A stretch of 64,000 bases of DNA from an uncultured virus (IMG/VR IMGVR_UViG_3300031087_000513) (lineage: Duplodnaviria; Heunggongvirae; Uroviricota; Caudoviricetes). Position 1 is the stretch's first letter, and each line of letters starts with the position of its first letter. The translations under genes and the position numbers were made by a program. Location of the stretch: IMG/VR virus record IMGVR_UViG_3300031087_000513; one strand, given 5' to 3'. Below, one piece after another: positions 1 through 64,000 of this stretch. Under the pieces are notes generated by a model. The model was given only the letters and a program-made list of their open reading frames with translations, ran no database searches and had not been told where the DNA came from.

Positions 1-546
1 TCAGCCAAAGATGTCGTCATTCAGTTTTTGACGTTCTTTTACTCGTAGCGCCATCAGAAGCTTCCCAAGCTTGTTTTGACCTTCACGAGTCTTCTGATTT
101 TTACCCCAGATTGTGTCGTTCCAGTCGTTGTACTCAACCAACGCTAAATCGGCTGTCCCTAATAGCTTGTCCCTTAGGTCAGGGTGCTGGCCGAACTTCA
201 ATTCTAATGTCCTCCGCATGCACTGCTCAGACATGTTATTCCAGTTCTGAACGTCAATACGAATGCTACGGCCCCAGTATTTTGCTTTCGCAGGAGTGGG
301 AGCCTGCTCTAATGAGCGCAGAGCTGCAACATTGTTTCCAGGCTCTAACGCAGCAGCTACTTTCATTCCTTGGAACACATGTTCACCAGTAGGAAGAGTA
401 AACTGCTCACCACGATACTCAATGGTAACAGGAGCGACGTAGAAGTTACTCAGAAAGAAGTATTCCTCACGGAAACCCTTCTCGGTCTCCTTCATCAAAG
501 GACCAGGGAATGCTGCTGCTACTTCTGCGTCACTCATATTTGTCAT
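1..546 (-). CDS. NADAR (YbiA-like) family protein
   Basis: FLSNFY, T-EHVFQ--K, AK--GR, LKFGQHP-L---LL-T, LVE---W-D-IWG, G-NKLG--LM motifs. Confidence 0.92.
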   Translation of the reverse strand: MTNMSDAEVAAAFPGPLMKETEKGFREEYFFLSNFYVAPVTIEYRGEQFTLPTGEHVFQGMKVAAALEPGNNVAALRSLEQAPTPAKAKYWGRSIRIDVQNWNNMSEQCMRRTLELKFGQHPDLRDKLLGTADLALVEYNDWNDTIWGKNQKTREGQNKLGKLLMALRVKERQKLNDDIFG

Positions 547-614
547 CAACTTTCATCAACAGTAGTCTATATGCTTAGTATATCATCTCTGCGCGGACAC
601 CTCGAAAGAACCAG

Positions 615-643
615 TTGCGAAAGACATGAAAGTTTGCTACGCT
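615..643 (+). promoter_or_regulatory. sigmaA-like promoter TTGCGA-N17-TACGCT
   Basis: Matches the recurring TTGC(A/G)n-N17-TAnnnT pattern with TG extension. Confidence 0.6.
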
Positions 644-685
644 CAGCATGTACCCAAATGGTCCATCAAGGAGAGAAGGAAAACC

Positions 686-1006
686 ATGGCTACTGCTACT
701 GAAACTGAGCAGAAGGTTGCTGAGCGTGTCGCTCGTGAGGTCTTCGGGCTTCTGGATGTGACTGTGACGAAGCACACTCCTGAGAATTGGTCTGACATCT
801 GGTTCCACCTGACGTGGACCTACGAGGAGGTTGTCACCGAGCCGTTCCACCCGAATATGCTCGTCAGCGTTGCAAACGGTTACATCGCAGACCTGCATGA
901 GGGTGACTGGCTGGTGAACGTTGCTGGCGGTGGCTTCCGTAATCAGACGAAGAACCACTACATCGGCCGTATCACCCAGAAGATGATTGACGCTCTTTCC
1001 GAGTAA
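686..1006 (+). CDS. hypothetical protein
   Basis: Strong SD before ATG 686, biased codon usage. Confidence 0.75.
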   Translation: MATATETEQKVAERVAREVFGLLDVTVTKHTPENWSDIWFHLTWTYEEVVTEPFHPNMLVSVANGYIADLHEGDWLVNVAGGGFRNQTKNHYIGRITQKMIDALSE

Positions 1007-1017
1007 GGACAAAGAAC

Positions 1018-1260
1018 ATGAAGAAGATTATCAATACTCTGTACCACCTTTCCGATACCCGTCAGACTGGCAAGTTCATGTCTGCCCTCACTGTGTTGAC
1101 CGCTGCACTGGTTGTGTTCATCATTTCCATTGCTTTCTTCACTTCTCCTAATGGAGTTCAGCTTTTGCAGGGTGGGCTGGCGCTTGCCACCAGCGTTGCA
1201 TGGGGTTGGTTCAGTAAATACCTGTTTGAAGAAATTGACTGGTCCACGCGCACTGCTTAA
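1018..1260 (+). CDS. small two-TM membrane protein
   Basis: Two hydrophobic segments; SD AAGGA. Confidence 0.7.
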   Translation: MKKIINTLYHLSDTRQTGKFMSALTVLTAALVVFIISIAFFTSPNGVQLLQGGLALATSVAWGWFSKYLFEEIDWSTRTA

Positions 1261-1285
1261 TCAGTCATAGGAAGAAGATAGAACA

Positions 1286-1328
1286 AAAAAGGAAGGTGAA
1301 CCTACGAATTAGGTTCACCTTCCTTTTT
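1286..1328. terminator. bidirectional intrinsic terminator
   Basis: Inverted repeat AAAAAGGAAGGTGAACCTA/TAGGTTCACCTTCCTTTTT between convergent genes. Confidence 0.85.
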
Positions 1329-1728
1329 ACATGTCTACTGCACTATCGTCAACACGAACAAGAGCTTCGCTGATGCGCTGCACCTTCGCTCCGCTTCCGA
1401 AACCGTAGATGCTCACTTTACCCAGATGGACTCGTGTAACCACAGCTAATTCAAACATGTTATACCCACGAGTTGGCTGGTAGAGAACAAAATCACCCGT
1501 TCTGAGCTGGTTTCCGAAGATGTCCCAGTACACCAAGTCGGAGTGATGTACGTTTACCGTCAATGGTATCCAGTTATGGTGAGTTGCATGATGTGTCAAA
1601 CGCATGCGTCCGCGTTCACCAGCTGCAATTGCTTCTTCTTTCGTGGATTCATTGATGAATCCACCTGCTCGGATAGTAACTCCGTATTCAAAAAAGAAGG
1701 TAGGGTCTACGGTTTCTCCTTCGTTCAT
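1327..1728 (-). CDS. paralog family A (FEYGV motif, KOW/SH3-like C-terminus)
   Basis: Shares FEYGV, T-EEA--AG-RGRMRL and D--GN-LR-GD-VLY with the next two ORFs. Confidence 0.8.
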   Translation of the reverse strand: MNEGETVDPTFFFEYGVTIRAGGFINESTKEEAIAAGERGRMRLTHHATHHNWIPLTVNVHHSDLVYWDIFGNQLRTGDFVLYQPTRGYNMFELAVVTRVHLGKVSIYGFGSGAKVQRISEALVRVDDSAVDM

Positions 1729-2123
1729 TAGAGCTCAATTCTATCGTGAGGAATAAGGATGACTTCTGCTGGTGGACGATAAATTTTCGTACGTCGGTCA
1801 TCGCTTAATGCTTGCAAGCTTAACTTCTCAGGGAGCATCTTAATGATAACCGCAGGGAGTAAACTAATGTCATCATTAGTGGAGTAAAGAACCATGTCAC
1901 CAGCTCGGAGTTCGTTATCAAACCCATCATGGAAGACGCGATTTGATGCCTGTACGGTGACAGTTGAAGGAACCCAGCCCTCATCGTCATACTGCCGAAT
2001 TTTCACTAAGCGCATTCTACCTCGGTCGCCAGCAGCGTAAGCTTCTTCACGAGTAGATGGATGCTCTGGCTCATCATACCATGCATCACGTGTAGCTTTT
2101 ACCCCGTACTCAAATCTGTACAT
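1728..2123 (-). CDS. paralog family A
   Basis: FEYGV...TREEAYAAGDRGRMRL...DNELRAGDMVLY. Confidence 0.8.
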   Translation of the reverse strand: MYRFEYGVKATRDAWYDEPEHPSTREEAYAAGDRGRMRLVKIRQYDDEGWVPSTVTVQASNRVFHDGFDNELRAGDMVLYSTNDDISLLPAVIIKMLPEKLSLQALSDDRRTKIYRPPAEVILIPHDRIEL

Positions 2124-2128
2124 GCTGC

Positions 2129-2533
2129 TTACTCGCCTTCATCAACCTGGTCGAGCGGGAAGAAGGCAATCTCTTCACTGCGACGAACAACGTCATCATC
2201 ATAGCTGCCAAGAGCATCAATACGAACACCCCGAGCTGTAATGCTGGTGACAATACCGACTTCTAACGCCACAGTGGTAGAGCTGGCGTACATCACGTAG
2301 TCACCTGCGCGGATGGTGTTCCCTGCGAGGTCATGAGTACTCTTTGCGGAACGTGTGATGTTGATGTCGCGGTTAAGTAACCGCCATGCAGGTCTTCTGC
2401 TGGAACCGATGATCCGAACCCGACCGCTCGTACCAGATTCCATAGCTTCTGTTTTTGTGGTAGGTGTAACATCACTCCATCGAGGGTGACCGTACCCTGC
2501 GTTTGCTACGACTCCATATTCAAAGCGAATCAT
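2129..2533 (-). CDS. paralog family A
   Basis: FEYGV...TKTEAMESGTSGRVRI...GNTIRAGDYVMY. Confidence 0.8.
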   Translation of the reverse strand: MIRFEYGVVANAGYGHPRWSDVTPTTKTEAMESGTSGRVRIIGSSRRPAWRLLNRDINITRSAKSTHDLAGNTIRAGDYVMYASSTTVALEVGIVTSITARGVRIDALGSYDDDVVRRSEEIAFFPLDQVDEGE

Positions 2534-2536
2534 AAC

Positions 2537-2764
2537 TCAGGCTCCTGTTCCGAAGTACTTCGACTGAATCTGCTCCCAAAACGGGTCCCAGGACTCTACG
2601 GCGTTCGTATAGGTGCCATCAATGACCTGGTTCGTAACGAAGTGAACAAAATCGCCGATGATGTCACTTGCACCAATAGGGTCCATACCCTTTTCAAATT
2701 CAGCATAGTCACCTGCCTCAACCTGTGCACTCATGATATCTTTTCTCAGCTGTGTCGTATCCAT
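2537..2764 (-). CDS. hypothetical protein, leaderless
   Basis: TGGTATAAT directly upstream of ATG; first gene of operon. Confidence 0.7.
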   Translation of the reverse strand: MDTTQLRKDIMSAQVEAGDYAEFEKGMDPIGASDIIGDFVHFVTNQVIDGTYTNAVESWDPFWEQIQSKYFGTGA

Positions 2765-2797
2765 ATCATCTATTATACCAGATGAGACACGTTAATG

Positions 2798-2834
2798 GAA
2801 GAAGGGACCCTGAGCTTTCCAGGGTCCCTTCTTC
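2798..2834. terminator. intrinsic terminator
   Basis: GAAGAAGGGACCCTG/CAGGGTCCCTTCTTC hairpin downstream of the 2846-3985 gene. Confidence 0.8.
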
Positions 2835-2845
2835 GTGCTTGCAAC

Positions 2846-3985
2846 TTAGTCCTGAGGAGCCAGAGCCTTGTGCTGCTCACGGAAGCGAGTGTAACGACGC
2901 AGGTTCATCCGACGAGTCTGCAAAACCGTTGCCGCATCCTGAGTACCCTCACCGCTGTTCGCCTTTTCAATTGCCCGCTGGTGACGCATGAGAAGGTTGT
3001 GGTAGTTGTCCTCGTACGAGTCAACCAGCGTTTCGTACCGCTCAACCTCAATTGCATGGTTGGACAAGGTAAACACCCGACGACGCTCGTTGCGGGCCTG
3101 ACGCTTCGCCTGCTTATACGTGTCAATAACAGCAGCAGGGGCAGAACCCTTCTGCAAAACCAGGTCACTTACGTTGTCCAGGGAGTTGACAAGTGCCTTG
3201 ACCTCATCAGACGGAGAGTTGCGGAATCCATCAAGGATAGCCTCCCAAATGTCAACACCAAGCTTGTAGTGGAAAAGGTTCGTCTGAGCGCGGTGTGCGT
3301 TCAAGATGTGCTTCTTTGCCTGCTCCGCAGTCAGGTTCGGGTTCTTCTCCAAGCCCACAGCATACCCAGTGGATGCAGCCTGGTCCAGCTTCTCTGTGTC
3401 AGCAGTGGTGGACAGGACACTCTCCGTCACCAGGTGCGTGTAGTCAGAAACAGCGGAGCTGCGTCGGTGGTACTCCACAGTGCGAAGGTACTCAGTCTGA
3501 CGAACAAGTGCGTCCCACGCCTCCTGCTCAAGGCTCTCGTCATAACCGTACTCATCAATGTACAGCCCAACAATACTGACAGCGGTTGGTGCGAAGAAGT
3601 CAGCCTGCTGGCGAACCTTTGCAAGCAGTTCATCATGCGTCACAATGTCATGGCGGTGAGCGAAGTACAGAAAAGCACCGACCGTGGTGTCCTTGGCCAG
3701 AGTGTAACGGATGGCTCGTTCGGGAGCATCAATGCTGGGGTACTCATCTACCGAGTACGGGTTCACACGAGAAAACAGAACGTCGTAGGTGCGAACATCA
3801 GCGTTCGGGTTGTCCATCAGGGTGCGGAAGTTCCAGCTCGTGATGTCCTTAGCGTTCGTTGCAGCAATGAGGATAACCTCAGGGTCGGTCAGGTTCTCAA
3901 TCACGTCTGAGAACTTCTTATCATCAAAGCTCTGGCCCAGAACCTTCGCAAGTTCAAGAGCCTCGTTCTGTACTGCCGTAGTCAT
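2846..3985 (-). CDS. hypothetical helical protein (379 aa)
   Basis: Long ORF, SD AAGGAG, TTGCAT-type promoter upstream, high GC3. Confidence 0.85.
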   Translation of the reverse strand: MTTAVQNEALELAKVLGQSFDDKKFSDVIENLTDPEVILIAATNAKDITSWNFRTLMDNPNADVRTYDVLFSRVNPYSVDEYPSIDAPERAIRYTLAKDTTVGAFLYFAHRHDIVTHDELLAKVRQQADFFAPTAVSIVGLYIDEYGYDESLEQEAWDALVRQTEYLRTVEYHRRSSAVSDYTHLVTESVLSTTADTEKLDQAASTGYAVGLEKNPNLTAEQAKKHILNAHRAQTNLFHYKLGVDIWEAILDGFRNSPSDEVKALVNSLDNVSDLVLQKGSAPAAVIDTYKQAKRQARNERRRVFTLSNHAIEVERYETLVDSYEDNYHNLLMRHQRAIEKANSGEGTQDAATVLQTRRMNLRRYTRFREQHKALAPQD

Positions 3986-4124
3986 TTTTTCTCCTTGTAG
4001 TGACTGTCAAGCGGGTCAGATAAGTAGAACCTATCACAGTAGACCTAAGGATGCAACCCGCTCGTCTAAAACATTTGTGGCCTGCACCCAATACAGATAC
4101 AGGCCACAAATGGGACATAGATTT

Positions 4125-4910
4125 TTACAGCTTCACCAGACGGTCTGCGTTCTGGTGGTGGCGCTCAACGAAGTTCACATCAGGCTTCCGCAGTTCACCG
4201 TAGTTCAGAACGATGTACAGTGGGAACCATCCCTTCGTGTAGGACGTGATGGTCTTCCGCAGAGCATACGAGTAAGCAACACGAGGATTCACCGTGTAAT
4301 CCGAAGGGATAATACGACGCTCCAACGCAGTAGCGTACACCTCTTCACGGACAAGCTGATGCTTGGTCTCTTCACTCATTGCCTCAAACTTGGAGCGGTC
4401 AACAGCAACCTGATGACCGTCACGAAGAATCTCGTTGAACAGCGGGACACCATTCTCACGGTAGGCAACCGAAGCATGAATGGTGTCATGCTCATACGTA
4501 CGGTTCACGTTCGGGTTGAAGAACTCATCAGGGGAGAGTTCCAGGTTTGCCTTCTTCTTGCCATGAGTCTCAACCCAGATAGGATAGAGGATGGCATGCA
4601 GTTCAGGCAGGAACTGTGCGCCTGCTTCCTGCATCTTTACGATGTCAAACATGTGCTTGTCCCAGGAGCCGTTCTTCAACTCCCAGAACGAGTGAGAAAT
4701 CTTCAACGTGAACAGCTCGTCCAGGGAAGCGACTTCGCCAGACCAGTCCCACTCAGCAAGAGCAGGATGCGTAAAGGAGTCAATCCCCCGCTGCTTGTCC
4801 TCTGCAAGCTCCTCCGCGGTCGGGTTCACCAGAAGATAGTCAATATCCTTCGGCTCCCGCGTCTGCGGCAGGTGATGAGCCATAGCAGTAGACCCGACAA
4901 GTACCTTCAT
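4125..4910 (-). CDS. phage-type Pol-beta-like nucleotidyltransferase
   Basis: N-terminal hGS-x(13)-DxD motif (VLVGSTAM...PKDIDY); FF...V-R-Y-HD-IH segment. Confidence 0.75.
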   Translation of the reverse strand: MKVLVGSTAMAHHLPQTREPKDIDYLLVNPTAEELAEDKQRGIDSFTHPALAEWDWSGEVASLDELFTLKISHSFWELKNGSWDKHMFDIVKMQEAGAQFLPELHAILYPIWVETHGKKKANLELSPDEFFNPNVNRTYEHDTIHASVAYRENGVPLFNEILRDGHQVAVDRSKFEAMSEETKHQLVREEVYATALERRIIPSDYTVNPRVAYSYALRKTITSYTKGWFPLYIVLNYGELRKPDVNFVERHHQNADRLVKL

Positions 4911-4995
4911 TGTTTCTCTCCTCATACGAAAACGTTGTTAGTTCTACCTTAGCAGACACGTTAGTTCTACGCAACCCGTTTCACGAGGAAACACT

Positions 4996-5337
4996 TCAGT
5001 CTGCGGTTGGTACTGCGTCATACACAGTCATCATGACCTGCCGAGGAACGACAGGGTAGAGTGTTCCGAACGTCCAATCATCGCCTTCATATGAGGAGTA
5101 AGAACCAGTGAGTTTGAGGAGTGTGTCATCGTTTTCGAGGCGGAAGATAACATAGATACCGCTGATACCAGCACCTTCCTCACCTAACCTGTCATCAACA
5201 GCAATAGCTTTCTGCTCAAACCCTTCCAGAACAGCTTCCTTCTGGTATTCCAGCGCATCAGCAAAGTCTTCCGCACCGTTACGCCCATATGCTTTGATTG
5301 CCTTATGGATTGCTTCCACCTGAGAACGTGTATACAT
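4996..5337 (-). CDS. acidic paralog family B
   Basis: GEEGAG...YVIFRL...KLTGSYSSYEGDDW. Confidence 0.85.
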   Translation of the reverse strand: MYTRSQVEAIHKAIKAYGRNGAEDFADALEYQKEAVLEGFEQKAIAVDDRLGEEGAGISGIYVIFRLENDDTLLKLTGSYSSYEGDDWTFGTLYPVVPRQVMMTVYDAVPTAD

Positions 5338-5735
5338 TAGTGGTCTTCTTTCTTCGTGATAGGAGTAATGATAACATGTAGAATTTCTTCAACATGGACT
5401 GCAACTTCATGGGTTGTATTGACGTTCCAGAAAATGATGTCAGGATTCGGTCCACGGATACCTTCTACCTTGAAATACTGGTCACCAACACTGAACACCA
5501 GCCAGACCGGCCATCCAGGAGCTTCCACGCCTAAATCATTCGCATAGTGCATTGCTTCGTCTAAACCTGGTAAGGGTACAGGGTCAGCATTCCAGAACGT
5601 GTCAGGATTCCCGTCTAACAGCGTAGGGAAGAACAAGTACTGTTCGTTTCTGGCTAATGCAGCCAGACCTGAATTATATTTGTTGATAGCGATGATGACA
5701 TCAACGGCATTGATATGCGATGGCATCTGACTCAT
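5337..5735 (-). CDS. paralog family B (divergent)
   Basis: LPGL...WLVFSVGDQYFKVEG...W. Confidence 0.8.
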   Translation of the reverse strand: MSQMPSHINAVDVIIAINKYNSGLAALARNEQYLFFPTLLDGNPDTFWNADPVPLPGLDEAMHYANDLGVEAPGWPVWLVFSVGDQYFKVEGIRGPNPDIIFWNVNTTHEVAVHVEEILHVIITPITKKEDH

Positions 5736-6145
5736 CCGAGCGGCTCATAGACAGGATTCTCTATGTCCCCTGCAACATCATGTACTTCCTGAACACTGAG
5801 CCTATCCCAATCAACGACAGGTGAGTTCAGGCGTGCTTCATGAGTGCCAATTACGTGGAACAGCTGGCCTGCAACTTCAAACACAACCTGTAAGCTTGTT
5901 TCCCAGACGTTCACAGCTACCCGCTTCACTTCACCTAAACCAGGAAGAGAAGGGCGAGCGTGGTCAAAATAATGTGCAATAAGCTCATAAAAGAATGGGT
6001 AGTCAAGTTCATACGCATCCGCAGCAGCGAAATGCCGTTCTTCAACACTCAGGTTGCTACGTTGATGTTCATTGCGCTGTCGAGCTTGCTCATCATACAG
6101 CTCAATTGCTACCTTCACTTGGTCCGCAGTGTATATATTGCTCAT
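5732..6145 (-). CDS. paralog family B (divergent)
   Basis: LPGLGEV...VVFEVAGQLFHVIG...W. Confidence 0.8.
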   Translation of the reverse strand: MSNIYTADQVKVAIELYDEQARQRNEHQRSNLSVEERHFAAADAYELDYPFFYELIAHYFDHARPSLPGLGEVKRVAVNVWETSLQVVFEVAGQLFHVIGTHEARLNSPVVDWDRLSVQEVHDVAGDIENPVYEPLG

Positions 6146-6172
6146 AGGATTTTCCTAATGCTCATCAACCGC

Positions 6173-6787
6173 TTAACGAGCTTCGTGTTCAATCAAATAA
6201 TTGGGAGTAACTTCACCCTGAATATTATGCCCACTCCACAGACGGTACGCCTCATTATCACCAGCGACAAAAAAGACCATGGTCAGTAGCGGCCATTGCT
6301 CAACAAAAATACGACTCAGTGGTCCAATGGCTGGAACATCTACAACAACTTCTTTGTCTTCATCCTGAGTGAACTCATCCATGAGCTTCTGCAGGCCGTA
6401 AGCATCAATCGCTGCGTAAAGGGCTTGCTCGCTAAACTTTTTTGAACCCTGAGGGTCTTCCTGAGCATACTCCTGGTAGTCGGCATCTTCCACCACAGGA
6501 AGCTCAGTGACTTTACGGAAGCTTTCAACTTCCCATGCTACACCCTGAGTTGAAGCCTGGAATGTGCCATCAATGCGGTACGATTCAACAGAATCGCCAT
6601 TGCTATCCTCTACATGGAACACAATCCAGCAATGATTATCAGCCGGCTGATATGACATATGAGCAGTGTCAAGGACTGCGGTTCCAACTGTACCCACCTT
6701 GATGTTCAGGTCACGGGTCAACTGGTTAACAAACAGCTCAAATCCCCAGGTATCAAACCATTGGGCAAGTGCGGTAAATGTATTCAT
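6173..6787 (-). CDS. paralog family B, two tandem domains
   Basis: WIVFHV...YRIDG followed by second unit MVFFVAG...YRLWS. Confidence 0.75.
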   Translation of the reverse strand: MNTFTALAQWFDTWGFELFVNQLTRDLNIKVGTVGTAVLDTAHMSYQPADNHCWIVFHVEDSNGDSVESYRIDGTFQASTQGVAWEVESFRKVTELPVVEDADYQEYAQEDPQGSKKFSEQALYAAIDAYGLQKLMDEFTQDEDKEVVVDVPAIGPLSRIFVEQWPLLTMVFFVAGDNEAYRLWSGHNIQGEVTPNYLIEHEAR

Positions 6788-6897
6788 TTCGTCAATCCTT
6801 CAATGCAATAAATTATCACTCTCATCATACCATAGAATTAATGAAAAAGGAACCTACCCAGTGAACAGGTAAGTTCCTTTTCCATTATATGAAGAGA

Positions 6898-7245
6898 TTA
6901 CTCAACAGTCTCGTAGACAATGATGGTCTTTTCCACAGGGACAACTGCTTGCAGACTGTTAGCATACCAGCGGTCAGAATCGTATGAGTCGTAAGTACCT
7001 TCAATACGATAAAGGTTATCGCCAACGCGGAACACAAGGGTCATCGCCTCAGTTCCACCCTCACCGCCACCTTCGCTATCAACATACGTAGCGATGCCGA
7101 TTCCAGGAAGCTCAGCCGTGGCAGGGTCCTGTCGCCAGGAACTCTCAATGGCCTCTGCAAACTCGTTCGCGTCACCCTCCCAGCTGTCTTCATTCGCATT
7201 GCCATACGTACGAATAGCTTGCTTGATTTCATTCAAAGTTGCCAT
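6898..7245 (-). CDS. acidic paralog family B
   Basis: LPGIGIATYVD-EGGGEGG...LVFRVGDNLYRIEGTYDSYD. Confidence 0.85.
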   Translation of the reverse strand: MATLNEIKQAIRTYGNANEDSWEGDANEFAEAIESSWRQDPATAELPGIGIATYVDSEGGGEGGTEAMTLVFRVGDNLYRIEGTYDSYDSDRWYANSLQAVVPVEKTIIVYETVE

Positions 7246-7352
7246 AGTTATACTCTCCTCATTCATAATGTTTATACTTACAATAGCATATTTTTAGGGA
7301 AAATGAAAGCCCATGTCAATCTGCGACATGGGCTTTCAGAAGTTTTTACAGG

Positions 7353-7694
7353 TTACTCAACAGGCTTGTAATCGATGATGGTACGCTCGTACGGCATCAC
7401 AGCATGCATGCCGTCAGTGCTCCATTCGCTACCATCGTAGGAGTTGTAGTAACCAGTAATGCGGTACATGTTCTCACCAAGCTGGAAGACAACCCACACA
7501 TCCTCGCCACCGCCCTCTTCACCGTACTTACCGTCCTGGTAAACAGCAGTGCCGATTCCATCCAGCTCAACCTCAGGGTTAGTGTTTTCAGAGCGCCAGA
7601 CAGGCTCAAGAGCCTGCGCGAATCCGTTGGTACCACTGTTGTACCCGTTACCATACGCCTGGATTGCGTTCTTGATTTCTGCGATGGTTGCCAT
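7353..7694 (-). CDS. acidic paralog family B
   Basis: GEEGGGEDVWVVFQLGENMYRITGYYNSYDGSEW. Confidence 0.85.
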   Translation of the reverse strand: MATIAEIKNAIQAYGNGYNSGTNGFAQALEPVWRSENTNPEVELDGIGTAVYQDGKYGEEGGGEDVWVVFQLGENMYRITGYYNSYDGSEWSTDGMHAVMPYERTIIDYKPVE

Positions 7695-7732
7695 ATTCTT
7701 CTCTCTTACTGTTGATTTTCCGTTGTCGGAGT

Positions 7733-8065
7733 TTACTTTACCACAGGTGAAGTCGTGTCTGCAACCTCTACCAACTGTCCGCCGTGTCGCGCTTCCCAAC
7801 TAACATCACGGTCATCCTGTCCCGCTTCAAGGCGATACTGCTTGTCACCCAGAGAGAACACCAACCACGTGGGTTCGTCGGTGTGCGCCTCAATATGACT
7901 GTCCACATAGGTCGCTACACCAACTGTTGGGAAGTAATATTCATCAGTGTAGTTGAACTGGTCAACAAAATCCCATGCGTCATCAACGCCATCATTGTAC
8001 GGGTCACGGATTTCCTTCTCAACAGCTTCCACTGTAAGAGCATCTCGGGACATAGAATCACTCAT
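7733..8065 (-). CDS. acidic paralog family B (divergent)
   Basis: VGVATYVD...WLVFSLGDKQYRLEA. Confidence 0.8.
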   Translation of the reverse strand: MSDSMSRDALTVEAVEKEIRDPYNDGVDDAWDFVDQFNYTDEYYFPTVGVATYVDSHIEAHTDEPTWLVFSLGDKQYRLEAGQDDRDVSWEARHGGQLVEVADTTSPVVK

Positions 8066-8071
8066 CGCTCA

Positions 8072-8431
8072 TCACCAACCCCAAGGTTCAGCCTCAGGGG
8101 CCGTAGGAACTGGGTCAGTCTCACCACGAGGCTGCGCGACAGGAGTGAACACGTATGTGATTTTCTCTTCCTTTGTTACCTCAGTCAGCGAGTCATCCCA
8201 CTCAGGAGCGTCATAGGAGTCGTTGTATCCACTCAGCTGGTAATACTTCTCACCAACCTGGAACACAATCCAGATAGAGGAAACATCATATCCAGGCTGC
8301 TCACCATCAATATACGTGACAGTCCCCAGGCCATCAATCTCCACGCTGGTGTTTTCCAGACGGTACGCAAACTCATTCAAGTCAGGTTCGTGAGCTGTGA
8401 TAGCTGCTAAAATTTCATTAGGTGTTGGCAT
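8072..8431 (-). CDS. acidic paralog family B
   Basis: IDGLGTVTYID...WIVFQVGEKYYQLSGYNDSYDAPEW. Confidence 0.85.
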   Translation of the reverse strand: MPTPNEILAAITAHEPDLNEFAYRLENTSVEIDGLGTVTYIDGEQPGYDVSSIWIVFQVGEKYYQLSGYNDSYDAPEWDDSLTEVTKEEKITYVFTPVAQPRGETDPVPTAPEAEPWGW

Positions 8432-8437
8432 AGCCCT

Positions 8438-8812
8438 TTACTTTCCTTCGCTGTTTGTGTATGACACAGAGGTCACGACAGAAGAAGTGACCTCTTCAAT
8501 ATCGCCCCACTCGTATCCGTCAATGTCGTTGAGGCCCTTGATGCGGTACACCTTGTCATCCAGGTGGAAGACTACGCTGATAGGCACTCCATACCCCTCA
8601 TCATCGCCGTAAGTGGGAATTTTCTGCTTGTCAATGCAGGCTGCAATGCCTACACCAGGGATTTCCACCTGGGAACCATCAAGCCAGCTTCCAGGCTTCG
8701 TAGTGTCGTAGTAACCATCAAAGAGGCAAGCGGCAAAGTTGTCCAACGCAGACCCCTTGTAAGTCGGCTCAATGCGCTCGATACCTGCCATAATTTCAGC
8801 AATAGTTGCCAT
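8438..8812 (-). CDS. acidic paralog family B
   Basis: IPGVGIAACID...VVFHLDDKVYRIKGLNDIDGYEW. Confidence 0.85.
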   Translation of the reverse strand: MATIAEIMAGIERIEPTYKGSALDNFAACLFDGYYDTTKPGSWLDGSQVEIPGVGIAACIDKQKIPTYGDDEGYGVPISVVFHLDDKVYRIKGLNDIDGYEWGDIEEVTSSVVTSVSYTNSEGK

Positions 8813-8970
8813 GTGATTCTCTTCTCCTTAGTATGAAAAACTCTGAACTTTCTACGTATCAATCCTACCACATTTCAGTGAAATTTTCAAGGAGCAACCT
8901 GTTGCATGGAAGATGAAGGTGTGGTACGTTGGGTCAGTACAGAAGAGATTTTTACACAAGGAGAGAAACC

Positions 8971-9297
8971 ATGATTGAGACCCAGGCTACAATTCCGAAC
9001 CTGTCAATGATTCCTGCTGAGGAGCTGGAAGCTTTGCGAGAGAAGATGTCTACTGAGACGGTGAAGCTTCTGAATCAGGAGCTTGTTCCGAAGCTTCGTG
9101 AGATGTCCAAGTACCAGGGTCCTGTTGAACTGATTGCGGAGCCGAAGTTCTCCTTTGAAGAGGAGGACGATAAGTGGGTTTTCAAGCAGACTGTCAATGT
9201 CACCCTGAATCTGCCTATCCCTGCTCCTGATGACATCTTTGCTCAGGTAGAGCAGACCATCTTCCGCGAGCTGTTTAACCGCTGCATCGCTAAGTAG
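8971..9297 (+). CDS. hypothetical protein
   Basis: Promoter TTGCAT(8902)-N17-TACGTT, SD AAGGAGAGA. Confidence 0.75.
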   Translation: MIETQATIPNLSMIPAEELEALREKMSTETVKLLNQELVPKLREMSKYQGPVELIAEPKFSFEEEDDKWVFKQTVNVTLNLPIPAPDDIFAQVEQTIFRELFNRCIAK

Positions 9298-9305
9298 TGA
9301 CCAAT

Positions 9306-9348
9306 ATGAGTAAGGCCCCAACCTGATACAGGTTGGGGCCTTACTCAT
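9306..9348. terminator. bidirectional terminator
   Basis: ATGAGTAAGGCCCCAACCTG/CAGGTTGGGGCCTTACTCAT between convergent genes. Confidence 0.85.
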
Positions 9349-9362
9349 TGCCTTAGGACGTA

Positions 9363-9746
9363 TTACTTCTTTTTGTTGTAGACAACAACAATTTTCTCTT
9401 CAGCAACAACTTCAAACACGTCGCCCTCGTCCCAGTTACTGCCATCCCAGGAGCCATACCACCCTGTCAGCTTGAACAGCTGGTTGCCAACATGGAACAC
9501 AACCCAGATGTCCTCTCCTCCACCTTCAAACCCAGGCTTAGAGTCAACAAGTGTCACTTCACCGAGTCCATCAAGCTCTACCTTGACCTCCTCATACTTC
9601 TGGGTCTGAGGATTGTATTCTTTTCCCTCTAGAAGTGCCTGAGCGAAAGTATCTCGCCAGCTGTTAGAGTTCTGTTCGTTGCTCTCGTGAACCTTCTCAT
9701 TGTAGGCTTCAATAGCTGACTGGACCTGTGCTGCTGTAACGCTCAT
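9363..9746 (-). CDS. acidic paralog family B
   Basis: GFEGGGEDIWVVFHVGNQLFKLTGWYGSWDGSNW. Confidence 0.85.
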   Translation of the reverse strand: MSVTAAQVQSAIEAYNEKVHESNEQNSNSWRDTFAQALLEGKEYNPQTQKYEEVKVELDGLGEVTLVDSKPGFEGGGEDIWVVFHVGNQLFKLTGWYGSWDGSNWDEGDVFEVVAEEKIVVVYNKKK

Positions 9747-9862
9747 GTGCGTCTCCTTCGTTGTTTGATATCATACTGATTATAGCATGAAAGCATTTTC
9801 TGGCGTACATTGAAAACCCCTGCTACGATAATCTTCATGTGTGAAAAAGTAAGGACCAGCTC

Positions 9863-10459
9863 ATGAAGTTACCGCATTACTCAAAGCCGAATAAGGCTCC
9901 TATGAACGTCGTAGGAATGCGTTTCTCCATCGTTACGTATTGGATGCTCGGAGCGATGCTCTGCGGGGTAGCTTCCATCATCGTTGGCAACATGGGATAC
10001 AAGATCAGTAGCACGAATCTTCTCTGGGTAGGCATGGCTATGATGATCCTGTTTACAGGTGAACTGTTCTCCCGTGCATCATTCTCCTCCGCTTTAAATG
10101 AGGAACCTGACAAAATCGTCATGTTTGCTTCGCAGTTCCTTGCAGCAGGTATTCTTATTGTTGCGGAAGTCACCAACCTGATTAACTTATTCGGCAGCGA
10201 TGCTCGCAAATCAGATGTCCCAGAGAACCTTCTCTGGTCAATGATTATGGCAGGAGCTCTTGTCGGAGTCATCGTTCCATTAGTGCGATACTATGATGAC
10301 TTGATGTTGGAAATTATGAAGAAACGCTACATCAATAGAGACATGCAGATCAAACAGGAGCATGATGCTTGGCTGGATGAAGTGTCAACGAAGTTTGACG
10401 AATGGGATCGTCAGTATGAAGCAGGAACGCTGCCTGAATCCTATGACGATTTGAAATAG
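9863..10459 (+). CDS. four-TM membrane protein
   Basis: Four hydrophobic segments; SD AAGGA. Confidence 0.8.
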   Translation: MKLPHYSKPNKAPMNVVGMRFSIVTYWMLGAMLCGVASIIVGNMGYKISSTNLLWVGMAMMILFTGELFSRASFSSALNEEPDKIVMFASQFLAAGILIVAEVTNLINLFGSDARKSDVPENLLWSMIMAGALVGVIVPLVRYYDDLMLEIMKKRYINRDMQIKQEHDAWLDEVSTKFDEWDRQYEAGTLPESYDDLK

Positions 10460-10463
10460 AAAA

Positions 10464-10832
10464 TCAGGCAGCGTCCAGCTGAGCTTTCAGTGCTGCAATC
10501 TCAGCATTTGCAGCATCAAGCTGTTGCTGTAAGTCACGCTCACGAGCCGAAGCAACTTTCGGCTCCAAAGCATGCAATGCGCGCTGAACGAGTTCCAGCA
10601 CACCGCTACCGTACTGGTGATGTAAGCGAGTGCCTGTCTCCCATTGCAACCAGGTCGGTTCAGCAGGGAACTCCATGCACATGCGCTCATTGTGGAAGAA
10701 CGGCTCCTTCTGCCCAACAACAGCCGAATACTCGTTCACGCTGTTCGGGTTCAGACCATTTTTGGACATGCGAGCGATGTAAACGCGCGAGACAAGCTCT
10801 TCGTTCACCTTCACATCAACATACACAGGCAT
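10464..10832 (-). CDS. hypothetical protein with C-terminal coiled coil
   Basis: SD AAGGAGG; heptad-like tail. Confidence 0.75.
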   Translation of the reverse strand: MPVYVDVKVNEELVSRVYIARMSKNGLNPNSVNEYSAVVGQKEPFFHNERMCMEFPAEPTWLQWETGTRLHHQYGSGVLELVQRALHALEPKVASARERDLQQQLDAANAEIAALKAQLDAA

Positions 10833-10951
10833 AGGGGCCTCCTTCTTCTCGCTAGTTAGCGTACACTATTACTGATAGGAATGCAACTGATTCTACGGCT
10901 ACCTGCACTCTTCAGGTATGATAAAATTGATGATCTTTGAGGGGAACGAAC

Positions 10952-11293
10952 ATGGCTGATAAAGCTGTTGCAGACATCGTTGCAGATGCGATTGATGATT
11001 ACATGGTGGGGATTTTTGACGCTGATGCGCAAGAGCTTGCATCACGGCTGAAACTGCATGTCTTAGAAGCTCTTGTAGCTGAGCAATCTGCTTCCGTTGT
11101 AGGAAATGCAGTAGTCGTTCCTGAAAGCGTAAGACTTGCATATATTCGCTTGGCGCAAACAGCCGTGAGTGTGGCAGGCCGAAAAGTTCAGCAGAAACCT
11201 GTTGATGAAGTTGGTCAAGCTGCTGCGATTGCAGATGCGAAAACAGTTTCTACCTGGTTCAGCTCGTTGCCCATCCAGGAAGGTCAAAACTAA
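10952..11293 (+). CDS. hypothetical protein
   Basis: SD GAGGGG; coupled to next ORF (TAATG). Confidence 0.7.
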   Translation: MADKAVADIVADAIDDYMVGIFDADAQELASRLKLHVLEALVAEQSASVVGNAVVVPESVRLAYIRLAQTAVSVAGRKVQQKPVDEVGQAAAIADAKTVSTWFSSLPIQEGQN

Positions 11294-11550
11294 TGCCAGA
11301 TGAGCTGAATGATGAAATCATCCAGGATGCGGTTGAGAGCCTCCGAATGTTCATGGGTGGTGGTTCTGTGCCTGAGCATCTGGTAGACCCTGTAACAGGC
11401 GCTCCGTGGAATTTTCATGCAGCATTAGGGTTAGCCCGTGAAGCAGCTCTCCGTGAGCAGAGTCATATTCTCATTTCCAGCAATGAAGCGAAACGAGTGT
11501 TTCTCACAGGAGAAGCGTACAGCATTCTACCGAAGACACCGTTTGATTAA
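11293..11550 (+). CDS. hypothetical protein
   Basis: Overlapping start/stop; followed by terminator. Confidence 0.7.
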   Translation: MPDELNDEIIQDAVESLRMFMGGGSVPEHLVDPVTGAPWNFHAALGLAREAALREQSHILISSNEAKRVFLTGEAYSILPKTPFD

Positions 11551-11597
11551 AATAGTTGAGGGCAGTAACCAGATTTCGGTTACTGCCCTCAACTATT
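11551..11597. terminator. bidirectional terminator
   Basis: AATAGTTGAGGGCAGTAACC/GGTTACTGCCCTCAACTATT. Confidence 0.85.
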
Positions 11598-11607
11598 GAT
11601 GAAGCCT

Positions 11608-11796
11608 TTACTTGGTGTAGCCCTTGACCATGAGCTGCATCTTACGGGTGAGATAGTCAGCCGCAATCTTCTTCTCGTTGAACCGTCGCTCCTTGCCATG
11701 GAAGTGCGCACGGCAGGTGTTCGTCTCAGATGCCTGGGCCTTTTCAAGCGCGGCAAGGGTTCCGACCTCAGCGAAGATGTTCACATGAGCAGCCAT
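11608..11796 (-). CDS. small basic hypothetical protein
   Basis: Own TTGCAT-type promoter and SD AAGGAG. Confidence 0.7.
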   Translation of the reverse strand: MAAHVNIFAEVGTLAALEKAQASETNTCRAHFHGKERRFNEKKIAADYLTRKMQLMVKGYTK

Positions 11797-11870
11797 TGTA
11801 TTTTCTCCTTATTTGATTGGCTTGCTGTTACGGGTTTAGCTTACACCTTATAGAAGGTGAATGCAAGTGA

Positions 11871-12536
11871 TTAGACGAAGAACTTCAACTTCTTGCGAAG
11901 CGACTTCTTGGCTACCTTCTTCTCCTGCTCTGCCTGAATCCGACGAAGGCGCTGGGCGCGAGTGGAACGCTCACGACGCTCCAAAACCTGCTTGCGGTGG
12001 AAGTCCAGAGTTCCGTCACTAAGAGCCGCGTTGTACAGGTAATCAAAGTCCTCGCCTCGGAAACCCGAAGCAATCAGCTCATCAAGCGTTCCCTCGTACT
12101 CCATGCGCTTGTCATACTCATCCCACACACCAGTACGGTTGTGAACCTGGTCAGCACGGTGAAGGTCACGAATGGCTCCACTGAACATCATCTGACGGTA
12201 GTGAACCATGCTGTGCACGACCTCATCAGGGCTGCTGATAGCACCACCCGAACCGTAGTCCTCATCAACACCAACCTGGTGGTCACGAAGCAGGTCAGGG
12301 TAGGAAGCACTGAAATACCAGTAGTTCCCTTCCATGTCGTAGTTTTCACCAAGGGTCCCGATGAAGTCCTTGACCTCGCGGCTCAGCTCAATGCTAGCCT
12401 GCACCAGTGCCTCCATAAGCGCACCAAGCGTCTCTCCGTATGCGGTCTTCGTCACATCGAAGATAGGGGTGTCGTAGTCATCATGGGAAGCCCCGCGGAC
12501 CTCAACAGTTCCCTTGTAAACGGTTACCTTCGGCAT
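11871..12536 (-). CDS. hypothetical protein with basic C-terminus
   Basis: SD AGGAGAG before ATG 12536. Confidence 0.8.
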   Translation of the reverse strand: MPKVTVYKGTVEVRGASHDDYDTPIFDVTKTAYGETLGALMEALVQASIELSREVKDFIGTLGENYDMEGNYWYFSASYPDLLRDHQVGVDEDYGSGGAISSPDEVVHSMVHYRQMMFSGAIRDLHRADQVHNRTGVWDEYDKRMEYEGTLDELIASGFRGEDFDYLYNAALSDGTLDFHRKQVLERRERSTRAQRLRRIQAEQEKKVAKKSLRKKLKFFV

Positions 12537-12737
12537 GGTTCTCTCCTGAATATGATGATGCTTGACGATTATTATTATCAGGCTAACACACCTTGCCTCT
12601 GACCGCAAGCAAGTAGACAAATCTGAATACCCTTAACTGGGGGCGTGTTTTCTCCTCGTTTACCAAGAAAATATAGTACTATTAGTATTATTCTTAGCAA
12701 CTCCCCCAAAAAGGCTAAAAATGGAAGGACAGGAACC

Positions 12738-13106
12738 GTGCATTCTAGTGTTACACTGGATGATTTCATTGATGGGATCATCTCAGGGATGACTCTGGAA
12801 CATCTGAAAGAGATTCCCCACGAAGGATTGGACCTTCGTTTAGTTGAAGCGTATGATCGTTTCATCCAGAGATATGGTGAACATGTTGATGTTCGTTTCC
12901 ATTTAGAGCTGAACCCTTTCACCCAAACTTGTCATTCTGGTCGTATTGCTTTTGAACGAGCTGCAATTGAACGAGCTGTTGTGAAACGAAACGGTAAAGA
13001 CTGGCAGAATGTACTTCTTCCTGAGGAAGCTGGCTATCTACTTGACCGGCTTCCAGGTAACAGGAAACATTGGAGTCAGCTTGGCCACCTTATCGCAGGA
13101 AAATAA
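12738..13106 (+). CDS. hypothetical protein
   Basis: GTG after AGGA SD; start uncertain. Confidence 0.65.
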   Translation: MHSSVTLDDFIDGIISGMTLEHLKEIPHEGLDLRLVEAYDRFIQRYGEHVDVRFHLELNPFTQTCHSGRIAFERAAIERAVVKRNGKDWQNVLLPEEAGYLLDRLPGNRKHWSQLGHLIAGK

Positions 13107-13123
13107 ATATTTATGAACCAAAA

Positions 13124-13160
13124 TTATGGCCTCTGCTACACTCTGTAGCAGAGGCCATAA
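13124..13160. terminator. perfect 17-bp hairpin (terminator, may overlap a -10 element)
   Basis: TTATGGCCTCTGCTACA-CTC-TGTAGCAGAGGCCATAA. Confidence 0.7.
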
Positions 13161-13302
13161 CAGTAGGCCCGCCTTGAAGTACAGCTCCTACGCAGCTGAG
13201 CTATTGAGAGTAAGGTTCATTGAATCCTGTTAGGACACATTAGTCATCTCATACCATTACAGTAGGTATGCGTAGGGTGCTTACGGAACATGGAATACGA
13301 CT

Positions 13303-13755
13303 ATGACGAAAGACAACGCTCAGAAGAAAGCCATCCGCGAACGGATGCAGCAGACAGGTGAAGTGTACTCAGTTGCCAGGCGAAAGCTGGAAGAGGCTGC
13401 TGTTGAAGTCTGGGAGTTAGGTGAGGATGGCGGGAAGTGGTTCATTCAAGGCACCACAGACTTGCAATTAGCGAAACAGCTCCTTCGTGAATGGATTGAT
13501 GAGACCTTAGCTGTTAGCGAATACCCAGGTAAGCCAGCTGCGCAAACAGAGTTGGATAAGAAAACTCTCGCCGAATACCATGCATACTTAGATGAGCAAG
13601 ATACGGTATTCCTTTCAGGAGATGATTGGTTCTGGCGACCAGTTTCAGAGGAAGACCCTGATTACGAAGCGTACATTGAAAAAGTCAGCAGAACTCCTGA
13701 ACTGTATACTGACCAGAAGCTCCACAAAGGTATCCTGGTGTATGGCAGCTGGTAG
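13303..13755 (+). CDS. protein with actinobacterial N-terminal K-IR-RM--TGE-Y--ARR helical motif
   Basis: MTKDNAQKKAIRERMQQTGEVYSVARRKL followed by an acidic domain. Confidence 0.75.
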   Translation: MTKDNAQKKAIRERMQQTGEVYSVARRKLEEAAVEVWELGEDGGKWFIQGTTDLQLAKQLLREWIDETLAVSEYPGKPAAQTELDKKTLAEYHAYLDEQDTVFLSGDDWFWRPVSEEDPDYEAYIEKVSRTPELYTDQKLHKGILVYGSW

Positions 13756-13813
13756 GACATAGAAATAGGGAAAGGCCCCACATCAACTCAGATGTGGGGC
13801 CTTTCCCTATTAG

Positions 13814-14506
13814 TCATGCTGCCTGGTACTGACGGCGTAGAGCCAGCTTCTCAGAAAACTTCGCCAGCTTTACCTTGTCATCTCCGACAAGGCGAAGAAC
13901 GCGGTCACGGTAATGGCGGTAGTGGCGCTCCGTGCCGACAACCTCAGAGGAGGAAGCAGGGTGGCCAATGTGGAAGTACTCACAGTGGTCGCAGGAGTAG
14001 ATGTGGAAGTCTTCCAAGTTCGGAGTGCGTTCCAGCAGGTAGGTGTGGGCAACCTGGAAACTCAGATGCGCACGCTTACGGTAGCAGGAGTAGAACTCCT
14101 CGGCCTCCTCCTCCGTCAGGATAACCCGCGGAGATGCAGGCTTTGTGGCCACAGGAGATGCTTTCTGGACAACGATGGAAACCTGAGGAGTTCCCAGCAC
14201 AAAACTGCGCAGCTGGTTGTCAAAAGCCAATGAGAGAACCTGAACAGTCTCAACATCGCTCTCACTCAGACCATGATTCGTCTTCCCGTAGCCCAGCATC
14301 TCCCGAAGGTTTCCCCAGACAGTGCGACGGTCCAGGATGTAAACAGCGTGCTGAACAGCGCCCTTCGGGTGGTTGTGGCACGTGAAGTTCCCGCTGGTTC
14401 GGATGACATTCGCGTCAAGCTTCCCCTCCGAGTACTTCTGGCAGGTGATTTCAGCCAGAAGCTGGACATGCTGCTTCAGCAGCTCAATCTTCTCATCAGC
14501 ATTCAT
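13814..14506 (-). CDS. protein with C-x2-K...Y-C-x2-C-x3-H zinc-binding motif
   Basis: FYSCYRKR...IYSCDHCEYFHIG; shared with 60181-61707. Confidence 0.75.
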   Translation of the reverse strand: MNADEKIELLKQHVQLLAEITCQKYSEGKLDANVIRTSGNFTCHNHPKGAVQHAVYILDRRTVWGNLREMLGYGKTNHGLSESDVETVQVLSLAFDNQLRSFVLGTPQVSIVVQKASPVATKPASPRVILTEEEAEEFYSCYRKRAHLSFQVAHTYLLERTPNLEDFHIYSCDHCEYFHIGHPASSSEVVGTERHYRHYRDRVLRLVGDDKVKLAKFSEKLALRRQYQAA

Positions 14507-14572
14507 TACTCTTCCTCTCGTAACGAAGGGTGATCCTTCTGAGATGGAGCCTACCAGAGGAGATGCGAAAAT

Positions 14573-15040
14573 TCAAGCCTGAGATGGGATAGGTACGCCA
14601 TACAGTTCAGCTGCTTCACGGAGCGCTGGGTTCTGCTCCCAGTTCTTGATGCGACACAGCGGGAAGATGTTGGTGCTGTACTTAGGGAAGATGAATGCGA
14701 TGTCAGGGACACCTTCCTCGCAAACTGATTTGTTCCCTACTGCAACTGTTTCCAGATGTGACTCCTCAACTGCATTGTTCAGGTCTGCTACTTGAGTTGA
14801 GGAGTACCCACGGGTTTCCTGCGTGTATGCTGGACCAACGCAATATGTTTGAGGTGAAGGAGTGTAGTCCTTTCCTCCTGACATGCAATATGAATGGTCC
14901 GCGACAAGGAACATCGTCGGAGATGACGATGCTGAGGTGACCATCATAACAATGACAGCTATCACTGTAGCTAAAATCAGTGATCCGAAGCGCAGGAGGA
15001 CGTTCCTCGGGGAAGGTCCATCAAGACGAGCAAAAGACAT
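14573..15040 (-). CDS. membrane-anchored/secreted Cys-containing protein
   Basis: N-terminal hydrophobic helix; four Cys. Confidence 0.7.
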   Translation of the reverse strand: MSFARLDGPSPRNVLLRFGSLILATVIAVIVMMVTSASSSPTMFLVADHSYCMSGGKDYTPSPQTYCVGPAYTQETRGYSSTQVADLNNAVEESHLETVAVGNKSVCEEGVPDIAFIFPKYSTNIFPLCRIKNWEQNPALREAAELYGVPIPSQA

Positions 15041-15118
15041 ACTTATCAGCATAAAGCAAAGGTCTCAATCAGGTAGGTTTTTCTTGTTTTGTGTATTCAT
15101 CCATGATAGAATCCGATC

Positions 15119-15475
15119 ATGGAATACAATGCTTATAACCGAGTAGCGCAGATGAAACAGGAATTCATTCAGGCTTGGCCTATGATCTACGATGACGATG
15201 ACCTGCTTATCGCTGCCACGAACCGGGTAGCGCTGGTTTTAGAAGTCTCTGGTGTTGAGCTGTACCCTGCGTTCCAGTTGGATGAGAATCGCAAACCGTA
15301 TCCTGTCATCAAAGAGCTCTTGAAGCGTGCTGATGTGAAACAGGTTGAAGATTGGTCTATTGCCTTATGGTTCGTGACTCCTTCTACCCAGGATATCTTC
15401 AAGCGCAAACCTCTTGACTTCATTCAGAATAGCGACCAGGTGCTGAAAGCGTTTGATAAGGAGCTGGCTTCATGA
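15119..15475 (+). CDS. Rv2175c/MbcA-ParS-like antitoxin C-terminal domain protein
   Basis: YPAFQL...P...W-IALWF-TP...P-D-I pattern; leaderless start. Confidence 0.55.
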   Translation: MEYNAYNRVAQMKQEFIQAWPMIYDDDDLLIAATNRVALVLEVSGVELYPAFQLDENRKPYPVIKELLKRADVKQVEDWSIALWFVTPSTQDIFKRKPLDFIQNSDQVLKAFDKELAS

Positions 15476-16326
15476 GTGGTAAAGAAGTTGTTGTAGTAGA
15501 CCCCGTTAAAGGAGTTCTTTGCGCGGACAAGTACGAGCCTTTTGTTGGAAAGATTGACACCACAGGCGCAGGCTGGATGACCGCTGGCGGTGTAGCTGCC
15601 GTTGGGTCTCCTATTGTGGGTGCTCTGATAGGAGCCTTCTTAGATATACCATTGCTTATGTTGTCCTCAGCAGCTTCATTTCCTTTCTTTTTTGCAACAG
15701 GAATGTATTTAGCTACCAGTTCAGAAGATTTGGGTGAGAATCGCTTACGAAAGAAGCATCGTAGATGGTTGACAACTCAGGGGTTTACAAAAGAGACTGC
15801 CAAATCAATTGATGGTATCAATAAGTGGGTATCAAATCCTTATCCTGTCACATTAGAAAAACTTGACGGTAAAAAGTACGTACTAAAAATGGTTTCAGTA
15901 GACGGTAAGAAAATCAGCTCCTATGAACCTGTTGAGAAGCCTAAGCCAAAACAGGTTCCAGTTGAGAAAAAATGGAGTTTCTTCCAGTCATTCACTGCCA
16001 CAGGACAGGAAATCACTGACAGCATCAAAGAGCAGGCAAAACATCTCCTCAGCTTCCCCCTCAGCGTCGAGGATAAGCATGCTGTTGAGCGCATCCTTGT
16101 TGACATGAACGAGCTGAATAAGCTCGGTGGAATGACTGAGGGTTCTGAGCCGAACAAGCTCTACATGCGCACATTGAAGACCTTACAGAAGGAAATCAAA
16201 ACACTAGCGAACGACGTGAATGCAAGCATGGTGAAGCAGTTGAAGATTCATGCTTCCTATGTTGAAGGGCGTAATCGTAATGAACTCGAACTCAACTTAC
16301 CTCAGAACCGAAAGGTGGCCTCATGA
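15472..16326 (+). CDS. two-TM protein with C-terminal helical domain (family C-like)
   Basis: C-terminus closely similar to next ORF (PLS-EDKHAVER...KQLKIHASY-E-RNR). Confidence 0.85.
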   Translation: MSGKEVVVVDPVKGVLCADKYEPFVGKIDTTGAGWMTAGGVAAVGSPIVGALIGAFLDIPLLMLSSAASFPFFFATGMYLATSSEDLGENRLRKKHRRWLTTQGFTKETAKSIDGINKWVSNPYPVTLEKLDGKKYVLKMVSVDGKKISSYEPVEKPKPKQVPVEKKWSFFQSFTATGQEITDSIKEQAKHLLSFPLSVEDKHAVERILVDMNELNKLGGMTEGSEPNKLYMRTLKTLQKEIKTLANDVNASMVKQLKIHASYVEGRNRNELELNLPQNRKVAS

Positions 16327-17174
16327 GTAATGTAGTGGCTATTCCTGTGCCAGAAGGCGTAGAAATGAGCGCGAAGCACCTTGCTAATTCACAAGAAATC
16401 AAACCAAGCTATGCTGGTACGATCAGTATGTTTATACTGGCTTTCTTTATTCCTGCCGTTCCAATCTCAGTATTGATTTGTTTTTTGGCAGGATTGTTTG
16501 CGCCTGCTTTTACTTTTTTGAATGCAGGAGGAGTTTTCGTAATCTTCGATATAATGTTTATTCCTGTTGCAGTTTCAATTGCAATTGAAACTGCTGAGAG
16601 TGCAATGATGATGGCAGAAGATAGCTTAGAAGCTAAAAGCAAGAAATGGCTATCCGAACAGGGACATCAGATGTCTTATGAAGCTGAAGAGGAACTAAAT
16701 CGTTACGGCAAAATTGTTATTCGTGATGCTGTGAGTGGTGCAAAAATTAAAATTGAGCAAGAAGAAACTTATCTAGGGAATCGGATGCTTTCTTATGCTG
16801 TATTGAAGAAACCTAAAGCGAAATCTGCTCTCTCCGAGCGTAAATCTATCCAATTGTTCCAGCCCTTTACCTCTTCTGCTGTGGAACTTATTGACAACAT
16901 CCAAAGACAGGGGAAACAGCTTCTTGCTTTACCCCTCAGTATTGAAGATAAGCATGCGGTTGAGCGAGTTCTCTCAGATGTGGAGGAGTCGAGTAAGCTG
17001 GGAAGCATGACTCAAGGTGTTGAACCAACTAAACTGCAAATGAGAACACTGAAAACGCTGAATAAGGAAATGAAAACCTTAGCACTGAACGTGAACAATA
17101 GTATGATGAAGCAGTTGAAGATTCACGCTTCTTACATTGAAGAGCGAAACCGTCAGAAAGCTACAATTTTGTAA
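16323..17174 (+). CDS. two-TM protein with C-terminal helical domain (family C-like)
   Basis: Paralog of 15472-16326; ATGA overlap. Confidence 0.85.
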   Translation: MSNVVAIPVPEGVEMSAKHLANSQEIKPSYAGTISMFILAFFIPAVPISVLICFLAGLFAPAFTFLNAGGVFVIFDIMFIPVAVSIAIETAESAMMMAEDSLEAKSKKWLSEQGHQMSYEAEEELNRYGKIVIRDAVSGAKIKIEQEETYLGNRMLSYAVLKKPKAKSALSERKSIQLFQPFTSSAVELIDNIQRQGKQLLALPLSIEDKHAVERVLSDVEESSKLGSMTQGVEPTKLQMRTLKTLNKEMKTLALNVNNSMMKQLKIHASYIEERNRQKATIL

Positions 17175-17222
17175 ACGATTGGCTCTCCACAGCTCTGTTA
17201 GCTGTGGAGAGCTTTATCATGT

Positions 17223-17441
17223 TCAGTTAGCGTAGGTGTAGTCCTGGTTCAGTTTCGCTCGCTGAGCGTCACTGGAACCCCTACGGTACCCCTTCTGGTA
17301 CGCGTCAGCGATGTTCTTCTCCGCAACAGTGAGCTTGACTTTCAGCTTCACGTTTTGGGCTGTCTGCTTATGGAGCTTGGAAGAGAGGATAATTACAATA
17401 ATGATAAGAGTCGCAACTGCGATGGACAATGCGATGAACAT
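17223..17441 (-). CDS. small single-TM coiled-coil protein
   Basis: Hydrophobic N-terminus; SD AAGGAG. Confidence 0.75.
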   Translation of the reverse strand: MFIALSIAVATLIIIVIILSSKLHKQTAQNVKLKVKLTVAEKNIADAYQKGYRRGSSDAQRAKLNQDYTYAN

Positions 17442-17569
17442 AGGTTTCTCCTTCCAAGGATGAATAAGTAGTGTCAGTCATATTACTGACAGGTGGATGT
17501 ATGGGATCAAAACTGTGGGGTGTTCTGGTATCTCAACCAGAACACCCCACAAGGTAGTGCGAGTAGGAC

Positions 17570-17707
17570 TCAGATACGGACAACACCGACCGAAGCCGAT
17601 GCGGCCGAAACCGTGGTATCAACAACCACGTGAGCCTCAGCAACCTGAGTCGACCCCGTGACGGCGAAAGCCGCGACAAGAGCCGTAACAACCAGAACGT
17701 TCTTCAT
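17570..17707 (-). CDS. small secreted peptide (45 aa)
   Basis: MKNVLVVTALVAAFAVTGSTQVAEA signal-like, SD AAGGAG, own promoter, terminator at about 17516-17551. Confidence 0.65.
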   Translation of the reverse strand: MKNVLVVTALVAAFAVTGSTQVAEAHVVVDTTVSAASASVGVVRI

Positions 17708-17924
17708 TATTCCCTCTCCTTGCTTAGATGATGGGCTTCTCTCTGCCCTGTGTCTCTCTGACAACTGCAACAGTACACCCCACGACTGACATTCGCAACA
17801 CCTTTTTTCGCTGTAACATGACTGTTACCAGACTTTCGAACAGTTTCGAACGAACTCACTGGCTCAAAACACAAGAGACCTGCTTCCACCTGGTAAGATA
17901 AGTACATACGTTTGAAAGGCTCCT

Positions 17925-18497
17925 ATGGAACTCCCCGACGCTAAGCGTCTCGCACTCTCTCTCATGAAGCAGTATCGTCTGCTGGATATGGGATGGAAGT
18001 TTGGTTTTGATCGTGCTGTCACTCGGTTAGGTCAGACCAACTACAGTAAGAAAGAAATCACAATCAGTACGTTGATGACAAAGACGGCAGATAGCGAATT
18101 GATTCGTCAAACGATTCTGCATGAAATTGCTCATGCGCTGCTTCCGCCAGAAGTAGGCCACAGAAAGAAGTGGAAAGAACTTGCCGCAGCTATTGGGTAC
18201 ACGGGCCAGCGTCTGAATACTGAAAACTGGCTTCCAGAAGAAGAAGTCAAAAAAATTGCCGCCCGCCGGAAGAAACGCCAAACAACAGCGAACCGGAAAA
18301 AACGACAGACAAGACAACGGCCAACCATTCGACATGAAGATTCAGGCGTGAAAGTTGGGGACACGTTGTTTCTTCCCGATAAAACTCTCGGCACCGTACG
18401 CAAAGCTGCTCGGAAATACTTCCATGTGTATGTAAAAGAGACCAACAGCATGTGGAAAGTTCCGTTTGAAACAGCCAAGTCATTCAAAGTAGAATGA
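17925..18497 (+). CDS. SprT-like zinc metalloprotease
   Basis: FDRA--RLG...I--S...ILHEIAHA...GH---WK. Confidence 0.9.
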   Translation: MELPDAKRLALSLMKQYRLLDMGWKFGFDRAVTRLGQTNYSKKEITISTLMTKTADSELIRQTILHEIAHALLPPEVGHRKKWKELAAAIGYTGQRLNTENWLPEEEVKKIAARRKKRQTTANRKKRQTRQRPTIRHEDSGVKVGDTLFLPDKTLGTVRKAARKYFHVYVKETNSMWKVPFETAKSFKVE

Positions 18498-18565
18498 CTT
18501 GTGGCAGAACTTCACATAGAGTATAATAAATACAGACAAACACATGAACAGAAGGAACAAAGACT

Positions 18566-18886
18566 ATGCCTAAGTTGAAAGTATACGGACACAGTGACGA
18601 TCTGATTGAGCTGGAAGGCATCACTGGCGCTGATGAGTTCTCTAAGCCCTCAGGAGCCTGGGTAGGGGTCATTGAAGCGCCGAACGGGGACACGGCCCTC
18701 CTCTACGTGGACTACCGTCAGAACGGCTGCTGGACCGCTTCCCTGGGTATCTACGAGGAAGGCTATAAGCTTCCCGAATGGCCTGTCACAGTTGGAACTG
18801 ATGCTGCCTACGCAAACCAGTACTCCACGGTAACAACCCTCACAGTTCCAGAAGGAACCACTGTACGTGAGTACACTGATGAGTGA
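18566..18886 (+). CDS. phage-type hypothetical protein (YG-SDDLIE motif)
   Basis: VYGHSDDLIELEG N-terminus; SD AAGGA. Confidence 0.75.
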   Translation: MPKLKVYGHSDDLIELEGITGADEFSKPSGAWVGVIEAPNGDTALLYVDYRQNGCWTASLGIYEEGYKLPEWPVTVGTDAAYANQYSTVTTLTVPEGTTVREYTDE

Positions 18887-19565
18887 ACTTGAATATGACA
18901 TTGAAGAGGTAGAAGTGGATGAAGTATTCACCAACACTCCCTTCCTCTTCGCAGGTATTGGTACGGAGGACTCCCATCAGGGATACAGTTATCGCGCAGC
19001 CGCTCCGTTCGTTATCGTTGGTGGTCAAGCACTCATCCGAGATGTACCATACGACTACGAAGTGTATGCCTTCACTACTGATGCAAACACAGTCCTTGCA
19101 AACCATGAGTTTTTCGGCATCGTTCCATTAGGGGACGGTCAAAAGGAAGTGTCCCTCAACTCTAGAGTTTTGGTTACAGGTGAAGAGCTTGCAAAACGTT
19201 TAGATGAAGCAGGAATTTGGCATGATATCCGCACTGATCGTTTCACACGATACGGAGACATCAGCTGGACGATTACTACGCAGGAAAAGATTCAGAGTGA
19301 ACGTGAAGGATTTGGGGCCTCAGCTGCCAGCAACCTTCTCAAAGTGCTTCAAGATGAGGATGAAGTAGACAACGCAATTGTGAACAGCCTTGTCCGGCTG
19401 CATGAAGTGTTTTCTACGGTTGTCGACTGGGGTATAATTGGCGCAATTTGCACAAGATACCCTGATGCAAGTAGTTACGAATACTATGTACAGCTTGCAG
19501 AGTTAGAAGGCGTACCTTCTGAAGAGTTTGCTCGTCTCACAAAAACTGTACTGAACACGCTGTGA
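18879..19565 (+). CDS. acidic hypothetical protein
   Basis: Overlaps upstream stop; followed by terminator. Confidence 0.75.
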   Translation: MSELEYDIEEVEVDEVFTNTPFLFAGIGTEDSHQGYSYRAAAPFVIVGGQALIRDVPYDYEVYAFTTDANTVLANHEFFGIVPLGDGQKEVSLNSRVLVTGEELAKRLDEAGIWHDIRTDRFTRYGDISWTITTQEKIQSEREGFGASAASNLLKVLQDEDEVDNAIVNSLVRLHEVFSTVVDWGIIGAICTRYPDASSYEYYVQLAELEGVPSEEFARLTKTVLNTL

Positions 19566-19623
19566 GCGTAAAAATAGGGGAGAAAGTCATTGTCAGACTT
19601 TCTCCCCTATTTTGTAGGAAGTT

Positions 19624-19851
19624 TTAGGATGCAGAACAGCTAAACGTGCCAGCATCAGGAGCGTGCGTGTAACCAAGAACCTGCATCAGAAGCATATCCG
19701 TATCAGTCACCGTAGGCTGAGTGCCGTTGAACTTGATGACGAACTGGTCACCCTCAGTGATGTAGCTCATCTGGCTCGCCTCACTGTCATACTCAGCCAT
19801 GAGCAGGCTACCTTCAAGAGCGGGGGAGCCAAGGCGGTCCTTGATTGCCAT
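19624..19851 (-). CDS. hypothetical protein
   Basis: ORF with GAAAG SD; start uncertain. Confidence 0.55.
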   Translation of the reverse strand: MAIKDRLGSPALEGSLLMAEYDSEASQMSYITEGDQFVIKFNGTQPTVTDTDMLLMQVLGYTHAPDAGTFSCSAS

Positions 19852-19937
19852 AATCGTGTTTGTCTTTCGTATAAAGGGATGCAGATAATTTGCGGGTATT
19901 TCTGAATCATAGCGCAACAATTCAGTAAAGTCAAATA

Positions 19938-20285
19938 CTAAAACAATGTTGGCTCATCTGGTTCAGCAATTGGTTCTTTTTCGGCTCGCAAGGAGAGTAA
20001 TGGTCTTCCAAATTGAGCTCGTTTTTGATTTTGCAGCTCCACCCAAGCGTTAGAGTTGATAGGCAGATTCATGGCACCTAAACGAAGTGCTTTGTTCCGA
20101 ACAGTCTCTGTCAAATCGTAATGTTCTTTATGTGTGCCAGGATACTGAATCCAAGCATCAGAAAGACGCAGTTTCCTGGCAAAGGCAATAAGTTCTTCAC
20201 TGGTATCAGCGAACATGTGCGACCAGCGTGATGTTGTTCGTCCTACTGTTGCAGGAAGAAGCATGTCATCAACGTAGACAGTCAT
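19938..20285 (-). CDS. DUF4031 domain protein
   Basis: MTVYVDD...WSHMFAD--EEL--FA--L-L---W-Q...HYDL. Confidence 0.85.
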   Translation of the reverse strand: MTVYVDDMLLPATVGRTTSRWSHMFADTSEELIAFARKLRLSDAWIQYPGTHKEHYDLTETVRNKALRLGAMNLPINSNAWVELQNQKRAQFGRPLLSLRAEKEPIAEPDEPTLF

Positions 20286-20379
20286 GTCGCTCTCTTTCTT
20301 CGGGATTAAAAAAGAATACCAGGTTCTGGGAAAGATTTTCATATCTTGCAGAACCTGGTATTAGGTGGGTCGAGGATTA

Positions 20380-20580
20380 TCAGTCAATTGCGATTCTCAC
20401 AATCTTTGCTTTGACGAGCTTGTCGTCAACATATACCATCGAGTTAGCAGATTCAACTCTGACTGCTTCATTCTCACAATCACAGCCTTCTGCGACAACA
20501 ATCGCATCAGCTAATCCGAGTTTCTTCATCTCGGTCAACTCTTTAATCAATTTATTTACGGTTAAGGCTTTGGTAGCCAT
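20380..20580 (-). CDS. small hypothetical protein
   Basis: SD AAAGGAAG; LTV--LI--L phage-type start. Confidence 0.65.
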   Translation of the reverse strand: MATKALTVNKLIKELTEMKKLGLADAIVVAEGCDCENEAVRVESANSMVYVDDKLVKAKIVRIAID

Positions 20581-20662
20581 TGTTCTCTTCCTTTCAGTTA
20601 GTGTCAAAAGAACAATGGTTACTGTATCATGAGCTGCTGATAAAAACAACCTCAGCTTTTAT

Positions 20663-21505
20663 CTACTTGTTGAGTTTTAGAGGCTCAACTAATTTGAGTC
20701 GCTCCTCTAAGAATGCTGTCTGTGTTTCCACATTCCGTAAAGTGTTGTTTGAAGAAGTGTCAATCATCAGCTGTAAGCGGTCACGAATCATTTCCAACTG
20801 CTTCTCAAAGTTCATAACAGCTTTATCCAGGACTTCTTTTGAAGCTCCTTTCAATGCGTTTGCTGTGTCAACAATACTTGGAAGGTAGGACTGCTCTACC
20901 TGCTCTAAGAAGTAGCTCTCCTCAGGGGTAGACGCAAGCGTCACTGCGTAACGCTGTAACGCAAGGACATCATTCATCAGCTGAAAACAACGCGGAGCTG
21001 TTTCAGCAGTGATAGCATACGAGTTCGTGGGTACGGGCACCTTCGAGCTACCCAGCTGTTTTCGTTTACCGAAACTGAATAGCTTCTTGACAGACTCAGG
21101 GGCTTTCCATGTCCCCATCACTGGTGCAGCTGCTGCCTCACCTAAATAGATGTTCCGAATATCATTCGCACATGACTGCATTCTGTTGACATAGGACTCA
21201 CTTTTTCCAGTAGTCAGCTTAGTGAAACCCAGTCTGTCCATCTCTTCCAGCAAAGGGATGAATTTTTTGAATAGGAATTGATGAATGTTTGCAGCTTTTG
21301 CAGGGTCTCTGCGCTCTTTACCTTGGAGAGTTTCAATGATTACACGACCACTCTGACTGAAAGGTTGACCTTGTAGAGCGCTGTAGTAGAGGATGTCTCT
21401 ATCTTGAATCTCTTTTCGTTTTTCATCGAGATGCTCAATAAGGGATTGGTAGTCCTTTTCAGAAGCTTCCTGAATCCATTCAACTGACGGAATTACCACG
21501 TTCAT
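20663..21505 (-). CDS. paralog family C (XpaC-like YLP helical C-terminus)
   Basis: EESYFLEQV---YLP-I...NF--QL--I...V--QT-FLEERL. Confidence 0.8.
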   Translation of the reverse strand: MNVVIPSVEWIQEASEKDYQSLIEHLDEKRKEIQDRDILYYSALQGQPFSQSGRVIIETLQGKERRDPAKAANIHQFLFKKFIPLLEEMDRLGFTKLTTGKSESYVNRMQSCANDIRNIYLGEAAAAPVMGTWKAPESVKKLFSFGKRKQLGSSKVPVPTNSYAITAETAPRCFQLMNDVLALQRYAVTLASTPEESYFLEQVEQSYLPSIVDTANALKGASKEVLDKAVMNFEKQLEMIRDRLQLMIDTSSNNTLRNVETQTAFLEERLKLVEPLKLNK

Positions 21506-22299
21506 AGTCTAATTCCTTCCCCAAGTTTTGTGTTAAGAAAATCTGTCTGCAAACGAACATCCATCAGAGTGGCCTGGTAGTATTTTTCAGCCATTACTTC
21601 CATCTTGGAGTAGATGAGATGGAGTTGAGACAGGAAATGCTCCTCAGCCTCCACCCGAACTGATTCACTGGCGTGTTCTAATTGATTTGCAGCGGCAAGA
21701 ATAGTAGGGACATAGACTGTGCTCACCTGCTCAATAAAGTACTGGTCTTCATACTCGGTTGCAGTAGTTGTTAACTCAGTAGCCAGCGCACTTGCGCGAG
21801 CAGCAATTTCTCGCACCTCGTGTAGACGGGATGTATTAGTTTTTGTTGCAACGGCAGAATTTTGGAACTTTGGAATCTCAGGGGCAACCCGCAAATCAAT
21901 GGGATTTGGGAGGGGAGTCTTCCCTTGAGCTTCTCCCCAAACAGCGTAGGCTCTTTTCTTCAAATCATTTGCAGCCCATTCAAGATTTTCCAGTTCCGCA
22001 AAGGTTTCCATACTGCCGTAACGGATGTACTCCTCCAACAGGGGAAGTGCTACCTGAGAAGCCAAAACGTAAAGCTTCTTGAAACTTTTTACGTTTTCAC
22101 GGTTCGCAACAGTCAGCATGCTCAGAGGTAGTTGGATTGCCTCATCAAGCGTTTCAGGAGTCTGGGCGTAACGGAACTCCTTCTTGGCTGCAACCTGCGC
22201 GGAAAGAGTTCTGAACGTGTCAACAGTGCGATTCAATTGCTCTGATGGCATAGCAAAAACATCCCCGAATGAGGTGAATTTGAGCTTCATGTTCGTCAT
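21502..22299 (-). CDS. paralog family C
   Basis: EDQYFIEQV---YVP-I...QL-LI...VRLQTDFL. Confidence 0.8.
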   Translation of the reverse strand: MTNMKLKFTSFGDVFAMPSEQLNRTVDTFRTLSAQVAAKKEFRYAQTPETLDEAIQLPLSMLTVANRENVKSFKKLYVLASQVALPLLEEYIRYGSMETFAELENLEWAANDLKKRAYAVWGEAQGKTPLPNPIDLRVAPEIPKFQNSAVATKTNTSRLHEVREIAARASALATELTTTATEYEDQYFIEQVSTVYVPTILAAANQLEHASESVRVEAEEHFLSQLHLIYSKMEVMAEKYYQATLMDVRLQTDFLNTKLGEGIRL

Positions 22300-23105
22300 G
22301 ACTCAATCTCTTTCTTTTCTAAGCTCTCCGTCAAGAACATTGTCTGAGACTTCACGGTTCCCAGCATCTGCTTCTGCGCGTTTTCTGAAATCTCTTTCGT
22401 CTTATTCAGGACAAGGTTCAGCTGAGCAACGAAGTTCTTCACAAACTCTTCCTTCATCCCATCCGAGCCATTCTGAATTTTTGCAGCAGCTTCCAGAATC
22501 TGAGGGATATACTCAGTAGTAGTCTGCGTGAGGAAATGCTCTTCCTCAGTTGAGACTTTGAAGGAGGAAGCGTACCCATTCATGTCTAAAATCTGTTTGA
22601 TAACATTATCAACAGCCTCAAACCCTGTCTTTGTATTCTTTGAGAGCAATGCAGGGGTAGGGGTAGAAGACAAGCGCAGGTCTGAGAGAATGTCTACTTT
22701 TTTAACACTCTGCCGAGTGTTGTAAGCATTAATCTTTTCAGCGGTTTTCCACATCTTATAGACTGAGTGAAACACCGCTCGTGCGTTAGAATCACTGTAA
22801 CCAGAGTGGTCACCCGTCTTGTCAATTCGTGTGAGAATTGTTCCAGACATCAATTGCAATGCAGGGGAAAGGTCTCGGAAAAGCCGTTTCCAAATAAGCT
22901 TCTGTAAATGAATCGAAGCAGGCCGATTACGGAATGATTTAATGGAACGAGAAACCTTCTCCAGCAACTCTGTGCGCTGCCGTTCATATCCAAATAGTCC
23001 AGTATGGAAAATCTTTTGGGACTTATCGTTGAAATGAGTCAACAACGCCTGGTAGTCAGCATCAGATAGCTCTCTAAACCAAGCAAATGTCCCTTTATCG
23101 CTCAT
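22296..23105 (-). CDS. paralog family C
   Basis: EEEHFL-Q---EYIP-I...NF--QL-LV...VKSQTMFL. Confidence 0.8.
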   Translation of the reverse strand: MSDKGTFAWFRELSDADYQALLTHFNDKSQKIFHTGLFGYERQRTELLEKVSRSIKSFRNRPASIHLQKLIWKRLFRDLSPALQLMSGTILTRIDKTGDHSGYSDSNARAVFHSVYKMWKTAEKINAYNTRQSVKKVDILSDLRLSSTPTPALLSKNTKTGFEAVDNVIKQILDMNGYASSFKVSTEEEHFLTQTTTEYIPQILEAAAKIQNGSDGMKEEFVKNFVAQLNLVLNKTKEISENAQKQMLGTVKSQTMFLTESLEKKEIES

Positions 23106-23881
23106 GATGCGATCTGTTTCCTCTCCATACTTTCAACCAGGAATGCAGTCTGGTTGCGCACATCAGCAAGAGTGCGTTGTTCAGCATCTGCAATCATATC
23201 AGACATTCTCTTCTCAATCAAGCCCAACTGTTGAACAAAGTTGTCAATAGCTTCCTCACGCACACGACTTGGACTGTTCTTAATTCTATCCGCTGCTGTG
23301 AAAATAGCGGGAAGAAGATTGTCTTTCACATTCTCGAAGAAATACTGCTCCTCAGCTGAGAATTCCAGCTTCTGAGCATGTTTTTGCAGTATCTCGATAC
23401 GACTCAGGATTGGGTCAACCTGAGGGAACAAGGATTTCATATCAACAGTGGAAGGGGTAGTAGCAAGCTTCAAGGAATCTAGCACGTAAGAACCCCCTGC
23501 TTTTACCTCTTTTCCCTGCGCCTTGTTGAACTTCTTGGAAAAAGCTTTTCCAGAGTAATATAAACGTATGATTATCCAACTGTTTGTTAGCCAATTAGCT
23601 TGGTAAGTTCTTGCAATGAAGTCTATTTTAGGAATAATGTTTTTGAACAGGGCTGTATAGACCATCCGAGTATAAAACTTCTGGTCCCATTCAATATCTC
23701 CTAGTTCATCTAAAAAATAGTCGAAGTTATGCTGTGCGGCTTCAACTGCATCCTCATCAGTGAAGTGCTCCAAGGTGCAGACCTCCTTCACTTTAAGTCG
23801 TATATGGGCGAGTAGAGCCTCATAATCTTTCTGAGAGAGTGCTTTGAACCACTCGTATGAGCCTTGTTTGAGTTCACTCAT
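23102..23881 (-). CDS. paralog family C
   Basis: EEQYFFENV---LLP-I...NF--QL-LI...VRNQTAFL. Confidence 0.8.
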   Translation of the reverse strand: MSELKQGSYEWFKALSQKDYEALLAHIRLKVKEVCTLEHFTDEDAVEAAQHNFDYFLDELGDIEWDQKFYTRMVYTALFKNIIPKIDFIARTYQANWLTNSWIIIRLYYSGKAFSKKFNKAQGKEVKAGGSYVLDSLKLATTPSTVDMKSLFPQVDPILSRIEILQKHAQKLEFSAEEQYFFENVKDNLLPAIFTAADRIKNSPSRVREEAIDNFVQQLGLIEKRMSDMIADAEQRTLADVRNQTAFLVESMERKQIAS

Positions 23882-24654
23882 GCTGTCAGTTCTTTCTTAT
23901 TTGAGGCTTCAAGGAAAAGGGTTTGTGCTCGGACCTCAGCAAGAATCTTTTTCTCTGCATCGCGGATGATAGTTTCCAAACGCTTTTGAATTAGATTCAG
24001 CTGTTCAGTGAAGTTTTTCTTTGCTTCCGCTTGTGCATCTTCAGAAGCTGTCTGAATGCGTACTGATGCAAGCGCGATAGTCGGAAGGTAGTCTTCCTTC
24101 ACCTGCTCCACAAAGTATGCATCCTCAGCAGTCAGCTGTAATTGGCTGGCTGTGGTGCGCAATACCATGATTTCCTCAAAGGGTTTCAGCAATCCAGAGG
24201 GAAGTTTCTGTAATGGCGCAACAGTCTCTACAAAGTTACTCTGCAGCTCTTTCAGGATGGTACCTTCTGTACGTTCCTGCTTGGCAACTCGTTCAATTTG
24301 TCTCATTTTCCACGTTTTCAGTATTGGAAACACTTTTCTGAGATTATAGCTATATTTTGGAGGAACTTCGTCGGTTCCATATGATTGAAGGGCTTGCAAA
24401 CAAGGCAGAATACTCTTGAAAGTTATTCGCCACACCCTATACTTTTGGTAAACGCTAGCATCAGGGTAATTGGATACAGTATTCATATGAGATTGCAAAG
24501 AACGAGAGTAATCTGTGGGTAACCAACTAGCGGAGCGGCCAAGATTTGAAACTTTCAAAATTTCTCCACCCTGTTTACCCACAGAAGCAAAGAACGCGGT
24601 CCACTCCTCATCAGTCAACTGTAAACACCATTGTAGTGACCCAAACTTGCTCAT
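23878..24654 (-). CDS. paralog family C
   Basis: EDAYFVEQV--DYLP-I...NF--QL-LI...VRAQTLFL. Confidence 0.8.
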   Translation of the reverse strand: MSKFGSLQWCLQLTDEEWTAFFASVGKQGGEILKVSNLGRSASWLPTDYSRSLQSHMNTVSNYPDASVYQKYRVWRITFKSILPCLQALQSYGTDEVPPKYSYNLRKVFPILKTWKMRQIERVAKQERTEGTILKELQSNFVETVAPLQKLPSGLLKPFEEIMVLRTTASQLQLTAEDAYFVEQVKEDYLPTIALASVRIQTASEDAQAEAKKNFTEQLNLIQKRLETIIRDAEKKILAEVRAQTLFLEASNKKELTA

Positions 24655-25484
24655 AATGTTCCCTCATTCCCTAACCGCTCTTCCAAGAATTGGGACTGAG
24701 CGTTCATTGCTTTCATCTTCTGTTCCAGTGCAGCTTCTTGAACTGCCTCTAACCGTCCAGAGAGGAGGCTCAATTGGTTCAAGAATGCTTCCTTAGCCTG
24801 CTGACGGAGCCTCTCAGGGCCTTTCAGGAAGGATAGGTAAAGTTCCACGGAGTTCGGGAGATAGTCCGTTACAACGCGTTCTAGCAGATATTCGTCTTCA
24901 ACACTGTGAACCTCAGACTGCAATGACTCCCAGAGTGTGCGCATATTCTGCATCCGCTCATCAAAGTCAGCAGGCAAATCTGAGTAGGTTGGGAACGCAA
25001 GGGAAGCTAAATGCTGTTCAACAGTTCCATCAGTTGACTCGGTGTACCGTGAAAGCTTTTGAGCATCTGTTTTTGTGCGCAGTTGAGACACTTCACCTAA
25101 GACTTTACGAACACGTTCAGAAACTTCTAAGTAGTTGCCTTCATGGTTTGCTGACGTGCTTGCTCGTTCAGCTTTCATCTGACCCAAGCGTTGGATCATC
25201 TCAGGAGCATCCTGGTTAATAATGCGATACAACAACCCTGCTTCATCATCTGTAACAAGCTGGCGGTCAACCAGCATCCATTCTTTGCGGATCACATCAA
25301 TCTGGTCTAAGAGAACCTTCTGCTGTTCAGGGTAATACAGTACATTCCCTGAGAGAATCTCCTGTAACCGCAGCATGATTTCACTCCACTGTGTAATCAA
25401 GTTCCGCGTAGAGGCAGCACGAACCCAGCCAGCATTCACTGATGGAACACTGGCTGGGTTCTCTGTTTTACCAAACCATGCCAT
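24651..25484 (-). CDS. paralog family C, most XpaC-like member
   Basis: ERVVTDYLPNSVELYL...LNQLSLL...AQSQFLEERL. Confidence 0.8.
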   Translation of the reverse strand: MAWFGKTENPASVPSVNAGWVRAASTRNLITQWSEIMLRLQEILSGNVLYYPEQQKVLLDQIDVIRKEWMLVDRQLVTDDEAGLLYRIINQDAPEMIQRLGQMKAERASTSANHEGNYLEVSERVRKVLGEVSQLRTKTDAQKLSRYTESTDGTVEQHLASLAFPTYSDLPADFDERMQNMRTLWESLQSEVHSVEDEYLLERVVTDYLPNSVELYLSFLKGPERLRQQAKEAFLNQLSLLSGRLEAVQEAALEQKMKAMNAQSQFLEERLGNEGTL

Positions 25485-25486
25485 GC

Positions 25487-26014
25487 TTAGTTACCTCCTG
25501 CATGAGCAGCCAGGAAGTCACTGATGCGTGTCAGGTCTGTTCTTGTGATTCCGTAAAGCGGGTCAGGAGCGACGACCAGAGTGGGTACATCAAAGTCAGA
25601 CGCGACGAACTCAACTGTCGCCTCATCATCAACCCAGATGAATGGCTCACCGTTGTAGTTAGCTTTCAGCGCAGCATACTTTCGCTTCGCACGCTCTGAG
25701 ACAAGGTTATCCCGAGTTATCCCTGTCTCAGGGTCCCAGTCTACGAAACCGTTGGAGTGCGTACCAACCCGAGGGTCTACAAGACTAACAGCCTCATTCA
25801 CCCAAGTGGTAAGCCACTTCCAGTCAAACTTATACAGGGCATGCAAGTCGTTCAGCTTCTTCACTAACTCGGAGGAGTAGTTCACGCTGAACGAGCCATG
25901 CCGACTATGGATGGTGTCACGACGAAGGTACCCTAACCCGTCACGGTTACGGTTGTACTTGGAGCGTGAAGCATCAAAGTTCACCACCCCGTCGAAGTCA
26001 AGGAAAAGTTTCAT
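25487..26014 (-). CDS. HAD-superfamily phosphatase (HAD_SAK-like)
   Basis: LFLDFDGVVN, WLTTW, FIWVDDE, PDP--GIT motifs. Confidence 0.85.
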   Translation of the reverse strand: MKLFLDFDGVVNFDASRSKYNRNRDGLGYLRRDTIHSRHGSFSVNYSSELVKKLNDLHALYKFDWKWLTTWVNEAVSLVDPRVGTHSNGFVDWDPETGITRDNLVSERAKRKYAALKANYNGEPFIWVDDEATVEFVASDFDVPTLVVAPDPLYGITRTDLTRISDFLAAHAGGN

Positions 26015-26075
26015 GGTCACATACTACCATGAAACTCGCAAAAAGCAACCCGCAACTGGCGGACTCAGCAAAAGC

Positions 26076-26528
26076 TCAGTTATCAGAACCAGGGGTCAGA
26101 ATTTCATCTAAACTCTGCTTCTCATCAGAAGCCTTTGTCGGAGCTGCATTCAACTCATATTTCAACCCTGAGCTATCCAGTGGGACAAGAACCACAGTGT
26201 CCTTACCAATGTTCACAGGACTTCCACTTTTCAGCTTCTCCAACTGGGAGGAGGAAACATCAATTTTCTTCTCATGAAGAACCTCCGCTAAACGCTGCTG
26301 GTTCACATGCTCGTTTAGCATTCCACCACCGACAACACCTGCAACTACAATCAGGACTGTCTCCACGATAATAATGGGAAACAGAATGATGTTCTTCGGG
26401 TTCGGCTTACCGCTCTTACGAAGACTGAACAGCCAGATAAAATCAATCAGTGCGAAAAGAACCGCAGCTGCACCACCGATGAGCAGTAAGCTCTGGTAGA
26501 CAGGCATGAAGGAGATAAGGTCTGACAT
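26076..26528 (-). CDS. two-TM membrane protein
   Basis: Two hydrophobic helices plus small soluble domain. Confidence 0.75.
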   Translation of the reverse strand: MSDLISFMPVYQSLLLIGGAAAVLFALIDFIWLFSLRKSGKPNPKNIILFPIIIVETVLIVVAGVVGGGMLNEHVNQQRLAEVLHEKKIDVSSSQLEKLKSGSPVNIGKDTVVLVPLDSSGLKYELNAAPTKASDEKQSLDEILTPGSDN

Positions 26529-26582
26529 GGGTATGCTTTCATGGAAACGTCTGATATATGGTCATATATCGGCTTTAAAACA

Positions 26583-26699
26583 TATCACCAAGGAAGGCTT
26601 TATCGGGTTTACGAAGTGTAGAAGGCTTACACTCACTTACTACCATTCCTGGCAGGAGCCGAGTCGCATCTTCAACCGACAGCATGTTCCTTGGTGATA
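26583..26699 (-). ncRNA. candidate standalone rod-like ncRNA (about 117 nt)
   Basis: Promoter TTGCAT(26733-26728)-N17-TACAGT(26710-26705); 13-bp perfect 5'/3' closing stem; GGAA-capped apical hairpin. Confidence 0.65.
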
Positions 26700-26710
26700 G
26701 GCTTACTGTA

Positions 26711-27061
26711 TCACACTGTTTCCACTGATGCAAACGCTTCTGCGAAACGAGGCTCACGAATCATCTGTTCTCCCGCAAGGGTGAATCCATGCTGTTCGTA
26801 GAAGTACAGTAACGCCTCATACGGTGTACCCTGTGCATCATCAGGAATACATAAAAGGCGAAGATTACTTCGGTCTGCAAACACCGTCAAGTCTTCCATG
26901 ACTTCTGACCCATATCCTTGTCTTCTTCTCATAGTAGGGACATAGAGAAGATGTAGTGTCAGTTCATTGTTCTGTAGCGACACCAGAATTTTCAACCCAG
27001 GCACCATTGCCTCCCATGTGTACACAAGGGAGCGAAGCTCTGAATGCTGCACATCCATCAT
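26711..27061 (-). CDS. GNAT family acetyltransferase
   Basis: LYVP---RRQGYGS acetyl-CoA motif; FYEQHGF. Confidence 0.85.
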   Translation of the reverse strand: MMDVQHSELRSLVYTWEAMVPGLKILVSLQNNELTLHLLYVPTMRRRQGYGSEVMEDLTVFADRSNLRLLCIPDDAQGTPYEALLYFYEQHGFTLAGEQMIREPRFAEAFASVETV

Positions 27062-27094
27062 AACACCCAACCTTTTCCACCATTACGGTCTCAT

Positions 27095-27673
27095 TTATCT
27101 AATAACAAGCGCTTCTTGGCCGTTCTGTTCACGAACGATGAGCGCCATTTCACCATCATCCATTACCGTATCTAAGAACACCCCTGATTCAGGTTTTGGA
27201 ATCTTCTCATCGCTCAGAATTGCAAGCAATGCATCTGAGTAGTCAAAATCCAACCCATACCGACGCTGAATCCACAAACCAACTACCATGAACACGGTGG
27301 AGTCAGCAGCGTTCCGAAGTTTCTCAGCTGTGAAAGAAATCTTCCGAGCTAACACAGTGAAGAAGATGACCAGGAGGGTTGAGATGGTAACAGAAGGACT
27401 CAGCAGCACCTGTCCCAACGTCCTTTCACCAGGAAGATATGACTGTATCTGCAAAGACAGAATCAGCAGTAGAACATTCACTCCCAGAATCAGTGGAACA
27501 AGAGGAGCTGCAACTCGTTCCAAGCGGGACAGTCCTGTTTTCTCATCATTGAGTACATCCCAAGCGAAGACACGGTTCTGCGTCCATTCCTCGTCAAGCC
27601 ATGATACGGGCATCAACACTTTCGGGTTGAATGGAGTAATGCTAAATGTTTCAGATGCGGTACGGTGTTTCAT
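27095..27673 (-). CDS. two-TM membrane protein
   Basis: Two TM helices then WIQRRYGLD. Confidence 0.75.
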   Translation of the reverse strand: MKHRTASETFSITPFNPKVLMPVSWLDEEWTQNRVFAWDVLNDEKTGLSRLERVAAPLVPLILGVNVLLLILSLQIQSYLPGERTLGQVLLSPSVTISTLLVIFFTVLARKISFTAEKLRNAADSTVFMVVGLWIQRRYGLDFDYSDALLAILSDEKIPKPESGVFLDTVMDDGEMALIVREQNGQEALVIR

Positions 27674-27759
27674 AGTGCCTCCTACACTATCTTATCTGCC
27701 TAACAAGCGTTGTTTTTGTCCGATAACTCTTACGGTTTCCGCAAAATGTTAGGTGTACG

Positions 27760-28299
27760 ATGGACTGGGTAAGTGCAAAATTTCCAATGAAGAAAATGAT
27801 TCTCATCATTGCTGGAATCTCAATACTCTTTTCCGCCTTAATAGGATTTGCAGTTGGGAAAGACGGTAGCTCTCTCGCTGGGATTTTCGTAGGCATGCTC
27901 ATCATGCTCGCTATCATCCTAGTCCCAGCAGTCATTTACACGAACAATAAATATTCTGCGTGGGTTGCCCGTAACGGGACAGCTATTTCCATCAAAGGTG
28001 AAACCATCCCAGCTTTCCAAGTTGTTGGAGGCGAGCTGTGGAATGACAACAGGCAGCAGATGACATTGATTATCAGAACCTCTACCGGTAAACAGACCCG
28101 CATCCTCACCCAGCATTGGCTGTACCCAGCAAGTCGTCAGCTGTTAGAAAGCTTGTATACGATGGTGCAGCAGAGCGCTTGGGTTGAAGGAGAGCCTCAG
28201 CCTCAGTACACAAAGATGATGGGTGGACGAACAGTGTTCCCCTTGACCAAAACTGAAACTCTACAATATTTGTACCAAGTACTCGCCAACACTCCGTAG
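27760..28299 (+). CDS. two-TM membrane protein with soluble C-domain
   Basis: Two N-terminal TM helices; start uncertain. Confidence 0.75.
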   Translation: MDWVSAKFPMKKMILIIAGISILFSALIGFAVGKDGSSLAGIFVGMLIMLAIILVPAVIYTNNKYSAWVARNGTAISIKGETIPAFQVVGGELWNDNRQQMTLIIRTSTGKQTRILTQHWLYPASRQLLESLYTMVQQSAWVEGEPQPQYTKMMGGRTVFPLTKTETLQYLYQVLANTP

Positions 28300-28302
28300 A
28301 GG

Positions 28303-28794
28303 TTATTTTTCAGTTGTCTCAGGAAGTTCAATGAAGGTGATGAGTTCTGCATGCTTACCGACATTGCGAATAGCCACACGCATCAGTTCATCGCCCACAC
28401 GTAGCGGTAACTTGGTCCCAGACATCAAAGAGATAAGCAGCTCGCCTGTTACATCCAGGTTGTACTTGTTTTGGAATAACGGCAGCGTTGCGTCGACAGC
28501 TGTCTGAATCTTCGCTTGCTGTACTTTACGTGCACGGAAGACAAACAACAGCAGCAGCCCTACGCTGAGGACTGTGAAAGAAGACAAGCTCAGTGCGATG
28601 AGGTTGAAGATGGGAAGCCAAGCTGGAACAACAATACCTGCAAGGATTGTTACAATCGTGAGGATGAATACAACCAGAGGAAGACGTGAAAGTTTTCGCA
28701 GACGCTGATGGTAGTCATCAGTCAAACGAGTTGCTGGGACCGCTGGAATCACGATGTCAGGGTGGACAGCAGGTACTTCTAATTCTTCAATCAT
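28303..28794 (-). CDS. two-TM membrane protein
   Basis: Two TM helices then FQNKYNLDV. Confidence 0.75.
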   Translation of the reverse strand: MIEELEVPAVHPDIVIPAVPATRLTDDYHQRLRKLSRLPLVVFILTIVTILAGIVVPAWLPIFNLIALSLSSFTVLSVGLLLLFVFRARKVQQAKIQTAVDATLPLFQNKYNLDVTGELLISLMSGTKLPLRVGDELMRVAIRNVGKHAELITFIELPETTEK

Positions 28795-28888
28795 TGTTCT
28801 CTTTCGGGAGTGTTCACTAACAATATCAGCTGGGATGAAAAAATCCCTGAAAATGATCTTCCATTATTCACCGTGATACGATTGATCT

Positions 28889-28968
28889 TGCATTTGAAAA
28901 AGTGCATTTCTAATTTCCTCTTCCAAGTGGATAAGAGCCAGGTCCTTGACAGCCTGGCTCTTATCTGT
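28889..28968 (+). ncRNA. candidate small RNA with CU-rich single-stranded region
   Basis: TGATACGAT extended -10, 5' hairpin, TTTCCTCTTCC tract, terminator hairpin. Confidence 0.35.
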
Positions 28969-29711
28969 TAATCCGCTTTTTTACCAGCTGAGAAATGCTG
29001 GTTCAGCTGTTTGTTCGCTTCCACTAAATCTTCAACGAAGTCCACTTCAACTGCGTCAAAATGATGGCGAGTCAAGGAGAACGGAACCCAGTTGATGAGA
29101 TGTTCATCAATGGTGCGTTCCATTGCTTTCTCAAAGTAATCCTGAGGATGCACGGCATCTAAAGCAGACCGAAAAGCTGGGAAGTCATATTTGTGAACCA
29201 TATTGATACCAACAGCTTCGCCCACAGCTGTATCTAATGAGACAGTTTTAGAAAGCTGGTCAATCTCTCCGAACTGGTCAATTGTATACTTCACTTCTTC
29301 CTCAGAGACTTCTCGTTCAACAGTCCCTACAACTGATGAGTCTTGAGTTGCTAGCATCTTCGCCAACAGTCCTTCTGGGAATACCACATCCCCGTTGAGC
29401 CAAGTGACATTCTCAGCATGCTCAAACGAGTTCAACGCGGCAAGCAGGCTTTTTGAGGTGTTCGTCACCGCATAGTTAGGGTTGGAAACGAATTGGACAT
29501 TCGGAAACATCTGCTTCACTGCTTCACGAATACGATCCTCACAGAACCCAACCACAATACGAACAGAAGCTGGTTTGACTTGATGAATCAACCTGAGTTG
29601 CCGGTACAGGATTGTTTCGCCTGTTGTGAGTACAGTAAGACATTTTGGATGAGGTCTTCCTAACCGTGACCCAATCCCTGCTGCAAGGATGACATAATGT
29701 TGTCCTGACAT
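28968..29711 (-). CDS. LicC-like phosphocholine/sugar-phosphate cytidylyltransferase
   Basis: ILAAGIGSRLG--PK-L, NT--SL, NGDVVF, EVDFVEDL. Confidence 0.88.
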   Translation of the reverse strand: MSGQHYVILAAGIGSRLGRPHPKCLTVLTTGETILYRQLRLIHQVKPASVRIVVGFCEDRIREAVKQMFPNVQFVSNPNYAVTNTSKSLLAALNSFEHAENVTWLNGDVVFPEGLLAKMLATQDSSVVGTVEREVSEEEVKYTIDQFGEIDQLSKTVSLDTAVGEAVGINMVHKYDFPAFRSALDAVHPQDYFEKAMERTIDEHLINWVPFSLTRHHFDAVEVDFVEDLVEANKQLNQHFSAGKKAD

Positions 29712-29787
29712 AGACCCTCCCTAGAAATCTTTGAATAATTTCAAGTTTAGCATTGACTTATTGAGGAGCTGGGTTTATATTGATTGC

Positions 29788-29850
29788 AAGTACATAACGG
29801 TGGCAGGCGGGTTGAACATAGATTCCCCGCCTGCCATTGCCAATTTTTCT
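29788..29850 (+). ncRNA. candidate short hairpin RNA
   Basis: TTGACT-N17-TATATT promoter, 14-bp GC-rich hairpin and U-tract between divergent genes. Confidence 0.5.
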
Positions 29851-29979
29851 TCCAATTCACAACGAAAACACAGCTTCCTGACTGATAACTCTCCTCAAAC
29901 GACACAACGTTTTTCCGAACTGCTCCGAAAAACAATGTAACGTGGATGATATGACCAGACACGAAGGAAGGAGAGCATC

Positions 29980-30336
29980 ATGACAACTGCTGTGCAATAC
30001 TTAGAAGAAGAAACAGGGTACATCCCAGACTCTGACCTACCAGCTCGTTTAGGACGTGCTGAGCTGGTACGAGTACTCGAAGCGACTTTCAGCTTTGAAG
30101 TTACCCGAGCAGATGAAGATGACTACGAGGAAGAAATCTACGAAGAAGGTTCCTACCCAGTCCTGGAACTCACTGTGAACACAGGAGAGCAGGAAGAAAC
30201 TTTCATCGTCATCAGCCCAAATGATGAAGAATGGTATTACTACGAAACCATTGATGATTTCATCAGTGAAACATATTACGACACCGACGATGTTTCTTAC
30301 AACTATGAAGTCATCAGCGATGAGAACGCTGAGTAG
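29980..30336 (+). CDS. highly acidic hypothetical protein
   Basis: D/E/Y-rich; SD AAGGAG. Confidence 0.75.
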   Translation: MTTAVQYLEEETGYIPDSDLPARLGRAELVRVLEATFSFEVTRADEDDYEEEIYEEGSYPVLELTVNTGEQEETFIVISPNDEEWYYYETIDDFISETYYDTDDVSYNYEVISDENAE

Positions 30337-30724
30337 AATTGTCGTCTCCTTAGGAGTGGCAACTGCTATCTGTTTGGTAGCAGGCTGTTCCTCAGGAAAC
30401 AACACACCTGGGGTGACATTCAGCCAAGTCAAAAATGGCAGTCACGATAATGCAGCTCCAATGCAACCACATTGGACAACTACTGCGAAAGGTGCTGTCC
30501 TTCTGCACCTGTACGGGTCATCCTCTTGTCCGCCTAAGGTAGAGCAAGTCAAACAGGAGGGTTCAACACTACGAGTTACGCTTCACAAATATTCAGGAGC
30601 TTGCACTGCTGACTATGGTGGACCGTATATGTGGAAGGTTTCAGGATTGGCAAAAGAACCGCGAAAAATCACCATTTTCACAGGTTTGAATGACAAAGGT
30701 TATCTCTTGAAAAGAACAACCTAA
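30320..30724 (+). CDS. lipoprotein
   Basis: Lipobox LVAGC; YGSSSCPP...ACTAD motif. Confidence 0.8.
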   Translation: MRTLSRIVVSLGVATAICLVAGCSSGNNTPGVTFSQVKNGSHDNAAPMQPHWTTTAKGAVLLHLYGSSSCPPKVEQVKQEGSTLRVTLHKYSGACTADYGGPYMWKVSGLAKEPRKITIFTGLNDKGYLLKRTT

Positions 30725-30814
30725 AATTTAGCTGATAAAACCCTGGAAATTACGTAAAACAGCCGAAAAGGTATTTAGAACCTCTTTCCTTTGGTTTTGA
30801 CTTACTCTAAGAAC

Positions 30815-30893
30815 ACAGAAGAAGGCCCCACCAGTATGTTAGTGGGGCCTTCTTCTGTGTCACTATAGTTCCGAGGACGGAATTATAGTGACA
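30815..30893. terminator. tandem hairpins between convergent genes
   Basis: ACAGAAGAAGGCCCCAC/GTGGGGCCTTCTTCTGT then GTCACTATAGTTCCG/CGGAATTATAGTGAC. Confidence 0.75.
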
Positions 30894-30895
30894 TG

Positions 30896-31162
30896 CTATC
30901 TTTTAGCAAGATTCTGGCTGCGAAAGAACTTGACGCTCAACCAAGTAACCCAGATGACGAGAAAGAACGTCACAACCATCTGTACACCAACAACCATCAG
31001 TAACAGCTGAATCCGCTGTGTTGATGAACCATCCACAAGGAAGGCGGGTGACAGAACTGGGATAATGAGCCAACGCCAAAGAGCCAGCAGACCTATCCCA
31101 ATTGCGATGGCTCCAACAGCGATGCCACCACGAGTGAGTTCTTTCCGTACTGTGTTAGCCAT
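30896..31162 (-). CDS. small membrane protein
   Basis: Two TM helices; coupled to upstream ORF. Confidence 0.7.
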   Translation of the reverse strand: MANTVRKELTRGGIAVGAIAIGIGLLALWRWLIIPVLSPAFLVDGSSTQRIQLLLMVVGVQMVVTFFLVIWVTWLSVKFFRSQNLAKR

Positions 31163-31425
31163 TATGCTCGGCGGCTCAACTTACGGTAAACCACGTAGAC
31201 AACAGCTGCTGCTGCAACCAAAAGGACCAGCCAGAAAATGACGCGAATAACAAACGCGAAGATGACGAAGGACAGCCATAAACCTGCACCGACCACAGCG
31301 CCGCCCAACGCGCCAAGCACGATAGACTTCACTGTGTTATTAGAATCGCTGTGGTCAGCTCGGGAAAGCAGGAACCCTGCCCCAGCGCCGATGATAGCGA
31401 ACACTGCTACAAGAAAAACGAACAT
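31162..31425 (-). CDS. small membrane protein
   Basis: Hydrophobic Gly-zipper-like helices; SD AGGAG. Confidence 0.75.
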   Translation of the reverse strand: MFVFLVAVFAIIGAGAGFLLSRADHSDSNNTVKSIVLGALGGAVVGAGLWLSFVIFAFVIRVIFWLVLLVAAAAVVYVVYRKLSRRA

Positions 31426-31502
31426 ACTTATCTCCTATTTACATGGAATACCCATTATAGCATCCCATCTGGATCATCGGCTCGAATCCGATAATGACTG
31501 GT

Positions 31503-32030
31503 ATGAGAAAAGTATTCATCCCATTACTGGTCATTCCAGTGCTACTGCTTGCTGGTTGCGCTGAATCACAACCAGCTCCTACCCCATCAGCGACAGCCCA
31601 AGGGAACGTCGTCAATAAGGAAGTCGGCAAGAATGGCACCTACTTCCCTGAGTACCATCCGATCAGTCATGCGAAAGCTTGGGATAAGTACAAGGAGTCA
31701 GGTGCGAAGCTTCCGTCAGAAGACCCAGCTATTCGTCCGCTTACTACGGAGGAGTTCGCCAAAGCCTCTGACGTGGCAGAGACATTAAAAGTACAAGGTG
31801 AAGTCACCGCTGATGCTGAGGCTACTGCAGTGAATATCACCAGCTGGTTAGAGAAGAACCCGAAGCTTGCAACTGACACAATTGAACCACCAGCTGATGT
31901 GGTTGTAAACCGGTACCCAAACTTGGTCAAATACACGTACACGAAGATGCAATCAGGGAAAAACTATGAAGTGTACGGAACCAGTTCAGACGGTAGCGTT
32001 ACAGGGTACGCACAAACAACAGTGAAATAA
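31503..32030 (+). CDS. lipoprotein
   Basis: Lipobox LLAGC followed by Pro/Thr linker. Confidence 0.8.
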   Translation: MRKVFIPLLVIPVLLLAGCAESQPAPTPSATAQGNVVNKEVGKNGTYFPEYHPISHAKAWDKYKESGAKLPSEDPAIRPLTTEEFAKASDVAETLKVQGEVTADAEATAVNITSWLEKNPKLATDTIEPPADVVVNRYPNLVKYTYTKMQSGKNYEVYGTSSDGSVTGYAQTTVK

Positions 32031-32095
32031 TCTCAGAGACACGCCCGAAAAACACTGATATTTGACGCGAGGGCCTCAATCAGGTATTGTATGTT

Positions 32096-32375
32096 TTGTC
32101 GCCGCGGAGAAGCGGAAAACGAATGGGAAGACCGGTTATGTCTTCCGCGCGGATTCGTTTCTACCGTGGCGATAAGGAAAGCATCCCTACTGAGCCAGAT
32201 TTTTTCTCTCTCTCCTTATCAGGTTGAGTGGGGGATGAAAAGCACAGTGAATAGTTGAAGCAAATGACGCTCCTTGAAGCTACGCTCTTTCCTTGGTTGC
32301 AAATAACAGAAAATAGAAAACCCCTGAGAACAGCTTTCTCTCTCTCCTCTCCCAGCTGTTCTCAGGGGTTTTTCT
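32096..32375 (+). ncRNA. candidate structured sRNA (about 280 nt) with two UC-rich loops
   Basis: TTGACG-N17-TATTGT promoter; long 5' stem-loop; two hairpins with TTCTCTCTCTCCT loops, the second being the terminator. Confidence 0.7.
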
Positions 32376-32383
32376 TATCTATT

Positions 32384-33664
32384 TCACTCGCTGTAATCTC
32401 CGAAGCCACGAGAGCAAGTGCTCTCATCTGCTGTCTGACCTGTCACATCTTTCGGCAATGCAACAGCAGAAGAAGACTGTGTAGGTGTAGGGGATGCTGA
32501 GGTGGAATCAGAAGGAGAACTCGGTGGTGTTCCCGTAGCTGCATCCGTAGGTGAAGGTGTCGCTGTTGGTGTTTGCTTTACGGAACCAATGTTTCCAGGA
32601 GCTGTACCACCTGTAATGCTGACTTCCTTGTCTGAGAACACTGCATCAATCATTTGCTGAGCAGAATCTTTCACAGGGTCAACCGCTTCAGAACCGTCAG
32701 CAGCTGGAGCGGTCGGGTACTGCAAGAACGTAATGTTCCCCAATGGGACATCTTTCAGCGTGTACGCCAAGGAAGCTAAAGTAGACACGGAGCCTAAGCT
32801 GGTAGAAAGCTGCATGTTATCTGCAACAACATGCGCAATATCGTACACCTTCTTCGGATCAGAAAGAGTCTGTTTGCTCTTCAATGTGCGCATCAAAGAA
32901 GACAGGAACACCTGCTGGTTGGAGATACGACCTAAGTCGGAACCATCACCCACACCATGACGGGTGCGCAGGAACGCAAGAGCATCATCACCAGAAAGAG
33001 TGTGTTCACCAGCAGACAAATGTAATCCTGAAAGGTCATCGCTGATGTCGTTCGCAACACAGACAGGCACTCCGCCGACTGCGTTACTCATGGATACAAC
33101 ACCATCGAACGTAATCTTCGCAGCGTATGGGATTTCTTGACCAGTCAGCTGGCGGAAGGTGTCAACAACGCACTTCAAGCCTCCATCTTTTCCTCCACGG
33201 GAAAGGGACTGGTTGATTCGCATATGCGTGACAGCTGGGTTCGTGGCACCAGTATCGGTGTTCACACACTGTGGAATGTTCACGTATGTGTCACGAGGGA
33301 CAGAGATAGCAGTTGCTTTAGTGTGGTCAGCGGAAACGTGCAACAGAATGTTCACGTCATTGAGAACCTTTTCACGAGGCCCATATTTTGCTTCTCCATT
33401 ACCGTCATCACCACCGACAAGTAGCATAGTGAAAGCACCGTCGAACTCATCAACCTGAGGAGAGTTATCAGCTTTTGTCGTTTTTGATGGTTTCGGAGCT
33501 GCGCCAATGTCAACAGCGTTCTCCTGAATCCGATGATTCAAATCCCAGACAGCATACCCTCCGATGGTACCTGCTGAGACAATAGCGACTGCTGCAGTGA
33601 TCCCCAACCATTTGAAGATAGCTTTCCTGCGAGCTCCTGGTAGAGCTTTACCATGCTGAGCCAT
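32384..33664 (-). CDS. LCP (LytR-CpsA-Psr) cell-wall glycopolymer ligase
   Basis: TM anchor, SVPRDTYV, RIN, GGV-VC, FLRTRHGVGDGSDLGRISNQQ. Confidence 0.95.
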   Translation of the reverse strand: MAQHGKALPGARRKAIFKWLGITAAVAIVSAGTIGGYAVWDLNHRIQENAVDIGAAPKPSKTTKADNSPQVDEFDGAFTMLLVGGDDGNGEAKYGPREKVLNDVNILLHVSADHTKATAISVPRDTYVNIPQCVNTDTGATNPAVTHMRINQSLSRGGKDGGLKCVVDTFRQLTGQEIPYAAKITFDGVVSMSNAVGGVPVCVANDISDDLSGLHLSAGEHTLSGDDALAFLRTRHGVGDGSDLGRISNQQVFLSSLMRTLKSKQTLSDPKKVYDIAHVVADNMQLSTSLGSVSTLASLAYTLKDVPLGNITFLQYPTAPAADGSEAVDPVKDSAQQMIDAVFSDKEVSITGGTAPGNIGSVKQTPTATPSPTDAATGTPPSSPSDSTSASPTPTQSSSAVALPKDVTGQTADESTCSRGFGDYSE

Positions 33665-33887
33665 AACTCGTGCTTTCCTTATCGTTTTTTATGTTGTCCG
33701 TGTTATCCGCTGGAGCAGATGTGAAGTCTTTGAACTCTCAGCGAAAAATCAGCGTGCATCGTTGGACGCGATAGGTCAAACTTATTATAAGCATGCTTAT
33801 GTATTCACTACCATTTTCCACGTTTTACTCAGACACGCCACGATCAGCAAAAGTTGACGTTTCGAAGCGGATGGGGTTATGATAAGT

Positions 33888-33986
33888 CATGTTACAGATC
33901 AGCGAAACGCAACGTGTTGGTCCGTAACATGTATGTGTGTTGATATAGAAAATGGGACCCTCCAGAATCTGGAGGGTCCCATTTTT
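33888..33986 (+). ncRNA. candidate small RNA or leaderless micro-ORF transcript
   Basis: TTGACG-N18-TATGAT promoter, hairpin CATGTTAC...GTAACATG, terminator 33948-33986. Confidence 0.45.
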
Positions 33987-33997
33987 AGTGAAGAAGA

Positions 33998-35056
33998 CTA
34001 CCCAATACCTACTTCTACGCTGATACTCGGACTAGGGCTGCTCGTCACGGAAGGTGATGGAGCTGGCTGTGTAGGAGTAGCGGTAGGAGCTGGTTTGACC
34101 GGCTCAGTCGGAGTTGGTGTTGGCTGCGGCTGTTTTGTCGGCGTAGGTTTTGGAGTACTCGGAGCAGGAGTACTTGGAGTAGTTGGAGCAGGAGTGCTCG
34201 GCTTTGATGGAGCTGGCTTAGAAGGCTGCTGTGATGGGCTTGGTGCAGGAGTTGCAGGCTGCGCACCTGAACCAGAAACTGCGCCTGGTAACACTGGAAC
34301 ATCCAAAGGTGCTGGGACATTCGCAACACAGGTAGGTTTGCTCAAAGCTGTGTAAGATGCGTTCTCCAGAACTTTCAAACCAACCTTGGAGAAGTAACCC
34401 TTCGGGTCAACACGGGTACCTGTACCGTATCCACCTTCCCAAACTTCAATGTGCAAATGAGGACCAGTAGAAACACCGGTTGAACCAACAGCTGTAATCT
34501 GCTGACCCGCTTTAACCTGGTCACCTACTTTCACGAAGGTAGAGGATTTCTCCATGTGGTGGTAGAAGAAGTCAACTCGTTCACCGTTGATTTCAGTAGC
34601 GAGGATGACTGTTCCACCTTGACCACCAACAACACCATCAATGACTTTTGTGATAGTTCCATTAGCGATAGCGTAAATAGGTGTGCCGTTCGGGGCAGCT
34701 AAGTCAATACCGCCATGCTTGGACGAAGCTCCTGAGGTTGGCGGGCATCGCTCACCATAATCAGACGTGAAACCGTAAGACTTTGGTGGGAGTGGAAGCT
34801 GAAGGCCAACTTTGTCTGCGACACTTGGCCCTTTCTTCTCAGCTTTTTTCTTCTCCTCGGCAACTTTCTGTTCTTTCTTCTGCTGTTGCTTATGCTCAAC
34901 AGCTTCGGTTTTGTCTGATTCAATGGTTCTGGTAATAGTTGAAGTGTTGCTTACAGAGGTCACATGGACATCACCAGCTACAGTAGCTGGCGCACTGGGC
35001 ATACTTCCGATCATTGCAAGAGCAAAGAATTTCACCACTACGAATAGGGGTTCCAT
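33998..35056 (-). CDS. M23 family peptidoglycan endopeptidase with Pro/Thr-rich tail
   Basis: HGGIDLAAP-GTPIYA, YHHM, GSTGVSTGPHLH. Confidence 0.93.
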   Translation of the reverse strand: MEPLFVVVKFFALAMIGSMPSAPATVAGDVHVTSVSNTSTITRTIESDKTEAVEHKQQQKKEQKVAEEKKKAEKKGPSVADKVGLQLPLPPKSYGFTSDYGERCPPTSGASSKHGGIDLAAPNGTPIYAIANGTITKVIDGVVGGQGGTVILATEINGERVDFFYHHMEKSSTFVKVGDQVKAGQQITAVGSTGVSTGPHLHIEVWEGGYGTGTRVDPKGYFSKVGLKVLENASYTALSKPTCVANVPAPLDVPVLPGAVSGSGAQPATPAPSPSQQPSKPAPSKPSTPAPTTPSTPAPSTPKPTPTKQPQPTPTPTEPVKPAPTATPTQPAPSPSVTSSPSPSISVEVGIG

Positions 35057-35237
35057 GCTGGCCTTTCTAAATCCACGTTCTAGGAAATAAGTTCACGCTC
35101 ATAGTATAAAGAATAATGAGCTGCTGGTCGTGTAAAAAATACGTCCCTTCGTTTATCGGCAACGACAAAGAAAGACATGAAAAGTTTCCTGAGAAAAACC
35201 TTGATTCCTTATCTAAGAACTGATATAGTAAACACTA

Positions 35238-36050
35238 ATGAGTAAAGACACTAAAACGAAGCGGAACCCAGATATCCCACAGTGGGTTCAGGACACATAC
35301 CGTCCACAAGACATGCACCCGCACGCCGTCATCCTCTCAGGATCAGATACCGAAGGCTGGTTAGTGCGGACAGTTGATTTTGCCCAGGTGAACCTCTACA
35401 ACAAGAGCGTTACCCATCAGAATGCTGCTGACCTCCCAGGAACTGAGACACTTTACTCAGGAACACTGGAAGAAGTAATCCAGAAGCTCAAAGAGACTCC
35501 AGACCAGGAAATCCTCTATTCAGAGGACGTTCTCTCTGTATTGCAGGAGAGCAACCCGAATACGTTCATCTTCGGTTCATCCAGTCAAATCACCGAACGT
35601 TCAATGGTTCGCTGGGATTATGAGTCCTTCCTCAAAGCGTACAAAGCCTACGAGAAAGACCCGAATGACATTGGAACCGTTTATGACTTCCTGAACCTCC
35701 ACCCAATGTTCTGGCGTTATGAGGAAACTTCACCCGCTCGTGATGGTGTAGCTCGTCCACCGATGTTGGTTACCGACCGTGGTTGGTCAGTTATTGATTT
35801 GATGGTTGTCCGTGAGCGGAACAAGAAGACCAAAGAAGTAGAAACAACAGTCATGCTGGAAGCAGGAGCCGCATCAGCGAATGCGAACCGCTACTACATG
35901 TACCACGACTACAACCTGGATGTATACGAAAACTCACTGGATGCAGCGTATATCAAACTGGCTAAGTACATCCATGAGGATTACGACGAACACGGTATCC
36001 TGCGTAACGGCGAAGATGAACCGAATCGGGTCTTCAAGAAACGTGACTAA
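35238..36050 (+). CDS. hypothetical protein
   Basis: Long ORF, leaderless start; HPMFW and HDYNLD motifs. Confidence 0.8.
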   Translation: MSKDTKTKRNPDIPQWVQDTYRPQDMHPHAVILSGSDTEGWLVRTVDFAQVNLYNKSVTHQNAADLPGTETLYSGTLEEVIQKLKETPDQEILYSEDVLSVLQESNPNTFIFGSSSQITERSMVRWDYESFLKAYKAYEKDPNDIGTVYDFLNLHPMFWRYEETSPARDGVARPPMLVTDRGWSVIDLMVVRERNKKTKEVETTVMLEAGAASANANRYYMYHDYNLDVYENSLDAAYIKLAKYIHEDYDEHGILRNGEDEPNRVFKKRD

Positions 36051-36091
36051 AATGGTGCTTTTGCAAGAAATCTGATAGTAATAGTACCACT

Positions 36092-36346
36092 ATGAGCAAC
36101 CTTTCATACACCCTATACAGCCCAGACGAGACTATCCCTCCTGTCCGTGAAAAAATCACGCATCAGTTCAGCATTCCAGCTGAAACATTCATCACTGATG
36201 CAGTTCTCGTCATTCGTGAAGATAACGACATCACTGCGGTGGGTCTTCTCAACCCTGGACAGCATGCACCTCAGTTGTTCCCAGGAGCGCTAAGCGAACA
36301 TGACCTTCGCCAGGAACTTGCTTCGTTCTACCCAGTCTTCGCATAA
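36092..36346 (+). CDS. hypothetical protein
   Basis: ORF directly after a promoter-like sequence. Confidence 0.65.
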   Translation: MSNLSYTLYSPDETIPPVREKITHQFSIPAETFITDAVLVIREDNDITAVGLLNPGQHAPQLFPGALSEHDLRQELASFYPVFA

Positions 36347-36417
36347 CCTGTTGCATCTGTCAGACTCTTCTGCTACACTGATAACACAACGTCAGTTGAG
36401 AGAGAAGAGAGAAGATA

Positions 36418-36903
36418 ATGGCTATTGCAGGAAAGCTCCTCACGTCGGCAGTCACCACTGCCCTGAGCAATTCGGAGCACTTCAAGCCCGCACTTGCGCC
36501 TGCTGCTAAGCTCGGCAAGGCGACAGTGAAGGTTCTGTGGGGTACTGCCTGGAAGGCTGCCCTCATCAACTTCGCCATCGGTGCTATCTGGCTGGTGTCG
36601 TTCATGGTGAACTACACCACGCAGAACACGCTTGCCATGGTTGAAGGGAACGGTCTCATCTGGATGGGCCTGCTGACCATGCTCGTTGTTCCGTTCACCG
36701 TGTTCACCTTTGAGTGCATCCGCATGGGTCGCAAGCTTCGTAAGGCTGCTGACGCTGAGCGTGAAGCTCTCGCTGCGGCTGCCGCTCTTGAAGCTGCTCA
36801 GGCAGTTGAGCAGACCTCGCAGGCTCCCGCTGACTGGACTGTTTACAACACTCCTCCTGTTTGGTCGGTTCCGCAGAACCAGACGGAGAACGTGCATAAC
36901 TAA
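36418..36903 (+). CDS. two-TM membrane protein
   Basis: TTGCAT-N17-TACACT promoter, GA-rich 5' UTR, terminator after. Confidence 0.8.
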   Translation: MAIAGKLLTSAVTTALSNSEHFKPALAPAAKLGKATVKVLWGTAWKAALINFAIGAIWLVSFMVNYTTQNTLAMVEGNGLIWMGLLTMLVVPFTVFTFECIRMGRKLRKAADAEREALAAAAALEAAQAVEQTSQAPADWTVYNTPPVWSVPQNQTENVHN

Positions 36904-37007
36904 ACGTTTTACATGTGTTGCTCCCAGAAGAAGGATTTTCTGGGAGCAACACGCATTAACAGATAACATTACGGTATACATCCACTCTCAGCATCAAAGG
37001 AAAAAAT

Positions 37008-37304
37008 ATGGATATCTTCAACGATCATAAAGGCATCCTCCCAGCACGAATCAATTGGCGGAAAGTCCAGTTCAAGAAAGTCATTGCCGACAGTGACAGG
37101 ATTAGCGTAGCCTTCAAAGTTCTTGTAAATGGTGAACTTGTCGGTGCAATTGGAAAGATTAGAAACAATACCGCTTCACGTCTCAAAGACTGGGTATGGG
37201 TTGTTCCTGGTGAAAGCTTTACCAGCGTATCACCACGTCGTCTAACTTTCACTCGTAAATGGGCAGCTGCTCATCTTCTTTTCAAGGACCTCCCTGCGGT
37301 ATGA
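37008..37304 (+). CDS. basic hypothetical protein
   Basis: SD AAAGGA; ATGA overlap with next gene. Confidence 0.7.
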   Translation: MDIFNDHKGILPARINWRKVQFKKVIADSDRISVAFKVLVNGELVGAIGKIRNNTASRLKDWVWVVPGESFTSVSPRRLTFTRKWAAAHLLFKDLPAV

Positions 37305-38029
37305 ACAACGCACTCATCGTCATCCCCACCTACAATGAGCAAGCAAACATTCAACGTACTGTCACTCAGGCAATAGAAGCTGTCCCTGAGGCTTCAATCC
37401 TCATTGTGGACGATAGCTCCCCTGATGGAACAGGTGACCTCGCTGATTTTCTTTCTGAGCAATATGACACTGTTCATGTTCTCCACCGTGCAGAAAAGAA
37501 TGGTTTAGGTGAAGCCTACAAAGCAGGGTTTACTTGGGGGATTGCGGAAGGATTCAAAAAGTTCATTGAAATGGACGCTGATGGCAGTCACCATCCTGAA
37601 TACCTTCCCACACTCATCAACCTGTTAGATGAGGCAGACATGAGTGTTGGGTCACGCTATATTCCAGGAGGCTCTACTCCTGAATGGGCCTGGCATCGCA
37701 CAAAACTTAGTAGCGTTGGAAACAAAGTAGCGAAGAAGCTCCTCAAAACAGACGTGCATGACATTTCCAGTGGTTTCCGCGGGTACACACTTGAAGCATT
37801 GAATCGGACACATTACGATACAGCTGAAAGCAAAGGATACAGTTTCCAAGTTGAGATGATTCTCCGCGCTGAACAAGCAGGGCTGAACATTGTTGAGACA
37901 CCTATCGCATTCACGGACAGAGTGAAAGGTAGCTCCAAGATGGATTACCGCGTCCTATCTGAAACAGCAGGACGTATGCTTAAATGGAGTATTCGGACAC
38001 GCTTTACGAAAAAAGCTGTGCAGGGTTGA
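37301..38029 (+). CDS. ppm1: polyprenol-phosphate mannose synthase-like GT2
   Basis: IPTYNE, VDDSSPDGTG, K-GLG-AY-AGF, EMDADGSH, GSRY--GG, GYSFQVEM. Confidence 0.9.
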   Translation: MNNALIVIPTYNEQANIQRTVTQAIEAVPEASILIVDDSSPDGTGDLADFLSEQYDTVHVLHRAEKNGLGEAYKAGFTWGIAEGFKKFIEMDADGSHHPEYLPTLINLLDEADMSVGSRYIPGGSTPEWAWHRTKLSSVGNKVAKKLLKTDVHDISSGFRGYTLEALNRTHYDTAESKGYSFQVEMILRAEQAGLNIVETPIAFTDRVKGSSKMDYRVLSETAGRMLKWSIRTRFTKKAVQG

Positions 38030-38073
38030 AGAAGCTTTTTAAAAATAACCGATACTAGTAGATAGAGGCAATC

Positions 38074-38295
38074 ATGGCAGAACGATTAGTAAAATGAGCG
38101 AAACGGAAGCGTATTCATCCGAAAATCGCTTATAAAATGTACCGAAAAGGCATGATTTTACTCCCTGATGAACTACAAAATGATTTTATCTCTGATCTGA
38201 TGGGCCTGTTAGCTTCTTTTGTTGTAAAATTGTACGGTCAGCGTTTAGCAAAAATCGTGCTGATAAAGCGGTGAAAGTGTTAGGAGAAGTATACG
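38074..38295 (+). pseudogene. tnpA: IS607 serine-recombinase transposase remnant
   Basis: MAERLVK*AKRKRIHPKIAYKMYRKG joined to DFISDLMGLLASFVVKLYGQR; stop, deletion and frameshift. Confidence 0.75.
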
Positions 38296-39612
38296 GTGCA
38301 AACCATTGCCTTAAAATACGCCCTGAGCCCTACTATAAGTCAGATGGATTCGCTTTCCTCTCATATCGGGGCTGCTCGTTATGCTTATAACTGGTCCGTA
38401 GCAACCGTGGCAGCAAATTGGGAAGCAGTTCAACAGGAACCGACTATTCCTTACATGAACCTGTCAGCTTACGGTTTACGGAAAGAGCTGAACCGAGTCA
38501 AGGATGAGATTGCTCCCTGGTGGCGAGAGAACAGCAAAGAAGCATTCGCTACTGGAACCGCTAACGCTGCAATGGCTTTCAAGAATTGGTTCAAAAATCG
38601 CAACGGTACCAGGTCTGGCAAAACAGGATTCCCAAAATTTAAAACACGGAACCATGACACGCAGACAGGTATTGTTTTCACTACTGGAACACGTAGGCTT
38701 GAATCCGATAATTGTCATTTCACCCTACCCACCATTGGGTCAGTGCGGTTACACGAGAAAGCGAAAACTCTCCGCTGGTTCTTACATCAGGGCAGTACTA
38801 TTGCTAATGTAACAGTTCGTAAGGATGGAACTCGCTGGATTGCTTCCATTAATGTAAAAGTAGAGGATACTCTTGCTTTGCAGTACTTCGCTGGAAAACA
38901 AGGTAGGAAAACTCGTAAATCAGCTGTTGGTGTTGATGTTGGTCTGAAAGTTTTCCTCGCCACAAGCGATGGAGCATTCATAGAAAATCCAGCTTTCCAG
39001 CGTAAAGCATTAGCGAAGATACGTAAAGCTAATAAGCGGTTAGCGCGGAGACGAAAACTGGATAAGCGCACTGGGGAGACTGCCTCAGTGCGTTGGGACA
39101 AAGCGCATCAACAGCTTGTGAGAACCCATGAGAAGATTCGTAACCAGAGGACTGATTTCCTACACAAGGTAAGCAAACAGTTAGTTGATGATTACCAGCT
39201 CATCGGGATAGAAGACCTGCATATTGCTGGGATGGTACAGAACAGGCACTTATCCAGAAGTATTGCTGACGCGGGTTGGGGTGAGTTTCGTAGGCAGCTC
39301 ACTTATAAGAGTGCTTGGTATGGAAATGAGTTACAAGTAATTCCTCGGTTCTACCCGAGTAGTAAAATGTGTTCAGCTTGTGAGACAGTAAAAGCCACAC
39401 TGTCTCTAAGCGAACGGACATTTAGTTGCGCAACTTGCGGTTTAGTAATGGACCGTGATGTGAACGCTGCTGTGAACATTAGGAATAAAGCTGTCGCCCA
39501 GAGTTGCGGGGAGACATTAAACGAACGTGGAGAGGAAAGCACTGGCTTGGTCAAGTTGACAAGTGAAACTATCCTCGGTGAAACGTTAAGAGACAATAGT
39601 CTCAAGTCATAA
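38296..39612 (+). CDS. tnpB: RNA-guided endonuclease TnpB
   Basis: GVDVG, IEDL, CSAC...CATC, DRDVNAAVNI. Confidence 0.95.
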   Translation: MQTIALKYALSPTISQMDSLSSHIGAARYAYNWSVATVAANWEAVQQEPTIPYMNLSAYGLRKELNRVKDEIAPWWRENSKEAFATGTANAAMAFKNWFKNRNGTRSGKTGFPKFKTRNHDTQTGIVFTTGTRRLESDNCHFTLPTIGSVRLHEKAKTLRWFLHQGSTIANVTVRKDGTRWIASINVKVEDTLALQYFAGKQGRKTRKSAVGVDVGLKVFLATSDGAFIENPAFQRKALAKIRKANKRLARRRKLDKRTGETASVRWDKAHQQLVRTHEKIRNQRTDFLHKVSKQLVDDYQLIGIEDLHIAGMVQNRHLSRSIADAGWGEFRRQLTYKSAWYGNELQVIPRFYPSSKMCSACETVKATLSLSERTFSCATCGLVMDRDVNAAVNIRNKAVAQSCGETLNERGEESTGLVKLTSETILGETLRDNSLKS

Positions 39613-39690
39613 AAGACTAAGTTTATGTTGGCGAACAGTTTACTGTCCATCATCGCAAACTTAACGGTTGAACTCTTGAAACACCTATGA
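39490..39690 (+). ncRNA. putative omegaRNA (right end plus guide), boundaries approximate
   Basis: Expected position overlapping the tnpB 3' end; short hairpins; ends near AACGG. Confidence 0.5.
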
Positions 39691-39731
39691 TAGTATGAGC
39701 TTCTAACCTTTTTAGAGAGAAGAGAACTACC

Positions 39732-40049
39732 GTGGGTCACATTTCAGAGCGTCTTCTATGGCGCATCAGCGCAGTACTTTTCGCTGGCGGCGCACTCGGT
39801 ATGGTTGTGACCGGACTTGTCTGGGCTGCTGTCGGAGGTATCCCGCAGTTCGCATCATGGGACAACTTCCTCTCCACGAGTTTCATCACCTGTGCAGGGC
39901 TTCTATTCATTGCGTTCCTCCTCGCCGCTCTGGACTCTGCCTGGTATGCCACACAAAACTCTGAGAAGCGCATGCAAAGGAAGTTGCGTCAGGAACTTAA
40001 TGACGGAACCTTTCTCGCTTCCTGCAATGTGAGTCAGCAGGACAAGTAA
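39732..40049 (+). CDS. two-TM protein (paralog pair D)
   Basis: Tail RMQRKLRQELNDGTFLASC. Confidence 0.7.
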   Translation: MGHISERLLWRISAVLFAGGALGMVVTGLVWAAVGGIPQFASWDNFLSTSFITCAGLLFIAFLLAALDSAWYATQNSEKRMQRKLRQELNDGTFLASCNVSQQDK

Positions 40050-40052
40050 CCG

Positions 40053-40376
40053 ATGAACGCTTTACAGAGCGCAACCTATGTGCGCATCACTCATGTAGTG
40101 CTGTTCATTGGCCTCATTTTACTGTTCCTATGTGGTTTGCCTTACGGACTTGTACAGACGCTTCACCCACATGGTTTAGAAGCTGTGAAATGGGTTCTGG
40201 GAACGGCTGCAAATATTGGCCTGTATAGCTTGCTGATTGGTTTCCTGATGATGGCGGGAACGGTGTATACGCAGTTTGTTGAGCAGCAGAGTCAACGCCG
40301 CATGGAGTCGCGTTTCCATAGAGAGCTTGATGACCCAGAGTTCCTTGCCTGGTGCGAGAATGGACGCTCCTCATGA
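40053..40376 (+). CDS. two-TM protein (paralog pair D)
   Basis: Tail RMESRFHRELDDPEFLAWC. Confidence 0.7.
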   Translation: MNALQSATYVRITHVVLFIGLILLFLCGLPYGLVQTLHPHGLEAVKWVLGTAANIGLYSLLIGFLMMAGTVYTQFVEQQSQRRMESRFHRELDDPEFLAWCENGRSS

Positions 40377-40762
40377 TTGGCTTCATCTTCCTTGCCCACC
40401 TTGTTGGTGATTACCTTCTCCAAGGCGACTGGATGGCGAGCGAGAAAACCAAACGATGGTTCCCTGCGGTTGTGCATGGATTCGTGTACACGCTCCCGTT
40501 CATTTTCATCACCCAATCCATCCCTGCTCTGCTTATCATTTGTCTGACACACATTGTCATTGACCGTTACCGTTTGGCGAAGTGTGTTATCTGGTTCATT
40601 AATCAGATTGGGCCGAAAGCTTATCGTTATTCATGGGCAGAAGGCAAAGAGAATTCAGGGTATACGGCATCTAAGCCAGCTTTCATTAGTGTGTGGCTTC
40701 TCTTCATCGTAGACAACACTATTCACATCCTTATCAATACCGCAGCGGTTTATTGGTTCTAA
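40373..40762 (+). CDS. DUF3307 membrane protein
   Basis: AHLVGDYLLQ--WMA--K, H---Y, H--ID, D---H. Confidence 0.85.
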   Translation: MIGFIFLAHLVGDYLLQGDWMASEKTKRWFPAVVHGFVYTLPFIFITQSIPALLIICLTHIVIDRYRLAKCVIWFINQIGPKAYRYSWAEGKENSGYTASKPAFISVWLLFIVDNTIHILINTAAVYWF

Positions 40763-40775
40763 GAAAAGATTCAAC

Positions 40776-41468
40776 ATGACAGAGACAATGTATGAACTGT
40801 ACGGCTTTTCTAAAGCTGAACATGGAAAGCAGGAGAGCTTTATCCCAGCTACTCCTTTTGTTGTGAAGGACTCTGAAATTTACCTTGCGGAGAGCTTCGT
40901 AACAGGTAAGACTCCTCAGCTGTATCAGGTTCCTGAGGAGGAAGCTTCTCAGTTCCTTGTTCCTGTTGAACATTTGGCTTACCTTGCTGAGAATGAGGAG
41001 CTAATTCTCACAGGGCGAGGTTTTATGCGTTTGTTGGATAGCCTCGGAATCAAACATGAGTTGCACACATGGTTGAAAGCAGACGACTACTACTGGAATC
41101 TGCTTCTTCGTGATGACTATGAGCGTATGAATGCTCATTGGGGTCGTGAAGCTGCGACTTGGCTGGAAAAGCAGCTTCTGTCAGGGGAGCTTCTGCATGA
41201 GGAGAAGGCGAAGATTGCTATGTCCCTCATGTTCACAGGTGATGCTGTGTCAGAAAAGGATTGGGTCCTGTCAACTGTTGCTGCTGAGCTGATTCAGAAT
41301 ACCCGTGCGACAGTGAACAGATTCCTGGCTGTGAAGCAGACTAAAAAGACAACCCCTGACGAGTTGAGTCGCAATGCTCATAATGCTCGTGCGCCATTTG
41401 ACTCATTGGAAGACATGGAGCAGGCTGTTCGCAATTACAAAGAAGAGCATGCGCTTCTTTCTGCATAA
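40776..41468 (+). CDS. paralog family E
   Basis: LYGF...PF...TG--F---LD-L-I-H...W...YYW...A--WLE. Confidence 0.8.
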   Translation: MTETMYELYGFSKAEHGKQESFIPATPFVVKDSEIYLAESFVTGKTPQLYQVPEEEASQFLVPVEHLAYLAENEELILTGRGFMRLLDSLGIKHELHTWLKADDYYWNLLLRDDYERMNAHWGREAATWLEKQLLSGELLHEEKAKIAMSLMFTGDAVSEKDWVLSTVAAELIQNTRATVNRFLAVKQTKKTTPDELSRNAHNARAPFDSLEDMEQAVRNYKEEHALLSA

Positions 41469-41510
41469 AGCTTTTGGAGCTAAGCTCTGCTTATTTGGTA
41501 AGATGAAACC

Positions 41511-42245
41511 ATGAGTAATGAACAAACGATGAGATTGTATGGTTTCTACTGGCATCAACATGGAAACGAAGGCGCTTTCACCTATACTGAACCATTCTTT
41601 ACTGATGGCGAAACAGTCTACCGTTCAAACAAACATCCTCGCTTTATCCCAGAAGAAGGTGAGGAAATGATTGGTTCGCTCACCGAAGTTTTTTCATATG
41701 ATGTAAAAGATTACCTAACTCCCGTTGAGCAGGAAGCGTACGCTGGACTCAACGATGTTGTTGCTATTAGTGGCGATGAGTTTGTTGAATCCTTGGATCA
41801 ATTAGACATTCCTCACGATGTAAACACTTGGAATAAGACAAGAGGTTTCTATTGGAATGTCATGCCTTTCTTAGACTATGAAATTCAGAGTGCCCGCTAT
41901 GGTCGGATGGCAGCTCAGTGGTTAGAGAAGCACCTTTTTAGTGCTGAACGCTACGATGCAGTTCGGGTAAAGACTGCTATTCGTCTTATGTTCCTCAATG
42001 GAGCTGACACGAAAGAAGACTTGATTCTCACTGCTGTTGCTGCGCGTCTTACTGGAGACCTTCGTCGGATTGACTTTAATGAGCGTGATGCAGTCCGCTC
42101 TCACAAAGGCGACCCGCCTTATGCACGTCCTGCACGATACCTGACACGCTTACAGCTACAAAATGATGTGCGCAAATTTGAAAAGAAGCATGGTTTGCAT
42201 GAAAAAGCTCAAACAGCTGTAGCTCAAGCGAAGAATGAAAGCTGA
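41511..42245 (+). CDS. paralog family E
   Basis: MRLYGFY...SGDEFVESLDQLDIPH...FYW...AAQWLE. Confidence 0.8.
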   Translation: MSNEQTMRLYGFYWHQHGNEGAFTYTEPFFTDGETVYRSNKHPRFIPEEGEEMIGSLTEVFSYDVKDYLTPVEQEAYAGLNDVVAISGDEFVESLDQLDIPHDVNTWNKTRGFYWNVMPFLDYEIQSARYGRMAAQWLEKHLFSAERYDAVRVKTAIRLMFLNGADTKEDLILTAVAARLTGDLRRIDFNERDAVRSHKGDPPYARPARYLTRLQLQNDVRKFEKKHGLHEKAQTAVAQAKNES

Positions 42246-42258
42246 TAGTCCATAAGTC

Positions 42259-42939
42259 ATGTCAAAAAAATCTGAACCTCAATCCATGCAACTTTTCGGT
42301 TTCTACAATAAGCAAGGCCGGAAGCATGACGTATACCTGCGTACAGCTCCATACTATGTTGACGGAAAAAATGTCATCACCATGGAGAACGGCAAACTCC
42401 GGGAGCTCACAAAGAAAGACAAGAAAGAGAACGCACATCAGGTTGATGTGCAACTGTACGGCACGTTTGATGATGTCATCATTGTTACAGGTGAAGACTT
42501 TGCAAAGAGCTTAGATAAACTGCACATCCTTCACTCTATCCGTGAATGGAACACCTACGGCGAGTTCTACTGGAAGTTAGCTTCCGAAGCTGAATATGAG
42601 CACACTCACGCTTTGTGGGCACGGGAAGCAACTGCATGGCTTGAATATCATCTTGCTCATGCTCGTGAATACGATCAGGATGCTATACGTGAAGCACTGA
42701 GTCTTATGTACATTTATGGAGCTACCTCAGCAGAAGACTGGGCGCTCTCAGGAGCCGCAGCTGCTGTTGCTGGTTTAGATGACCGGATCAAGTTCAACAA
42801 ACTTGTTAGCGTCCAAGAAGAAAACGATGATTACCCAGACTGGGATGTAACTCCGTTCATCTCTGTTGAAGAATATGAAGCAGAGGTAGCTAATTACATT
42901 CTTGTTCACAAACTGTCATTACCCGGTTTATTAACCTAA
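42259..42939 (+). CDS. paralog family E
   Basis: MQLFGFY...TGEDFAKSLDKLHILH...FYW...ATAWLE. Confidence 0.8.
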   Translation: MSKKSEPQSMQLFGFYNKQGRKHDVYLRTAPYYVDGKNVITMENGKLRELTKKDKKENAHQVDVQLYGTFDDVIIVTGEDFAKSLDKLHILHSIREWNTYGEFYWKLASEAEYEHTHALWAREATAWLEYHLAHAREYDQDAIREALSLMYIYGATSAEDWALSGAAAAVAGLDDRIKFNKLVSVQEENDDYPDWDVTPFISVEEYEAEVANYILVHKLSLPGLLT

Positions 42940-42943
42940 CGAA

Positions 42944-43978
42944 TTATAAAACTTTATTAGTTTTTTTCATATTGCATTTTTTGTGGCTTGCCTGTAAGTT
43001 ATCTAAGGCATGTAATCCACCTTTTGATACAGGATAGATATGATCTATTTCTAGGGAGTCCAATTTTGGAGGCTTTATACTCAAATCAATAGGCGTGTGG
43101 CACAGTTGGCATATTCCTTTATCCCTATTATAAATTTCTAATGGGTCTATATCAGGAAGTTCAGAAGTTAATATATAGATGCCTTTAGTCCTCATTCTTG
43201 AGGTATAGCTATTTTTAAACCGGCTGATTCTTTTTCTTTTTTCAGAATATACACGTTGGGCTTTAGTCCAATAAGTATGTTCAGTCCCCACTGGAGTGAA
43301 AACAAGCGCCTCTGCATCGGCAGGCAAGTCATTTTCATCCTTATTGCGTATAAACTCGAAACCCCATTGCAGATTAGTTTCTTCTGAAAATTTCTTTATT
43401 GGAACAGTGTATCCATCAAAAAAGACAAAGTCTACCCCTAATAGAAGCCTTTCTAATAAGAATGTTTGAGGGTTAATAAATCCGTATTGATAACAGCCAG
43501 AATCAGGATTAAGAATGATTATAGGTATATTCTCCTCAATCAGTCCCTCTAAAACCTTAGAAATATAAGGGTCTTTGGGGGGAGGAAGAACAAAAGCTGG
43601 CACATACATACTGATAATGCCATGTCTCTCGTAAATATCACCAGGAATTGGATAGGGTGGAAATTCGTATAAATCTTCAGCTTCTGGAGTTGTTCGGAAT
43701 ATACCTGGTTCACGGTGTTGCAAATTTTTATTTAACCTAATTATGGAAGCTACATAATCTTCGTAGGAAGGAATCGATCCTTTTTTAATTTCTTCTTTTT
43801 TCAGAGCTTTTAGTTTTCGCCAGCAGTTATCCCGTCCGCACAAACCTCGTTTTATCATGTTAATATGTGTGCCATAAAGAATGGGATTTGCACATATTCG
43901 ACAAGGCGTTCCAAGTTCTACTGGGCTTGGGGATACAAGTACTGACTCCCACCAGTCCCACCAATCAGGTATATTCAT
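42944..43978 (-). CDS. HNH endonuclease
   Basis: RDKGICQLC...IDHIYPVSKGG-H---NLQ--H--CN--K; N-terminal Cys cluster; AT-rich; start uncertain. Confidence 0.88.
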   Translation of the reverse strand: MNIPDWWDWWESVLVSPSPVELGTPCRICANPILYGTHINMIKRGLCGRDNCWRKLKALKKEEIKKGSIPSYEDYVASIIRLNKNLQHREPGIFRTTPEAEDLYEFPPYPIPGDIYERHGIISMYVPAFVLPPPKDPYISKVLEGLIEENIPIIILNPDSGCYQYGFINPQTFLLERLLLGVDFVFFDGYTVPIKKFSEETNLQWGFEFIRNKDENDLPADAEALVFTPVGTEHTYWTKAQRVYSEKRKRISRFKNSYTSRMRTKGIYILTSELPDIDPLEIYNRDKGICQLCHTPIDLSIKPPKLDSLEIDHIYPVSKGGLHALDNLQASHKKCNMKKTNKVL

Positions 43979-44230
43979 ATCCAGGTTATCGGAAGAGCAG
44001 ATATATTGGAATAAAGGAATTTTCATGTCAAAAATAATTAGCATCAAAACACCAATAATACAAACAGGCGATGAAGCATTATACTCAGATTTTGCTTCTC
44101 TTTCCTTACGAAGTCGTAAACTTACTATCCTGTATGAGGATGGTTTCACTTTGGTAACGACGGTTATTTCTGAGTCGGAACAAATAATTATTGATACACT
44201 TGTAAAAAGCTAACCAAGAAGGATTTTCTA

Positions 44231-44920
44231 ATGAAAGTTGAAATCAGACATAACCCAAGCTATGCAGTAGCTCGGTGTTTCTTACAACCAAATGAAAGCA
44301 TGAAACTCCAGCCAGGCGCTATGATGGCGATGAGTCTCGGAATGAATATTGCAGCAAAATCAGACGGTGGAATCCTCAAAGGGCTTGGCCGTATGATTGG
44401 TGGGGAGAGCTTCTTCGTCTCCACTGTCACAGCTCCATCTAACGGTGGGTGGATTGACGTTATTCCAGAGATGGTTGGTGATGTGTTCTCCATTCCAGTC
44501 GACCCGTCAACTGATTTAGTACTCACCAAAGGTGCTTGGTTAGCGAATGATGGTGATATCCAAGTCAAACCTGACGCTTCCATCAGTGGAATGTTCGCCG
44601 GCGAAGGTCTTGTTGTTCTTCGTGCTCGAGGAACAGGGACTTTGATTGGTTCAACCTATGGAGCTATTGATGTGCACTCTTTGAAACCAGGGGAAGGTCT
44701 GACCATTGACACCGGTCACCTTGTTGCATGGGAGTCAACTGTTCAGATGCGAACCCGCAAGGTGAGCGGCTTCTTCAACTCTTTGAAGAGCAAAGAAGGT
44801 CTTGTTGTTGATGTGCAAGGACCAGGGGATGTTATTACTCAGTCTCGCGTACCAACCATTGTGACGCAGCAGACCCAATCCAACAACAACTTTGGTGGGT
44901 TTAGCATCTTAGGCAATTGA
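44231..44920 (+). CDS. TIGR00266/AIM24 family protein
   Basis: GAM--MS, GGESFF, GEGL, IDTGHLVAW, GPG-V--QSR. Confidence 0.9.
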   Translation: MKVEIRHNPSYAVARCFLQPNESMKLQPGAMMAMSLGMNIAAKSDGGILKGLGRMIGGESFFVSTVTAPSNGGWIDVIPEMVGDVFSIPVDPSTDLVLTKGAWLANDGDIQVKPDASISGMFAGEGLVVLRARGTGTLIGSTYGAIDVHSLKPGEGLTIDTGHLVAWESTVQMRTRKVSGFFNSLKSKEGLVVDVQGPGDVITQSRVPTIVTQQTQSNNNFGGFSILGN

Positions 44921-44930
44921 TAGTTCGAAT

Positions 44931-44971
44931 GAAGAAGGGGCGCTGATAATGTTATCAGCGCCCCTTCTTTT
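44931..44971. terminator. bidirectional terminator
   Basis: AAGAAGGGGCGCTGATAA/TTATCAGCGCCCCTTCTT. Confidence 0.85.
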
Positions 44972-44977
44972 TGAAGT

Positions 44978-45106
44978 TCAGCGTTTGCGAGCTTTGATGA
45001 CAATCTTCGCAACCTTTGGTGCAGCTTTCACTGCAAAGAGAACCAAACCAAGTTTCGTTCTTGCTGGGAGCTTCTTCCAAATGCCTCGAACTGCTTTATT
45101 TTTCAT
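44978..45106 (-). CDS. 42-aa cationic amphipathic peptide (not in ORF track)
   Basis: MKNKAVRGIWKKLPARTKLGLVLFAVKAAPKVAKIVIKARKR; TGATG coupling; ends just before terminator. Confidence 0.65.
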   Translation of the reverse strand: MKNKAVRGIWKKLPARTKLGLVLFAVKAAPKVAKIVIKARKR

Positions 45107-45288
45107 CAGGTAATCCTCTTCTTTTGAGACGGCCACTGCTCATCAGTTGCCGAAGGTCTGTTGTTTTCCAGTAATGGTGAGTCAAGCGGAATCTTAGACG
45201 CTGCAATGATGTGGTCAGCAAGAATGATTCCATCATGTTCAGCCAGAGCAACAAGTACTCGGGCTGCCGCGACTTCACTCTTCTTCAT
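45106..45288 (-). CDS. small hypothetical protein
   Basis: Fills operon gap with overlaps on both sides. Confidence 0.55.
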   Translation of the reverse strand: MKKSEVAAARVLVALAEHDGIILADHIIAASKIPLDSPLLENNRPSATDEQWPSQKKRIT

Positions 45289-45829
45289 CAGAAGCTTCCT
45301 CTGATTTCGCTTCACCGCTTGAGCTGTCTAACTCTTCCTCCCATTCAGCAGGAGTATGCTTTTCAACACCTAATTCCTGCTCCCACTCCTGCATTGCACT
45401 ACGGCGTTCACGAGCTGCTTTCATCTCGTCGTAGTACTCTTCCAGAGGGGTGCGGTACTGCTTGATGATATCCTGAGCTTTCTCAGCGTCAAACGGAGTA
45501 TCTTCGTTATCGGTAAGCTCTCGAAGCTGACCCAGAATGTTGTCAAGACGATGCAGACGGTCGCTTTGCTCTTTAATTTTGCGCCGCAAATCATCAGCCG
45601 GTTTCCGCCAGAACTCACGCTCTGTCAGCACGAAGCTGGAAGTAATGCGAGAAAGCCAGTAGAGATAGTGGTAATCGTCAGGATTGGTAAGGTCTAACGT
45701 ATCCGTGTCAAGACGCAACCCACCGTTACCCCACATTTTGCCAACAAGCTCGGGGAGAATACGCTCGGTCTCACGTTCTCGCATTTCATGCTCAGCGTTG
45801 ATGCGTTTCTGCTCTTCTTCTGACAGCAT
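45275..45829 (-). CDS. acidic coiled-coil protein
   Basis: SD GAGGAGG; in operon. Confidence 0.8.
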   Translation of the reverse strand: MLSEEEQKRINAEHEMRERETERILPELVGKMWGNGGLRLDTDTLDLTNPDDYHYLYWLSRITSSFVLTEREFWRKPADDLRRKIKEQSDRLHRLDNILGQLRELTDNEDTPFDAEKAQDIIKQYRTPLEEYYDEMKAARERRSAMQEWEQELGVEKHTPAEWEEELDSSSGEAKSEEASDEEE

Positions 45830-46312
45830 TTACTTAGCCTCCTCTTTCAACGTCACAACGTACACATCTTCTGAACCCCAGAAGCGTGCACCTTCAATAC
45901 TCCATGTGTCTACATACCCGTCCTCTTCGACGTTCTGACCTTCTGGGAAGACAAACTTATAGTCAGGGTAACGAGGGTCTTCTGCTTCTTCAATAGGGCA
46001 CTGCTCAACAGTGATAGCAGTGTCTGAGCCAAGCCAGCTGGAGTCTTCCCAGTTACGGAACCAGGCATACACAGCTTTTCCTCGCAGGTCAACGCCTTCC
46101 AGGTCGCTCATACGGAACAGCTGAGCCTGAGCGTAGTTCTTCGGGAAGCAGTTACGCACTTCGGACAATCGGCGGTCAGCGCGAATGGCATCTTCGTAGG
46201 AGAAGTAGACGGCATTCTTGTCATCTGCGTCAACAGGCTCGTAGCCAACTGTTTTGATGTTGACGGTAAGATCAAGAGGTTTCAAGTCAGGTGTAGAAGG
46301 CATGATCTTCAT
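45830..46312 (-). CDS. acidic hypothetical protein
   Basis: Leaderless start after TGTTAGAAT. Confidence 0.75.
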   Translation of the reverse strand: MKIMPSTPDLKPLDLTVNIKTVGYEPVDADDKNAVYFSYEDAIRADRRLSEVRNCFPKNYAQAQLFRMSDLEGVDLRGKAVYAWFRNWEDSSWLGSDTAITVEQCPIEEAEDPRYPDYKFVFPEGQNVEEDGYVDTWSIEGARFWGSEDVYVVTLKEEAK

Positions 46313-46381
46313 TCTAACACATTAACGCGTTGACGGCAAGAGCTGAACAAAAACTCTTGCCGTCAACGGATAAAATAGAAA

Positions 46382-46576
46382 TTACTGAGGAGGAAGGGCT
46401 TCTGTAATACTTGCGTAACAAGCAATCACAGAAAGTGCGAGAATGAATAGTACTGCGCACGTGTAAATAACCCATTTTTTGGGTTCTTTCATCGGAGTTT
46501 TAGCGTCAGAATGCTGATGCTTCAATGCATGGTTCATAGCTTTATTATTATCGGGAGAAATGATTGTTTTGACCAT
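46382..46576 (-). CDS. small single-TM protein
   Basis: C-terminal hydrophobic helix; start uncertain. Confidence 0.5.
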   Translation of the reverse strand: MVKTIISPDNNKAMNHALKHQHSDAKTPMKEPKKWVIYTCAVLFILALSVIACYASITEALPPQ

Positions 46577-46583
46577 GCGATTT

Positions 46584-47198
46584 TTACCGAACCCTACGGT
46601 AAACGTACGGGGAGGCTGAACGGGTTTTGACAAGCTCAGCTTGCATCAGTCGCTCGTTCACTTCCTGCTTCTGCGGGTTGAAAAAGCGGTTCCCCTCAAC
46701 AGTCCACCAGCCTTCATCATCAACCTGAACAGGCCCTGTTGCAGACCAAGACATTCCCGTCCATTTGTACGGCTGCTCATCATTCTTGAACTGAGCTATG
46801 ACCCGAAGACCAACCCAATTCGTTCCTTCGAAGTTCTTCACCTGCTTCGTAAGGTGTCGCTTCAATGCTGCAACATGCTTTTCAGCAGCTTCCTTCTCAC
46901 GAGCTTCGGGGTGAAAGTGGAACAAGGCAAGTTTGTTCAAGTGCGCAATTTCGTCCTTGTTGGCCTCATTGTAATCCATCACATTGTGAGAACCTGGGTT
47001 CTGACCCTTCCAGGAGTTCATGGCAGCCCGTTCAGTTCGGTGTCCCTGAGAAACGAACTGGAAGTTGTCATAATCGTAGTCATCATCCCACTCAGGGTCA
47101 TAGTTTTCCCTTGCAAGTCCAGTGATACGCTCATAGAACCCAATGGACCAGGTTCCGTCTTCATTCTGCCAGACCATGTTTTCGTGGTTGAACGACAT
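46584..47198 (-). CDS. hypothetical protein
   Basis: SD AAGGAG; WQ--DGTW-IGFY motif. Confidence 0.8.
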   Translation of the reverse strand: MSFNHENMVWQNEDGTWSIGFYERITGLARENYDPEWDDDYDYDNFQFVSQGHRTERAAMNSWKGQNPGSHNVMDYNEANKDEIAHLNKLALFHFHPEAREKEAAEKHVAALKRHLTKQVKNFEGTNWVGLRVIAQFKNDEQPYKWTGMSWSATGPVQVDDEGWWTVEGNRFFNPQKQEVNERLMQAELVKTRSASPYVYRRVR

Positions 47199-47387
47199 GT
47201 GATTCTCCTTGAAAAATATTCGCTTTGTACCGATTTTGAGTATAGCACTTTCCTGGCTCTTATGCTACCCTATAGATAGAAGAACCTTGCTGGCGACAAT
47301 CAGTGGAACCTGGGATTTTCCTGGGCATCATTGCTAATGTCAGACCGTTAGGTTATAGTGTAAGACAAGGATAGGGAGGTTACAAAG

Positions 47388-47558
47388 ATGTTCAACGAAA
47401 TCATGACCATGGCTGAACTGGCCAAGGCGTACAAGAAGAAGCGCAACAAGATTGCGAAGAAGCACCTTCCGCTGCGCGAACTGTCCTGGGAGCAGGCTGT
47501 TCTGAAGACTGAGTTCCAGGCGCGCCGTAACCTTATTCTCACCTCTGAAGGAGTCTAA
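47388..47558 (+). CDS. 56-aa basic protein (not in ORF track)
   Basis: SD GGGAGG, MFNEIMTMAELAKAYKKKRNK...; strongly biased codons. Confidence 0.75.
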   Translation: MFNEIMTMAELAKAYKKKRNKIAKKHLPLRELSWEQAVLKTEFQARRNLILTSEGV

Positions 47559-47561
47559 TTT

Positions 47562-48029
47562 TTGTCTGTCACGTTTGCTGTTGAGCAGGACACTGTTCAG
47601 TTCCAACTGACCTGCTCATGCGGTATGGTCCAGCTTTCCCAGGTGTTTGACACCTACCAGGAAGCGATGGATGTGTACTCTTCTGTTGTGAACATCTGCG
47701 ATGATGAGTATTGTCGCGCCTGGCCTGTCCGCGCGGAAGCGGTCACTGCTGACGAGTTGGAGCTGAACCTGTCCAACTTCAACGCCTACTACGTTCTGGA
47801 TTCTCTGGGTCTGGAAGGTCTGTGTGGAACCCTTTCTGCCGAGGATTTCCTTGGACGTATTCTCCTTGCGGAAGCTATCGCTCCGAAGGATGAGGGAATG
47901 CCTGCATACACAGCAGGCATTCTGACGCACTGTGGGCGCGAGGAAGGGTATCTGGGCGATAAGCTCGCGTTACTGCGTGAGATAGCCTCACAGGCCCATT
48001 CCAAGGGCCTTCAGGTCGTCTGGGCCTGA
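47562..48029 (+). CDS. hypothetical protein with Cys pairs
   Basis: TTG start after AAGGAG; N-SN-NA--VL--LG and GR--GYL motifs. Confidence 0.75.
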   Translation: MSVTFAVEQDTVQFQLTCSCGMVQLSQVFDTYQEAMDVYSSVVNICDDEYCRAWPVRAEAVTADELELNLSNFNAYYVLDSLGLEGLCGTLSAEDFLGRILLAEAIAPKDEGMPAYTAGILTHCGREEGYLGDKLALLREIASQAHSKGLQVVWA

Positions 48030-48101
48030 AAATGAAGCAGTGGTAGTTCTCAATGGTAGAATTACCACTGCTTCTTCTTTTTACTATTACCAAGGATCAT
48101 C

Positions 48102-48818
48102 ATGAATATCCAAGAACTCACTCAGCATCGGTTCGAGCTGTTAGACGCTGGGTTTGAAACAAAGCTTGAGGCAAGAATTCAAGATCGTGGATTGAGTAGA
48201 GGATTCCAGTTCACAGTCAACAAAGCAGTAAAGGCAGCGACAAATCCTGCTTACTCTCGTCAAAAAGTTATAGCTAATTTTGAGAGTATGAGTCAACTAT
48301 ATGATGCATTCTCAGAAGCTGTTGAAGTAGCGAAACATTTACCTGAGACTTCTGATGTTGAAGTAACTATTAGCACACAAGCATATCGTGATGATGATGG
48401 ATGGAAAGACGTTGCCAAAGAAGACAAGTCGTATCTCACTCGCATGGGCCAGTACGGTGAACCGCTGCCTGAAAACCTGCCATGGGATGAGACAGTTACA
48501 GCGATGCTCAAACGAGGTTGGCTATACAGTGATCGCTACTCATTAAGCGGGACAGAGTACCGTAAAATACGTTCAATGGCGTTTGAAGCGTGGGATTGGC
48601 ATGGGTTCAGTTCTGGTTCAACAGTTACTCTCAACACATTCATCTCAGAGGGTCAAACTATTGAAGAAGTAACAAAGCAGCAGGCAGAAATCTGTATGCA
48701 GACATGGAACGATTTTCCTGACAGTGTTCCTCGCAGGAACTGGCGAACAGGTGTGATTGAAGAGGACCCCTTCGTTACCGGATTGATGCATAAGTACCGC
48801 ACACGAACTGAACCCTGA
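48102..48818 (+). CDS. hypothetical protein
   Basis: Long ORF; SD AAGGA. Confidence 0.75.
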   Translation: MNIQELTQHRFELLDAGFETKLEARIQDRGLSRGFQFTVNKAVKAATNPAYSRQKVIANFESMSQLYDAFSEAVEVAKHLPETSDVEVTISTQAYRDDDGWKDVAKEDKSYLTRMGQYGEPLPENLPWDETVTAMLKRGWLYSDRYSLSGTEYRKIRSMAFEAWDWHGFSSGSTVTLNTFISEGQTIEEVTKQQAEICMQTWNDFPDSVPRRNWRTGVIEEDPFVTGLMHKYRTRTEP

Positions 48819-48897
48819 ACTGACTTGAACCTATAGTTTCCGTGTGTTACAATGTGACGGAGTGCAATAGTTTTGCAATACGGAGAAGAGGATACTA

Positions 48898-49752
48898 ATG
48901 CTGGCTCACACACAAGATGATGTGTATTTTGAACGCATGAAGTCTTCCATTGGAGACAAAGCTGAAATGATTCAGTACATCAAGCCGAATCGTGTGCTTG
49001 ATGTTGGCGCTGGCGGGGGAGAGTTCGCTGCCATGCTGGAAAAAGAAGGCTTTGACGTTGTTGCCCTTGATGGTTCCCGCGAAGCAATTAACCGCTGCTC
49101 TGCTCGCGGCCTTCGCACAGTTGAAGGCTTCACGCATCAGATTAGTGAGTTAGTGCCTGCTGATTACTTTGACACCATTACATGCTCCTCCATCCTCCAC
49201 GAGGTGTACTCATACGGAAATGGGACTTCTGGCTCAGCTCACACGCTGGATAGCCTCAGAACAACTTTTGCTGAATTCAAGCACGCCCTGAAAGCTGATG
49301 GCCGTCTTGTCATCCGTGACGGTATCATGCCGACTGAATGGGATGGGTATGTTGAGCTTGAATTTGACGACCCTTACGGTATGCACATCGCGCAGTTGTA
49401 CCTTGACATGATTCCTTTCCGTGGGACGAATATGCGAGAAGTGAACCTGTGGAAGAAGCATAACGCTAAGAATGTCGCTATTGGGAACATGGAATCTGCT
49501 ATGGAGTTCCTATACACCTACACGTGGGGCGTACAGAACTTTGAACGGGAAACTCAGGAGCTATTCGGAGTCTTCACTTTGGAAGGCTACAAGCAGTTCC
49601 TTGCTGAAAATGGGTTCCGTGTTCTTCACGCTGAAGAGTACCTACAAGAAGGTTACCCTGAGCATTTGAAGGATAAGGTTCGATTGACTCGTAACGGTGA
49701 ACCTGTGGAGTATCCAAACAGTAACTGCCTGATTGTTGCGGAAGTAGCCTAA
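48898..49752 (+). CDS. class I SAM-dependent methyltransferase
   Basis: VLDVGAGGG motif I, FD-I--SS-LHE, L---G-LVIRD. Confidence 0.9.
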   Translation: MLAHTQDDVYFERMKSSIGDKAEMIQYIKPNRVLDVGAGGGEFAAMLEKEGFDVVALDGSREAINRCSARGLRTVEGFTHQISELVPADYFDTITCSSILHEVYSYGNGTSGSAHTLDSLRTTFAEFKHALKADGRLVIRDGIMPTEWDGYVELEFDDPYGMHIAQLYLDMIPFRGTNMREVNLWKKHNAKNVAIGNMESAMEFLYTYTWGVQNFERETQELFGVFTLEGYKQFLAENGFRVLHAEEYLQEGYPEHLKDKVRLTRNGEPVEYPNSNCLIVAEVA

Positions 49753-50252
49753 TGAATGAGATGGTTGAGAATTTTCATCAGCTTCCTGTCACCGTCCAAG
49801 AAGCATTGATTACTGCGTCTGAGCTTTCAGAATCTGATTTTAGGGAGCTGAGCAATTATGTCATCAGGCAGCATGTCAGTTATTGGCTTCCGAAAATTCA
49901 GGACAAGTATCCTATTGCAGGCATTGAGCCAGAAGCATTTTTTGACGGGGTTTCACTTCGGGAAGCTCTGTACATGGTTTTCACCTGTGACCACTTTTGG
50001 GAGTGGGATGAAGACATCAAAACATATGATGCGATTGTCTCAAAACTCAACAGTAAGTATGGTGTTATCGCTTTGTCATCTGATCTTACGGGAAACCGCA
50101 CAGGATATGGACTTGCCGCACATCTGCTCGTACCGTTTGGTCAGGTTTCAGAAACCGCGTATGATGAGAACCGTAACCCAGTAACCATTGTTGATAACGT
50201 TCGTGAACGTATTGACCGTCTGAATAAGGAAAACCGCTATGGAACTCATTGA
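49752..50252 (+). CDS. hypothetical protein
   Basis: TAATG coupling. Confidence 0.75.
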   Translation: MNEMVENFHQLPVTVQEALITASELSESDFRELSNYVIRQHVSYWLPKIQDKYPIAGIEPEAFFDGVSLREALYMVFTCDHFWEWDEDIKTYDAIVSKLNSKYGVIALSSDLTGNRTGYGLAAHLLVPFGQVSETAYDENRNPVTIVDNVRERIDRLNKENRYGTH

Positions 50253-50523
50253 AAAGACCTTCGTCCTGACCATCCCGACCATTCTGACTCGTAGCTCTGC
50301 TCGGCGTTCTGCTGCTCGTATTCCAGCAGATGTTTCCCTTGTCCTGTTTGATTTCAGCTCTAACAGTGTGATGTTTCGTTCAGGTGCTTTGGAGCTTGTT
50401 CGTTTGACGTTGGTTGGACAGTGGCGTACAGCGACAATCAAGGGTTGGGAGCAGCTCGGAGACTTGAACCCCTTGTACGAAGCTCTCCACAAGGAGAACG
50501 TCTTCCACCAGTTCACCCAGTAA
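50239..50523 (+). CDS. hypothetical protein
   Basis: SD AAGGA; followed by terminator. Confidence 0.65.
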   Translation: MELIEKTFVLTIPTILTRSSARRSAARIPADVSLVLFDFSSNSVMFRSGALELVRLTLVGQWRTATIKGWEQLGDLNPLYEALHKENVFHQFTQ

Positions 50524-50525
50524 GA

Positions 50526-50575
50526 CAAATGAGGAAGGCCCGCAACCAGAACAGGTTGCGGGCCTTCCTCATTTG
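50526..50575. terminator. bidirectional terminator
   Basis: CAAATGAGGAAGGCCCGCAACC/GGTTGCGGGCCTTCCTCATTTG. Confidence 0.85.
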
Positions 50576-50576
50576 A

Positions 50577-51239
50577 TTAGTCCAGTTCAGTGCAGTTCAC
50601 CAGTGTAAAGCTCTGAGCATTTGCAAGCAAGCTGATAGAGCCAGGCTGTTCAAAAGCGTTCAGGTAGCGGGTGACACCGTTCGGCTCCCATTGCAGCTCA
50701 CGGAAATAATCCTCGTCCTGGCTGCTGTTATCAGGCCATTCATTTTCATCGTACTCCACAACAGGGTGAATGAGAATTTCAGGCTTCAACTTCAACTCGT
50801 ACAGGTACCAGCGAGCTTTGATGTCATAGTCATTGAATTCTTCGTTCCGCTGCACTGCACGGGCATATGCTGCGTCAGAAGTGCCAAGATGCACCATAAC
50901 ATCGCCTTCACCGTACCCTTCTTTTCGAGGGTCACCGCCGTTGGTGATGTCATCAAACCAGACAGGGTTATCCGTGGCATGGAACCAGCTGCTGTTACGA
51001 ACAGTGTCCTCGTTGAAGAAAGGAGCTGCGTCATGACGGACCCAAATATCAAACTCGGTCAGGTCAGTGTACTCTTGTCCACATTTGCGGCAGTTGAACG
51101 TTCTACCCAGGTTGAACAGGGTGCCAATTTTTTCCGCCAGCTCATCGCTGTACCCTAAACCGCACGAGGCGCATCGAGTAACGGAATCATCTTCGGTACC
51201 GATAACAAAACCTGTGTTCTGCTGAACTATCATGCTCAT
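50577..51239 (-). CDS. zinc-ribbon protein with possible ADP-ribosyltransferase-like domain
   Basis: CASC...CRKC; WFHAT, VHLGT--AA--R, LYELKL, YLN--E-PGS. Confidence 0.6.
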   Translation of the reverse strand: MSMIVQQNTGFVIGTEDDSVTRCASCGLGYSDELAEKIGTLFNLGRTFNCRKCGQEYTDLTEFDIWVRHDAAPFFNEDTVRNSSWFHATDNPVWFDDITNGGDPRKEGYGEGDVMVHLGTSDAAYARAVQRNEEFNDYDIKARWYLYELKLKPEILIHPVVEYDENEWPDNSSQDEDYFRELQWEPNGVTRYLNAFEQPGSISLLANAQSFTLVNCTELD

Positions 51240-51297
51240 AGGTATCAGTCTACACGCTTTCTCCGAATAATGTCAACTTTTCCCGATAGAAGCTTAT

Positions 51298-51738
51298 ATG
51301 AAGAACGTGCCACCACCACTACCCCTGCGCCGAGAACAGGATCGATCCATCATTATGTTTTTGGGGCTGGCGGCATTTTCCGTGCTGACAACTGAATTCA
51401 TGATCCTCTCACAGCTCAACAACCAAGTGTGGATTTGGCTGGTCATGTTTGTTTCTTCCAGCAGCATTGTCATGATTTTGTTCTTGTACTTTACGCTATG
51501 GTATTCAAACAAAATGAAAGTACTACGTTGGACTCACCAACATGGCTACCGTCGCGTTATTATCAACAATGACGTATTAGAGCAGATAAACGAACGTCGT
51601 GGGAGCATCACGTTCTACGACAAAGAAGGCCGCAAGTACTCCATACAAACTTCTTACGACGATTTATATCGTTTGATAAGCATCAAACACGTGAAGCGAG
51701 AAGAATCAGAGATAACAGAGTCGCAACTTCAAAGTTGA
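51298..51738 (+). CDS. two-TM membrane protein
   Basis: Two TM helices then W---HGY. Confidence 0.7.
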   Translation: MKNVPPPLPLRREQDRSIIMFLGLAAFSVLTTEFMILSQLNNQVWIWLVMFVSSSSIVMILFLYFTLWYSNKMKVLRWTHQHGYRRVIINNDVLEQINERRGSITFYDKEGRKYSIQTSYDDLYRLISIKHVKREESEITESQLQS

Positions 51739-52262
51739 TGAGCTTTGAAAGCTTCCATCGCTTGTTCCAGCAGAACAGTGATAGCTTCCAGCTCCCAAGA
51801 GCTGAACGTTAGGGCTGGTACTCCACCTACGAAGACATAATACTTGTCAACAATACGCTGAACGGTGAGCGTAGTTAGGCCATTACGTTTCGTGTCTATG
51901 CATGCTGAGGAAGCAATGAACAAGTTGTGTTGTTCAGCTCCTGTAATAGGTAGAGCAAAACGAGCAGCATCCTCGTAGAAATCCTGTTCTTCATCGTAGA
52001 AGACTGATCCATATGGGAAGACTTGATAGGTGTCTTGTGGACGTTGAGTGTCAATGTCGGCCGCGTGTTGGAGGAGCGCAATGAGATGATCTGTATGCTG
52101 GATTCTGATATCGCCGCAACCCATGCTGATATGAAAGAACCAATCATTCACTGTCAGCTCGTATGTCCATAGTCCAGCGCCTTCCGGCATCCCTGGATGC
52201 TGAATGCTTACTGAAAGTTTCCTGTAAGAAACTTCCTCTACGTTTACTGAAAACTCTGTCAT
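51729..52262 (-). CDS. hypothetical protein
   Basis: Leaderless start after TGCTAAAGT. Confidence 0.7.
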   Translation of the reverse strand: MTEFSVNVEEVSYRKLSVSIQHPGMPEGAGLWTYELTVNDWFFHISMGCGDIRIQHTDHLIALLQHAADIDTQRPQDTYQVFPYGSVFYDEEQDFYEDAARFALPITGAEQHNLFIASSACIDTKRNGLTTLTVQRIVDKYYVFVGGVPALTFSSWELEAITVLLEQAMEAFKAHQL

Positions 52263-52336
52263 ACAGATAACTTTAGCACGGAAAGTCTGTTAGAATAGTT
52301 AAACGCATCAACGTCTTACATATGAGGAGGTCACCA

Positions 52337-52567
52337 ATGGACACTAATTCATTCGTGAAAAATCTGATCGACCGTATCAACCAGGAAGACTACCCTGTTC
52401 TACTCCTGGAAACTCGCAGGAATCAGGACTCTCGGAAAGTGCAGCTCAAATCCCACTACAACAGTACGTTCTACGGGGTTTTCGTAGATGAAAACAAGAA
52501 CGAACCGTTCCGTGTAAGCGACAGTACTATTCAGAATAACAGCTTCAAAATTACTGTCGTCAGCTAA
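52337..52567 (+). CDS. small hypothetical protein
   Basis: SD AGGAGG; terminator 52572-52609. Confidence 0.7.
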   Translation: MDTNSFVKNLIDRINQEDYPVLLLETRRNQDSRKVQLKSHYNSTFYGVFVDENKNEPFRVSDSTIQNNSFKITVVS

Positions 52568-52607
52568 AGCGAAGAAAATCTCTCATTTATATGAATGAGA
52601 GATTTTC

Positions 52608-52787
52608 TTGACATAAATACGTTTTCAGCCTATAATTGAACGCATACTTACAAGACAGTAGAAAGATTTTATTCATGTACTTCATTGACCGCGATTACCG
52701 CTCCTTCCATTTTTGAGGAAGGGCATACACAGAAGTTCACAATGAGCTTCACTAGAAGATGCCCTACCTTGAAAGGTAGGAAGAACA
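52608..52787 (+). promoter_or_regulatory. promoter plus uORF-dependent translational attenuator A
   Basis: TTGACA-N17-TATAAT; uORF; mutually exclusive 1:2, 2:3, 3:4 stems, with 3:4 masking the SD. Confidence 0.8.
52675..52716 (+). CDS. leader peptide MYFIDRDYRSFHF
   Basis: ATG after AGAAAGATTTT; positional homolog at 55390. Confidence 0.7.
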   Translation: MYFIDRDYRSFHF

Positions 52788-53507
52788 GTGTCACGTACAC
52801 TCAAAGACCGTCCATACTGGGTTGCCATTAACGACGAACATTACCACGCTCGCTACATCCAGCATAACCACCACAAAGCTGGACTCATCCAGCGTGATTA
52901 TGATTACCCTCGTGATGAGAACGGTCATATCATTTACGAAACCCGCAACGGTTTCAATCACACGCATTACATGCTGACACTCAATGACGGTTCCCAGAAG
53001 CTCATTCCGAAGAAGAACTGGGAAGTTTACTACGGTGTCAGCACTCAGCCTGCGCGCCACAGCACCACTGACTTGCCATACCGTTGCTACCAGTTCATCA
53101 ACAGTAAGAACCGCAAGCGTATTCAGAACGTCATTGAATACAAAGCCTACGGTGAAAACTATGAGTATCTTGCGCTTCCGAGCAAGAAGTACATTGAAGT
53201 TGGAACCTACTCTGAAGAGTGCACTGAGGATGTGAAGCTCAGCTACAATGACCGTTACGGCCACCGTGCCCCTGGTGTTCTGTGCTATCCGACATTGAAT
53301 TGGCGCAACCACTACAACGAATATTACAAGAACCGCCCTCAGCCTGATGAGAAACGTAATCATCACAAAACTGGACGTTCCGCTGAGCGCGATGATTTGA
53401 CTCGTGCTACCAAACTGTACAATGGTGGCGAGGATGACATGTGGGGTGACGACTTTGAGAAAGCTTACACCTCACGTCAGCGCCGTCACTCTGGCTGGTG
53501 GGACTAA
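52788..53507 (+). CDS. basic Tyr/Arg/His-rich protein, family F
   Basis: MSRTLKDRPYWV...RQRRHSGWWD; paralog of 55482. Confidence 0.85.
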   Translation: MSRTLKDRPYWVAINDEHYHARYIQHNHHKAGLIQRDYDYPRDENGHIIYETRNGFNHTHYMLTLNDGSQKLIPKKNWEVYYGVSTQPARHSTTDLPYRCYQFINSKNRKRIQNVIEYKAYGENYEYLALPSKKYIEVGTYSEECTEDVKLSYNDRYGHRAPGVLCYPTLNWRNHYNEYYKNRPQPDEKRNHHKTGRSAERDDLTRATKLYNGGEDDMWGDDFEKAYTSRQRRHSGWWD

Positions 53508-53587
53508 CATTTAACGGACAAGTGTCTATTTGTTGAGAGAAAACCGATAATTATTAGGTATTCCCCTCAACAAATAGAAAGCCCCCC

Positions 53588-55276
53588 ATGCTTCGCATTC
53601 ATCAAGTGCTAAAATCGTCGCGCGCTGCGATTGATCTTGCCAGTATCATGGTAGGTATCATCGTCATTGGCCTGATTGGTGGCGTTATTGCCGCAACCGT
53701 ATTCGCAGTTATCCCGTGGTCCCAGGATAATGCTGCGAAACAGCAATTAGATTCAGTTGCATCCGCTGAGTCAGCCTACCGTGGACTCAGCGCAGATAAA
53801 GATAGCGGCTTGAAAGATGCATCTAGTAGCCCAACCAACTCGGCAGATGCAAATCAAGTTGTCCTAAACTCCGCTTTTACTGGTAGTAAAGGCTTGTCTA
53901 CAAACAATCTCCTACAAGAATCAGACACCTACTGTGTTATTTCTTCAACAGATGGCGCTGATTACACAGCGTATGTCAAATCAGGTTCAGGGGCCATCTA
54001 CACCAGGAATTCAAAATCTCCTACCTATCAGGTTCAGGACACCCGTTCAACCTGCCTGGGAGATATTACCAACGGAGTTTTGCCTGGAACTGCGGGCAAC
54101 GCAGGCTCAGGGGCGGGTTCTGGCAGCACAGGAGGAGGCGCTACTACACCTGTTGTTGACGCTACAGCGTTTACACCTTCTTCCTTAGTTCAGGGGTCAA
54201 TGAGATACGGTTCGTCCTATGCGATTGCTTCGGATGGAATCTACGGATGGGGAGATAACAACTTCGGTAGAGTTGACCCAAAAAACACTACTAAAGTTGG
54301 AACTTCTCGAGTAATTACCAGCCCCCAGCTTGTACTTGCAGGAGATTTTGTTCAAGTCACAGCTAGCAACACTTATACTGTTGCAGTTACTCGTACAGGA
54401 GACGTTTACGCTTGGGGTGGAATCAGCAGCTATTCAGAAACTCCTATTACAAAACTTTCCAGTTTGTCCAACATTGCTAAAGTTGCATTGGGAGATACGC
54501 ATCTCATTGCTATGACGAAAACTGGTGGAGTATTAGGTTATGGTGTCAACGATGTAGGGCAAGTTGGTAATCGTTCAACAACAACTGTTCCAGCATCAAC
54601 TCCTGCCACCATTTTGACCAATGGAGGTACAAACCCTGTCATTGATATTGCAGCTACACAAAAAGCCTCTGCTGTATTGCGGGCTGATGGAGAAGTTGAT
54701 ACCTGGGGCAATAACATCAGTGGTGAATTAGGCAACGGCACTTTTGGAGGCAATATACCTTACCCAACCCAGAATAAGATGCCAGTCAAAACTGGTATCA
54801 GTATCCAAGCAGCTAACAGCACTTTTGCCGTTCTCACTTCTGACGGTAAAGCTTTCGTATGGGGAGATAACAGTACTGGAATCTACGCTGATGGCACAAC
54901 AACTTCACCAGCAACTGGCGCTGCAACAGTACCTCGCCAGATTGCTTCCTTGGCAGATAAAAACATCAAGAAATTAGTCATTGGTGTATATGCTTCTTAT
55001 GCTATTGATTCTAATAATACAACATATAGCTGGGGATTCAACCGAGGTAAGATAGGAAACGGTACAAGTACCGCTCAGTACACTCCTGTTGAGCTTGCAA
55101 TTCCTGGAGAAACCATCAAAGATGCTACCTCGGGGTTCACTACAACCTTCTTGCTGACTAACAGTGGAAAGCTTTATGGAGTGGGAAGCAACTCAAAATA
55201 TGAATTGGGGCAAGGTCCTACTGACAGTGTAGCCAAAAGTTCTCCTACCATTATCAAGCTCATTCCTACACCTTAG
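53588..55276 (+). CDS. pilin-like N-terminus fused to RCC1/BLIP-II repeats
   Basis: SSRAAIDLASIMVG hydrophobic helix...PWSQD-AAKQQL; repeats of G-VY-WG-N--G-LG-G. Confidence 0.85.
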   Translation: MLRIHQVLKSSRAAIDLASIMVGIIVIGLIGGVIAATVFAVIPWSQDNAAKQQLDSVASAESAYRGLSADKDSGLKDASSSPTNSADANQVVLNSAFTGSKGLSTNNLLQESDTYCVISSTDGADYTAYVKSGSGAIYTRNSKSPTYQVQDTRSTCLGDITNGVLPGTAGNAGSGAGSGSTGGGATTPVVDATAFTPSSLVQGSMRYGSSYAIASDGIYGWGDNNFGRVDPKNTTKVGTSRVITSPQLVLAGDFVQVTASNTYTVAVTRTGDVYAWGGISSYSETPITKLSSLSNIAKVALGDTHLIAMTKTGGVLGYGVNDVGQVGNRSTTTVPASTPATILTNGGTNPVIDIAATQKASAVLRADGEVDTWGNNISGELGNGTFGGNIPYPTQNKMPVKTGISIQAANSTFAVLTSDGKAFVWGDNSTGIYADGTTTSPATGAATVPRQIASLADKNIKKLVIGVYASYAIDSNNTTYSWGFNRGKIGNGTSTAQYTPVELAIPGETIKDATSGFTTTFLLTNSGKLYGVGSNSKYELGQGPTDSVAKSSPTIIKLIPTP

Positions 55277-55321
55277 TAATATTTAATTGCAAGAAGCTCC
55301 GAACTTATTTTTCGGAGCCTC

Positions 55322-55481
55322 TTGCAATTAAGCCGATTTTCCTGTATGATGTAAACAGACTTATAAACGACCAGAAAGATTTTTGCGACATGAACTTCAT
55401 TCGTTACCTACATAAGTAGGTAGACGCGTCAGCTCACAAGGAGTTGACAGAGAGCTGCCTACTGGAAAGTAGGATAATAAC
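55322..55481 (+). promoter_or_regulatory. promoter plus uORF-dependent translational attenuator B
   Basis: TTGCAA-N17-TATGAT; uORF; same four-segment pairing as attenuator A. Confidence 0.8.
55390..55419 (+). CDS. leader peptide MNFIRYLHK
   Basis: ATG after AGAAAGATTTT; hairpin spans its stop codon. Confidence 0.7.
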   Translation: MNFIRYLHK

Positions 55482-56111
55482 ATGTCCCGTACCGACAAGG
55501 ACAAGCCGTACTGGGTTCGTGCGAACGACGCTCGCGGAACCATCCAGTCCGACATCTGGCACCGCCACGACAAAGCTGGGCGCGAGCTGCGCATCACTGC
55601 ACGCGCTAAGGACGAGAACGGTCGCCCGTTGACCCGTGACGTGGTGACCGAAAAGCGAGTGTGGGCTATCAAGTTGCGAGGAGAAGGAACTCTCTACTAC
55701 GAGAAGCTCTCCGATTCCGACAACATCTTGGTCAACCGCCAGTACGACATCACATACTTCGGCCAGGTCACCCGCGAATTCGTTCGCAAGCAGCCTGTCT
55801 ACGAAACCATCAGCGTGGGCTTCTACCCAACCGAATGCGACGCTCACCTCCCGCAGAAGCACGGAGGTGGATACAACCGTCGTGACCTGTACCTCTGCTG
55901 CCCTGGGTTGCAGTACTGGGCTAACGGATACAGCTACAACCGTCCGCGCAAGTTCGAACGCCAGAACTACCAGGCTTCCGCACGTCGCCAGGAGCGCGAT
56001 GTTCTCAGGGACGCTGTGAACGTGTACAACAGCGGCGACAGCGACCTCTGGGAAGACGAGTGGGAAGCTGCGAACACCCGCCAGCACCGCCACAACGGAT
56101 ACTGGGACTGA
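55482..56111 (+). CDS. basic Tyr/Arg-rich protein, family F
   Basis: MSRTDKDKPYWV...RQHRHNGYWD. Confidence 0.85.
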   Translation: MSRTDKDKPYWVRANDARGTIQSDIWHRHDKAGRELRITARAKDENGRPLTRDVVTEKRVWAIKLRGEGTLYYEKLSDSDNILVNRQYDITYFGQVTREFVRKQPVYETISVGFYPTECDAHLPQKHGGGYNRRDLYLCCPGLQYWANGYSYNRPRKFERQNYQASARRQERDVLRDAVNVYNSGDSDLWEDEWEAANTRQHRHNGYWD

Positions 56112-56171
56112 ACAGGGAAAAGACGAAAACTAACCGATAAACGTTTCCAAACCTGGACAAAGGCTGGAAAC

Positions 56172-56921
56172 ATGGTTAGAAAACCTATCATATTTGGATT
56201 AGTTCTTCTCACATTAGGAGGACTCCTATCAGGATGCTCCTCCACAGGTGGTGGAATAAAAGGCGAGCAAAGTCCCTCTTCTATGAGTAGACAAGTAACA
56301 ATTGATAAATTCACAAAAGCCATCGCAGATAAAGATTCCAGCAAAGCTCAGAGCATGCTAAGCGATGATTCATATGTGGGTAAACCAGTAGATATTGTCA
56401 TTTTTCCAAAGACACCACCAAAAATTCTCGATATTGAGAATGGCAAAGTCAAAGTCCGAGTAATTTCCGTTTCTATTGAACGTAGATATCTTGATGCTGT
56501 ATATGCTTTGGGTGATGTGAATCTTCAACCAGATACAAAATACGGAGTTGTTGAGGGGATTTATGACGGGACTGTCTCCAGCCCCCATGAAGCATTTACT
56601 GCTCAGCTTGCAAGCGGTAAGTCTATTTCAAATGACATGGGAGGAGATGAGGCAAGTATTTCTATAAATGACATTTTCTTCAATGGTGGCACTAGCAATC
56701 CTGAAATTACAGGGAAAACTGTTAATAAAATTATTGCTCTCTATAAAGCAAAAGGCTTTGACGTAACTGCAAATCAAGTTATGTCGCAAGTTACTATTCA
56801 AGTAGATGATAGCGTTCAAATTAGTCTTTCAGACGACGGTATTTCAACTCCGAACGGGGAAGTTGTTCCCAAAACAGCAACCTACAACTCTGCTACAGAT
56901 GAGTGGTCCGACCTCCGTTAG
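56172..56921 (+). CDS. lipoprotein
   Basis: Lipobox LLSGC; AT-rich. Confidence 0.8.
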   Translation: MVRKPIIFGLVLLTLGGLLSGCSSTGGGIKGEQSPSSMSRQVTIDKFTKAIADKDSSKAQSMLSDDSYVGKPVDIVIFPKTPPKILDIENGKVKVRVISVSIERRYLDAVYALGDVNLQPDTKYGVVEGIYDGTVSSPHEAFTAQLASGKSISNDMGGDEASISINDIFFNGGTSNPEITGKTVNKIIALYKAKGFDVTANQVMSQVTIQVDDSVQISLSDDGISTPNGEVVPKTATYNSATDEWSDLR

Positions 56922-56930
56922 AGATGACTC

Positions 56931-57674
56931 ATGAAGTCACCGCAAACATTAGCTAACCCTCGAGGCAAGTGTACGAAGAAGAACCCTCGCCTATGCCGTT
57001 TGCATGGCAAAAAATACATTGAGCTCACTAACTTCCGCAAACAAGTTGCTGACCGTGAAAAAGAACTGGAGTTCCAGCGGTTCACTACACCCGACTTTGC
57101 TGCGTCTTGGAAAGTCAAAGAAGAAAAAGACGGGACAACAACAGCATCTGTCTACCGGTCAGGTGTTCCTTCAGCTCCGAAAGAGCGTAAAATAGAAGCA
57201 GGTCATTACTCCCGAGCAGATGCTCTCCGCCCAGAAGGTCGTCAAGGCCGGACTGATGGAGTATTTGCTTCACCTACATTGGGTGGAGTATGTCGCTGGG
57301 TCAAAGGAAATTACTACACAAACGTTCCTGACGTGCGAGTGCGAGAATTACGCGTAGATGTAGACAACACATATGTTTACTCAGTCAACTCTTGGGAGCG
57401 CGCTTCTAGCTGGGACACAGAAGAAGAGTACAAGAAGTTTTGGGACACTGGTATCACCCTTCGTGAGTACATGAAGCGAGCAAAAACTGACCCGCGTACA
57501 TACGACCCGCAGAATTGGGAGTTGCTCATCAAAGAGGGAAACATTCGTTCTGCGAAACCTGTCGGAGCTGAACGAGCTGCATCCTTTGAATACTCCTCTG
57601 GTGACCATTCTGAGGTTACGAAGATACTCAAAGAACCTCTTCCTACCTCTGAGCAATTATCTCGTCGTCGTTGA
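56931..57674 (+). CDS. possible R-S-E ADP-ribosyltransferase-fold protein
   Basis: VYRSG, GVFASPT, ELRVD, WELLI in ART-like order; N-terminal C-x7-C-x2-HG. Confidence 0.55.
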   Translation: MKSPQTLANPRGKCTKKNPRLCRLHGKKYIELTNFRKQVADREKELEFQRFTTPDFAASWKVKEEKDGTTTASVYRSGVPSAPKERKIEAGHYSRADALRPEGRQGRTDGVFASPTLGGVCRWVKGNYYTNVPDVRVRELRVDVDNTYVYSVNSWERASSWDTEEEYKKFWDTGITLREYMKRAKTDPRTYDPQNWELLIKEGNIRSAKPVGAERAASFEYSSGDHSEVTKILKEPLPTSEQLSRRR

Positions 57675-57711
57675 TTCAGAGTTGCCGATAACGCTGGTAG
57701 GAGGAACATTA

Positions 57712-57945
57712 ATGATTCTGGTCACGGAGCAAGGCAAAGAAGCGCAACGCAAGTATGACGATTATGTGCAGTTAATTAGTCGTGAGATGCTACTATACAT
57801 GGAAGTAGGTGTGGAATATACTCCAACGGATTTCCTAGAGTGGTTTCATGAAGAAAATGATCGATTAGTTCGTGAAGCAATGTGGCTGTTACTATCCCGA
57901 AATTTTATTCAAATGACCTCCAACAGGAAAATGCGTCGGATTTGA
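57712..57945 (+). CDS. small winged-helix-like protein
   Basis: VREAMW-LL----IQMT tail; SD AGGAGG. Confidence 0.6.
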   Translation: MILVTEQGKEAQRKYDDYVQLISREMLLYMEVGVEYTPTDFLEWFHEENDRLVREAMWLLLSRNFIQMTSNRKMRRI

Positions 57946-58012
57946 AAGACTCATTTACCAGAAGCTTCCGATACTAGAGTATGTACATATTTTCAACTAT
58001 TGAAGGCTTTTC

Positions 58013-58978
58013 ATGCTTAGGCAGATCAACCAAACTCTCCGCAGCAGTCGCGCAGCTGTTGACTTAGCAACCATTATCGTCGGTGTTGTCGTCATCGGGA
58101 TCATCGGCGCGGTTTCTGCTGCAACTATTTTCGCTCTTGTTCCCTGGATGCAAGACCGTTCAGCAAAGCAACGTCTATCCAGTGTGTCCATTGCAGAGAA
58201 CTCCTATAAAGGAGCTTACGATACGTACGGTTATGACCTCTCTGATATCCTCGACATCAAGACTCTGGCAGTAGACAAAATCCGCATCCAGTCAGACAAC
58301 AAGACCTGTTATGCCGCATTCTCTAAGTCTTCAACTGGAAACTATTTTTACAACACTTCCTCAACAACTGACCCACAAACATTAGGGAAGACCTGGCCAA
58401 CAACTAAGCCTGCGAATTACCCAGCAGGATGTACTTGGCCAAGCAGCTGGGACGCTTCAATTATCCATTCCACGGGAAATCTCAATCTTGCTACTGACCC
58501 AGTGAAGATGACAGGTTGGTCTAACTCAGTCAACTTGCTCACTTCCACCTCAAGTGGCGTACCCTCGGGAAGTCCTCTTTCCGGGGTTATCAAGGTCAAC
58601 GGAACTGACAACCTGCCAGCAGGAGACTTGTCTTCTTATCCTTCAAGCGATACTTCCACTACTTGGAAAGTCAGCGGTTGGGTAGCTACTGACATAGATT
58701 CAGCTGACTTTACTTTTGGAGCATGGTATGGAACATATTCTTCACCTCCAGCAGGAGGATATGTCCGTGCACCCTTTACTATCAAAAAAACAGATGGCTG
58801 GACCTATTTTGAAACCAATGTTGGCATTAATACTATAAAAGATAATCCGAAAAACACTGCATGGTATGATTCAACTCAGTTGAACAAAAGCTGGAACTGG
58901 AGACCTTTCCTTGGGACAAACTCAGCAGGTCAAGGACATCTGTACGTAACAGGATTCCAAGTTTCCAAAGTAGGCTAA
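58013..58978 (+). CDS. pilin-like N-terminus with beta-rich C-terminal domain
   Basis: SSRAAVDLATIIVG...PWMQD--AKQ-L; paralogous N-terminus to 53588. Confidence 0.8.
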   Translation: MLRQINQTLRSSRAAVDLATIIVGVVVIGIIGAVSAATIFALVPWMQDRSAKQRLSSVSIAENSYKGAYDTYGYDLSDILDIKTLAVDKIRIQSDNKTCYAAFSKSSTGNYFYNTSSTTDPQTLGKTWPTTKPANYPAGCTWPSSWDASIIHSTGNLNLATDPVKMTGWSNSVNLLTSTSSGVPSGSPLSGVIKVNGTDNLPAGDLSSYPSSDTSTTWKVSGWVATDIDSADFTFGAWYGTYSSPPAGGYVRAPFTIKKTDGWTYFETNVGINTIKDNPKNTAWYDSTQLNKSWNWRPFLGTNSAGQGHLYVTGFQVSKVG

Positions 58979-58992
58979 TAAGGAATAGCAGT

Positions 58993-59271
58993 ATGAACGC
59001 ATGGGCTAAGTTTCGCAGATGGCGTGAACGGGAGAACTTCCGTCGTAACTATCTGTGGTTTCATAACCAAGCCGTCAAATACCAACATCTGATGCATAGA
59101 TATGATGCAACCATGACATGTGGCGATGACCCAATCACTCGCCTTATAGTAGCTGAACGAGAGGTTGAAAAGATTCGCATGGAGCAGCGATTCCATGACG
59201 TTCACTACTACAAAGGTCAGGATGTACTTGACCCTGACGTTCACTACCTGGTTGTCAACCGCCTATTCTGA
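58993..59271 (+). CDS. hypothetical protein
   Basis: SD AAGGA. Confidence 0.65.
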   Translation: MNAWAKFRRWRERENFRRNYLWFHNQAVKYQHLMHRYDATMTCGDDPITRLIVAEREVEKIRMEQRFHDVHYYKGQDVLDPDVHYLVVNRLF

Positions 59272-59318
59272 GACTCTAGGTTGCGACAACACCAAAGCTG
59301 TGCTACGCTAAGCATATT

Positions 59319-59519
59319 ATGAATAACGAAAAGAACGTGACCATCGAAGAGTCACTGAACGCAAACATCAACAAGTACGTCATCGTCAAGATGAAGAACG
59401 GGCGAGCAATCTCTGGAACGCTCACCAAGCTCAACGAGCAGTTCCGCATCAAGCTCGGTGTACAGTTCATTGAGGTGAACGCAGAGGACATCGCCCGCCC
59501 GCTCCGTCTCGGAGCCTAA
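59319..59519 (+). CDS. small Sm/LSm(Hfq)-like beta-barrel protein
   Basis: L---INKYVIVKMKNGRAISGTL resembles Sm1; monocistronic with own promoter and terminator. Confidence 0.55.
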   Translation: MNNEKNVTIEESLNANINKYVIVKMKNGRAISGTLTKLNEQFRIKLGVQFIEVNAEDIARPLRLGA

Positions 59520-59526
59520 TACTCAG

Positions 59527-59571
59527 AATGAAGAAGGCCCTCACAGTAGAAACTGTGAGGGCCTTCTTCAT
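59527..59571. terminator. bidirectional terminator
   Basis: ATGAAGAAGGCCCTCACAGT/ACTGTGAGGGCCTTCTTCAT. Confidence 0.85.
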
Positions 59572-59578
59572 GTTCTGC

Positions 59579-60064
59579 TTACTGAATTTCGTTATCAAAC
59601 GATGCAAGGAAGCTGGAATCCTGACCGATGATAGTCAGCTCGCCCATAAACGTATGCACAGAGCCACCTGCAATCAGCGTCTTGCTGGCATCCTCAGAAA
59701 TTTCCACTCCATACGTACTATTCAACCACGAACGCAAACTGGTAGCATCCTTATTCATCTTCACGCTCATTGTAGTGAAAGTCTTCTGCAAGAGGAGAAT
59801 TTTTACAACCAGAACCATCATTGCGCTCACAATGATAAACGCACCAAAAACCGTCACTAAGTATGTAGCGAGCGAGAATGTATGTAACCCATTAGCAAGG
59901 TCTTTGGCTCCCATCTTATCTACCGCGTACGAAATGAAGCTTGTACCAGCAGCCACGACAAGGAACATTAAATCAATCACAGCTAATAGTGCGCCCATGA
60001 TAAAACGAGTCTGAATCTTGTCTGCCTTTTTCAGCAACGTATCAGAGGTTTCAATTGATGACAT
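59579..60064 (-). CDS. two-TM membrane protein
   Basis: Two TM helices then WLNSTYGVEI. Confidence 0.75.
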   Translation of the reverse strand: MSSIETSDTLLKKADKIQTRFIMGALLAVIDLMFLVVAAGTSFISYAVDKMGAKDLANGLHTFSLATYLVTVFGAFIIVSAMMVLVVKILLLQKTFTTMSVKMNKDATSLRSWLNSTYGVEISEDASKTLIAGGSVHTFMGELTIIGQDSSFLASFDNEIQ

Positions 60065-60180
60065 AGAGTTTCTCCTTGAAAAATGAAATCCTCACTATGC
60101 TACTCTAACCAGTGCTCAAAGTCAAGCTGTAACAAAGGTTCCCCTTGTTAGAGCCATTGAACTCTGGTATGATGTAGTTT

Positions 60181-61707
60181 ATGACTGTTTCCGAATACGA
60201 GCAATTCTGCGATGAGCTGCGTCTTCTCCGCGATCAACGCTTGTTCACCCTTGATGCAATGAATCTTGCGGACTTTCATCCGTGGGAACACCATGTCATC
60301 CTGAGTGAGAAAAAGCATGACCTTGCAATCGTGCCACGCAAAACATGGAAACAGTACACTCAACGAGTTCGTCAGTCATCACTAACCAACCAGCAGAAAG
60401 AGTCACTGGTTTGGTGGGTAGCGAGCCTGCCAAGGGTGCGAGAAGAGCTGAATGAAATCCTCATGACCCATCCTCTCATGGCTCCTGCTATTACAGAATG
60501 GACCATTATTCAGGACACCCAGTTTGCATCTATTCAGGAATCAGTGATTCGTAATAGTGAAGCTGAAAAGAAGTCTTCTATTCCGCATACATTGCAGATA
60601 GTTACTGTCAATGAAGCACCCTACTTCATCACTGTCGAAAGCTTAAAGCAGCTTCGATATAAATTTGATGATAAAGCGCTCTTAGCTCAGAAGAAGAAGG
60701 GTATGCCATTCCTGGTGGGGAGTGCGTTTGAAGCCTGGTCTGATGAACGAGCTGCCCACTTTTTTGAAAGCTTTAATCCGCGACGAGCATTTGCGCCAGA
60801 AGACGTACTACCTGAGTTTTGGGAACAGGTTGCAGAGTATGAACTTGACATTGAAGCTAACTTACGACGCTTTGAGCATGACTTTCATGTAATGTTGAAG
60901 CACCCTGAAACAGGGGAAGTCTACTTCCTATTCAAGCATCACTACAACGATATTCTCAAAAGCTCTAACCATAAGTACTTCAGAAAAATACTCCACGTTG
61001 ATGAGCTGCGCCAAATTACTGACTCCTACATCATTGATAGCTATGTCTTTCTGATGCCGTACTTGATTCAAGAACCTCACTGGGAGGAAGCGGAAAGCCT
61101 GCTCAGCAGCATCCAGAGGCTTCACGACAACCTGTTGAGGGATGCATCTGATAAGCAGAACGTTCGTAAAGTGGATGAGTCAGCTTTCGTCAGTGAGGAC
61201 GTATATCAAAAATTCATCGGTGAAGTTTTTAACTTGCATGGAAACTTAGAGCAGTTTTACAAACCAAATGATTACTTCCTGTCCAACTACGTTGGTTACA
61301 CAGTAAGCTCTATGTTGAGCAAAACATTGCGGTACGCTAACCGAAAGTTTGTTCATGAAACAGAGGGGCGTAATGTCCGCAACAGCGCGTACAACAATGG
61401 AGGGAAACTGCTCGTGCCAACCTCCGAATTGTCTGTGGAGCGGTTAGCTGAGTTTTACGTGTGCGGACGTAAGAACAAGTACCAGTCAGCTGTTGACGCT
61501 TTAGTAGGACTTATTGCTTTACGAGGAAAACCTGAATCACAGGTATACAGCTGTGACTACTGTGACGGATACCATTACGGGGTTCGTGGTGAACACAATA
61601 AAACATTGAATCAGATTGCGTTCTCTGGCGAAGAACTGTACCCTCAAGAAGTTTGGCGGGCTAACCGATTCTTCTTAGGGCGAGAAACATTATCGCTTGC
61701 TGCTTGA
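60181..61707 (+). CDS. large hypothetical protein with C-terminal zinc-binding motif
   Basis: FYVCGRKNKY...VYSCDYCDGYHYG. Confidence 0.8.
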   Translation: MTVSEYEQFCDELRLLRDQRLFTLDAMNLADFHPWEHHVILSEKKHDLAIVPRKTWKQYTQRVRQSSLTNQQKESLVWWVASLPRVREELNEILMTHPLMAPAITEWTIIQDTQFASIQESVIRNSEAEKKSSIPHTLQIVTVNEAPYFITVESLKQLRYKFDDKALLAQKKKGMPFLVGSAFEAWSDERAAHFFESFNPRRAFAPEDVLPEFWEQVAEYELDIEANLRRFEHDFHVMLKHPETGEVYFLFKHHYNDILKSSNHKYFRKILHVDELRQITDSYIIDSYVFLMPYLIQEPHWEEAESLLSSIQRLHDNLLRDASDKQNVRKVDESAFVSEDVYQKFIGEVFNLHGNLEQFYKPNDYFLSNYVGYTVSSMLSKTLRYANRKFVHETEGRNVRNSAYNNGGKLLVPTSELSVERLAEFYVCGRKNKYQSAVDALVGLIALRGKPESQVYSCDYCDGYHYGVRGEHNKTLNQIAFSGEELYPQEVWRANRFFLGRETLSLAA

Positions 61708-62103
61708 TTGACTCAACCTTGTCATCACTCCGTCAGTGCTGAATGTTGCGATATCTCCTAATGAGATAGCATCCCAAGTTTGCCCCGGAACCTCAATAGT
61801 GTTCAGTTTGTCTTCCGCCTGAATGGTTATTGTGTAGCGTTCAGGAGTTGAAGTGTCTACACAACCTTCCCCGCACACCAACCCACCAGAAGGCTTATGG
61901 TAGTCCTTTGCTACCACTTCGCCAGACCATATTCGTGAATCTTCATACTCATTGTATTTTTGAGCATAGTAGCTGGCAGCTGTCAGGATGATAAGGGCCA
62001 GACATGAAAGAAGGGATACCATAACTACTGTGAGCATGGTATCCCCTGAGCCGTAGCTTGCACCCGGCTGACTATATTCTTCATTTTCATATGTGTTGTT
62101 CAT
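61690..62103 (-). CDS. single-TM protein with small beta-rich domain
   Basis: TM then GEVVAKDY...Y-I-I...W--I--GD. Confidence 0.7.
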   Translation of the reverse strand: MNNTYENEEYSQPGASYGSGDTMLTVVMVSLLSCLALIILTAASYYAQKYNEYEDSRIWSGEVVAKDYHKPSGGLVCGEGCVDTSTPERYTITIQAEDKLNTIEVPGQTWDAISLGDIATFSTDGVMTRLSQSSSKR

Positions 62104-62140
62104 ACACCTCTGATATCGGTTTAGAGCAACATATGAGGCA

Positions 62141-63232
62141 TCACTGATTGAAGAGTTCATCCTCCGCTTTTTGAACAAGCTCAGCATGTGTTGGAGGGTT
62201 TGCAGGAGCTCCCTCAGGACGCTTCTTCTCAAACTCTGTGCGCAGAGTAGGCAGAACATGCTCAGCCAGCATATCCATCTGTTCTAACACCATCTTCAAC
62301 GGGAGTCCCGCGTGATCGATGAGGAATTGTAAACGCTGTGCGTACCCAATATAGTCCTGGAAGGAAAGCGTACGGTCAATCACTTCCTGAGGTGAGCCAA
62401 CAGTCAGAGGAGTTTGAGAAGTGAAGTCCTCCAAAGAAGGACCATGACCGTATACAGGAGCATTGTCAAAATATGGTCGGAACTTCTTCACAGCATCCTG
62501 AGAGTTCTTATCCATGAACACTTGTGCACCAATACCAACAATGGCCTGCTCAGGAGTCCCATGACCATAGTGGGCGAACCGTTCACGATACAAGGCAATC
62601 ATTTGCTGAGTGTGCTCTGGGTTCCAGAAGATATGGTTATGGAAAAACGGATCGGCATAATAAGCAGCTTGTTCCGCAATCTCAGGTGAGCGAATACTTC
62701 CGTGCCAGACCAATGGTGGAACATCGTCTAATGGGCGAGGAGTAGAAGTGTACCCAACCAGAGGCGTACGGAATTTACCCTGCCAAGAGATTTCAGTCTC
62801 GCGCCACAGCTTGTGTAGCAGGTCATAGTTCTCAAAGGCTAAGTTCATGCTGTCTTGAATTTTCTTGCCGAACCAGGGGTAGACCTGCGAAGTATTTCCG
62901 CGGCCCATAACAAGGTCTAAACGCCCGTTTGAGAGGTGTTGAACCATCGCGTAGTCTTCTGCCAACAGAACAGGGTCATTCGTCGTGATGAGGGTTGTAG
63001 CAGTGGAGAGGATGATCTTGTCAGTCTTCGCTGCAAGGTAGCTCAACATTGGAATAGGTGATGCTACGAACGGTGGGTTATGATGCTCACCAGTAGCGAA
63101 GACATCAAAGCCCAGCTCTTCTGCATGCTGAGCGATGGTGAGTGTGTTCATGAGCTTTTCATGCTCAGTAGGGGTCTTGCCTGTGGTGGGATCAGTGGTA
63201 ACGTCTCCGACGCTGAATACTCCGAATTGCAT
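62141..63232 (-). CDS. LLM-class flavin-dependent oxidoreductase (CE1758-like)
   Basis: MQFGVFSVGD...GEHHNPPF...TTNDPV--AEDY...GRGN...WHGSIRS. Confidence 0.93.
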   Translation of the reverse strand: MQFGVFSVGDVTTDPTTGKTPTEHEKLMNTLTIAQHAEELGFDVFATGEHHNPPFVASPIPMLSYLAAKTDKIILSTATTLITTNDPVLLAEDYAMVQHLSNGRLDLVMGRGNTSQVYPWFGKKIQDSMNLAFENYDLLHKLWRETEISWQGKFRTPLVGYTSTPRPLDDVPPLVWHGSIRSPEIAEQAAYYADPFFHNHIFWNPEHTQQMIALYRERFAHYGHGTPEQAIVGIGAQVFMDKNSQDAVKKFRPYFDNAPVYGHGPSLEDFTSQTPLTVGSPQEVIDRTLSFQDYIGYAQRLQFLIDHAGLPLKMVLEQMDMLAEHVLPTLRTEFEKKRPEGAPANPPTHAELVQKAEDELFNQ

Positions 63233-63362
63233 TTCCTTCTTCTTTCTATGCGTTTGCATAGACTATAACTGTGGTCATATGTTTTCTATTCCCATGAATC
63301 CTTTACATTTAGAAAAGAATGCGATAGAATAGTGAACATAGTTTATCAGAAAGCAGCAGACG

Positions 63363-63989
63363 ATGGATATGAACAAAGCATTAGACGGAATGACGGATCA
63401 TGATAAGGACCTCGTTAAGCAGTTCCTTTTCGCGCTACAACAGCCTGACAGTCGTTCTGTTCAAATTGAGCTGATTCGTTCAACCGCTGCAACTGGGGAT
63501 CGTCTCTCTATTGAAACTTTGGACGGACGAAATCTGCTGGACCGCACACCTGAGGAGCAAGCTGCTTACGAGAAGTTCATGAGTGAGTCGTTGCCTTCAC
63601 AGGGAATCATTGTTGACTCAGCTTCGGAACTGCATGAAGTGGAAGATAATTACGGGGATGAGGCAGAGTTCAATCGCTATGAGAATGACGATGAAGTTCG
63701 CATTGAATTCCCTCGTTTAAGCGGTTCGCCGACAGCTGCCCAGTACCTCATGAATGATTACCCGAAGAACCTTGCGAACAAGAAGGTCATTCTGCTGGGG
63801 CGGAACGTTGTTGATGCAAGTGCACTCTTCTGCGATGAGCTTATCCGCCAGTTACAACTTCGTCGGGCAAAAGAAGTTGTCCTCATCGCCTTCCCTGAGT
63901 CTGTGATTGCTGACCTGGAGGAAGCAGCTACAAGAAGAGGACTGACTCATGTCCGTACTGGCTCTGTCGAAGACCTACGATTGAAGTGA
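63363..63989 (+). CDS. protein with C-terminal STAS-like (DUF4325-like) domain
   Basis: V-L-G--V--AS--F-DELI--L pattern. Confidence 0.6.
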   Translation: MDMNKALDGMTDHDKDLVKQFLFALQQPDSRSVQIELIRSTAATGDRLSIETLDGRNLLDRTPEEQAAYEKFMSESLPSQGIIVDSASELHEVEDNYGDEAEFNRYENDDEVRIEFPRLSGSPTAAQYLMNDYPKNLANKKVILLGRNVVDASALFCDELIRQLQLRRAKEVVLIAFPESVIADLEEAATRRGLTHVRTGSVEDLRLK

Positions 63990-64000
63990 AGAAAGAAAGA

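Follow-up and report, generated by a model that had tools for sequence, protein, structure and literature searches.

Several described RNA systems resemble, in one respect or another, the locus presented here. 6S RNA is roughly 180–200 nt in length and includes a large central bubble which mimics an open promoter. The RNase III processing sites of the phage T7 early genes are intercistronic hairpins of about 50–60 nt. The systems which the present locus appears to resemble most in function are the short RNAs derived from the 5′UTRs of phage genes. In the part of the survey used here (PMC10914365), 42 terminators are described inside the 5′UTRs of phages including phiKZ, PAK_P3, YuA and others. 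Most of these give rise to a long mRNA or to a dominant short RNA of <250 nt with the same 5′ end. The same part reports 29 candidate 5′UTR-derived ncRNAs and short abundant RNAs in phiKZ 5′UTRs. A further point of comparison is the Gram-positive 5′ stem-loop stabilisers: Bacillus subtilis RppH requires at least two unpaired 5′ nucleotides, and the portion of the review considered here cites the 5′ stem-loop of aprE (PMC3997798).

Our subject is a predicted 117-nt structured RNA, referred to below as the rod (26583..26699, minus strand), located in a stretch of 64,000 nucleotides of viral DNA (the window) which is itself part of an 883-kb contig. We tentatively interpret it as a promoter-proximal structured 5′ leader of the gene for a 150-aa membrane protein, a reading to which we would give somewhat less than an even chance. 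Below we present the structure, the promoter-like element at its head and its single close relative, together with the other explanations on which each of these bears.

The rod occupies a 182-nt gap on the minus strand between the gene for a GNAT-like acetyltransferase of 116 aa (26711..27061) and that of the 150-aa protein (26076..26528, with its ATG at 26528). This is the sole large gap in a co-directional run of genes extending from 27673 to 20663, in which the other gaps are small. The upstream protein matches Pfam Acetyltransf_7 (E=1.4e-5; 25.8 bits, slightly below the 27-bit cut-off), its gene ends with a TGA stop codon at 26713-26711, and the only relatives found for it are 100, 97 and 88% identical. 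The 150-aa protein includes two transmembrane helices predicted from hydropathy and has no match in Pfam, PHROGs, PADLOC or NCBIfam. Its relatives are limited to three proteins with 98, 86 and 81% identity, of which the 86% one is encoded on an 828-kb contig. A structure model of the protein reached a pLDDT of 53 and was left out of further analysis. 3′ of its gene the terminator scan identified a terminator-like hairpin followed by GCUUUUUGCG (26047..26065, minus strand), which is likely to be the end of the transcription unit.

The protein encoded two genes downstream has a HAD domain belonging to the ‘Swiss Army Knife RNA repair’ type. PADLOC matched 0 of 9 neighbouring proteins, NCBIfam gave the neighbours weak matches only, together with a nucleotidyltransferase far below its cut-off, and a protein atlas gave no match at or above 0.9. 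In the Pfam scan of the 99 ORFs in the window, 17 had any match; the ORFs of the ~0.88-Mb element are mostly of no known family. A Gram-positive host is only suggested, by a LytR_cpsA_psr protein, AAGGA-type ribosome sites and the best matches of the TnpB and HAD proteins.

The predicted fold is closed by 13 perfect base pairs between UAUCACCAAGGAA (26699-26687) and UUCCUUGGUGAUA (26595-26583), both read on the minus strand. Inside this closing stem is an 8-bp helix which includes GUCGG/CCGAU. Beyond it come a small junction, more helices, ACUCG/UGAGU among them, an internal loop of 4x4 nt, and an apical hairpin, CUGCCA-GGAA-UGGUAG (26655-26640), whose GGAA loop is of the GNRA type. Strictly, the rod branches at a small three-way junction and has an asymmetric loop on its 3′ side. 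The 13-bp closing stem and the inner helices had been proposed in the first-pass annotation of this DNA, and all are present at the proposed minus-strand places in the minimum free energy (MFE) fold. The same annotation had pointed to a U-tract and another hairpin 3′ of the rod, and these too are found: the 3′ arm runs straight into a U-rich tract, UGUUUU (26577..26582, minus strand), and between the rod and the start codon there is a second hairpin or palindrome of small size, GAUAUAU-GACC-AUAUAUC (26553..26570, minus strand).

A repeat search extends the closing stem into a longer inverted repeat, AAGCC.../...UGUUU (26578..26704, minus strand), with 18-nt arms which are 89% complementary and separated by 91 nt. 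The extension consists of four further pairs beyond one C/U mismatch, and these would form solely in transcripts that start upstream and read through the GNAT gene.

The structure is stable. The MFE of the 117-nt RNA is -44.1 kcal/mol (z -4.98), and none of 200 dinucleotide shuffles folded equally well. The opposite strand is weaker (MFE -38.1, z -3.47). The minus strand folds 6 kcal/mol better because the inner helices use G-U pairs, and this strand bias together with the G-U pairs favours an RNA transcribed from that strand. When all 55 intergenic regions were shuffled in 1000 dinucleotide-preserving sets, a perfect inverted repeat of at least 13 nt with a loop of at least 20 nt occurred in only 7 sets. 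The rod structure is real, and its origin by chance in intergenic DNA is unlikely.

It would not stand out by energy alone. Among 12774 real 131-nt segments of this hairpin-rich window, 436 (3.4%, at 45 loci) reach -47.4 kcal/mol or lower, which places the raw fold energy of the rod only at about the 3rd percentile. Long-range helices with 13–17 contiguous pairs occur at about six other loci, one of which, an equally strong ‘rod’ at 59387-59511 (minus strand), is inside a plus-strand ORF of 66 codons. Both the percentile and the second structure in a coding gene weigh against assigning the rod a function as a leader.

These observations also bear on the possibility that the locus has no RNA function, being a product of chance or a palindrome acting at the DNA level, such as what is left of a small mobile element with inverted repeats, an invertible segment, or a site for recombination or for the binding of a protein. 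The closing stem contains Watson-Crick pairs only, as in a DNA repeat, and chance would give about 0.4 perfect 13-mer inverted repeats within 400 nt per window (estimated as 64000 x 400 / 4^13). Several other long-range helices of 13–17 pairs are present in the window, including the one in a coding gene, and the rod segment is conserved no better than its flanks. Against this stand the rarity of such a repeat in intergenic DNA in the shuffled sets, the G-U pairs of the inner helices with the 6 kcal/mol advantage of the minus strand, and the presence of the segment at the same place in its one close relative. In addition, neither a recombinase nor a transposase gene adjoins the rod, the TnpB gene being 12 kb away. 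Nor is there a second copy in the 64 kb, as judged by a search with the 13-mer allowing up to 2 mismatches and by R1, a covariance model built from two sequences, the window locus and its relative. R1 gives 161 bits at the rod locus; the next best score in the window, 23.8 bits, falls on a terminator hairpin. We consider a purely DNA-level or chance origin quite unlikely. A miniature inverted-repeat mobile element, which has terminal inverted repeats and is present as several genomic copies, differs from the rod in the same respect, the rod being single-copy within the 64-kb window.

The position of the rod relative to a promoter-like element is central to its interpretation. The first-pass annotation had proposed that the RNA has its own promoter, composed of the hexamers TTGCAT (26733-26728) and TACAGT (26710-26705) separated by 17 nt on the minus strand. 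We describe this element (26705..26733, minus strand) as a -35 sequence, TTGCAT, followed after 14 nt by an extended -10, TGATACAGT (26713-26705). It lies in the 3′ end of the GNAT-like gene, and the TGA which it includes is the stop codon of that gene. By hand count 7 of 12 sigma-70 consensus positions are matched, only 3 of 6 in the -35, and the element was not called in a strict sigma-70 consensus scan.

As seen in its divergent intergenic regions, the window uses promoters of an extended -10 type, TGnTAnAnT, and the leaders are often very short or absent. The class TG.TA[TCG]A[AG]T has 13 matches in the window, 8 of them wholly intergenic, which corresponds to 0.52/kb versus 0.04/kb in coding DNA, an intergenic enrichment of ~13-fold. 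The 9-mer TGATACAGT itself occurs only twice in the window; the second copy (20629-20621, minus strand) precedes by ~40 nt an ORF of 66 codons which has a Shine-Dalgarno site. In the close relative of the locus, the promoter-like element is conserved except for one spacer base. A transcription start ~7 nt past the -10 would fall at 26698 +/- 1, where, we infer, the closing stem has its first base. The proposal of a dedicated promoter therefore holds in part: the element belongs to the extended -10 class of this DNA and its predicted start coincides with the first base of the stem, but it fails the strict sigma-70 scan.

From this predicted start to the ATG of the 150-aa gene the leader would be 170 nt long. 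This is exceptional for the window because the other promoter-to-ATG distances examined there are about 0–40 nt, several of the genes being leaderless. A 371-nt gap at 2534-2904 was considered as a second long leader and rejected: it contains a leaderless small ORF, and its fold has a z of +0.4 against shuffles. Neither a TG-extended or A2/T6 -10 hexamer nor any promoter-like motif lies in the 54 nt which separate the rod from the ATG (26582-26529); hence transcription of the 150-aa gene has to run through the rod. The promoter-class motif at 26733-26705 is directly upstream of the rod, and the rod lies inside the predicted 5′UTR, 54 nt before the ATG.

We favour a leader, acting as a 5′ stabiliser or as an attenuator, over a standalone RNA of the 6S, Y or SRP type because no separate promoter-like motif precedes the 150-aa gene and because the U-tract is weak and not conserved. 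The arrangement of terminators agrees with a leader: there is a terminator-like hairpin after the 150-aa gene and none after the GNAT gene. As proposed, the internal extended -10 promoter TTGCAT-N14-TGATACAGT, overlapping the GNAT stop codon, would start an RNA at ~26698, and this RNA would begin directly with the 13-bp closing stem. By analogy with the Gram-positive 5′ stabilisers, locking the 5′ end into a helix would protect the transcript from 5′-end-dependent decay. The closing stem and the UGUUUU tract may also stop part of the polymerases, which would give a stable RNA of ~120 nt with both ends paired; polymerases reading past the rod would produce the mRNA of the 150-aa gene, the likely cargo of the leader. 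Such an outcome with two products, a short RNA and an mRNA, is the pattern mapped in the 5′UTRs of other large phages, phiKZ among them. The analysis shows the fold with its strand bias and its low frequency in shuffled DNA, the enrichment of the promoter class, and that the gene has no further promoter-like motif ahead of it; the transcription start, the termination, the expression and the regulatory effect of such a leader are all inferred.

Some features fit the leader poorly. A multi-helix structure of 117 nt is far more elaborate than a 5′ stabiliser requires, and the low match of the -35 (3/6), the failure in the strict promoter scan and the lack of compensatory double changes in the relative also count against it.

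Comparison with the described systems indicates which aspects of the leader have precedents. As in the phage 5′UTR-derived short RNAs, in so far as they are covered by the part of the survey used here, a promoter stands immediately before a structured segment that has a terminator-like end and precedes a gene; the RNA is shorter than 250 nt (a predicted length in the case of the rod) and matches no known family, and its genome of origin is large and phage-like. In contrast, the RNAs described in that part were defined by transcript ends and Northern blots, whereas the rod has been recognised from sequence alone, and they have no sequence relation to the rod. Their terminators are moreover small terminal hairpins. 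In the rod, it is the two ends of the RNA itself that pair into the terminator-like stem, with 91 nt enclosed.

The rod shares with the aprE leader, as presented in the part of the review considered, a strong helix close to the 5′ end. Its predicted start leaves 0–2 unpaired nucleotides before the helix, and this is the feature which blocks RppH and 5′-end-dependent decay. However, the known stabilisers are short hairpins, whereas the rod is a 117-nt structure with several helices and a 3′ arm 100 nt away.

A different reading of the same features is that of a standalone trans-acting ncRNA of ~117–123 nt, with its own promoter, ended by its own closing stem and U-tract. It would act by pairing with targets or, like 6S or Y RNA, as a decoy or scaffold, binding a protein through its paired ends and internal loops. 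Here too transcription would begin, as set by the promoter-class motif, with the first base of the 5′ arm. The UGUUUU which abuts the 3′ arm is possibly a weak termination point, and other hairpin terminators of the window also have poor U-tracts. The tract is nonetheless preceded by three A-U pairs and is weakened to UGCUUU in the close relative; the site is absent from the calls of the terminator scan, in which the loop was limited to 3–8 nt. With this U-tract not kept and a downstream gene that has no promoter-like motif of its own, the standalone status proposed in the first-pass annotation is not supported.

The GNRA-type apical loop and the several internal loops would be available for protein binding, and a 66-aa protein encoded 33 kb away has a weak LSM-like match (E=2e-4, below the cut-off). 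Short abundant RNAs of similar size are also known from the phiKZ 5′UTRs in the portion of PMC10914365 drawn on here. Yet genes for Ro/TROVE, RtcB, reverse transcriptase (RVT) or other RNA-partner domains were absent among the 99 ORFs scanned. In a duplex scan of 79 translation-start regions of the window no target rose above the others, 67% of shuffled RNAs performing equally.

With Rfam cmscan under permissive filters (25500-27800, E<=10) only 4 chance-level matches were obtained, none of them at the rod locus. Over the whole window nothing was found at this locus at E<=0.1, and nothing reached its gathering score anywhere. ARAGORN predicted 0 tRNA genes, and the rod has no tRNA-like domain. 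These results bear out the earlier statement that the RNA matches no known family, and they do not support the likeness to 6S, Y or SRP RNA suggested with it.

Resemblance to 6S RNA is limited to the paired 5′ and 3′ ends and a rod-like shape with internal loops. The rod has no match to the 6S covariance models (RF00013 and related models) at E<=10, has no large central bubble and is 117 nt long. In both the MFE and the centroid folds its largest loops are the 4x4 nt loop and the one asymmetric 3′-side loop or junction.

Y RNA (YrlA), associated with Ro/Rsr, also has a closed terminal stem and a similar size, and the RNA-repair type of the HAD domain two genes downstream is a further point of likeness; the rod differs in having neither an Rfam match nor a tRNA-like domain, and neither TROVE/Ro nor RtcB is encoded in the 99 ORFs. 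SRP RNA differs in that no Rfam SRP model, with its conserved domain IV, matches the rod at E<=10. The inverted repeats at the rod ends recall those of a retron msr-msd, but the 99 ORFs include no RVT domain and PADLOC recognised none of the neighbours. As judged by the tests run, the rod is not of the 6S, Y, SRP, retron or MITE kind. Overall, a standalone trans-acting RNA is in our view unlikely.

The extended inverted repeat raises a further possibility, that the rod serves, between cistrons, in the processing or stability of a longer operon transcript comprising the 192-aa gene, the GNAT gene, the rod and the 150-aa gene. It would then be a substrate for RNase III-type cleavage, analogous to the RNase III sites of phage T7, or a hairpin protecting the upstream cistrons at their 3′ end. 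Like the T7 hairpins, the rod is intercistronic and has long double-stranded character with internal loops: the stem reaches 17 of 18 bp in read-through RNA, from the 18-nt arms with their 89% complementarity. No terminator was found by the terminator scan between the GNAT gene and the rod, and the genes from 27673 to 20663 are co-directional with small gaps, the 182-nt gap being the exception. The outer G-U pair, which forms part of the extension, has become G-C in the relative. What this explanation leaves unaccounted for is the promoter-class motif located exactly one start-distance upstream of the 13-bp stem, and we regard it as distinctly improbable.

The one relative of the locus compared here, L001, was retrieved as a single locus in a metagenome scan. 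It lies on an 878-kb contig, is ~97% identical (~98% outside a hypervariable patch), carries the rod segment at the same position and has a fold identical to that of the rod. Comparison of these two sequences, ~97% identical, over 46 pairs shows 44 invariant pairs, 2 one-sided changes which keep the pairing, 0 double changes and 0 broken pairs. In the 131-nt stretch there are 4 differences, at 2 paired and 2 unpaired positions. The paired changes convert G-U to A-U in the apical hairpin and G-U to G-C in the outer extension. In the second hairpin the arms are conserved and the loop reads GACU. Since the divergence of the rod, 3/117 (2.6%), is not below that of its flanks (~1.7% outside the hypervariable patch), the comparison is uninformative as to structural selection and neither supports nor refutes it.

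More distant relatives were sought in several ways. Blastn with 501 nt against phages and with 5 kb against plasmids gave no match. Guided by the GNAT protein, the 150-aa protein or alignment A4, scans of viral contigs gave no relative, nor did a scan of genome contigs with A4. A pattern of arm, gap and arm had 0 matches in viral contigs. The apical-hairpin pattern occurred at 35 loci in viral contigs and a pattern of 10-nt arms at 39 loci in genome contigs; all 74 were rejected as chance matches, scoring 28.2 bits or less with R1 compared with 161 bits for the rod locus.

The conservation data also bear on a possible coding function. An ORF of 36 codons spans the rod on the minus strand (ATG 26685-26683, stop 26577-26575) and could be the gene of a small protein. 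It is intact in L001, has AAGGAA upstream of its ATG and reaches a codon-usage score of 4.0 bits, the 16th percentile of real genes. However, 21% of open non-coding frames score equally high, and the GGA core lies at -5..-3 rather than at about -12..-8 as in the genes of the window, AAGGAA being 5–7 nt closer to the ATG. The changes relative to L001 are 1 synonymous and 3 non-synonymous. The product has no Pfam match at E<=1, and with the 60-aa form included, 0 of 3 candidate products are present in a collection of 15 billion proteins. That the locus encodes such a protein is extremely improbable. An antisense ORF of 63 codons was likewise rejected as a gene, its frame carrying a stop codon in L001.

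What the rod would signify depends on which of these readings applies. At its most far-reaching, which we consider very unlikely, the ~0.88-Mb element would encode its own discrete closed-end RNA of ~120 nt, belonging to no described family, transcribed from an internal promoter, terminated by its own closing stem and acting in trans as a protein-binding decoy or scaffold. Its candidate partners would be the host RNA polymerase, a nuclease or the Sm-like protein of the element itself. As the promoter-proximal leader tentatively preferred here, it would function most like the phage 5′UTR-derived short RNAs and attenuators; it has no sequence family. Its unusual feature is a terminator-like helix built from the very first and last 13 bases of the RNA. 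The rod bears on no long-standing open question and remains a candidate. The design, an RNA with 13 paired bases at its ends behind a promoter concealed at the 3′ end of the gene before it, is simple and could possibly be reused as an expression part. The RNA biology of very large phage-like elements is little explored: almost none of their genes has a known function, and maps of regulatory RNAs are confined to a few model phages; if real, the rod would be a compact example of a promoter-proximal structured RNA in such elements.

The rod, a predicted 117-nt structured RNA, lies within a cluster of genes at 26076-28794 encoding four small proteins of 192, 150, 179 and 163 aa. In each of them, two or three transmembrane helices are predicted ahead of a soluble tail, and none of the four belongs to a known family. 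A second strongly structured intergenic segment was observed at 32094-32180 (+), inside the 353-nt gap 32031-32383. It is predicted to form a helix of ~21 bp around a hairpin (region z of -4.4 against shuffled sequences) and is followed downstream by a 19-bp terminator hairpin at 32317-32372. This segment contains no convincing ORF, nor did a search of the whole window against Rfam provide a match for it. The window also carries a family of perfect hairpins of ~20 bp which have an AAGGCCC(C) core in common and are located mostly between convergent genes (9306-9348, 13764-13811, 30804-30869, 50526-50575, 59528-59571 and others). They probably serve as terminators in both directions or represent copies of a repeated palindromic element.

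Small genes at 20380-20580 (-) and 2534-2765 (-) were overlooked in the longest-ORF pass of the window. The first is a 66-codon ORF located downstream of a copy of TGATACAGT, the 9-mer extended -10 motif also present upstream of the rod, while the second, of ~70 codons, is apparently leaderless and starts 7 nt past TGGTATAAT. On the plus strand, two ORFs (20228-20632 and 2486-2785) are likely to be spurious. Another small ORF, of 66 aa at 59319-59519 (+), has a promoter-like motif upstream of it (59281-59309) and shows a weak match to the LSM/Sm domain (E=2e-4; 21.4 bits, under the 23.4-bit cut-off). Its product may be a small RNA-binding protein. The strand opposite this coding sequence is predicted to adopt a very stable rod fold with a 16-bp helix.

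Six co-directional ORFs of 258-280 aa, whose stops and starts overlap, span 20663-25484. One of these, 23102-23881 (-), includes a hypervariable patch at 23400-23880, identified by comparison with L001, the only relative of the rod region to be retrieved: mismatches or gaps occupy 224 of ~522 columns across the patch and the difference is ~1.7% over the 7.8 kb around it. Further along the window, a TnpB-type RNA-guided endonuclease gene (38296-39612, +) encodes OrfB_IS605, Cas12f1-like TNB and HTH domains. Among plasmids, the best matches carry an IS607-family TnpB annotation and show 36-44% identity. The gene is directly followed by a gap of 119 nt (39613-39731).

The contig carrying the window is 883,042 bp long, and other records contain contigs of 878,612 bp and 828,331 bp that are near-identical or related to it. 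Only 17 of the 99 window ORFs scanned gave a Pfam match of any kind, and no phage hallmark genes were seen within the 64 kb. The source of the window is a very large element of mostly unknown content which could be a giant phage, a plasmid-like element or a small genome. A Gram-positive host is hinted at by several features: the window encodes a LytR_cpsA_psr protein, its ribosome sites are of the AAGGA type, it has TGn extended -10 promoters, it has leaderless genes, and the best matches of TnpB and of the HAD protein are to records of Streptomyces, Bifidobacterium, Rhodococcus and Arthrobacter.

Follow-up and report, generated by a model that had tools for sequence, protein, structure and literature searches.

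Introduction

Does the gene-free gap at 32031-32383 in an uncultured element of leaf microbiomes that is large and phage-like (IMG/VR IMGVR_UViG_3300031087_000513) encode a regulatory RNA, and on which mRNAs might such an RNA act? The gap separates two convergent genes, one for a lipoprotein on the + strand and one for an LCP/LytR protein on the - strand. An initial annotation of the 64,000-nt stretch analysed here (the window) had placed in it a discrete structured RNA, with two loops presented for pairing with Shine-Dalgarno sites. Among large uncultured phages and phage-like elements of Actinomycetota, regulatory RNAs have been described in few cases, and this element has none on record.

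Results

As a whole, the window has the appearance of a segment of a large phage or another type of extrachromosomal element. Of the 85 ORF products scanned in it, 15 match Pfam above the curated cut-off, a tRNA search of the window found none, and the sole DNA similarity to phage records is that of a DUF7275 gene (66-69% to Streptomyces, Arthrobacter and Rhodococcus phages). The nearest Atlas clusters of the LCP protein are mostly from Actinomycetota, and judging from such sequence comparisons this is the likely phylum of the host. One strain variant of the element, L002, is a metagenome contig of 878,612 bp, which would be exceptionally large if it represents one phage or extrachromosomal element.

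The neighbourhood of the gap is an envelope module, with genes for an M23 peptidase, a family-2 glycosyltransferase, a MobA-like nucleotidyltransferase and several small membrane proteins. The MobA-like nucleotidyltransferase, the lipoprotein, the LCP ligase, the M23 peptidase and a GtrB-like glycosyltransferase, all encoded within 28968-38029, are an unusual set for a phage-like element, and suggest modification of host wall glycopolymers. The 178-aa lipoprotein belongs to no Pfam or PHROG family; the strain differences in its gene fall almost all on third codon positions, which indicates that the gene is real. Neither the terminator scan nor the inverted-repeat list places a terminator between its stop codon (32030) and 32317, so that the lipoprotein mRNA would carry the whole RNA unit described below as its 3'UTR. 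On the opposite strand, the LCP gene stops 12 nt from the terminator that both genes share (Table 1).

Other features of the window were recorded in the course of the analysis. A TnpB/IS605 OrfB-type gene (PF01385, PF07282, PF12323) lies at 38296-39612 (+), 6 kb from the RNA of the gap; its own guide-RNA region would sit at the 3' end of the gene and is unrelated to this RNA. The 9-mer TATTCATCC occurs at 15094-15102 (+), 17466-17458 (-) and 38112-38120 (+), each time exactly 25 nt upstream of a start codon (15119, 17441 on the - strand, and 38137), and may be a shared promoter or operator element.

Table 1. Coordinates of the RNA unit, its flanking genes and two ribosome-binding regions complementary to it, counted from the first letter of the window
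Feature	Coordinates	Strand	Description
Lipoprotein gene	31494..32030	+	178 aa; signal peptide and LLAGC lipobox in the translation
Candidate promoter	32062-32090	+	TTGACG-17 nt-TATTGT; 9/12 match
5' stem-loop	32097-32174	+	30 pairs, -44.5 kcal/mol; apical hairpin GGAAGAC/GUCUUCC
Internal copy of the LCP ribosome-binding site	32170..32183	+	14-mer CGATAAGGAAAGCA; exact match to 33684-33671 (-)
Hairpin 2	32182-32237	+	presents the 17-nt CU loop 1, UUUUUCUCUCUCUCCUU, at 32201-32217
CU box 2	32268-32276	+	CGCUCCUUG; half open, unpaired probability 0.54
CU box 3	32286-32296	+	UCUUUCCUUGG; unpaired probability 0.18; mostly paired with the internal ribosome-binding-site copy
Terminator	arms 32317-32335 and 32354-32372	bidirectional	19-nt arms, 100% complementary; shared with the LCP gene
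Terminator loop	32336-32353	CU sequence on +	18 nt, UUCUCUCUCUCCUCUCCC
LCP (LytR-CpsA-Psr) gene	32384..33664	-	PF03816, 3.7e-38; convergent
LCP ribosome-binding site	33671..33684	-	CGAUAAGGAAAGCA, 6 nt before AUG; candidate target of loop 1 and CU box 3
GA-repeat leader	36396..36420	+	leader GAGAGAGAAGAGAGAAGAUA-AUG of gene 36418..36903

All the features named in the initial annotation are present where it had placed them, and folding bore out its long 5' stem-loop, its looped hairpin and a terminator that repeats the loop sequence. The + strand of 32090-32375 folds at -108.8 kcal/mol, compared with -79.5 +/- 5.2 kcal/mol in shuffled sequences (z = -5.67), and none of 200 shuffles equalled it. 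Loop 1 and the terminator loop share an identical 14-mer, TTTCTCTCTCTCCT, on stems that are unrelated. Allowing at most one mismatch, TTCTCTCTCTCC has exactly two copies in the 64 kb on both strands, one per loop, against 0.52 expected; two or more copies anywhere were seen in 8 of 100 shuffles. Partition-function calculations give both loops an unpaired probability of 0.99-1.0 (0.99 for loop 1, with an opening energy of 0.03 kcal/mol, and 1.0 for the terminator loop), and neither is predicted to cost anything to open. The pentamer TCCTT occurs three times in the 286-nt unit, against 0.4 expected. With its 18 nt, the terminator loop stands out from the other hairpins of the window: on the inverted-repeat list, which was used for this comparison as a stricter terminator scan gave only 7 sites, 23 of the 25 longest hairpins (mostly terminators) have loops of 0-11 nt, and longer loops occur only here and in one other hairpin (16 nt). 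A scan for other pyrimidine-rich hairpin loops found no second unit and returned mostly antisense images of ribosome-binding sites; its 5-pair stem filter also missed loop 1.

The + strand folds better than its complement because of six G-U pairs in the two upstream hairpins. The 5' stem-loop, with four of these pairs, reaches -44.5 kcal/mol on the + strand and -30.0 kcal/mol on the - strand, and hairpin 2, with the other two, -20.6 and -14.5 kcal/mol. Transcription of the region was examined in RNA libraries. In the metatranscriptome run X17 a 189-nt contig at 32112-32300 lies wholly inside the unit; with a depth of 2.9, no strand or end information, and an origin in a type of library that can hold DNA, it is supportive of a transcript. 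No contig of run X19 falls on the unit, and none of X17 on the lipoprotein or LCP genes; the comparison covered 4 of the 24 listed runs, and missing cover was given no weight in either direction as to whether the transcript is independent. Word shares, which were 0.05-0.12 in the RNA runs, were left out of the habitat reading.

An RNA started from the candidate promoter would begin near 32097-32098, where the 5' stem has its base. The initial annotation had described it as near-consensus; a site with 9 of 12 matching positions is indeed there, but the description was overstated, as such matches occur at chance level (24 found against 22.9 expected in 20 kb). Since the promoter match carries no statistical weight, an origin from the 3'UTR of the lipoprotein gene is equally possible, and the RNA may be the 3'UTR of the lipoprotein mRNA, may be processed from it, or may be initiated separately. 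RNA-library contigs were also found upstream of the lipoprotein gene, at 30896-31453 on the - strand, both in X17 (31000-31453, and ~100 nt further left) and in X19 (31150-31422). This region holds two small ORFs of 88 and 87 aa, the second with a weak, below-cutoff glycine-zipper match, which lie behind an extended -10 element, TGcTATAAT, at 31462-31454.

A metagenome scan recovered two strain variants, L001 (98.1% identical) and L002 (98.9%). Over 29999-36664 the window and these two variants have 162 substituted sites in 6666 nt (2.4%), none of which lies in 32031-32383. The longest substitution-free run is 609 nt (31877-32485) and the next 234 nt (P ~6e-5). In four other intergenic stretches (1052 nt) there are 27 substituted sites, which corresponds to ~9 expected in the 353-nt gap, or ~7 when counted by events, since 6 of the 27 differences belong to one event. 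This event concerns the hairpin at 30804-30869 (28-nt arms): its 10-nt loop at 30832-30841, CAGTATGTTA in the window, is replaced in L001 and L002 by the exact reverse complement. The six differences are accounted for by one loop inversion ('flip') that is polymorphic among strains. The DNA run X16 has no substitution between 31949 and 32491 among the differences listed. The invariant tract takes in a further ~150 nt of one flanking gene and ~100 nt of the other, and it could stem from recombination instead of selection on the RNA.

The sole changes within the gap, among those listed for L001, L002, X16 and X18, are indels of a repeat unit or of single bases. L001 lacks one TC unit at 32205-32206, in loop 1, and X16 lacks 2 nt at 32337, which is one CT unit of the terminator loop; slippage can both generate and maintain (CT)n tracts. 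In X18, a relative at 93%, one base is missing at 32195 and another at 32230, the predicted bulged G of hairpin 2. The candidate promoter is unchanged in L001 and L002, and in X18 a 1-nt deletion at 32074 is offset by a 1-nt insertion after 32077, so that its spacer stays at 17 nt. The relatives seen are strains at least 98% identical, plus X18 with few of its differences listed, a set in which no covariation is available. The indels break the only sizeable ORF, and the region is therefore non-coding. This 55-aa ORF (32091..32258), considered as a small protein gene and rejected, loses its frame in L001 (32205-32206) and in X18 (32195 and 32230), and no Shine-Dalgarno sequence precedes its ATG. 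The strict conservation, the strand-specific G-U pairs, the frame-breaking indels and the RNA-library contig inside the unit make the discrete structured RNA of the initial annotation likely, and we consider that the + strand probably produces a functional RNA.

Both loops consist of CUCCU preceded or followed by CU repeats. This is the complement of the local AAGGAG-type ribosome-binding sites, which often continue as AGAGA, and the purine-rich ribosome-binding sites of ~15 window genes are complementary to the loops. The individual sites to which the initial annotation had pointed were confirmed: AAGGAGAGA upstream of the starts at 686 and 8971, AGGAGAGA upstream of 4910 and 12536, and GA-rich leaders upstream of 36418 and 39732. 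Its description of the loops as presented for pairing likewise agrees with their predicted unpaired state and with their complementarity to these purine-rich sites. Among 38 non-self sites complementary to 8-mers of the loops, 12 lie 4-15 nt before the ATG or GTG of an ORF of at least 60 aa, compared with a background share of 7.7% (p 1.7e-5) and with 16% for plain AGGAG; three further complement sites (8958, 4923 and 17721) miss the distance or length cut.

We compared 117 start regions by net binding energy, that is, the energy of the cofold minus the folds of both partners. Duplex folding that included long flanks did not discriminate between regions, large internal loops dominating the structures. 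Loop binding at or below -8 kcal/mol is predicted for 21-22% of the start regions, against 6-7% of intragenic controls, an enrichment that, like that of the complement sites above, is partly, and in good measure, built in because any CU tract complements Shine-Dalgarno sites. Beyond this built-in enrichment are duplexes of 14-17 pairs with a subset of leaders (36418, 686 and 8812). The GA-repeat leader of gene 36418..36903 (+) is the best predicted partner of both loops, at -20.5 and -20.3 kcal/mol (rank 1/117 each). The gene encodes a 161-aa two-helix membrane protein, and its three strain differences are all at third codon positions of the + frame. The next-best predicted partners are 8812, 17707, 7245, 7694, 686, 4910 and 12536, and 8812, 7245 and 7694 are members of a tandem array of paralogous small proteins.

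The array, at 6898-9746 on the - strand, comprises at least six paralogues of 110-127 aa without a known family, 27-37% identical to the first and with N-termini MATIAEI or MATLNEI. Purine leaders of the GAGAGAAGAGA or GGAGAAGAGA type were found at 36396-36417, 39712-39728, 8817-8830 (-), 7697-7706 (-) and 48880-48894. They stand upstream of several starts, some of which have no canonical GGAG, and may form a distinct class of ribosome-binding site in the element.

The ribosome-binding site of the adjacent LCP gene is predicted to pair with loop 1 at -14.0 kcal/mol and with CU box 3 at -12.1 kcal/mol; by net binding it ranks 12/117 for loop 1 and 10/117 for CU boxes 2-3. The RNA itself contains an exact copy of this site, and a local match as good as this copy arose in 1 of 300 shuffles of the LCP leader. 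Inside the RNA the copy has an unpaired probability of 0.03 and is partly paired with CU box 3; loop 1 is an alternative pairing partner for it (inverted repeat I2). As loop 1 repeats the terminator-loop sequence, it also has a 14-nt complement in the purine-rich terminator loop of the LCP mRNA. We take these relations as a hint, and a doubtful one, that the LCP gene is one target of the RNA and that the internal copy of its ribosome-binding site restrains one seed.

The search against Rfam suggested in the initial annotation matched no family. None reached the gathering score on the whole 64 kb, and a relaxed search of 31900-32500 (E up to 10) returned 11 weak rows at chance level, none of them 6C or LhrC; the only Listeria row was rli56 (E 2), on the - strand over the terminator. 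No homologues beyond the strain level were found in the phage, viral, genome and metagenome collections. Phage records gave no match to 31494-33664 by blastn or to the 178-aa lipoprotein by tblastn, and tblastn of the LCP protein found only distant Firmicute-phage or fecal-phage LCP genes with at most 35% identity. No relative of the LCP protein was found in the genome and viral contig collections, the 178-aa protein gave 1 stretch and 0 loci in viral contigs, and three DNA patterns gave 0 matches there. A match to GGAAGACCGGTTATGTCTTCC among genome contigs (L003) was rejected as a chance 21-mer: it lies in an ABC-ATPase-like coding stretch of a methanogen MAG contig, and its flanks bear no resemblance to the window. 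A literature search on phage-encoded sRNAs produced no description of this RNA, which is not proof of absence.

Discussion

The closest known RNA in design is LhrC of Listeria monocytogenes. According to the LhrC study (PMC4132741), it has three redundant CU-rich sites, in a hairpin loop, in a single-stranded stretch between hairpins and in the terminator loop, which bind the Shine-Dalgarno region of envelope-protein mRNAs with no need for Hfq. The CU sites of the RNA described here are similarly placed in loop 1 (32201-32217), in the boxes at 32268-32296 and in the terminator loop (32336-32353), and the predicted pairing is likewise with the Shine-Dalgarno region of envelope-protein mRNAs. 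The UCCC motif of LhrC is found here only at the end of the terminator loop (CUCCC); loop 1 and the CU boxes have UCCU. The two RNAs differ in that they have no sequence or Rfam similarity, and the one described here is ~3 times longer, with a long extra 5' hairpin, has seeds made of (CU)5 dinucleotide repeats, carries a copy of the ribosome-binding site of a neighbouring gene, and belongs to a phage-like element that is probably actinobacterial.

The initial annotation had drawn its comparison with the 6C RNA of Actinomycetota, for which the 6C report (PMC6486639) describes C-rich loops acting on G-rich ribosome-binding sites without a chaperone. The analogy holds for the two exposed pyrimidine loops, with their presumed chaperone-free binding to purine-rich ribosome-binding sites, and the likely host phylum is the same. 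It does not extend to the sequence: Rfam gives no match, and 6C loops are C runs for G runs, whereas C and U alternate here, the longest C run being 2 in UUUUUCUCUCUCUCCUU and 3 in UUCUCUCUCUCCUCUCCC. RsaE/RoxS and other UCCC-motif sRNAs of Firmicutes are similar in masking Shine-Dalgarno sequences with unpaired C/U-rich motifs, but there is no family match to them, and size, architecture and genomic setting differ. The 3'UTR-derived sRNAs of the DapZ/MicL type share the terminator of the upstream mRNA; they are Hfq-dependent and enterobacterial, and have single-stranded seeds. The present unit resembles them in lying directly after a coding gene, in using its only terminator and possibly in having an internal promoter, but its seeds are in loops, and its promoter is a candidate. 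By analogy, the RNA is a plausible CU-rich, Shine-Dalgarno-masking sRNA, LhrC- or 6C-like in its working and not in its ancestry.

The model that in our opinion best explains the observations overall, and that we put forward tentatively, is that the CU-repeat loops mask purine-rich ribosome-binding sites. The gap would encode a + strand non-coding RNA of ~280 nt, either started from its own promoter at 32062 or forming, with or without processing, the 3' end of the lipoprotein mRNA, and ended by the terminator common to the convergent LCP gene. The long 5' hairpin would cap the RNA, and the two apical loops, one of them the terminator loop, would each expose (CU)n-CUCCU, with two more CU boxes between them. 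In vivo, the exposed pyrimidine tracts would pair with ribosome-binding sites of the AAGGAGAGA or GAGAGAAGAGA type, and repression would follow from blocked 30S binding, the mode of action of LhrC, RsaE/RoxS and 6C. The initial annotation had further conjectured that such a repressor might leave leaderless mRNAs unaffected. The element's own envelope and membrane genes would be the likely targets, including gene 36418, several members of the paralogue array and possibly the LCP gene; host mRNAs would be further possible targets.

The main rival to masking, which we regard as rather unlikely, is that the unit is a structured 3'UTR and terminator of the lipoprotein mRNA, stabilising this message and insulating the convergent genes from each other, with CU loops that have no role in trans. 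It agrees with the obligatory passage of the lipoprotein mRNA through the unit, with the chance-level promoter match, and with a bidirectional terminator so close to the LCP stop. However, of a plain 3'UTR one would expect neither the highest conservation within a 6.7-kb stretch, found here over 353 nt, nor the same 14-mer in two long open loops in a window where loops of the longest hairpins are mostly short; and the terminator loop at 30832-30841, in the same genome, differs freely between strains. The repetition of identical open loops would also suit a sponge or platform for a protein of the host or of the element (S1-like or another pyrimidine-binding protein), in which case the loops would not bind mRNAs, and the linkers are conserved like the stems, as if a protein reads many surfaces. 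Such a role seems improbable to us given the extended complementarity of 14-17 pairs to real start regions, the lack of a match to known bacterial protein-sponge families, and the lack of an RNA-binding domain by Pfam among the 85 ORF products of the window.

Slightly less probable still is that there is no RNA function at all, the gap being a DNA-level element or a tract left by recent recombination or a sweep, with its CT runs as neutral microsatellites that lie in hairpin loops. The extension of the invariant tract (31877-32485) into both flanking genes and the loss of one CT or TC unit in two strain variants, as from slippage, would fit this. Yet a DNA element would not need the six G-U pairs that favour one strand, and an RNA-library contig lies inside the tract; the window, L001 and L002 share it while differing mutually on both sides, and X16 is also without substitutions in it among the differences listed. 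A functional RNA read from the - strand is very improbable. Both of its loops, GGAGAGAG and AAGGAG, carry GGA motifs and resemble those of the GGA-loop decoy RNAs by which CsrA/RsmA-type proteins are titrated, and there is a weak terminator-like site at 32146-32126. Against this, both upstream hairpins fold worse on the - strand, where they have no G-U pairs, the region lies past the LCP terminator and has no promoter-like site on this strand, and Rfam gives no CsrB/Rsm family match. A CsrB/RsmZ-type GGA sponge was rejected on these grounds, its GGA loops being confined to the worse-folding, promoter-less strand with no family match. CsrA is not known as a feature of Actinomycetota, the likely phylum of the host.

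Returning to the masking of ribosome-binding sites by the CU-repeat loops, two properties of this RNA are unusual: it differs in repeat-unit length only within its seeds, and it has the neighbour's ribosome-binding site built in as a copy. Both would have a place in a more elaborate scheme, which as a joint reading we think has little chance of being correct. The RNA would be a multi-seed regulator whose slippage-prone (CU)n seeds are retuned by gain or loss of repeats, so that strains would shift the register and strength of pairing while the remaining RNA is frozen. The copy of the ribosome-binding site would act as an auto-inhibitory mimic, and the RNA would couple the translation of the LCP gene, for a wall-glycopolymer ligase, to that of the membrane genes with GA-rich leaders, possibly also forming a bridge from the 5' ribosome-binding site of the LCP mRNA to the purine-rich loop of its 3' terminator.

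The practical value of the finding is limited for now, as the evidence is computational. If masking is true, large phage-like elements of this kind would carry LhrC- or 6C-style translational silencers of envelope genes, and a dinucleotide repeat of strain-variable length would serve as a natural seed.

Follow-up and report, generated by a model that had tools for sequence, protein, structure and literature searches.

We found in a very large phage-like genome two paralogous genes, here called pA and pB, each preceded by a short upstream ORF (uORF) and competing RNA hairpins, and on balance, from sequence and modelled folding, we favour the reading that each leader is a translational attenuator run by its own uORF. 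The main gene would probably be switched on by ribosomes that linger on the uORF, because the same design precedes relatives of these genes elsewhere, in about 35 other phage sequences. All features described below lie on the plus strand of the window, the whole 64,000-nucleotide stretch of DNA that was analysed.

Each gene is preceded by a sigma-70-type promoter, a short uORF (13 codons for pA, 9 for pB) with AGAAAG as its likely ribosome-binding site, and four pairing segments. Upstream of pA, an inverted repeat at 52574..52607, read as a hairpin ending in TTTTC, closes the preceding gene and abuts the -35 box of promoter 1 (TTGACA-17-TATAAT, 52608..52636), which agrees with the consensus at 12 of 12 positions. 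The sequence AGAAAGATTTT at 52660..52670 contains AGAAAG, the likely ribosome-binding site of uORF1, and uORF1 (52675..52716) is translated as MYFIDRDYRSFHF and stops at TGA. Upstream of pB, an inverted repeat at 55287..55327 follows an RCC1-repeat gene, and its 3′ arm overlaps the -35 box of promoter 2 (TTGCAA-17-TATGAT, 55322..55350; 9 of 12 consensus positions). The same AGAAAGATTTT, at 55373..55383, is the likely ribosome-binding site of uORF2, which occupies 55390..55419, is translated as MNFIRYLHK and stops at TAG. On both strands of the 64 kb this 11-mer is present only at 52660 and 55373, and ATG.ACTTCATT is present in the 64 kb only at 52675 and 55390; AGAAAG is presumably complementary to the 3′ end of Gram-positive 16S rRNA. 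The main genes, pA (52788..53507, 239 aa, GTG start, of an uncharacterised phage protein family) and pB (55482..56111, 209 aa), are paralogs by sequence, with 30% identity over 251 columns (BLASTP, E 3e-19). An initial annotation of this DNA had already read both promoters, both uORFs and the paralogy of the two genes, and all of these were recovered.

In the pA leader, segment 1 (CCTTCC, 52703..52708) lies within uORF1 and segment 2 (GGAAGGGCAT, 52717..52726) directly 3′ of its stop, followed by an apical or ‘spacer’ hairpin, GAAGTTCA-CAA-TGAGCTTC (52732..52750), by segment 3 (ATGCCCTACCT, 52759..52769) and by segment 4 (AGGTAGGAAG, 52774..52783), the Shine-Dalgarno region of pA. Folding predicts that segments 1 and 3 can each pair with segment 2 or 4: stem 1:2 joins CCTTCC at 52703 to GGAAGG at 52717, stem 3:4 joins CCTACCT at 52763 to AGGTAGG at 52774, and the alternative 2:3 joins GGAAGGGCAT at 52717 to ATGCCCTACC at 52759 with one mismatch. 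In the pB leader, segment 1 is TACCTAC (55405..55411), segment 2 is GTAGGTAG (55416..55423) and contains the TAG stop of uORF2, the apical hairpin is GTCAGCTC-ACAAG-GAGTTGAC (55428..55448), segment 3 is CTGCCTACT (55455..55463), and segment 4, AGTAGGAT (55468..55475), is the Shine-Dalgarno region of pB. Here stem 1:2 joins TACCTAC at 55405 to GTAGGTA at 55416, stem 3:4 joins CCTACT at 55458 to AGTAGG at 55468, and the alternative 2:3 joins GTAGGTAG at 55416 to CTGCCTAC at 55455 with one G-U pair. In both leaders segment 1 resembles segment 3, segment 2 resembles segment 4, and the main ribosome-binding site is in segment 4. Every pairing that had been listed beforehand was located in both leaders.

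By thermodynamic prediction on naked RNA, which applies to all folding results here, the whole leaders have z-scores of -3.9 and -3.6 against shuffles and their 3′ parts -4.8 and -4.4, with 0 of 200 shuffles as stable in either comparison, and the 1:2 hairpins have z-scores of -3.8 and -3.6. In addition to the pairings of the initial annotation, segment 1 is predicted to pair with segment 4, giving a nested rod of 1:4, 2:3 and the apical hairpin; leader 1 and the short form of leader 2 both have it as their minimum-free-energy fold. The predicted energies of 1:2 plus 3:4 are -41.6 kcal/mol versus -43.7 kcal/mol for the rod in the pA leader, and -39.3 versus -40.1 kcal/mol in the pB leader; in this modelling the two full folds appear nearly isoenergetic, with segment 4 paired in both. 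Rfam (release 15) gave no match at gathering thresholds over the whole window, and at E up to 5 the region 52500-56200 gave a single sub-threshold match, to the terminator hairpin at 52574..52607; this weak match, to mir-2767 (26 bits versus a gathering score of 69), reflects nothing more than the hairpin.

The initial annotation had named the lack of such leaders in homologs as a result that would refute its reading; homologs were found to have them, and the reading is not refuted on this count. Among 43 non-redundant leaders (at least 190 nt upstream each, a few near-duplicates remaining), which are related by common ancestry and so are not independent events, 32 have an ATG uORF of 4-25 codons that ends 53-82 nt before the main start, the frame being picked by us where several were possible (three candidates in L007, two in L008). 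This arrangement was found in 25% of 4,300 dinucleotide shuffles (binomial p 1.6e-11). It is absent in 11 of the 43 (L002, L027, L004, L005, L037, L038, L040, L042, L044, L048 and L049), and most of these stand before short-form proteins or show no more than a hairpin at the ribosome-binding site. A leaderless-type TANNNT -10 box stands 5-7 nt before the uORF ATG in 12 of 35 leaders (exactly 6 nt in 11), with 9% expected, and most of the remaining uORFs have AAGG, AGGA or GAAAG 5-12 nt upstream; from these sequences, uORF translation looks selected for by two different start-signal routes. Peptides like that of uORF2 recur in a few relatives: MTYIRYLHK (L006), MSNRIRYLHK (the second copy of L008) and ...EQWYLHK (L007).

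Moreover, the pairings are kept although the sequences differ, as had been claimed for the two window leaders, and covariation across homolog leaders, a check named beforehand, was found in both subgroups that were aligned. In subgroup A, 14 of 15 pairs have compensatory changes and 90.8% of cells are paired, versus 31-43% with the partners slid; in subgroup B, which includes the window pB leader (8 distinct plus-strand rows, model R2 aligning 7 other distinct leaders with it), the values are 12 of 15 pairs and 94.1% versus 22-43%. Over 32 leaders, the 2:3 stem with the apical hairpin has a mean z of -3.48 (z < -1 in 31), the 3:4 hairpin at the ribosome-binding site -1.80 (z < -1 in 23, weak in 9) and the 1:2 hairpin -1.41 (z < -1 in 16). 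In the 273,935 bases of the window and the loci, models R1 and R2 find the motif before this gene family only, and a second tandem paralog with the motif is present in L008, L009 and L010. The apical loop is mostly an A-N-N-N-G pentaloop (for example ACAGG, ACAAG, AAAGG or ATAGG) that differs between subgroups; it is better conserved than a mere spacer would need, which the attenuator model does not require.

We scanned ribosome positions in silico in 31 leaders, taking the unpaired probability of positions -13 to +3 as accessibility. Free RNA had a modelled accessibility of 0.364. Placing the P site 4-5 codons ahead of the uORF stop gave 0.577 (above free RNA in 30 of 31 leaders), and a ribosome on the last sense codon gave 0.469 (below the mid-uORF value in 26 of 31); shuffled controls gave 0.454, 0.462 and 0.471 for the same three states. 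In both window leaders the site opens in the model when the ribosome is 4-5 codons short of the uORF stop, and partly recloses when it reaches the stop. The modelled effect is moderate in size and also fits plain coupling.

In the attenuator that we propose, a leader free of ribosomes would form either 1:2, the apical hairpin and 3:4, or the rod, and the Shine-Dalgarno sequence would be masked either way. A ribosome over segment 1 would leave segment 2 free to hold segment 3, and segment 4 would then be free; a ribosome reaching the uORF stop, at the foot of 2:3, would melt 2:3 and let segment 3 re-pair with segment 4, and segment 4 would be exposed only while a ribosome inside the uORF covers segment 1. 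Initiation at the main gene would hence rise when ribosomes slow down or stall some 3-8 codons ahead of the uORF stop; smooth translation of the uORF would give only a brief pulse, and an untranslated uORF none. The initial annotation had described this as ermC-type logic, and its structural side, namely a uORF, mutually exclusive pairings and a masked site, gains support from the homolog leaders, which share the architecture but not the sequence, and from the ribosome-position scans.

The same data might be read without any sensing of stress: the uORF would be a strong entry site whose translation constitutively melts the long-range pairings 1:4 and 2:3, by coupling or re-initiation, and the leader would fix the yield or tie expression to active translation. 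We consider this unlikely, although several observations point to it. The rod is the minimum-free-energy fold of most homologs as well as of leader 1, and the 2:3 stem has the uORF stop at its foot in each of the 20 model-aligned leaders; because the rod sets the uORF stop beside the main start, a ribosome that terminates there may be passed on to the main start. The site would be opened by ordinary uORF translation as well, because accessibility with a ribosome at the stop (0.47) exceeds that of free RNA (0.36). In the short-uORF leaders L011, L012 and L013 the uORF start pairs with the main start, and an SD-like AGG lies over or after most uORF stops (TAGG in 19 of 27, by eye). Re-initiation has been proposed for leader genes (PMC4833913), though at distances of 10-16 nt. 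However, coupling needs neither the 3:4 hairpin nor the near-repeats of segments 1 and 3 and of segments 2 and 4, and the reclosing with a ribosome at the stop in 26 of 31 leaders argues for a switch. The distance from uORF stop to main start, 53-82 nt, also stands against it.

The regulated proteins share the motifs MSRT.KDRPYWV ... HxH ... C ... C ... RQ.RH.GWWD, and the invariant H-x-H, C and C residues could, judged from sequence, bind zinc. The initial annotation had called the proteins basic; with pI values of 8.7 and 8.9 they are only mildly so. It had also called them uncharacterised, and indeed there was no Pfam match among the window proteins and 28 further members, no PHROGs match, and no NCBIfam match among pB and 40 relatives (0 of 41). 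A PDB profile search gave a best E of 0.45; with a predicted structure model of mean pLDDT 82.8, the best Foldseek E was 0.12 and the best Z in the wide VIA-align search was 4.0 over 47 residues. Its suggestion of a ribosome protection or rescue factor found no direct backing; the proteins had no significant match to a family or known fold. The family is phage-borne and includes cultured Microbacterium phages, and because relatives occur in these phages, Actinobacteria is the likely host phylum for part of it. Frequent neighbours of the family genes are tRNA genes or arrays, RtcB, PTH2, Macro and NADAR, and from this neighbourhood, which points to translation or RNA repair, the role of the protein is probably linked to translation or tRNA. 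By the lack of any Rfam, Pfam, PHROG or fold match, this is a new RNA family before an apparently new, phage-restricted protein family.

This exclusive pairing of RNA and protein, as would be expected under RNA-protein co-evolution, bears on a second alternative, in which the leader is a protein-binding operator for autoregulation or a ligand-binding RNA. The encoded protein or another factor would bind the apical hairpin, and might also bind the one at the ribosome-binding site; it would thereby fix the closed fold and give feedback, as with the phage T4 translational operators, leaving the uORF a secondary role. No part of the leader is more constant than the apical hairpin (z < -1 with the 2:3 stem in 31 of 32), its loop is mostly 5 nt of A-N-N-N-G, and the mild basicity and possible zinc ligands of the proteins are consistent with binding. 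Nevertheless, no RNA-binding domain or fold was recognised by Pfam, Foldseek or the wide VIA-align search, loop sequences vary between subgroups, and the idea would leave unexplained the four-segment repeats and the conserved uORF, which has promoter spacing or a ribosome-binding site of its own. We regard this alternative as distinctly improbable. The operator idea is compatible with the attenuator explanation and does not exclude it.

Of 34 leaders, 26 end their uORF with TAG, a stop used by 40 of 208 ordinary ORFs (19%; each at least 80 aa long, from 14 of the leader-bearing sequences). The attenuator model does not require this preference. It might mean that the leader reads the speed of UAG recognition, and with it release factor 1 activity or amber suppression, the fold being decided by a ribosome that waits at the TAG at the rod foot or reads through it; 5 of 41 loci (L020, L022, L030, L036 and L050) have a tRNA(CUA) gene no more than 2.4 kb from the family gene. 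Such termination sensing is very improbable, however: uORF1 of the window stops at TGA, as does the uORF of L030 despite its nearby tRNA(CUA), and six uORFs end in TAA, including that of L020, which also has a tRNA(CUA) nearby. Moreover, the window uses the standard code, with TAG ending 13 of 97 ORFs and a coding cover of 0.88 versus 0.90 with TAG as sense, read-through would lead to in-frame stops at scattered positions, and the uORFs lie in random frames with respect to the main gene (12/12/7 over the three frames). The TAG can be explained at the RNA level because UAGG starts the SD-like segment 2.

Control would be on translation and not transcription, because in the two window leaders no T-run follows 3:4 or any other hairpin and there is no plus-strand terminator, a terminator-like site on this strand being absent from 52000-57000. 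In the 349 residues that 34 uORFs encode, enrichment versus the proteins of the family is limited to F (3.4x), N (2.1x) and I (1.9x), which looks like an effect of A+U-rich composition. Transcription attenuation, or an amino-acid-specific leader peptide of the trpL, hisL or actinobacterial whiB7 type, is hardly credible, for although a short uORF stands before alternative hairpins and 12 of 35 uORFs have the leaderless form that is common in Actinobacteria, the last hairpin holds the Shine-Dalgarno region, a T-run and a terminator are lacking, and there are no amino acid runs. An amino-acid operon attenuator such as trpL, hisL or pheL was ruled out, there being no sensed-codon run and no intrinsic terminator.

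For the attenuator reading, the signal is most likely general elongation trouble, because the uORF peptides are not conserved and have no single-amino-acid runs; tRNA damage or depletion, translation inhibitors or host shut-off would most likely induce it, and not one amino acid or drug. It is possible, but doubtful, that the leader is a phage alarm for attacks on translation which opens production of a countermeasure protein. A host defence that cuts or depletes tRNAs or slows ribosomes would make ribosomes linger on the uORF and so open the switch, and the protein would act with the neighbouring phage tRNA genes, RtcB RNA ligase, peptidyl-tRNA hydrolase and enzymes that remove ADP-ribose. 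If this is true, the two differently tuned copies in a giant genome would answer different codons or attack strengths, and it would be the first case of a virus sensing host translational shut-off by leader-peptide attenuation.

Of the known systems, the T4 gene 60 bypass, as described in PMC10732093, resembles these leaders in having a UAG inside a hairpin and then a structured gap of about 50-70 nt with SD-like elements, in a phage. Programmed bypass was rejected here, as only 7 of 31 leaders, and neither of the two in the window, have an in-frame landing codon that matches the last uORF codon, the uORF frame is random, and the main protein is conserved from its own Met1. In the T4 translational operators (gp43, RegA and gp32), as here, a phage gene has a hairpin specific to it on or beside its Shine-Dalgarno sequence, but they are not known to have a uORF or alternative pairings. 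The whiB7/wblC leader of Actinobacteria has a uORF, often leaderless, that reports general translation stress, and it regulates a transcription factor through transcription termination, whereas here the ribosome-binding site is masked and there is no terminator. In the chloramphenicol-inducible cat and cmlA leaders, the leader ORF enters the 5′ arm of a single hairpin that masks the Shine-Dalgarno sequence, and a ribosome stalled at a defined peptide opens it; the short-uORF members L011-L013 and L033, whose uORFs of 4-5 codons pair with the main start region, are similar, but the present leaders have three helices with alternative partners and variable peptides.

There is a close likeness in design to ermC, the macrolide-inducible rRNA methylase gene, in which, according to PMC5118997, 1:2 and 3:4 hide the Shine-Dalgarno sequence, 2:3 frees it, and a ribosome on segment 1 induces. 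Membership of the erm leader family proper was rejected, since pA and pB have no Pfam match, pB and 40 relatives have no NCBIfam match, and no Rfam model matches either leader; the regulated gene is neither that of an Erm methylase nor a known resistance gene, and the leaders are carried by phages and encode unrelated, non-conserved peptides. Unlike ermC, they also have an extra conserved apical hairpin between segments 2 and 3, a segment 1 that pairs with segment 4 into a closed rod, and a uORF stop at the foot of 2:3. As in ermC and its leader ermCL, however, a short leader ORF with its own ribosome-binding site precedes four segments and a masked Shine-Dalgarno sequence, and a ribosome held on segment 1 would, in our modelling, switch the gene on at the level of translation; the features of the ermC-type class that are present here are the leader ORF, the predicted masking by 3:4, the exclusive pairing 2:3 and the lack of a terminator.

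The window carries two paralogous genes on its plus strand, pA (52788-53507, 239 aa, GTG start) and pB (55482-56111, 209 aa), whose products are 30% identical (BLASTP, E 3e-19) and have common ends, MSRT.KD.PYWV at the N-terminus and RQ.RH.G.WD at the C-terminus; between them lies an RCC1-repeat gene (53588-55276, 562 aa; Pfam WD40_RLD, E 1e-85). On reading the sequence, each paralog is preceded by a separate upstream module, in which an inverted repeat ending the preceding gene is followed by a sigma-70-type promoter, an 11-mer, a uORF and a set of paired segments. The promoters, both on the plus strand, are TTGACA-17-TATAAT for leader 1, the RNA upstream of pA (52608-52636, 12 of 12 consensus positions), and TTGCAA-17-TATGAT for leader 2, upstream of pB (55322-55350, 9 of 12). 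The 11-mer AGAAAGATTTT has two copies in the whole 64 kb, counting both strands, one in each leader, and the plus-strand uORFs encode MYFIDRDYRSFHF (uORF1, 52675-52716) and MNFIRYLHK (uORF2, 55390-55419), each ending in a stop codon. Compared with dinucleotide shuffles, whole leaders folded with z-scores of -3.9 (leader 1) and -3.6 (leader 2) and their 3' parts with -4.8 and -4.4, and 0 of 200 shuffles were as stable. Thus the promoters, shared 11-mer, uORFs and paired segments described in the initial annotation were all located in both leaders, and the folding that it claimed is confirmed by a stability far above that of the shuffles.

Segments 1 (in the uORF) and 3 are near-repeats of each other (CCTTCC/CCTACC in the pA leader, TACCTAC/CCTACT in the pB leader), as are segments 2 (at or after the uORF stop) and 4 (the main Shine-Dalgarno region; GGAAGG/GGTAGG and GTAGGTA/AGTAGGA), hence segment 1 can pair with 2 or 4, and so can segment 3. 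When the folds were forced, 1:2 with 3:4 gave -41.6 kcal/mol for the pA leader and -39.3 kcal/mol for the pB leader, and the nested rod, 1:4 with 2:3 and an apical hairpin between segments 2 and 3, gave -43.7 and -40.1 kcal/mol. The two complete folds are therefore near-equal in energy in both leaders, and segment 4 is paired in each of them; on paper, it would be freed solely when segment 1 is covered and 2:3 is formed. Sequence reading and a terminator scan found neither a T-run after the last hairpin nor a plus-strand terminator in either window leader, and thus any control would be exerted on translation initiation. Among the family leaders, the 3:4 hairpin loop is mostly GGAA or GAAA; we take this loop to supply the 5' half of a longer Shine-Dalgarno element, GAAAGG, of presumed complementarity to 16S rRNA. 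The apical loop is mostly of five bases, A-N-N-N-G.

The protein family was found by an exhaustive profile search of 1.84 billion representatives, which gave 170 proteins at E up to 1e-3, 59 of them reaching 1e-10; a word-indexed search was insufficient and returned merely 2 close clusters among 38 candidates. Invariant residues in a 41-member alignment are M1, S2, T4, K6, D7, P9, V12, H27, H29, G47, C119, C139 and R168, and because synonymous sites in the first 12 codons vary freely between members, the N-terminal motif is conserved as protein and not as RNA. The earlier description of the regulated proteins as uncharacterised holds: Pfam gave 0 matches for the two window proteins and 28 other members, NCBIfam matched 0 of 41 members, and PHROGs had no match for the family. 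AlphaFold models the protein with confidence (mean pLDDT 82.8), and the model's best likenesses to solved structures were E 0.12 in Foldseek and Z 4.0 over 47 residues in VIA-align (wide); a PDB profile search with the family reached E 0.45 at best, and none of the three gave a usable match. The nearest protein-atlas clusters are 96-100% viral, and all are hypothetical clusters of viral origin. By tblastn, seven records of cultured Microbacterium phages (186-195 kb) contain relatives annotated "hypothetical protein", including Cece gene 163 and Big4 gene 169. A DNA search of window 50001-58000 against phage records and a tblastn search of pB against plasmids gave no match, and none of 13 pattern matches in a one-genome-per-species collection was confirmed, so that the family was not found there by this pattern. 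A short form of 124-141 aa occurs at eight homolog loci (L004, L005, L025, L031, L035, L038, L039 and L040); it keeps the N-terminal MSRTDKDRPYWV and the GYWD-type C-terminal end and lacks the middle, beta-rich part, and some of these loci have a full leader, others a uORF and one hairpin only.

Leaders were taken as the 200 nt 5' of each homolog start, 51 in total and 46 after removal of identical ones. A uORF with an ATG, 4-25 codons and a stop 53-82 nt before the main start is present in 32 of the 43 leaders with at least 190 nt upstream, compared with 25% of 4,300 shuffles (p 1.6e-11), and hence most homologs do have such leaders; it was their absence that the initial annotation had named as telling against it. 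Most of the 11 leaders without this arrangement (L002, L027, L004, L005, L037, L038, L040, L042, L044, L048 and L049) are shorter and have a hairpin at the ribosome-binding site only, and several precede the short-form protein. The detailed set (n=32) comprised the two window leaders and 30 from other loci, with the near-duplicates L009, L010 and L031 left out and one of several open uORF frames chosen for each of L007 and L008. Its uORFs have 4 to 22 codons, and the peptides are alike among close relatives only (MNFIRYLHK, MTYIRYLHK, MSNRIRYLHK); those of the Microbacterium phage group have 21-22 codons and end in C-stop.

Translation of the uORF appears to be secured by two distinct devices, leaderless spacing or an upstream Shine-Dalgarno-like motif. 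For 12 of 35 uORFs (L001, L003, L016, L020, L021, L023, L024, L025, L026, L041, L051 from Cece and L052 from Big4), a TANNNT box ends 5-7 nt before the ATG (exactly 6 in 11 of them), an arrangement expected in 9% by chance, and a good, TTGACA-like -35 box often accompanies it. Since the box ends 6-7 nt before the ATG, the uORF in these leaders is probably translated from a leaderless transcript; such transcripts are common in Actinobacteria. The remaining uORFs, including those of the window, mostly have AAGG, AGGA or GAAAG upstream. The annotated Big4 gene 168 (44 codons, hypothetical; 2310-2444 of the L052 locus) shares its stop with the 21-codon leader uORF and is probably an over-extended call of it.

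Folding z-scores against dinucleotide shuffles in the 32 leaders averaged -3.48 from the uORF stop to -16 (2:3 stem and apical hairpin; z < -1 in 31 of 32), -1.80 for the last 34 nt and start codon (3:4; 23 of 32) and -1.41 for the region across the uORF stop (1:2; 16 of 32), where the window leaders score -3.8 and -3.6. Because misalignment left RNAalifold without a structure when all 32 leaders were aligned together by MAFFT, covariance modelling was done separately for two subgroups, with models R1 and R2. R1 was built from 11 seeds; among the 12 leaders that it aligns, compensation is seen at 14 of 15 pairs and 90.8% of cells are paired, compared with 31-43% when partners were slid. R2, from 4 seeds, matched the window pB leader (E 0.11), L006, L034 and L015, and also an unexpected second leader copy in L008, L009 and L010. 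As the hairpins are near-palindromic, the full R2 alignment holds 4 minus-strand rows that inflate covariation; a recount on the 8 distinct plus-strand rows gave 12 of 15 compensatory pairs and 94.1% of cells paired, compared with 22-43% for slid partners. Nothing else was matched by either model in 273,935 bases, and neither matched the pA leader at E up to 10, so that this leader is a putative member by its architecture. In L008, the second copy precedes a tandem second paralog (3886-4512) and has its own promoter and uORF (MSNRIRYLHK). Synteny between L008 and the window extends to both flanks; the two-paralog arrangement is thus conserved, and the RCC1-repeat gene was inserted between the window paralogs. 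The RCC1-repeat protein has a hydrophobic, pilin-like N-terminus; at 53616-53739, summed contig depth in three DNA runs is several-fold above the flanks and many contigs diverge on both sides, and this stretch looks like an N-terminal module common to many paralogs.

To model the effect of ribosome position in 31 leaders, bases -12 to +13 relative to the first P-site base were kept unpaired, and the unpaired probability was averaged over -13..+3 of the main gene as readout. Free RNA gave 0.364 (0.454 in shuffled leaders), a ribosome with its P site 4-5 codons short of the uORF stop gave 0.577 (0.462) and one with its P site at the last sense codon gave 0.469 (0.471). Accessibility with a mid-uORF ribosome exceeded that of free RNA in 30 of 31 leaders, and with the ribosome at the stop it was below the mid-uORF value in 26 of 31. 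Without a ribosome, real leaders are thus predicted to be closed; a mid-uORF ribosome would open them and a ribosome at the stop would reclose them in part, a modelled pattern that corresponds to the ermC switch logic set out in PMC5118997. The ermC-type logic proposed in the initial annotation therefore gains from folding, conservation and the ribosome-position model. We consider that the leader is a real, conserved and very probably functional feature, and our preferred reading, for which we would give somewhat better than even chances, is a uORF-driven switch that responds to ribosome dwell.

Because reclosing is only partial (0.469 at the stop compared with 0.364 for free RNA in the model), ordinary ribosome passage should also give some expression, and this keeps plain coupling or re-initiation alive as an explanation, one that we regard as unlikely yet a serious contender. 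That the leader is an operator for the encoded protein is more doubtful still. A sensor of termination or suppression is conceivable: 26 of 34 leaders end their uORF with TAG, usually followed by G, compared with 19% (40/208) of ordinary ORFs that end in TAG, and a CUA-anticodon tRNA is nearby in five loci. However, window leader 1 ends in TGA and six other leaders in TAA, and UAGG is in any case just the start of the Shine-Dalgarno-like segment 2, so that we think this reading improbable. Transcription or amino-acid attenuation is scarcely credible, as no uORF has a run of any amino acid.

For the dwell switch, the signal sensed is then more likely to be general: the only uORF residues enriched over the family's proteins are F (3.4x), N (2.1x) and I (1.9x), which have A+U-rich codons, and with this bias and no amino-acid runs, general elongation is favoured and an amino-acid-specific sensor was dropped. 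N, Y, D and H together make up 28.7% of uORF residues, compared with 6% and 16% when the two alternative frames are read; a sensor of queuosine-tRNA or NAY codons is not claimed, because Y, D and H are not enriched over the family's proteins and the codons are shared among related leaders. Translational bypass or a read-through fusion was tested across leaders and rejected, and TAG recoding was dropped as the window follows the standard code (13 of its 97 ORFs end in TAG).

The gene neighbourhood is suggestive and, judged from context, would agree with a function in dealing with damaged translation. Fetched flanks of 19 of 41 loci contain tRNA genes, with arrays of 8-12 in L001, L023, L043 and L048. 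A scan of up to five nearest ORFs at 31 loci (130 ORFs) found RtcB RNA ligase at 4 loci, Macro at 3, NUDIX at 3, NADAR at 2, peptidyl-tRNA hydrolase PTH2 at 2 and TROVE (Ro-like) at 1. In Cece and Big4, the family gene is flanked by an RtcB-like ligase on one side and by tRNA-Met, tRNA-Met and tRNA-Cys genes on the other. Neither window copy has a tRNA or RtcB gene near it, and the window contains no tRNA genes. CUA-anticodon tRNA genes, of amber-suppressor type and labelled 'Pyl' by ARAGORN, lie at most 2.4 kb from the family gene in L020, L022, L030, L036 and L050; two of these loci belong to contigs of 791 kb and 885 kb, and coding cover of these short stretches is little altered with TAG as sense.

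The window (G+C about 47%, standard code) is dense with small ORFs. Recognisable products include NADAR, SprT-like, the HAD domain of RNA-repair proteins, M23 peptidase, LytR-CpsA-Psr, a glycosyltransferase, TnpB, HNH, AIM24 and a luciferase-like oxidoreductase, and several ORFs match phage-only PHROG families, e.g. phrog_6944 (E 1e-90). Window 51892-59087 matches the 878,612-bp metagenome contig L006 at 96-99% identity in three blocks, and remoter gene relatives come from contigs of 788-885 kb that carry phage-type genes and from viral contigs no longer than 398 kb. We infer that the source is a very large phage-like genome; the 788-885 kb contigs, if phages, would be unusually large genomes. 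L006 has other sequence in place of window 53804-55385, a stretch that takes in the 3' part of the RCC1-repeat gene and the pB promoter, and homology restarts 5 nt before the uORF2 start. On the minus strand, 20663-25484 is occupied by a head-to-tail series of six ORFs (258-280 aa) whose stop and start codons overlap, with no Pfam or PHROG match save one below threshold, and 4996-9746 contains a cluster of at least five small paralogs of 113-148 aa with matches to the uncharacterised families phrog_18295 and phrog_8206. The TnpB/IS605-type gene (OrfB_IS605 and a Cas12f-like TNB domain) and the HNH endonuclease gene, at 38296-39612 and 42944-44149, are mobile elements inside the phage-like genome. 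The stretch is present in plant-surface and leaf-litter metagenome runs, 11 of them with at least half of the sampled words, and the sequencing-run rows containing it come from 16 studies. Contigs of the metatranscriptome library X20 cover parts of pA (52959-53107, 53184-53337) and of the pB leader and gene (55388-55578, 55744-55894, 55958-56106) at 90-99% identity, a presence that is not in itself proof of transcription; likewise, no weight is given to the scarcity of X20 contigs across most of the RCC1-repeat gene.

These results describe one RNA design kept through deep sequence divergence before a protein family in which no known domain or fold was recognised and whose genes recur among phage tRNA and RNA-repair genes, and add a new cis-regulatory RNA family for the catalogues. 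They also hint strongly that an abundant "hypothetical" phage protein is active when translation runs into difficulty, and the presence of the whole module in cultured Microbacterium phages of non-pathogenic hosts (Cece gene 163, Big4 gene 169) offers a tractable system. Among the papers listed by full-text literature searches, none had a title or abstract on a leader-peptide switch conserved across phages. Leader-peptide switches are familiar from bacterial antibiotic-resistance and amino-acid operons, and the class of mechanism, ermC-type translational attenuation, of which cat/cmlA is a simpler relative, is already known. The leader is nevertheless not a member of any described family, as no Rfam model matches it, its gene is not a resistance gene and it is phage-borne. 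Compared with ermC-type systems, it thus regulates a gene of another kind, is carried by phages, includes one more conserved hairpin and can fold alternatively into a closed rod.
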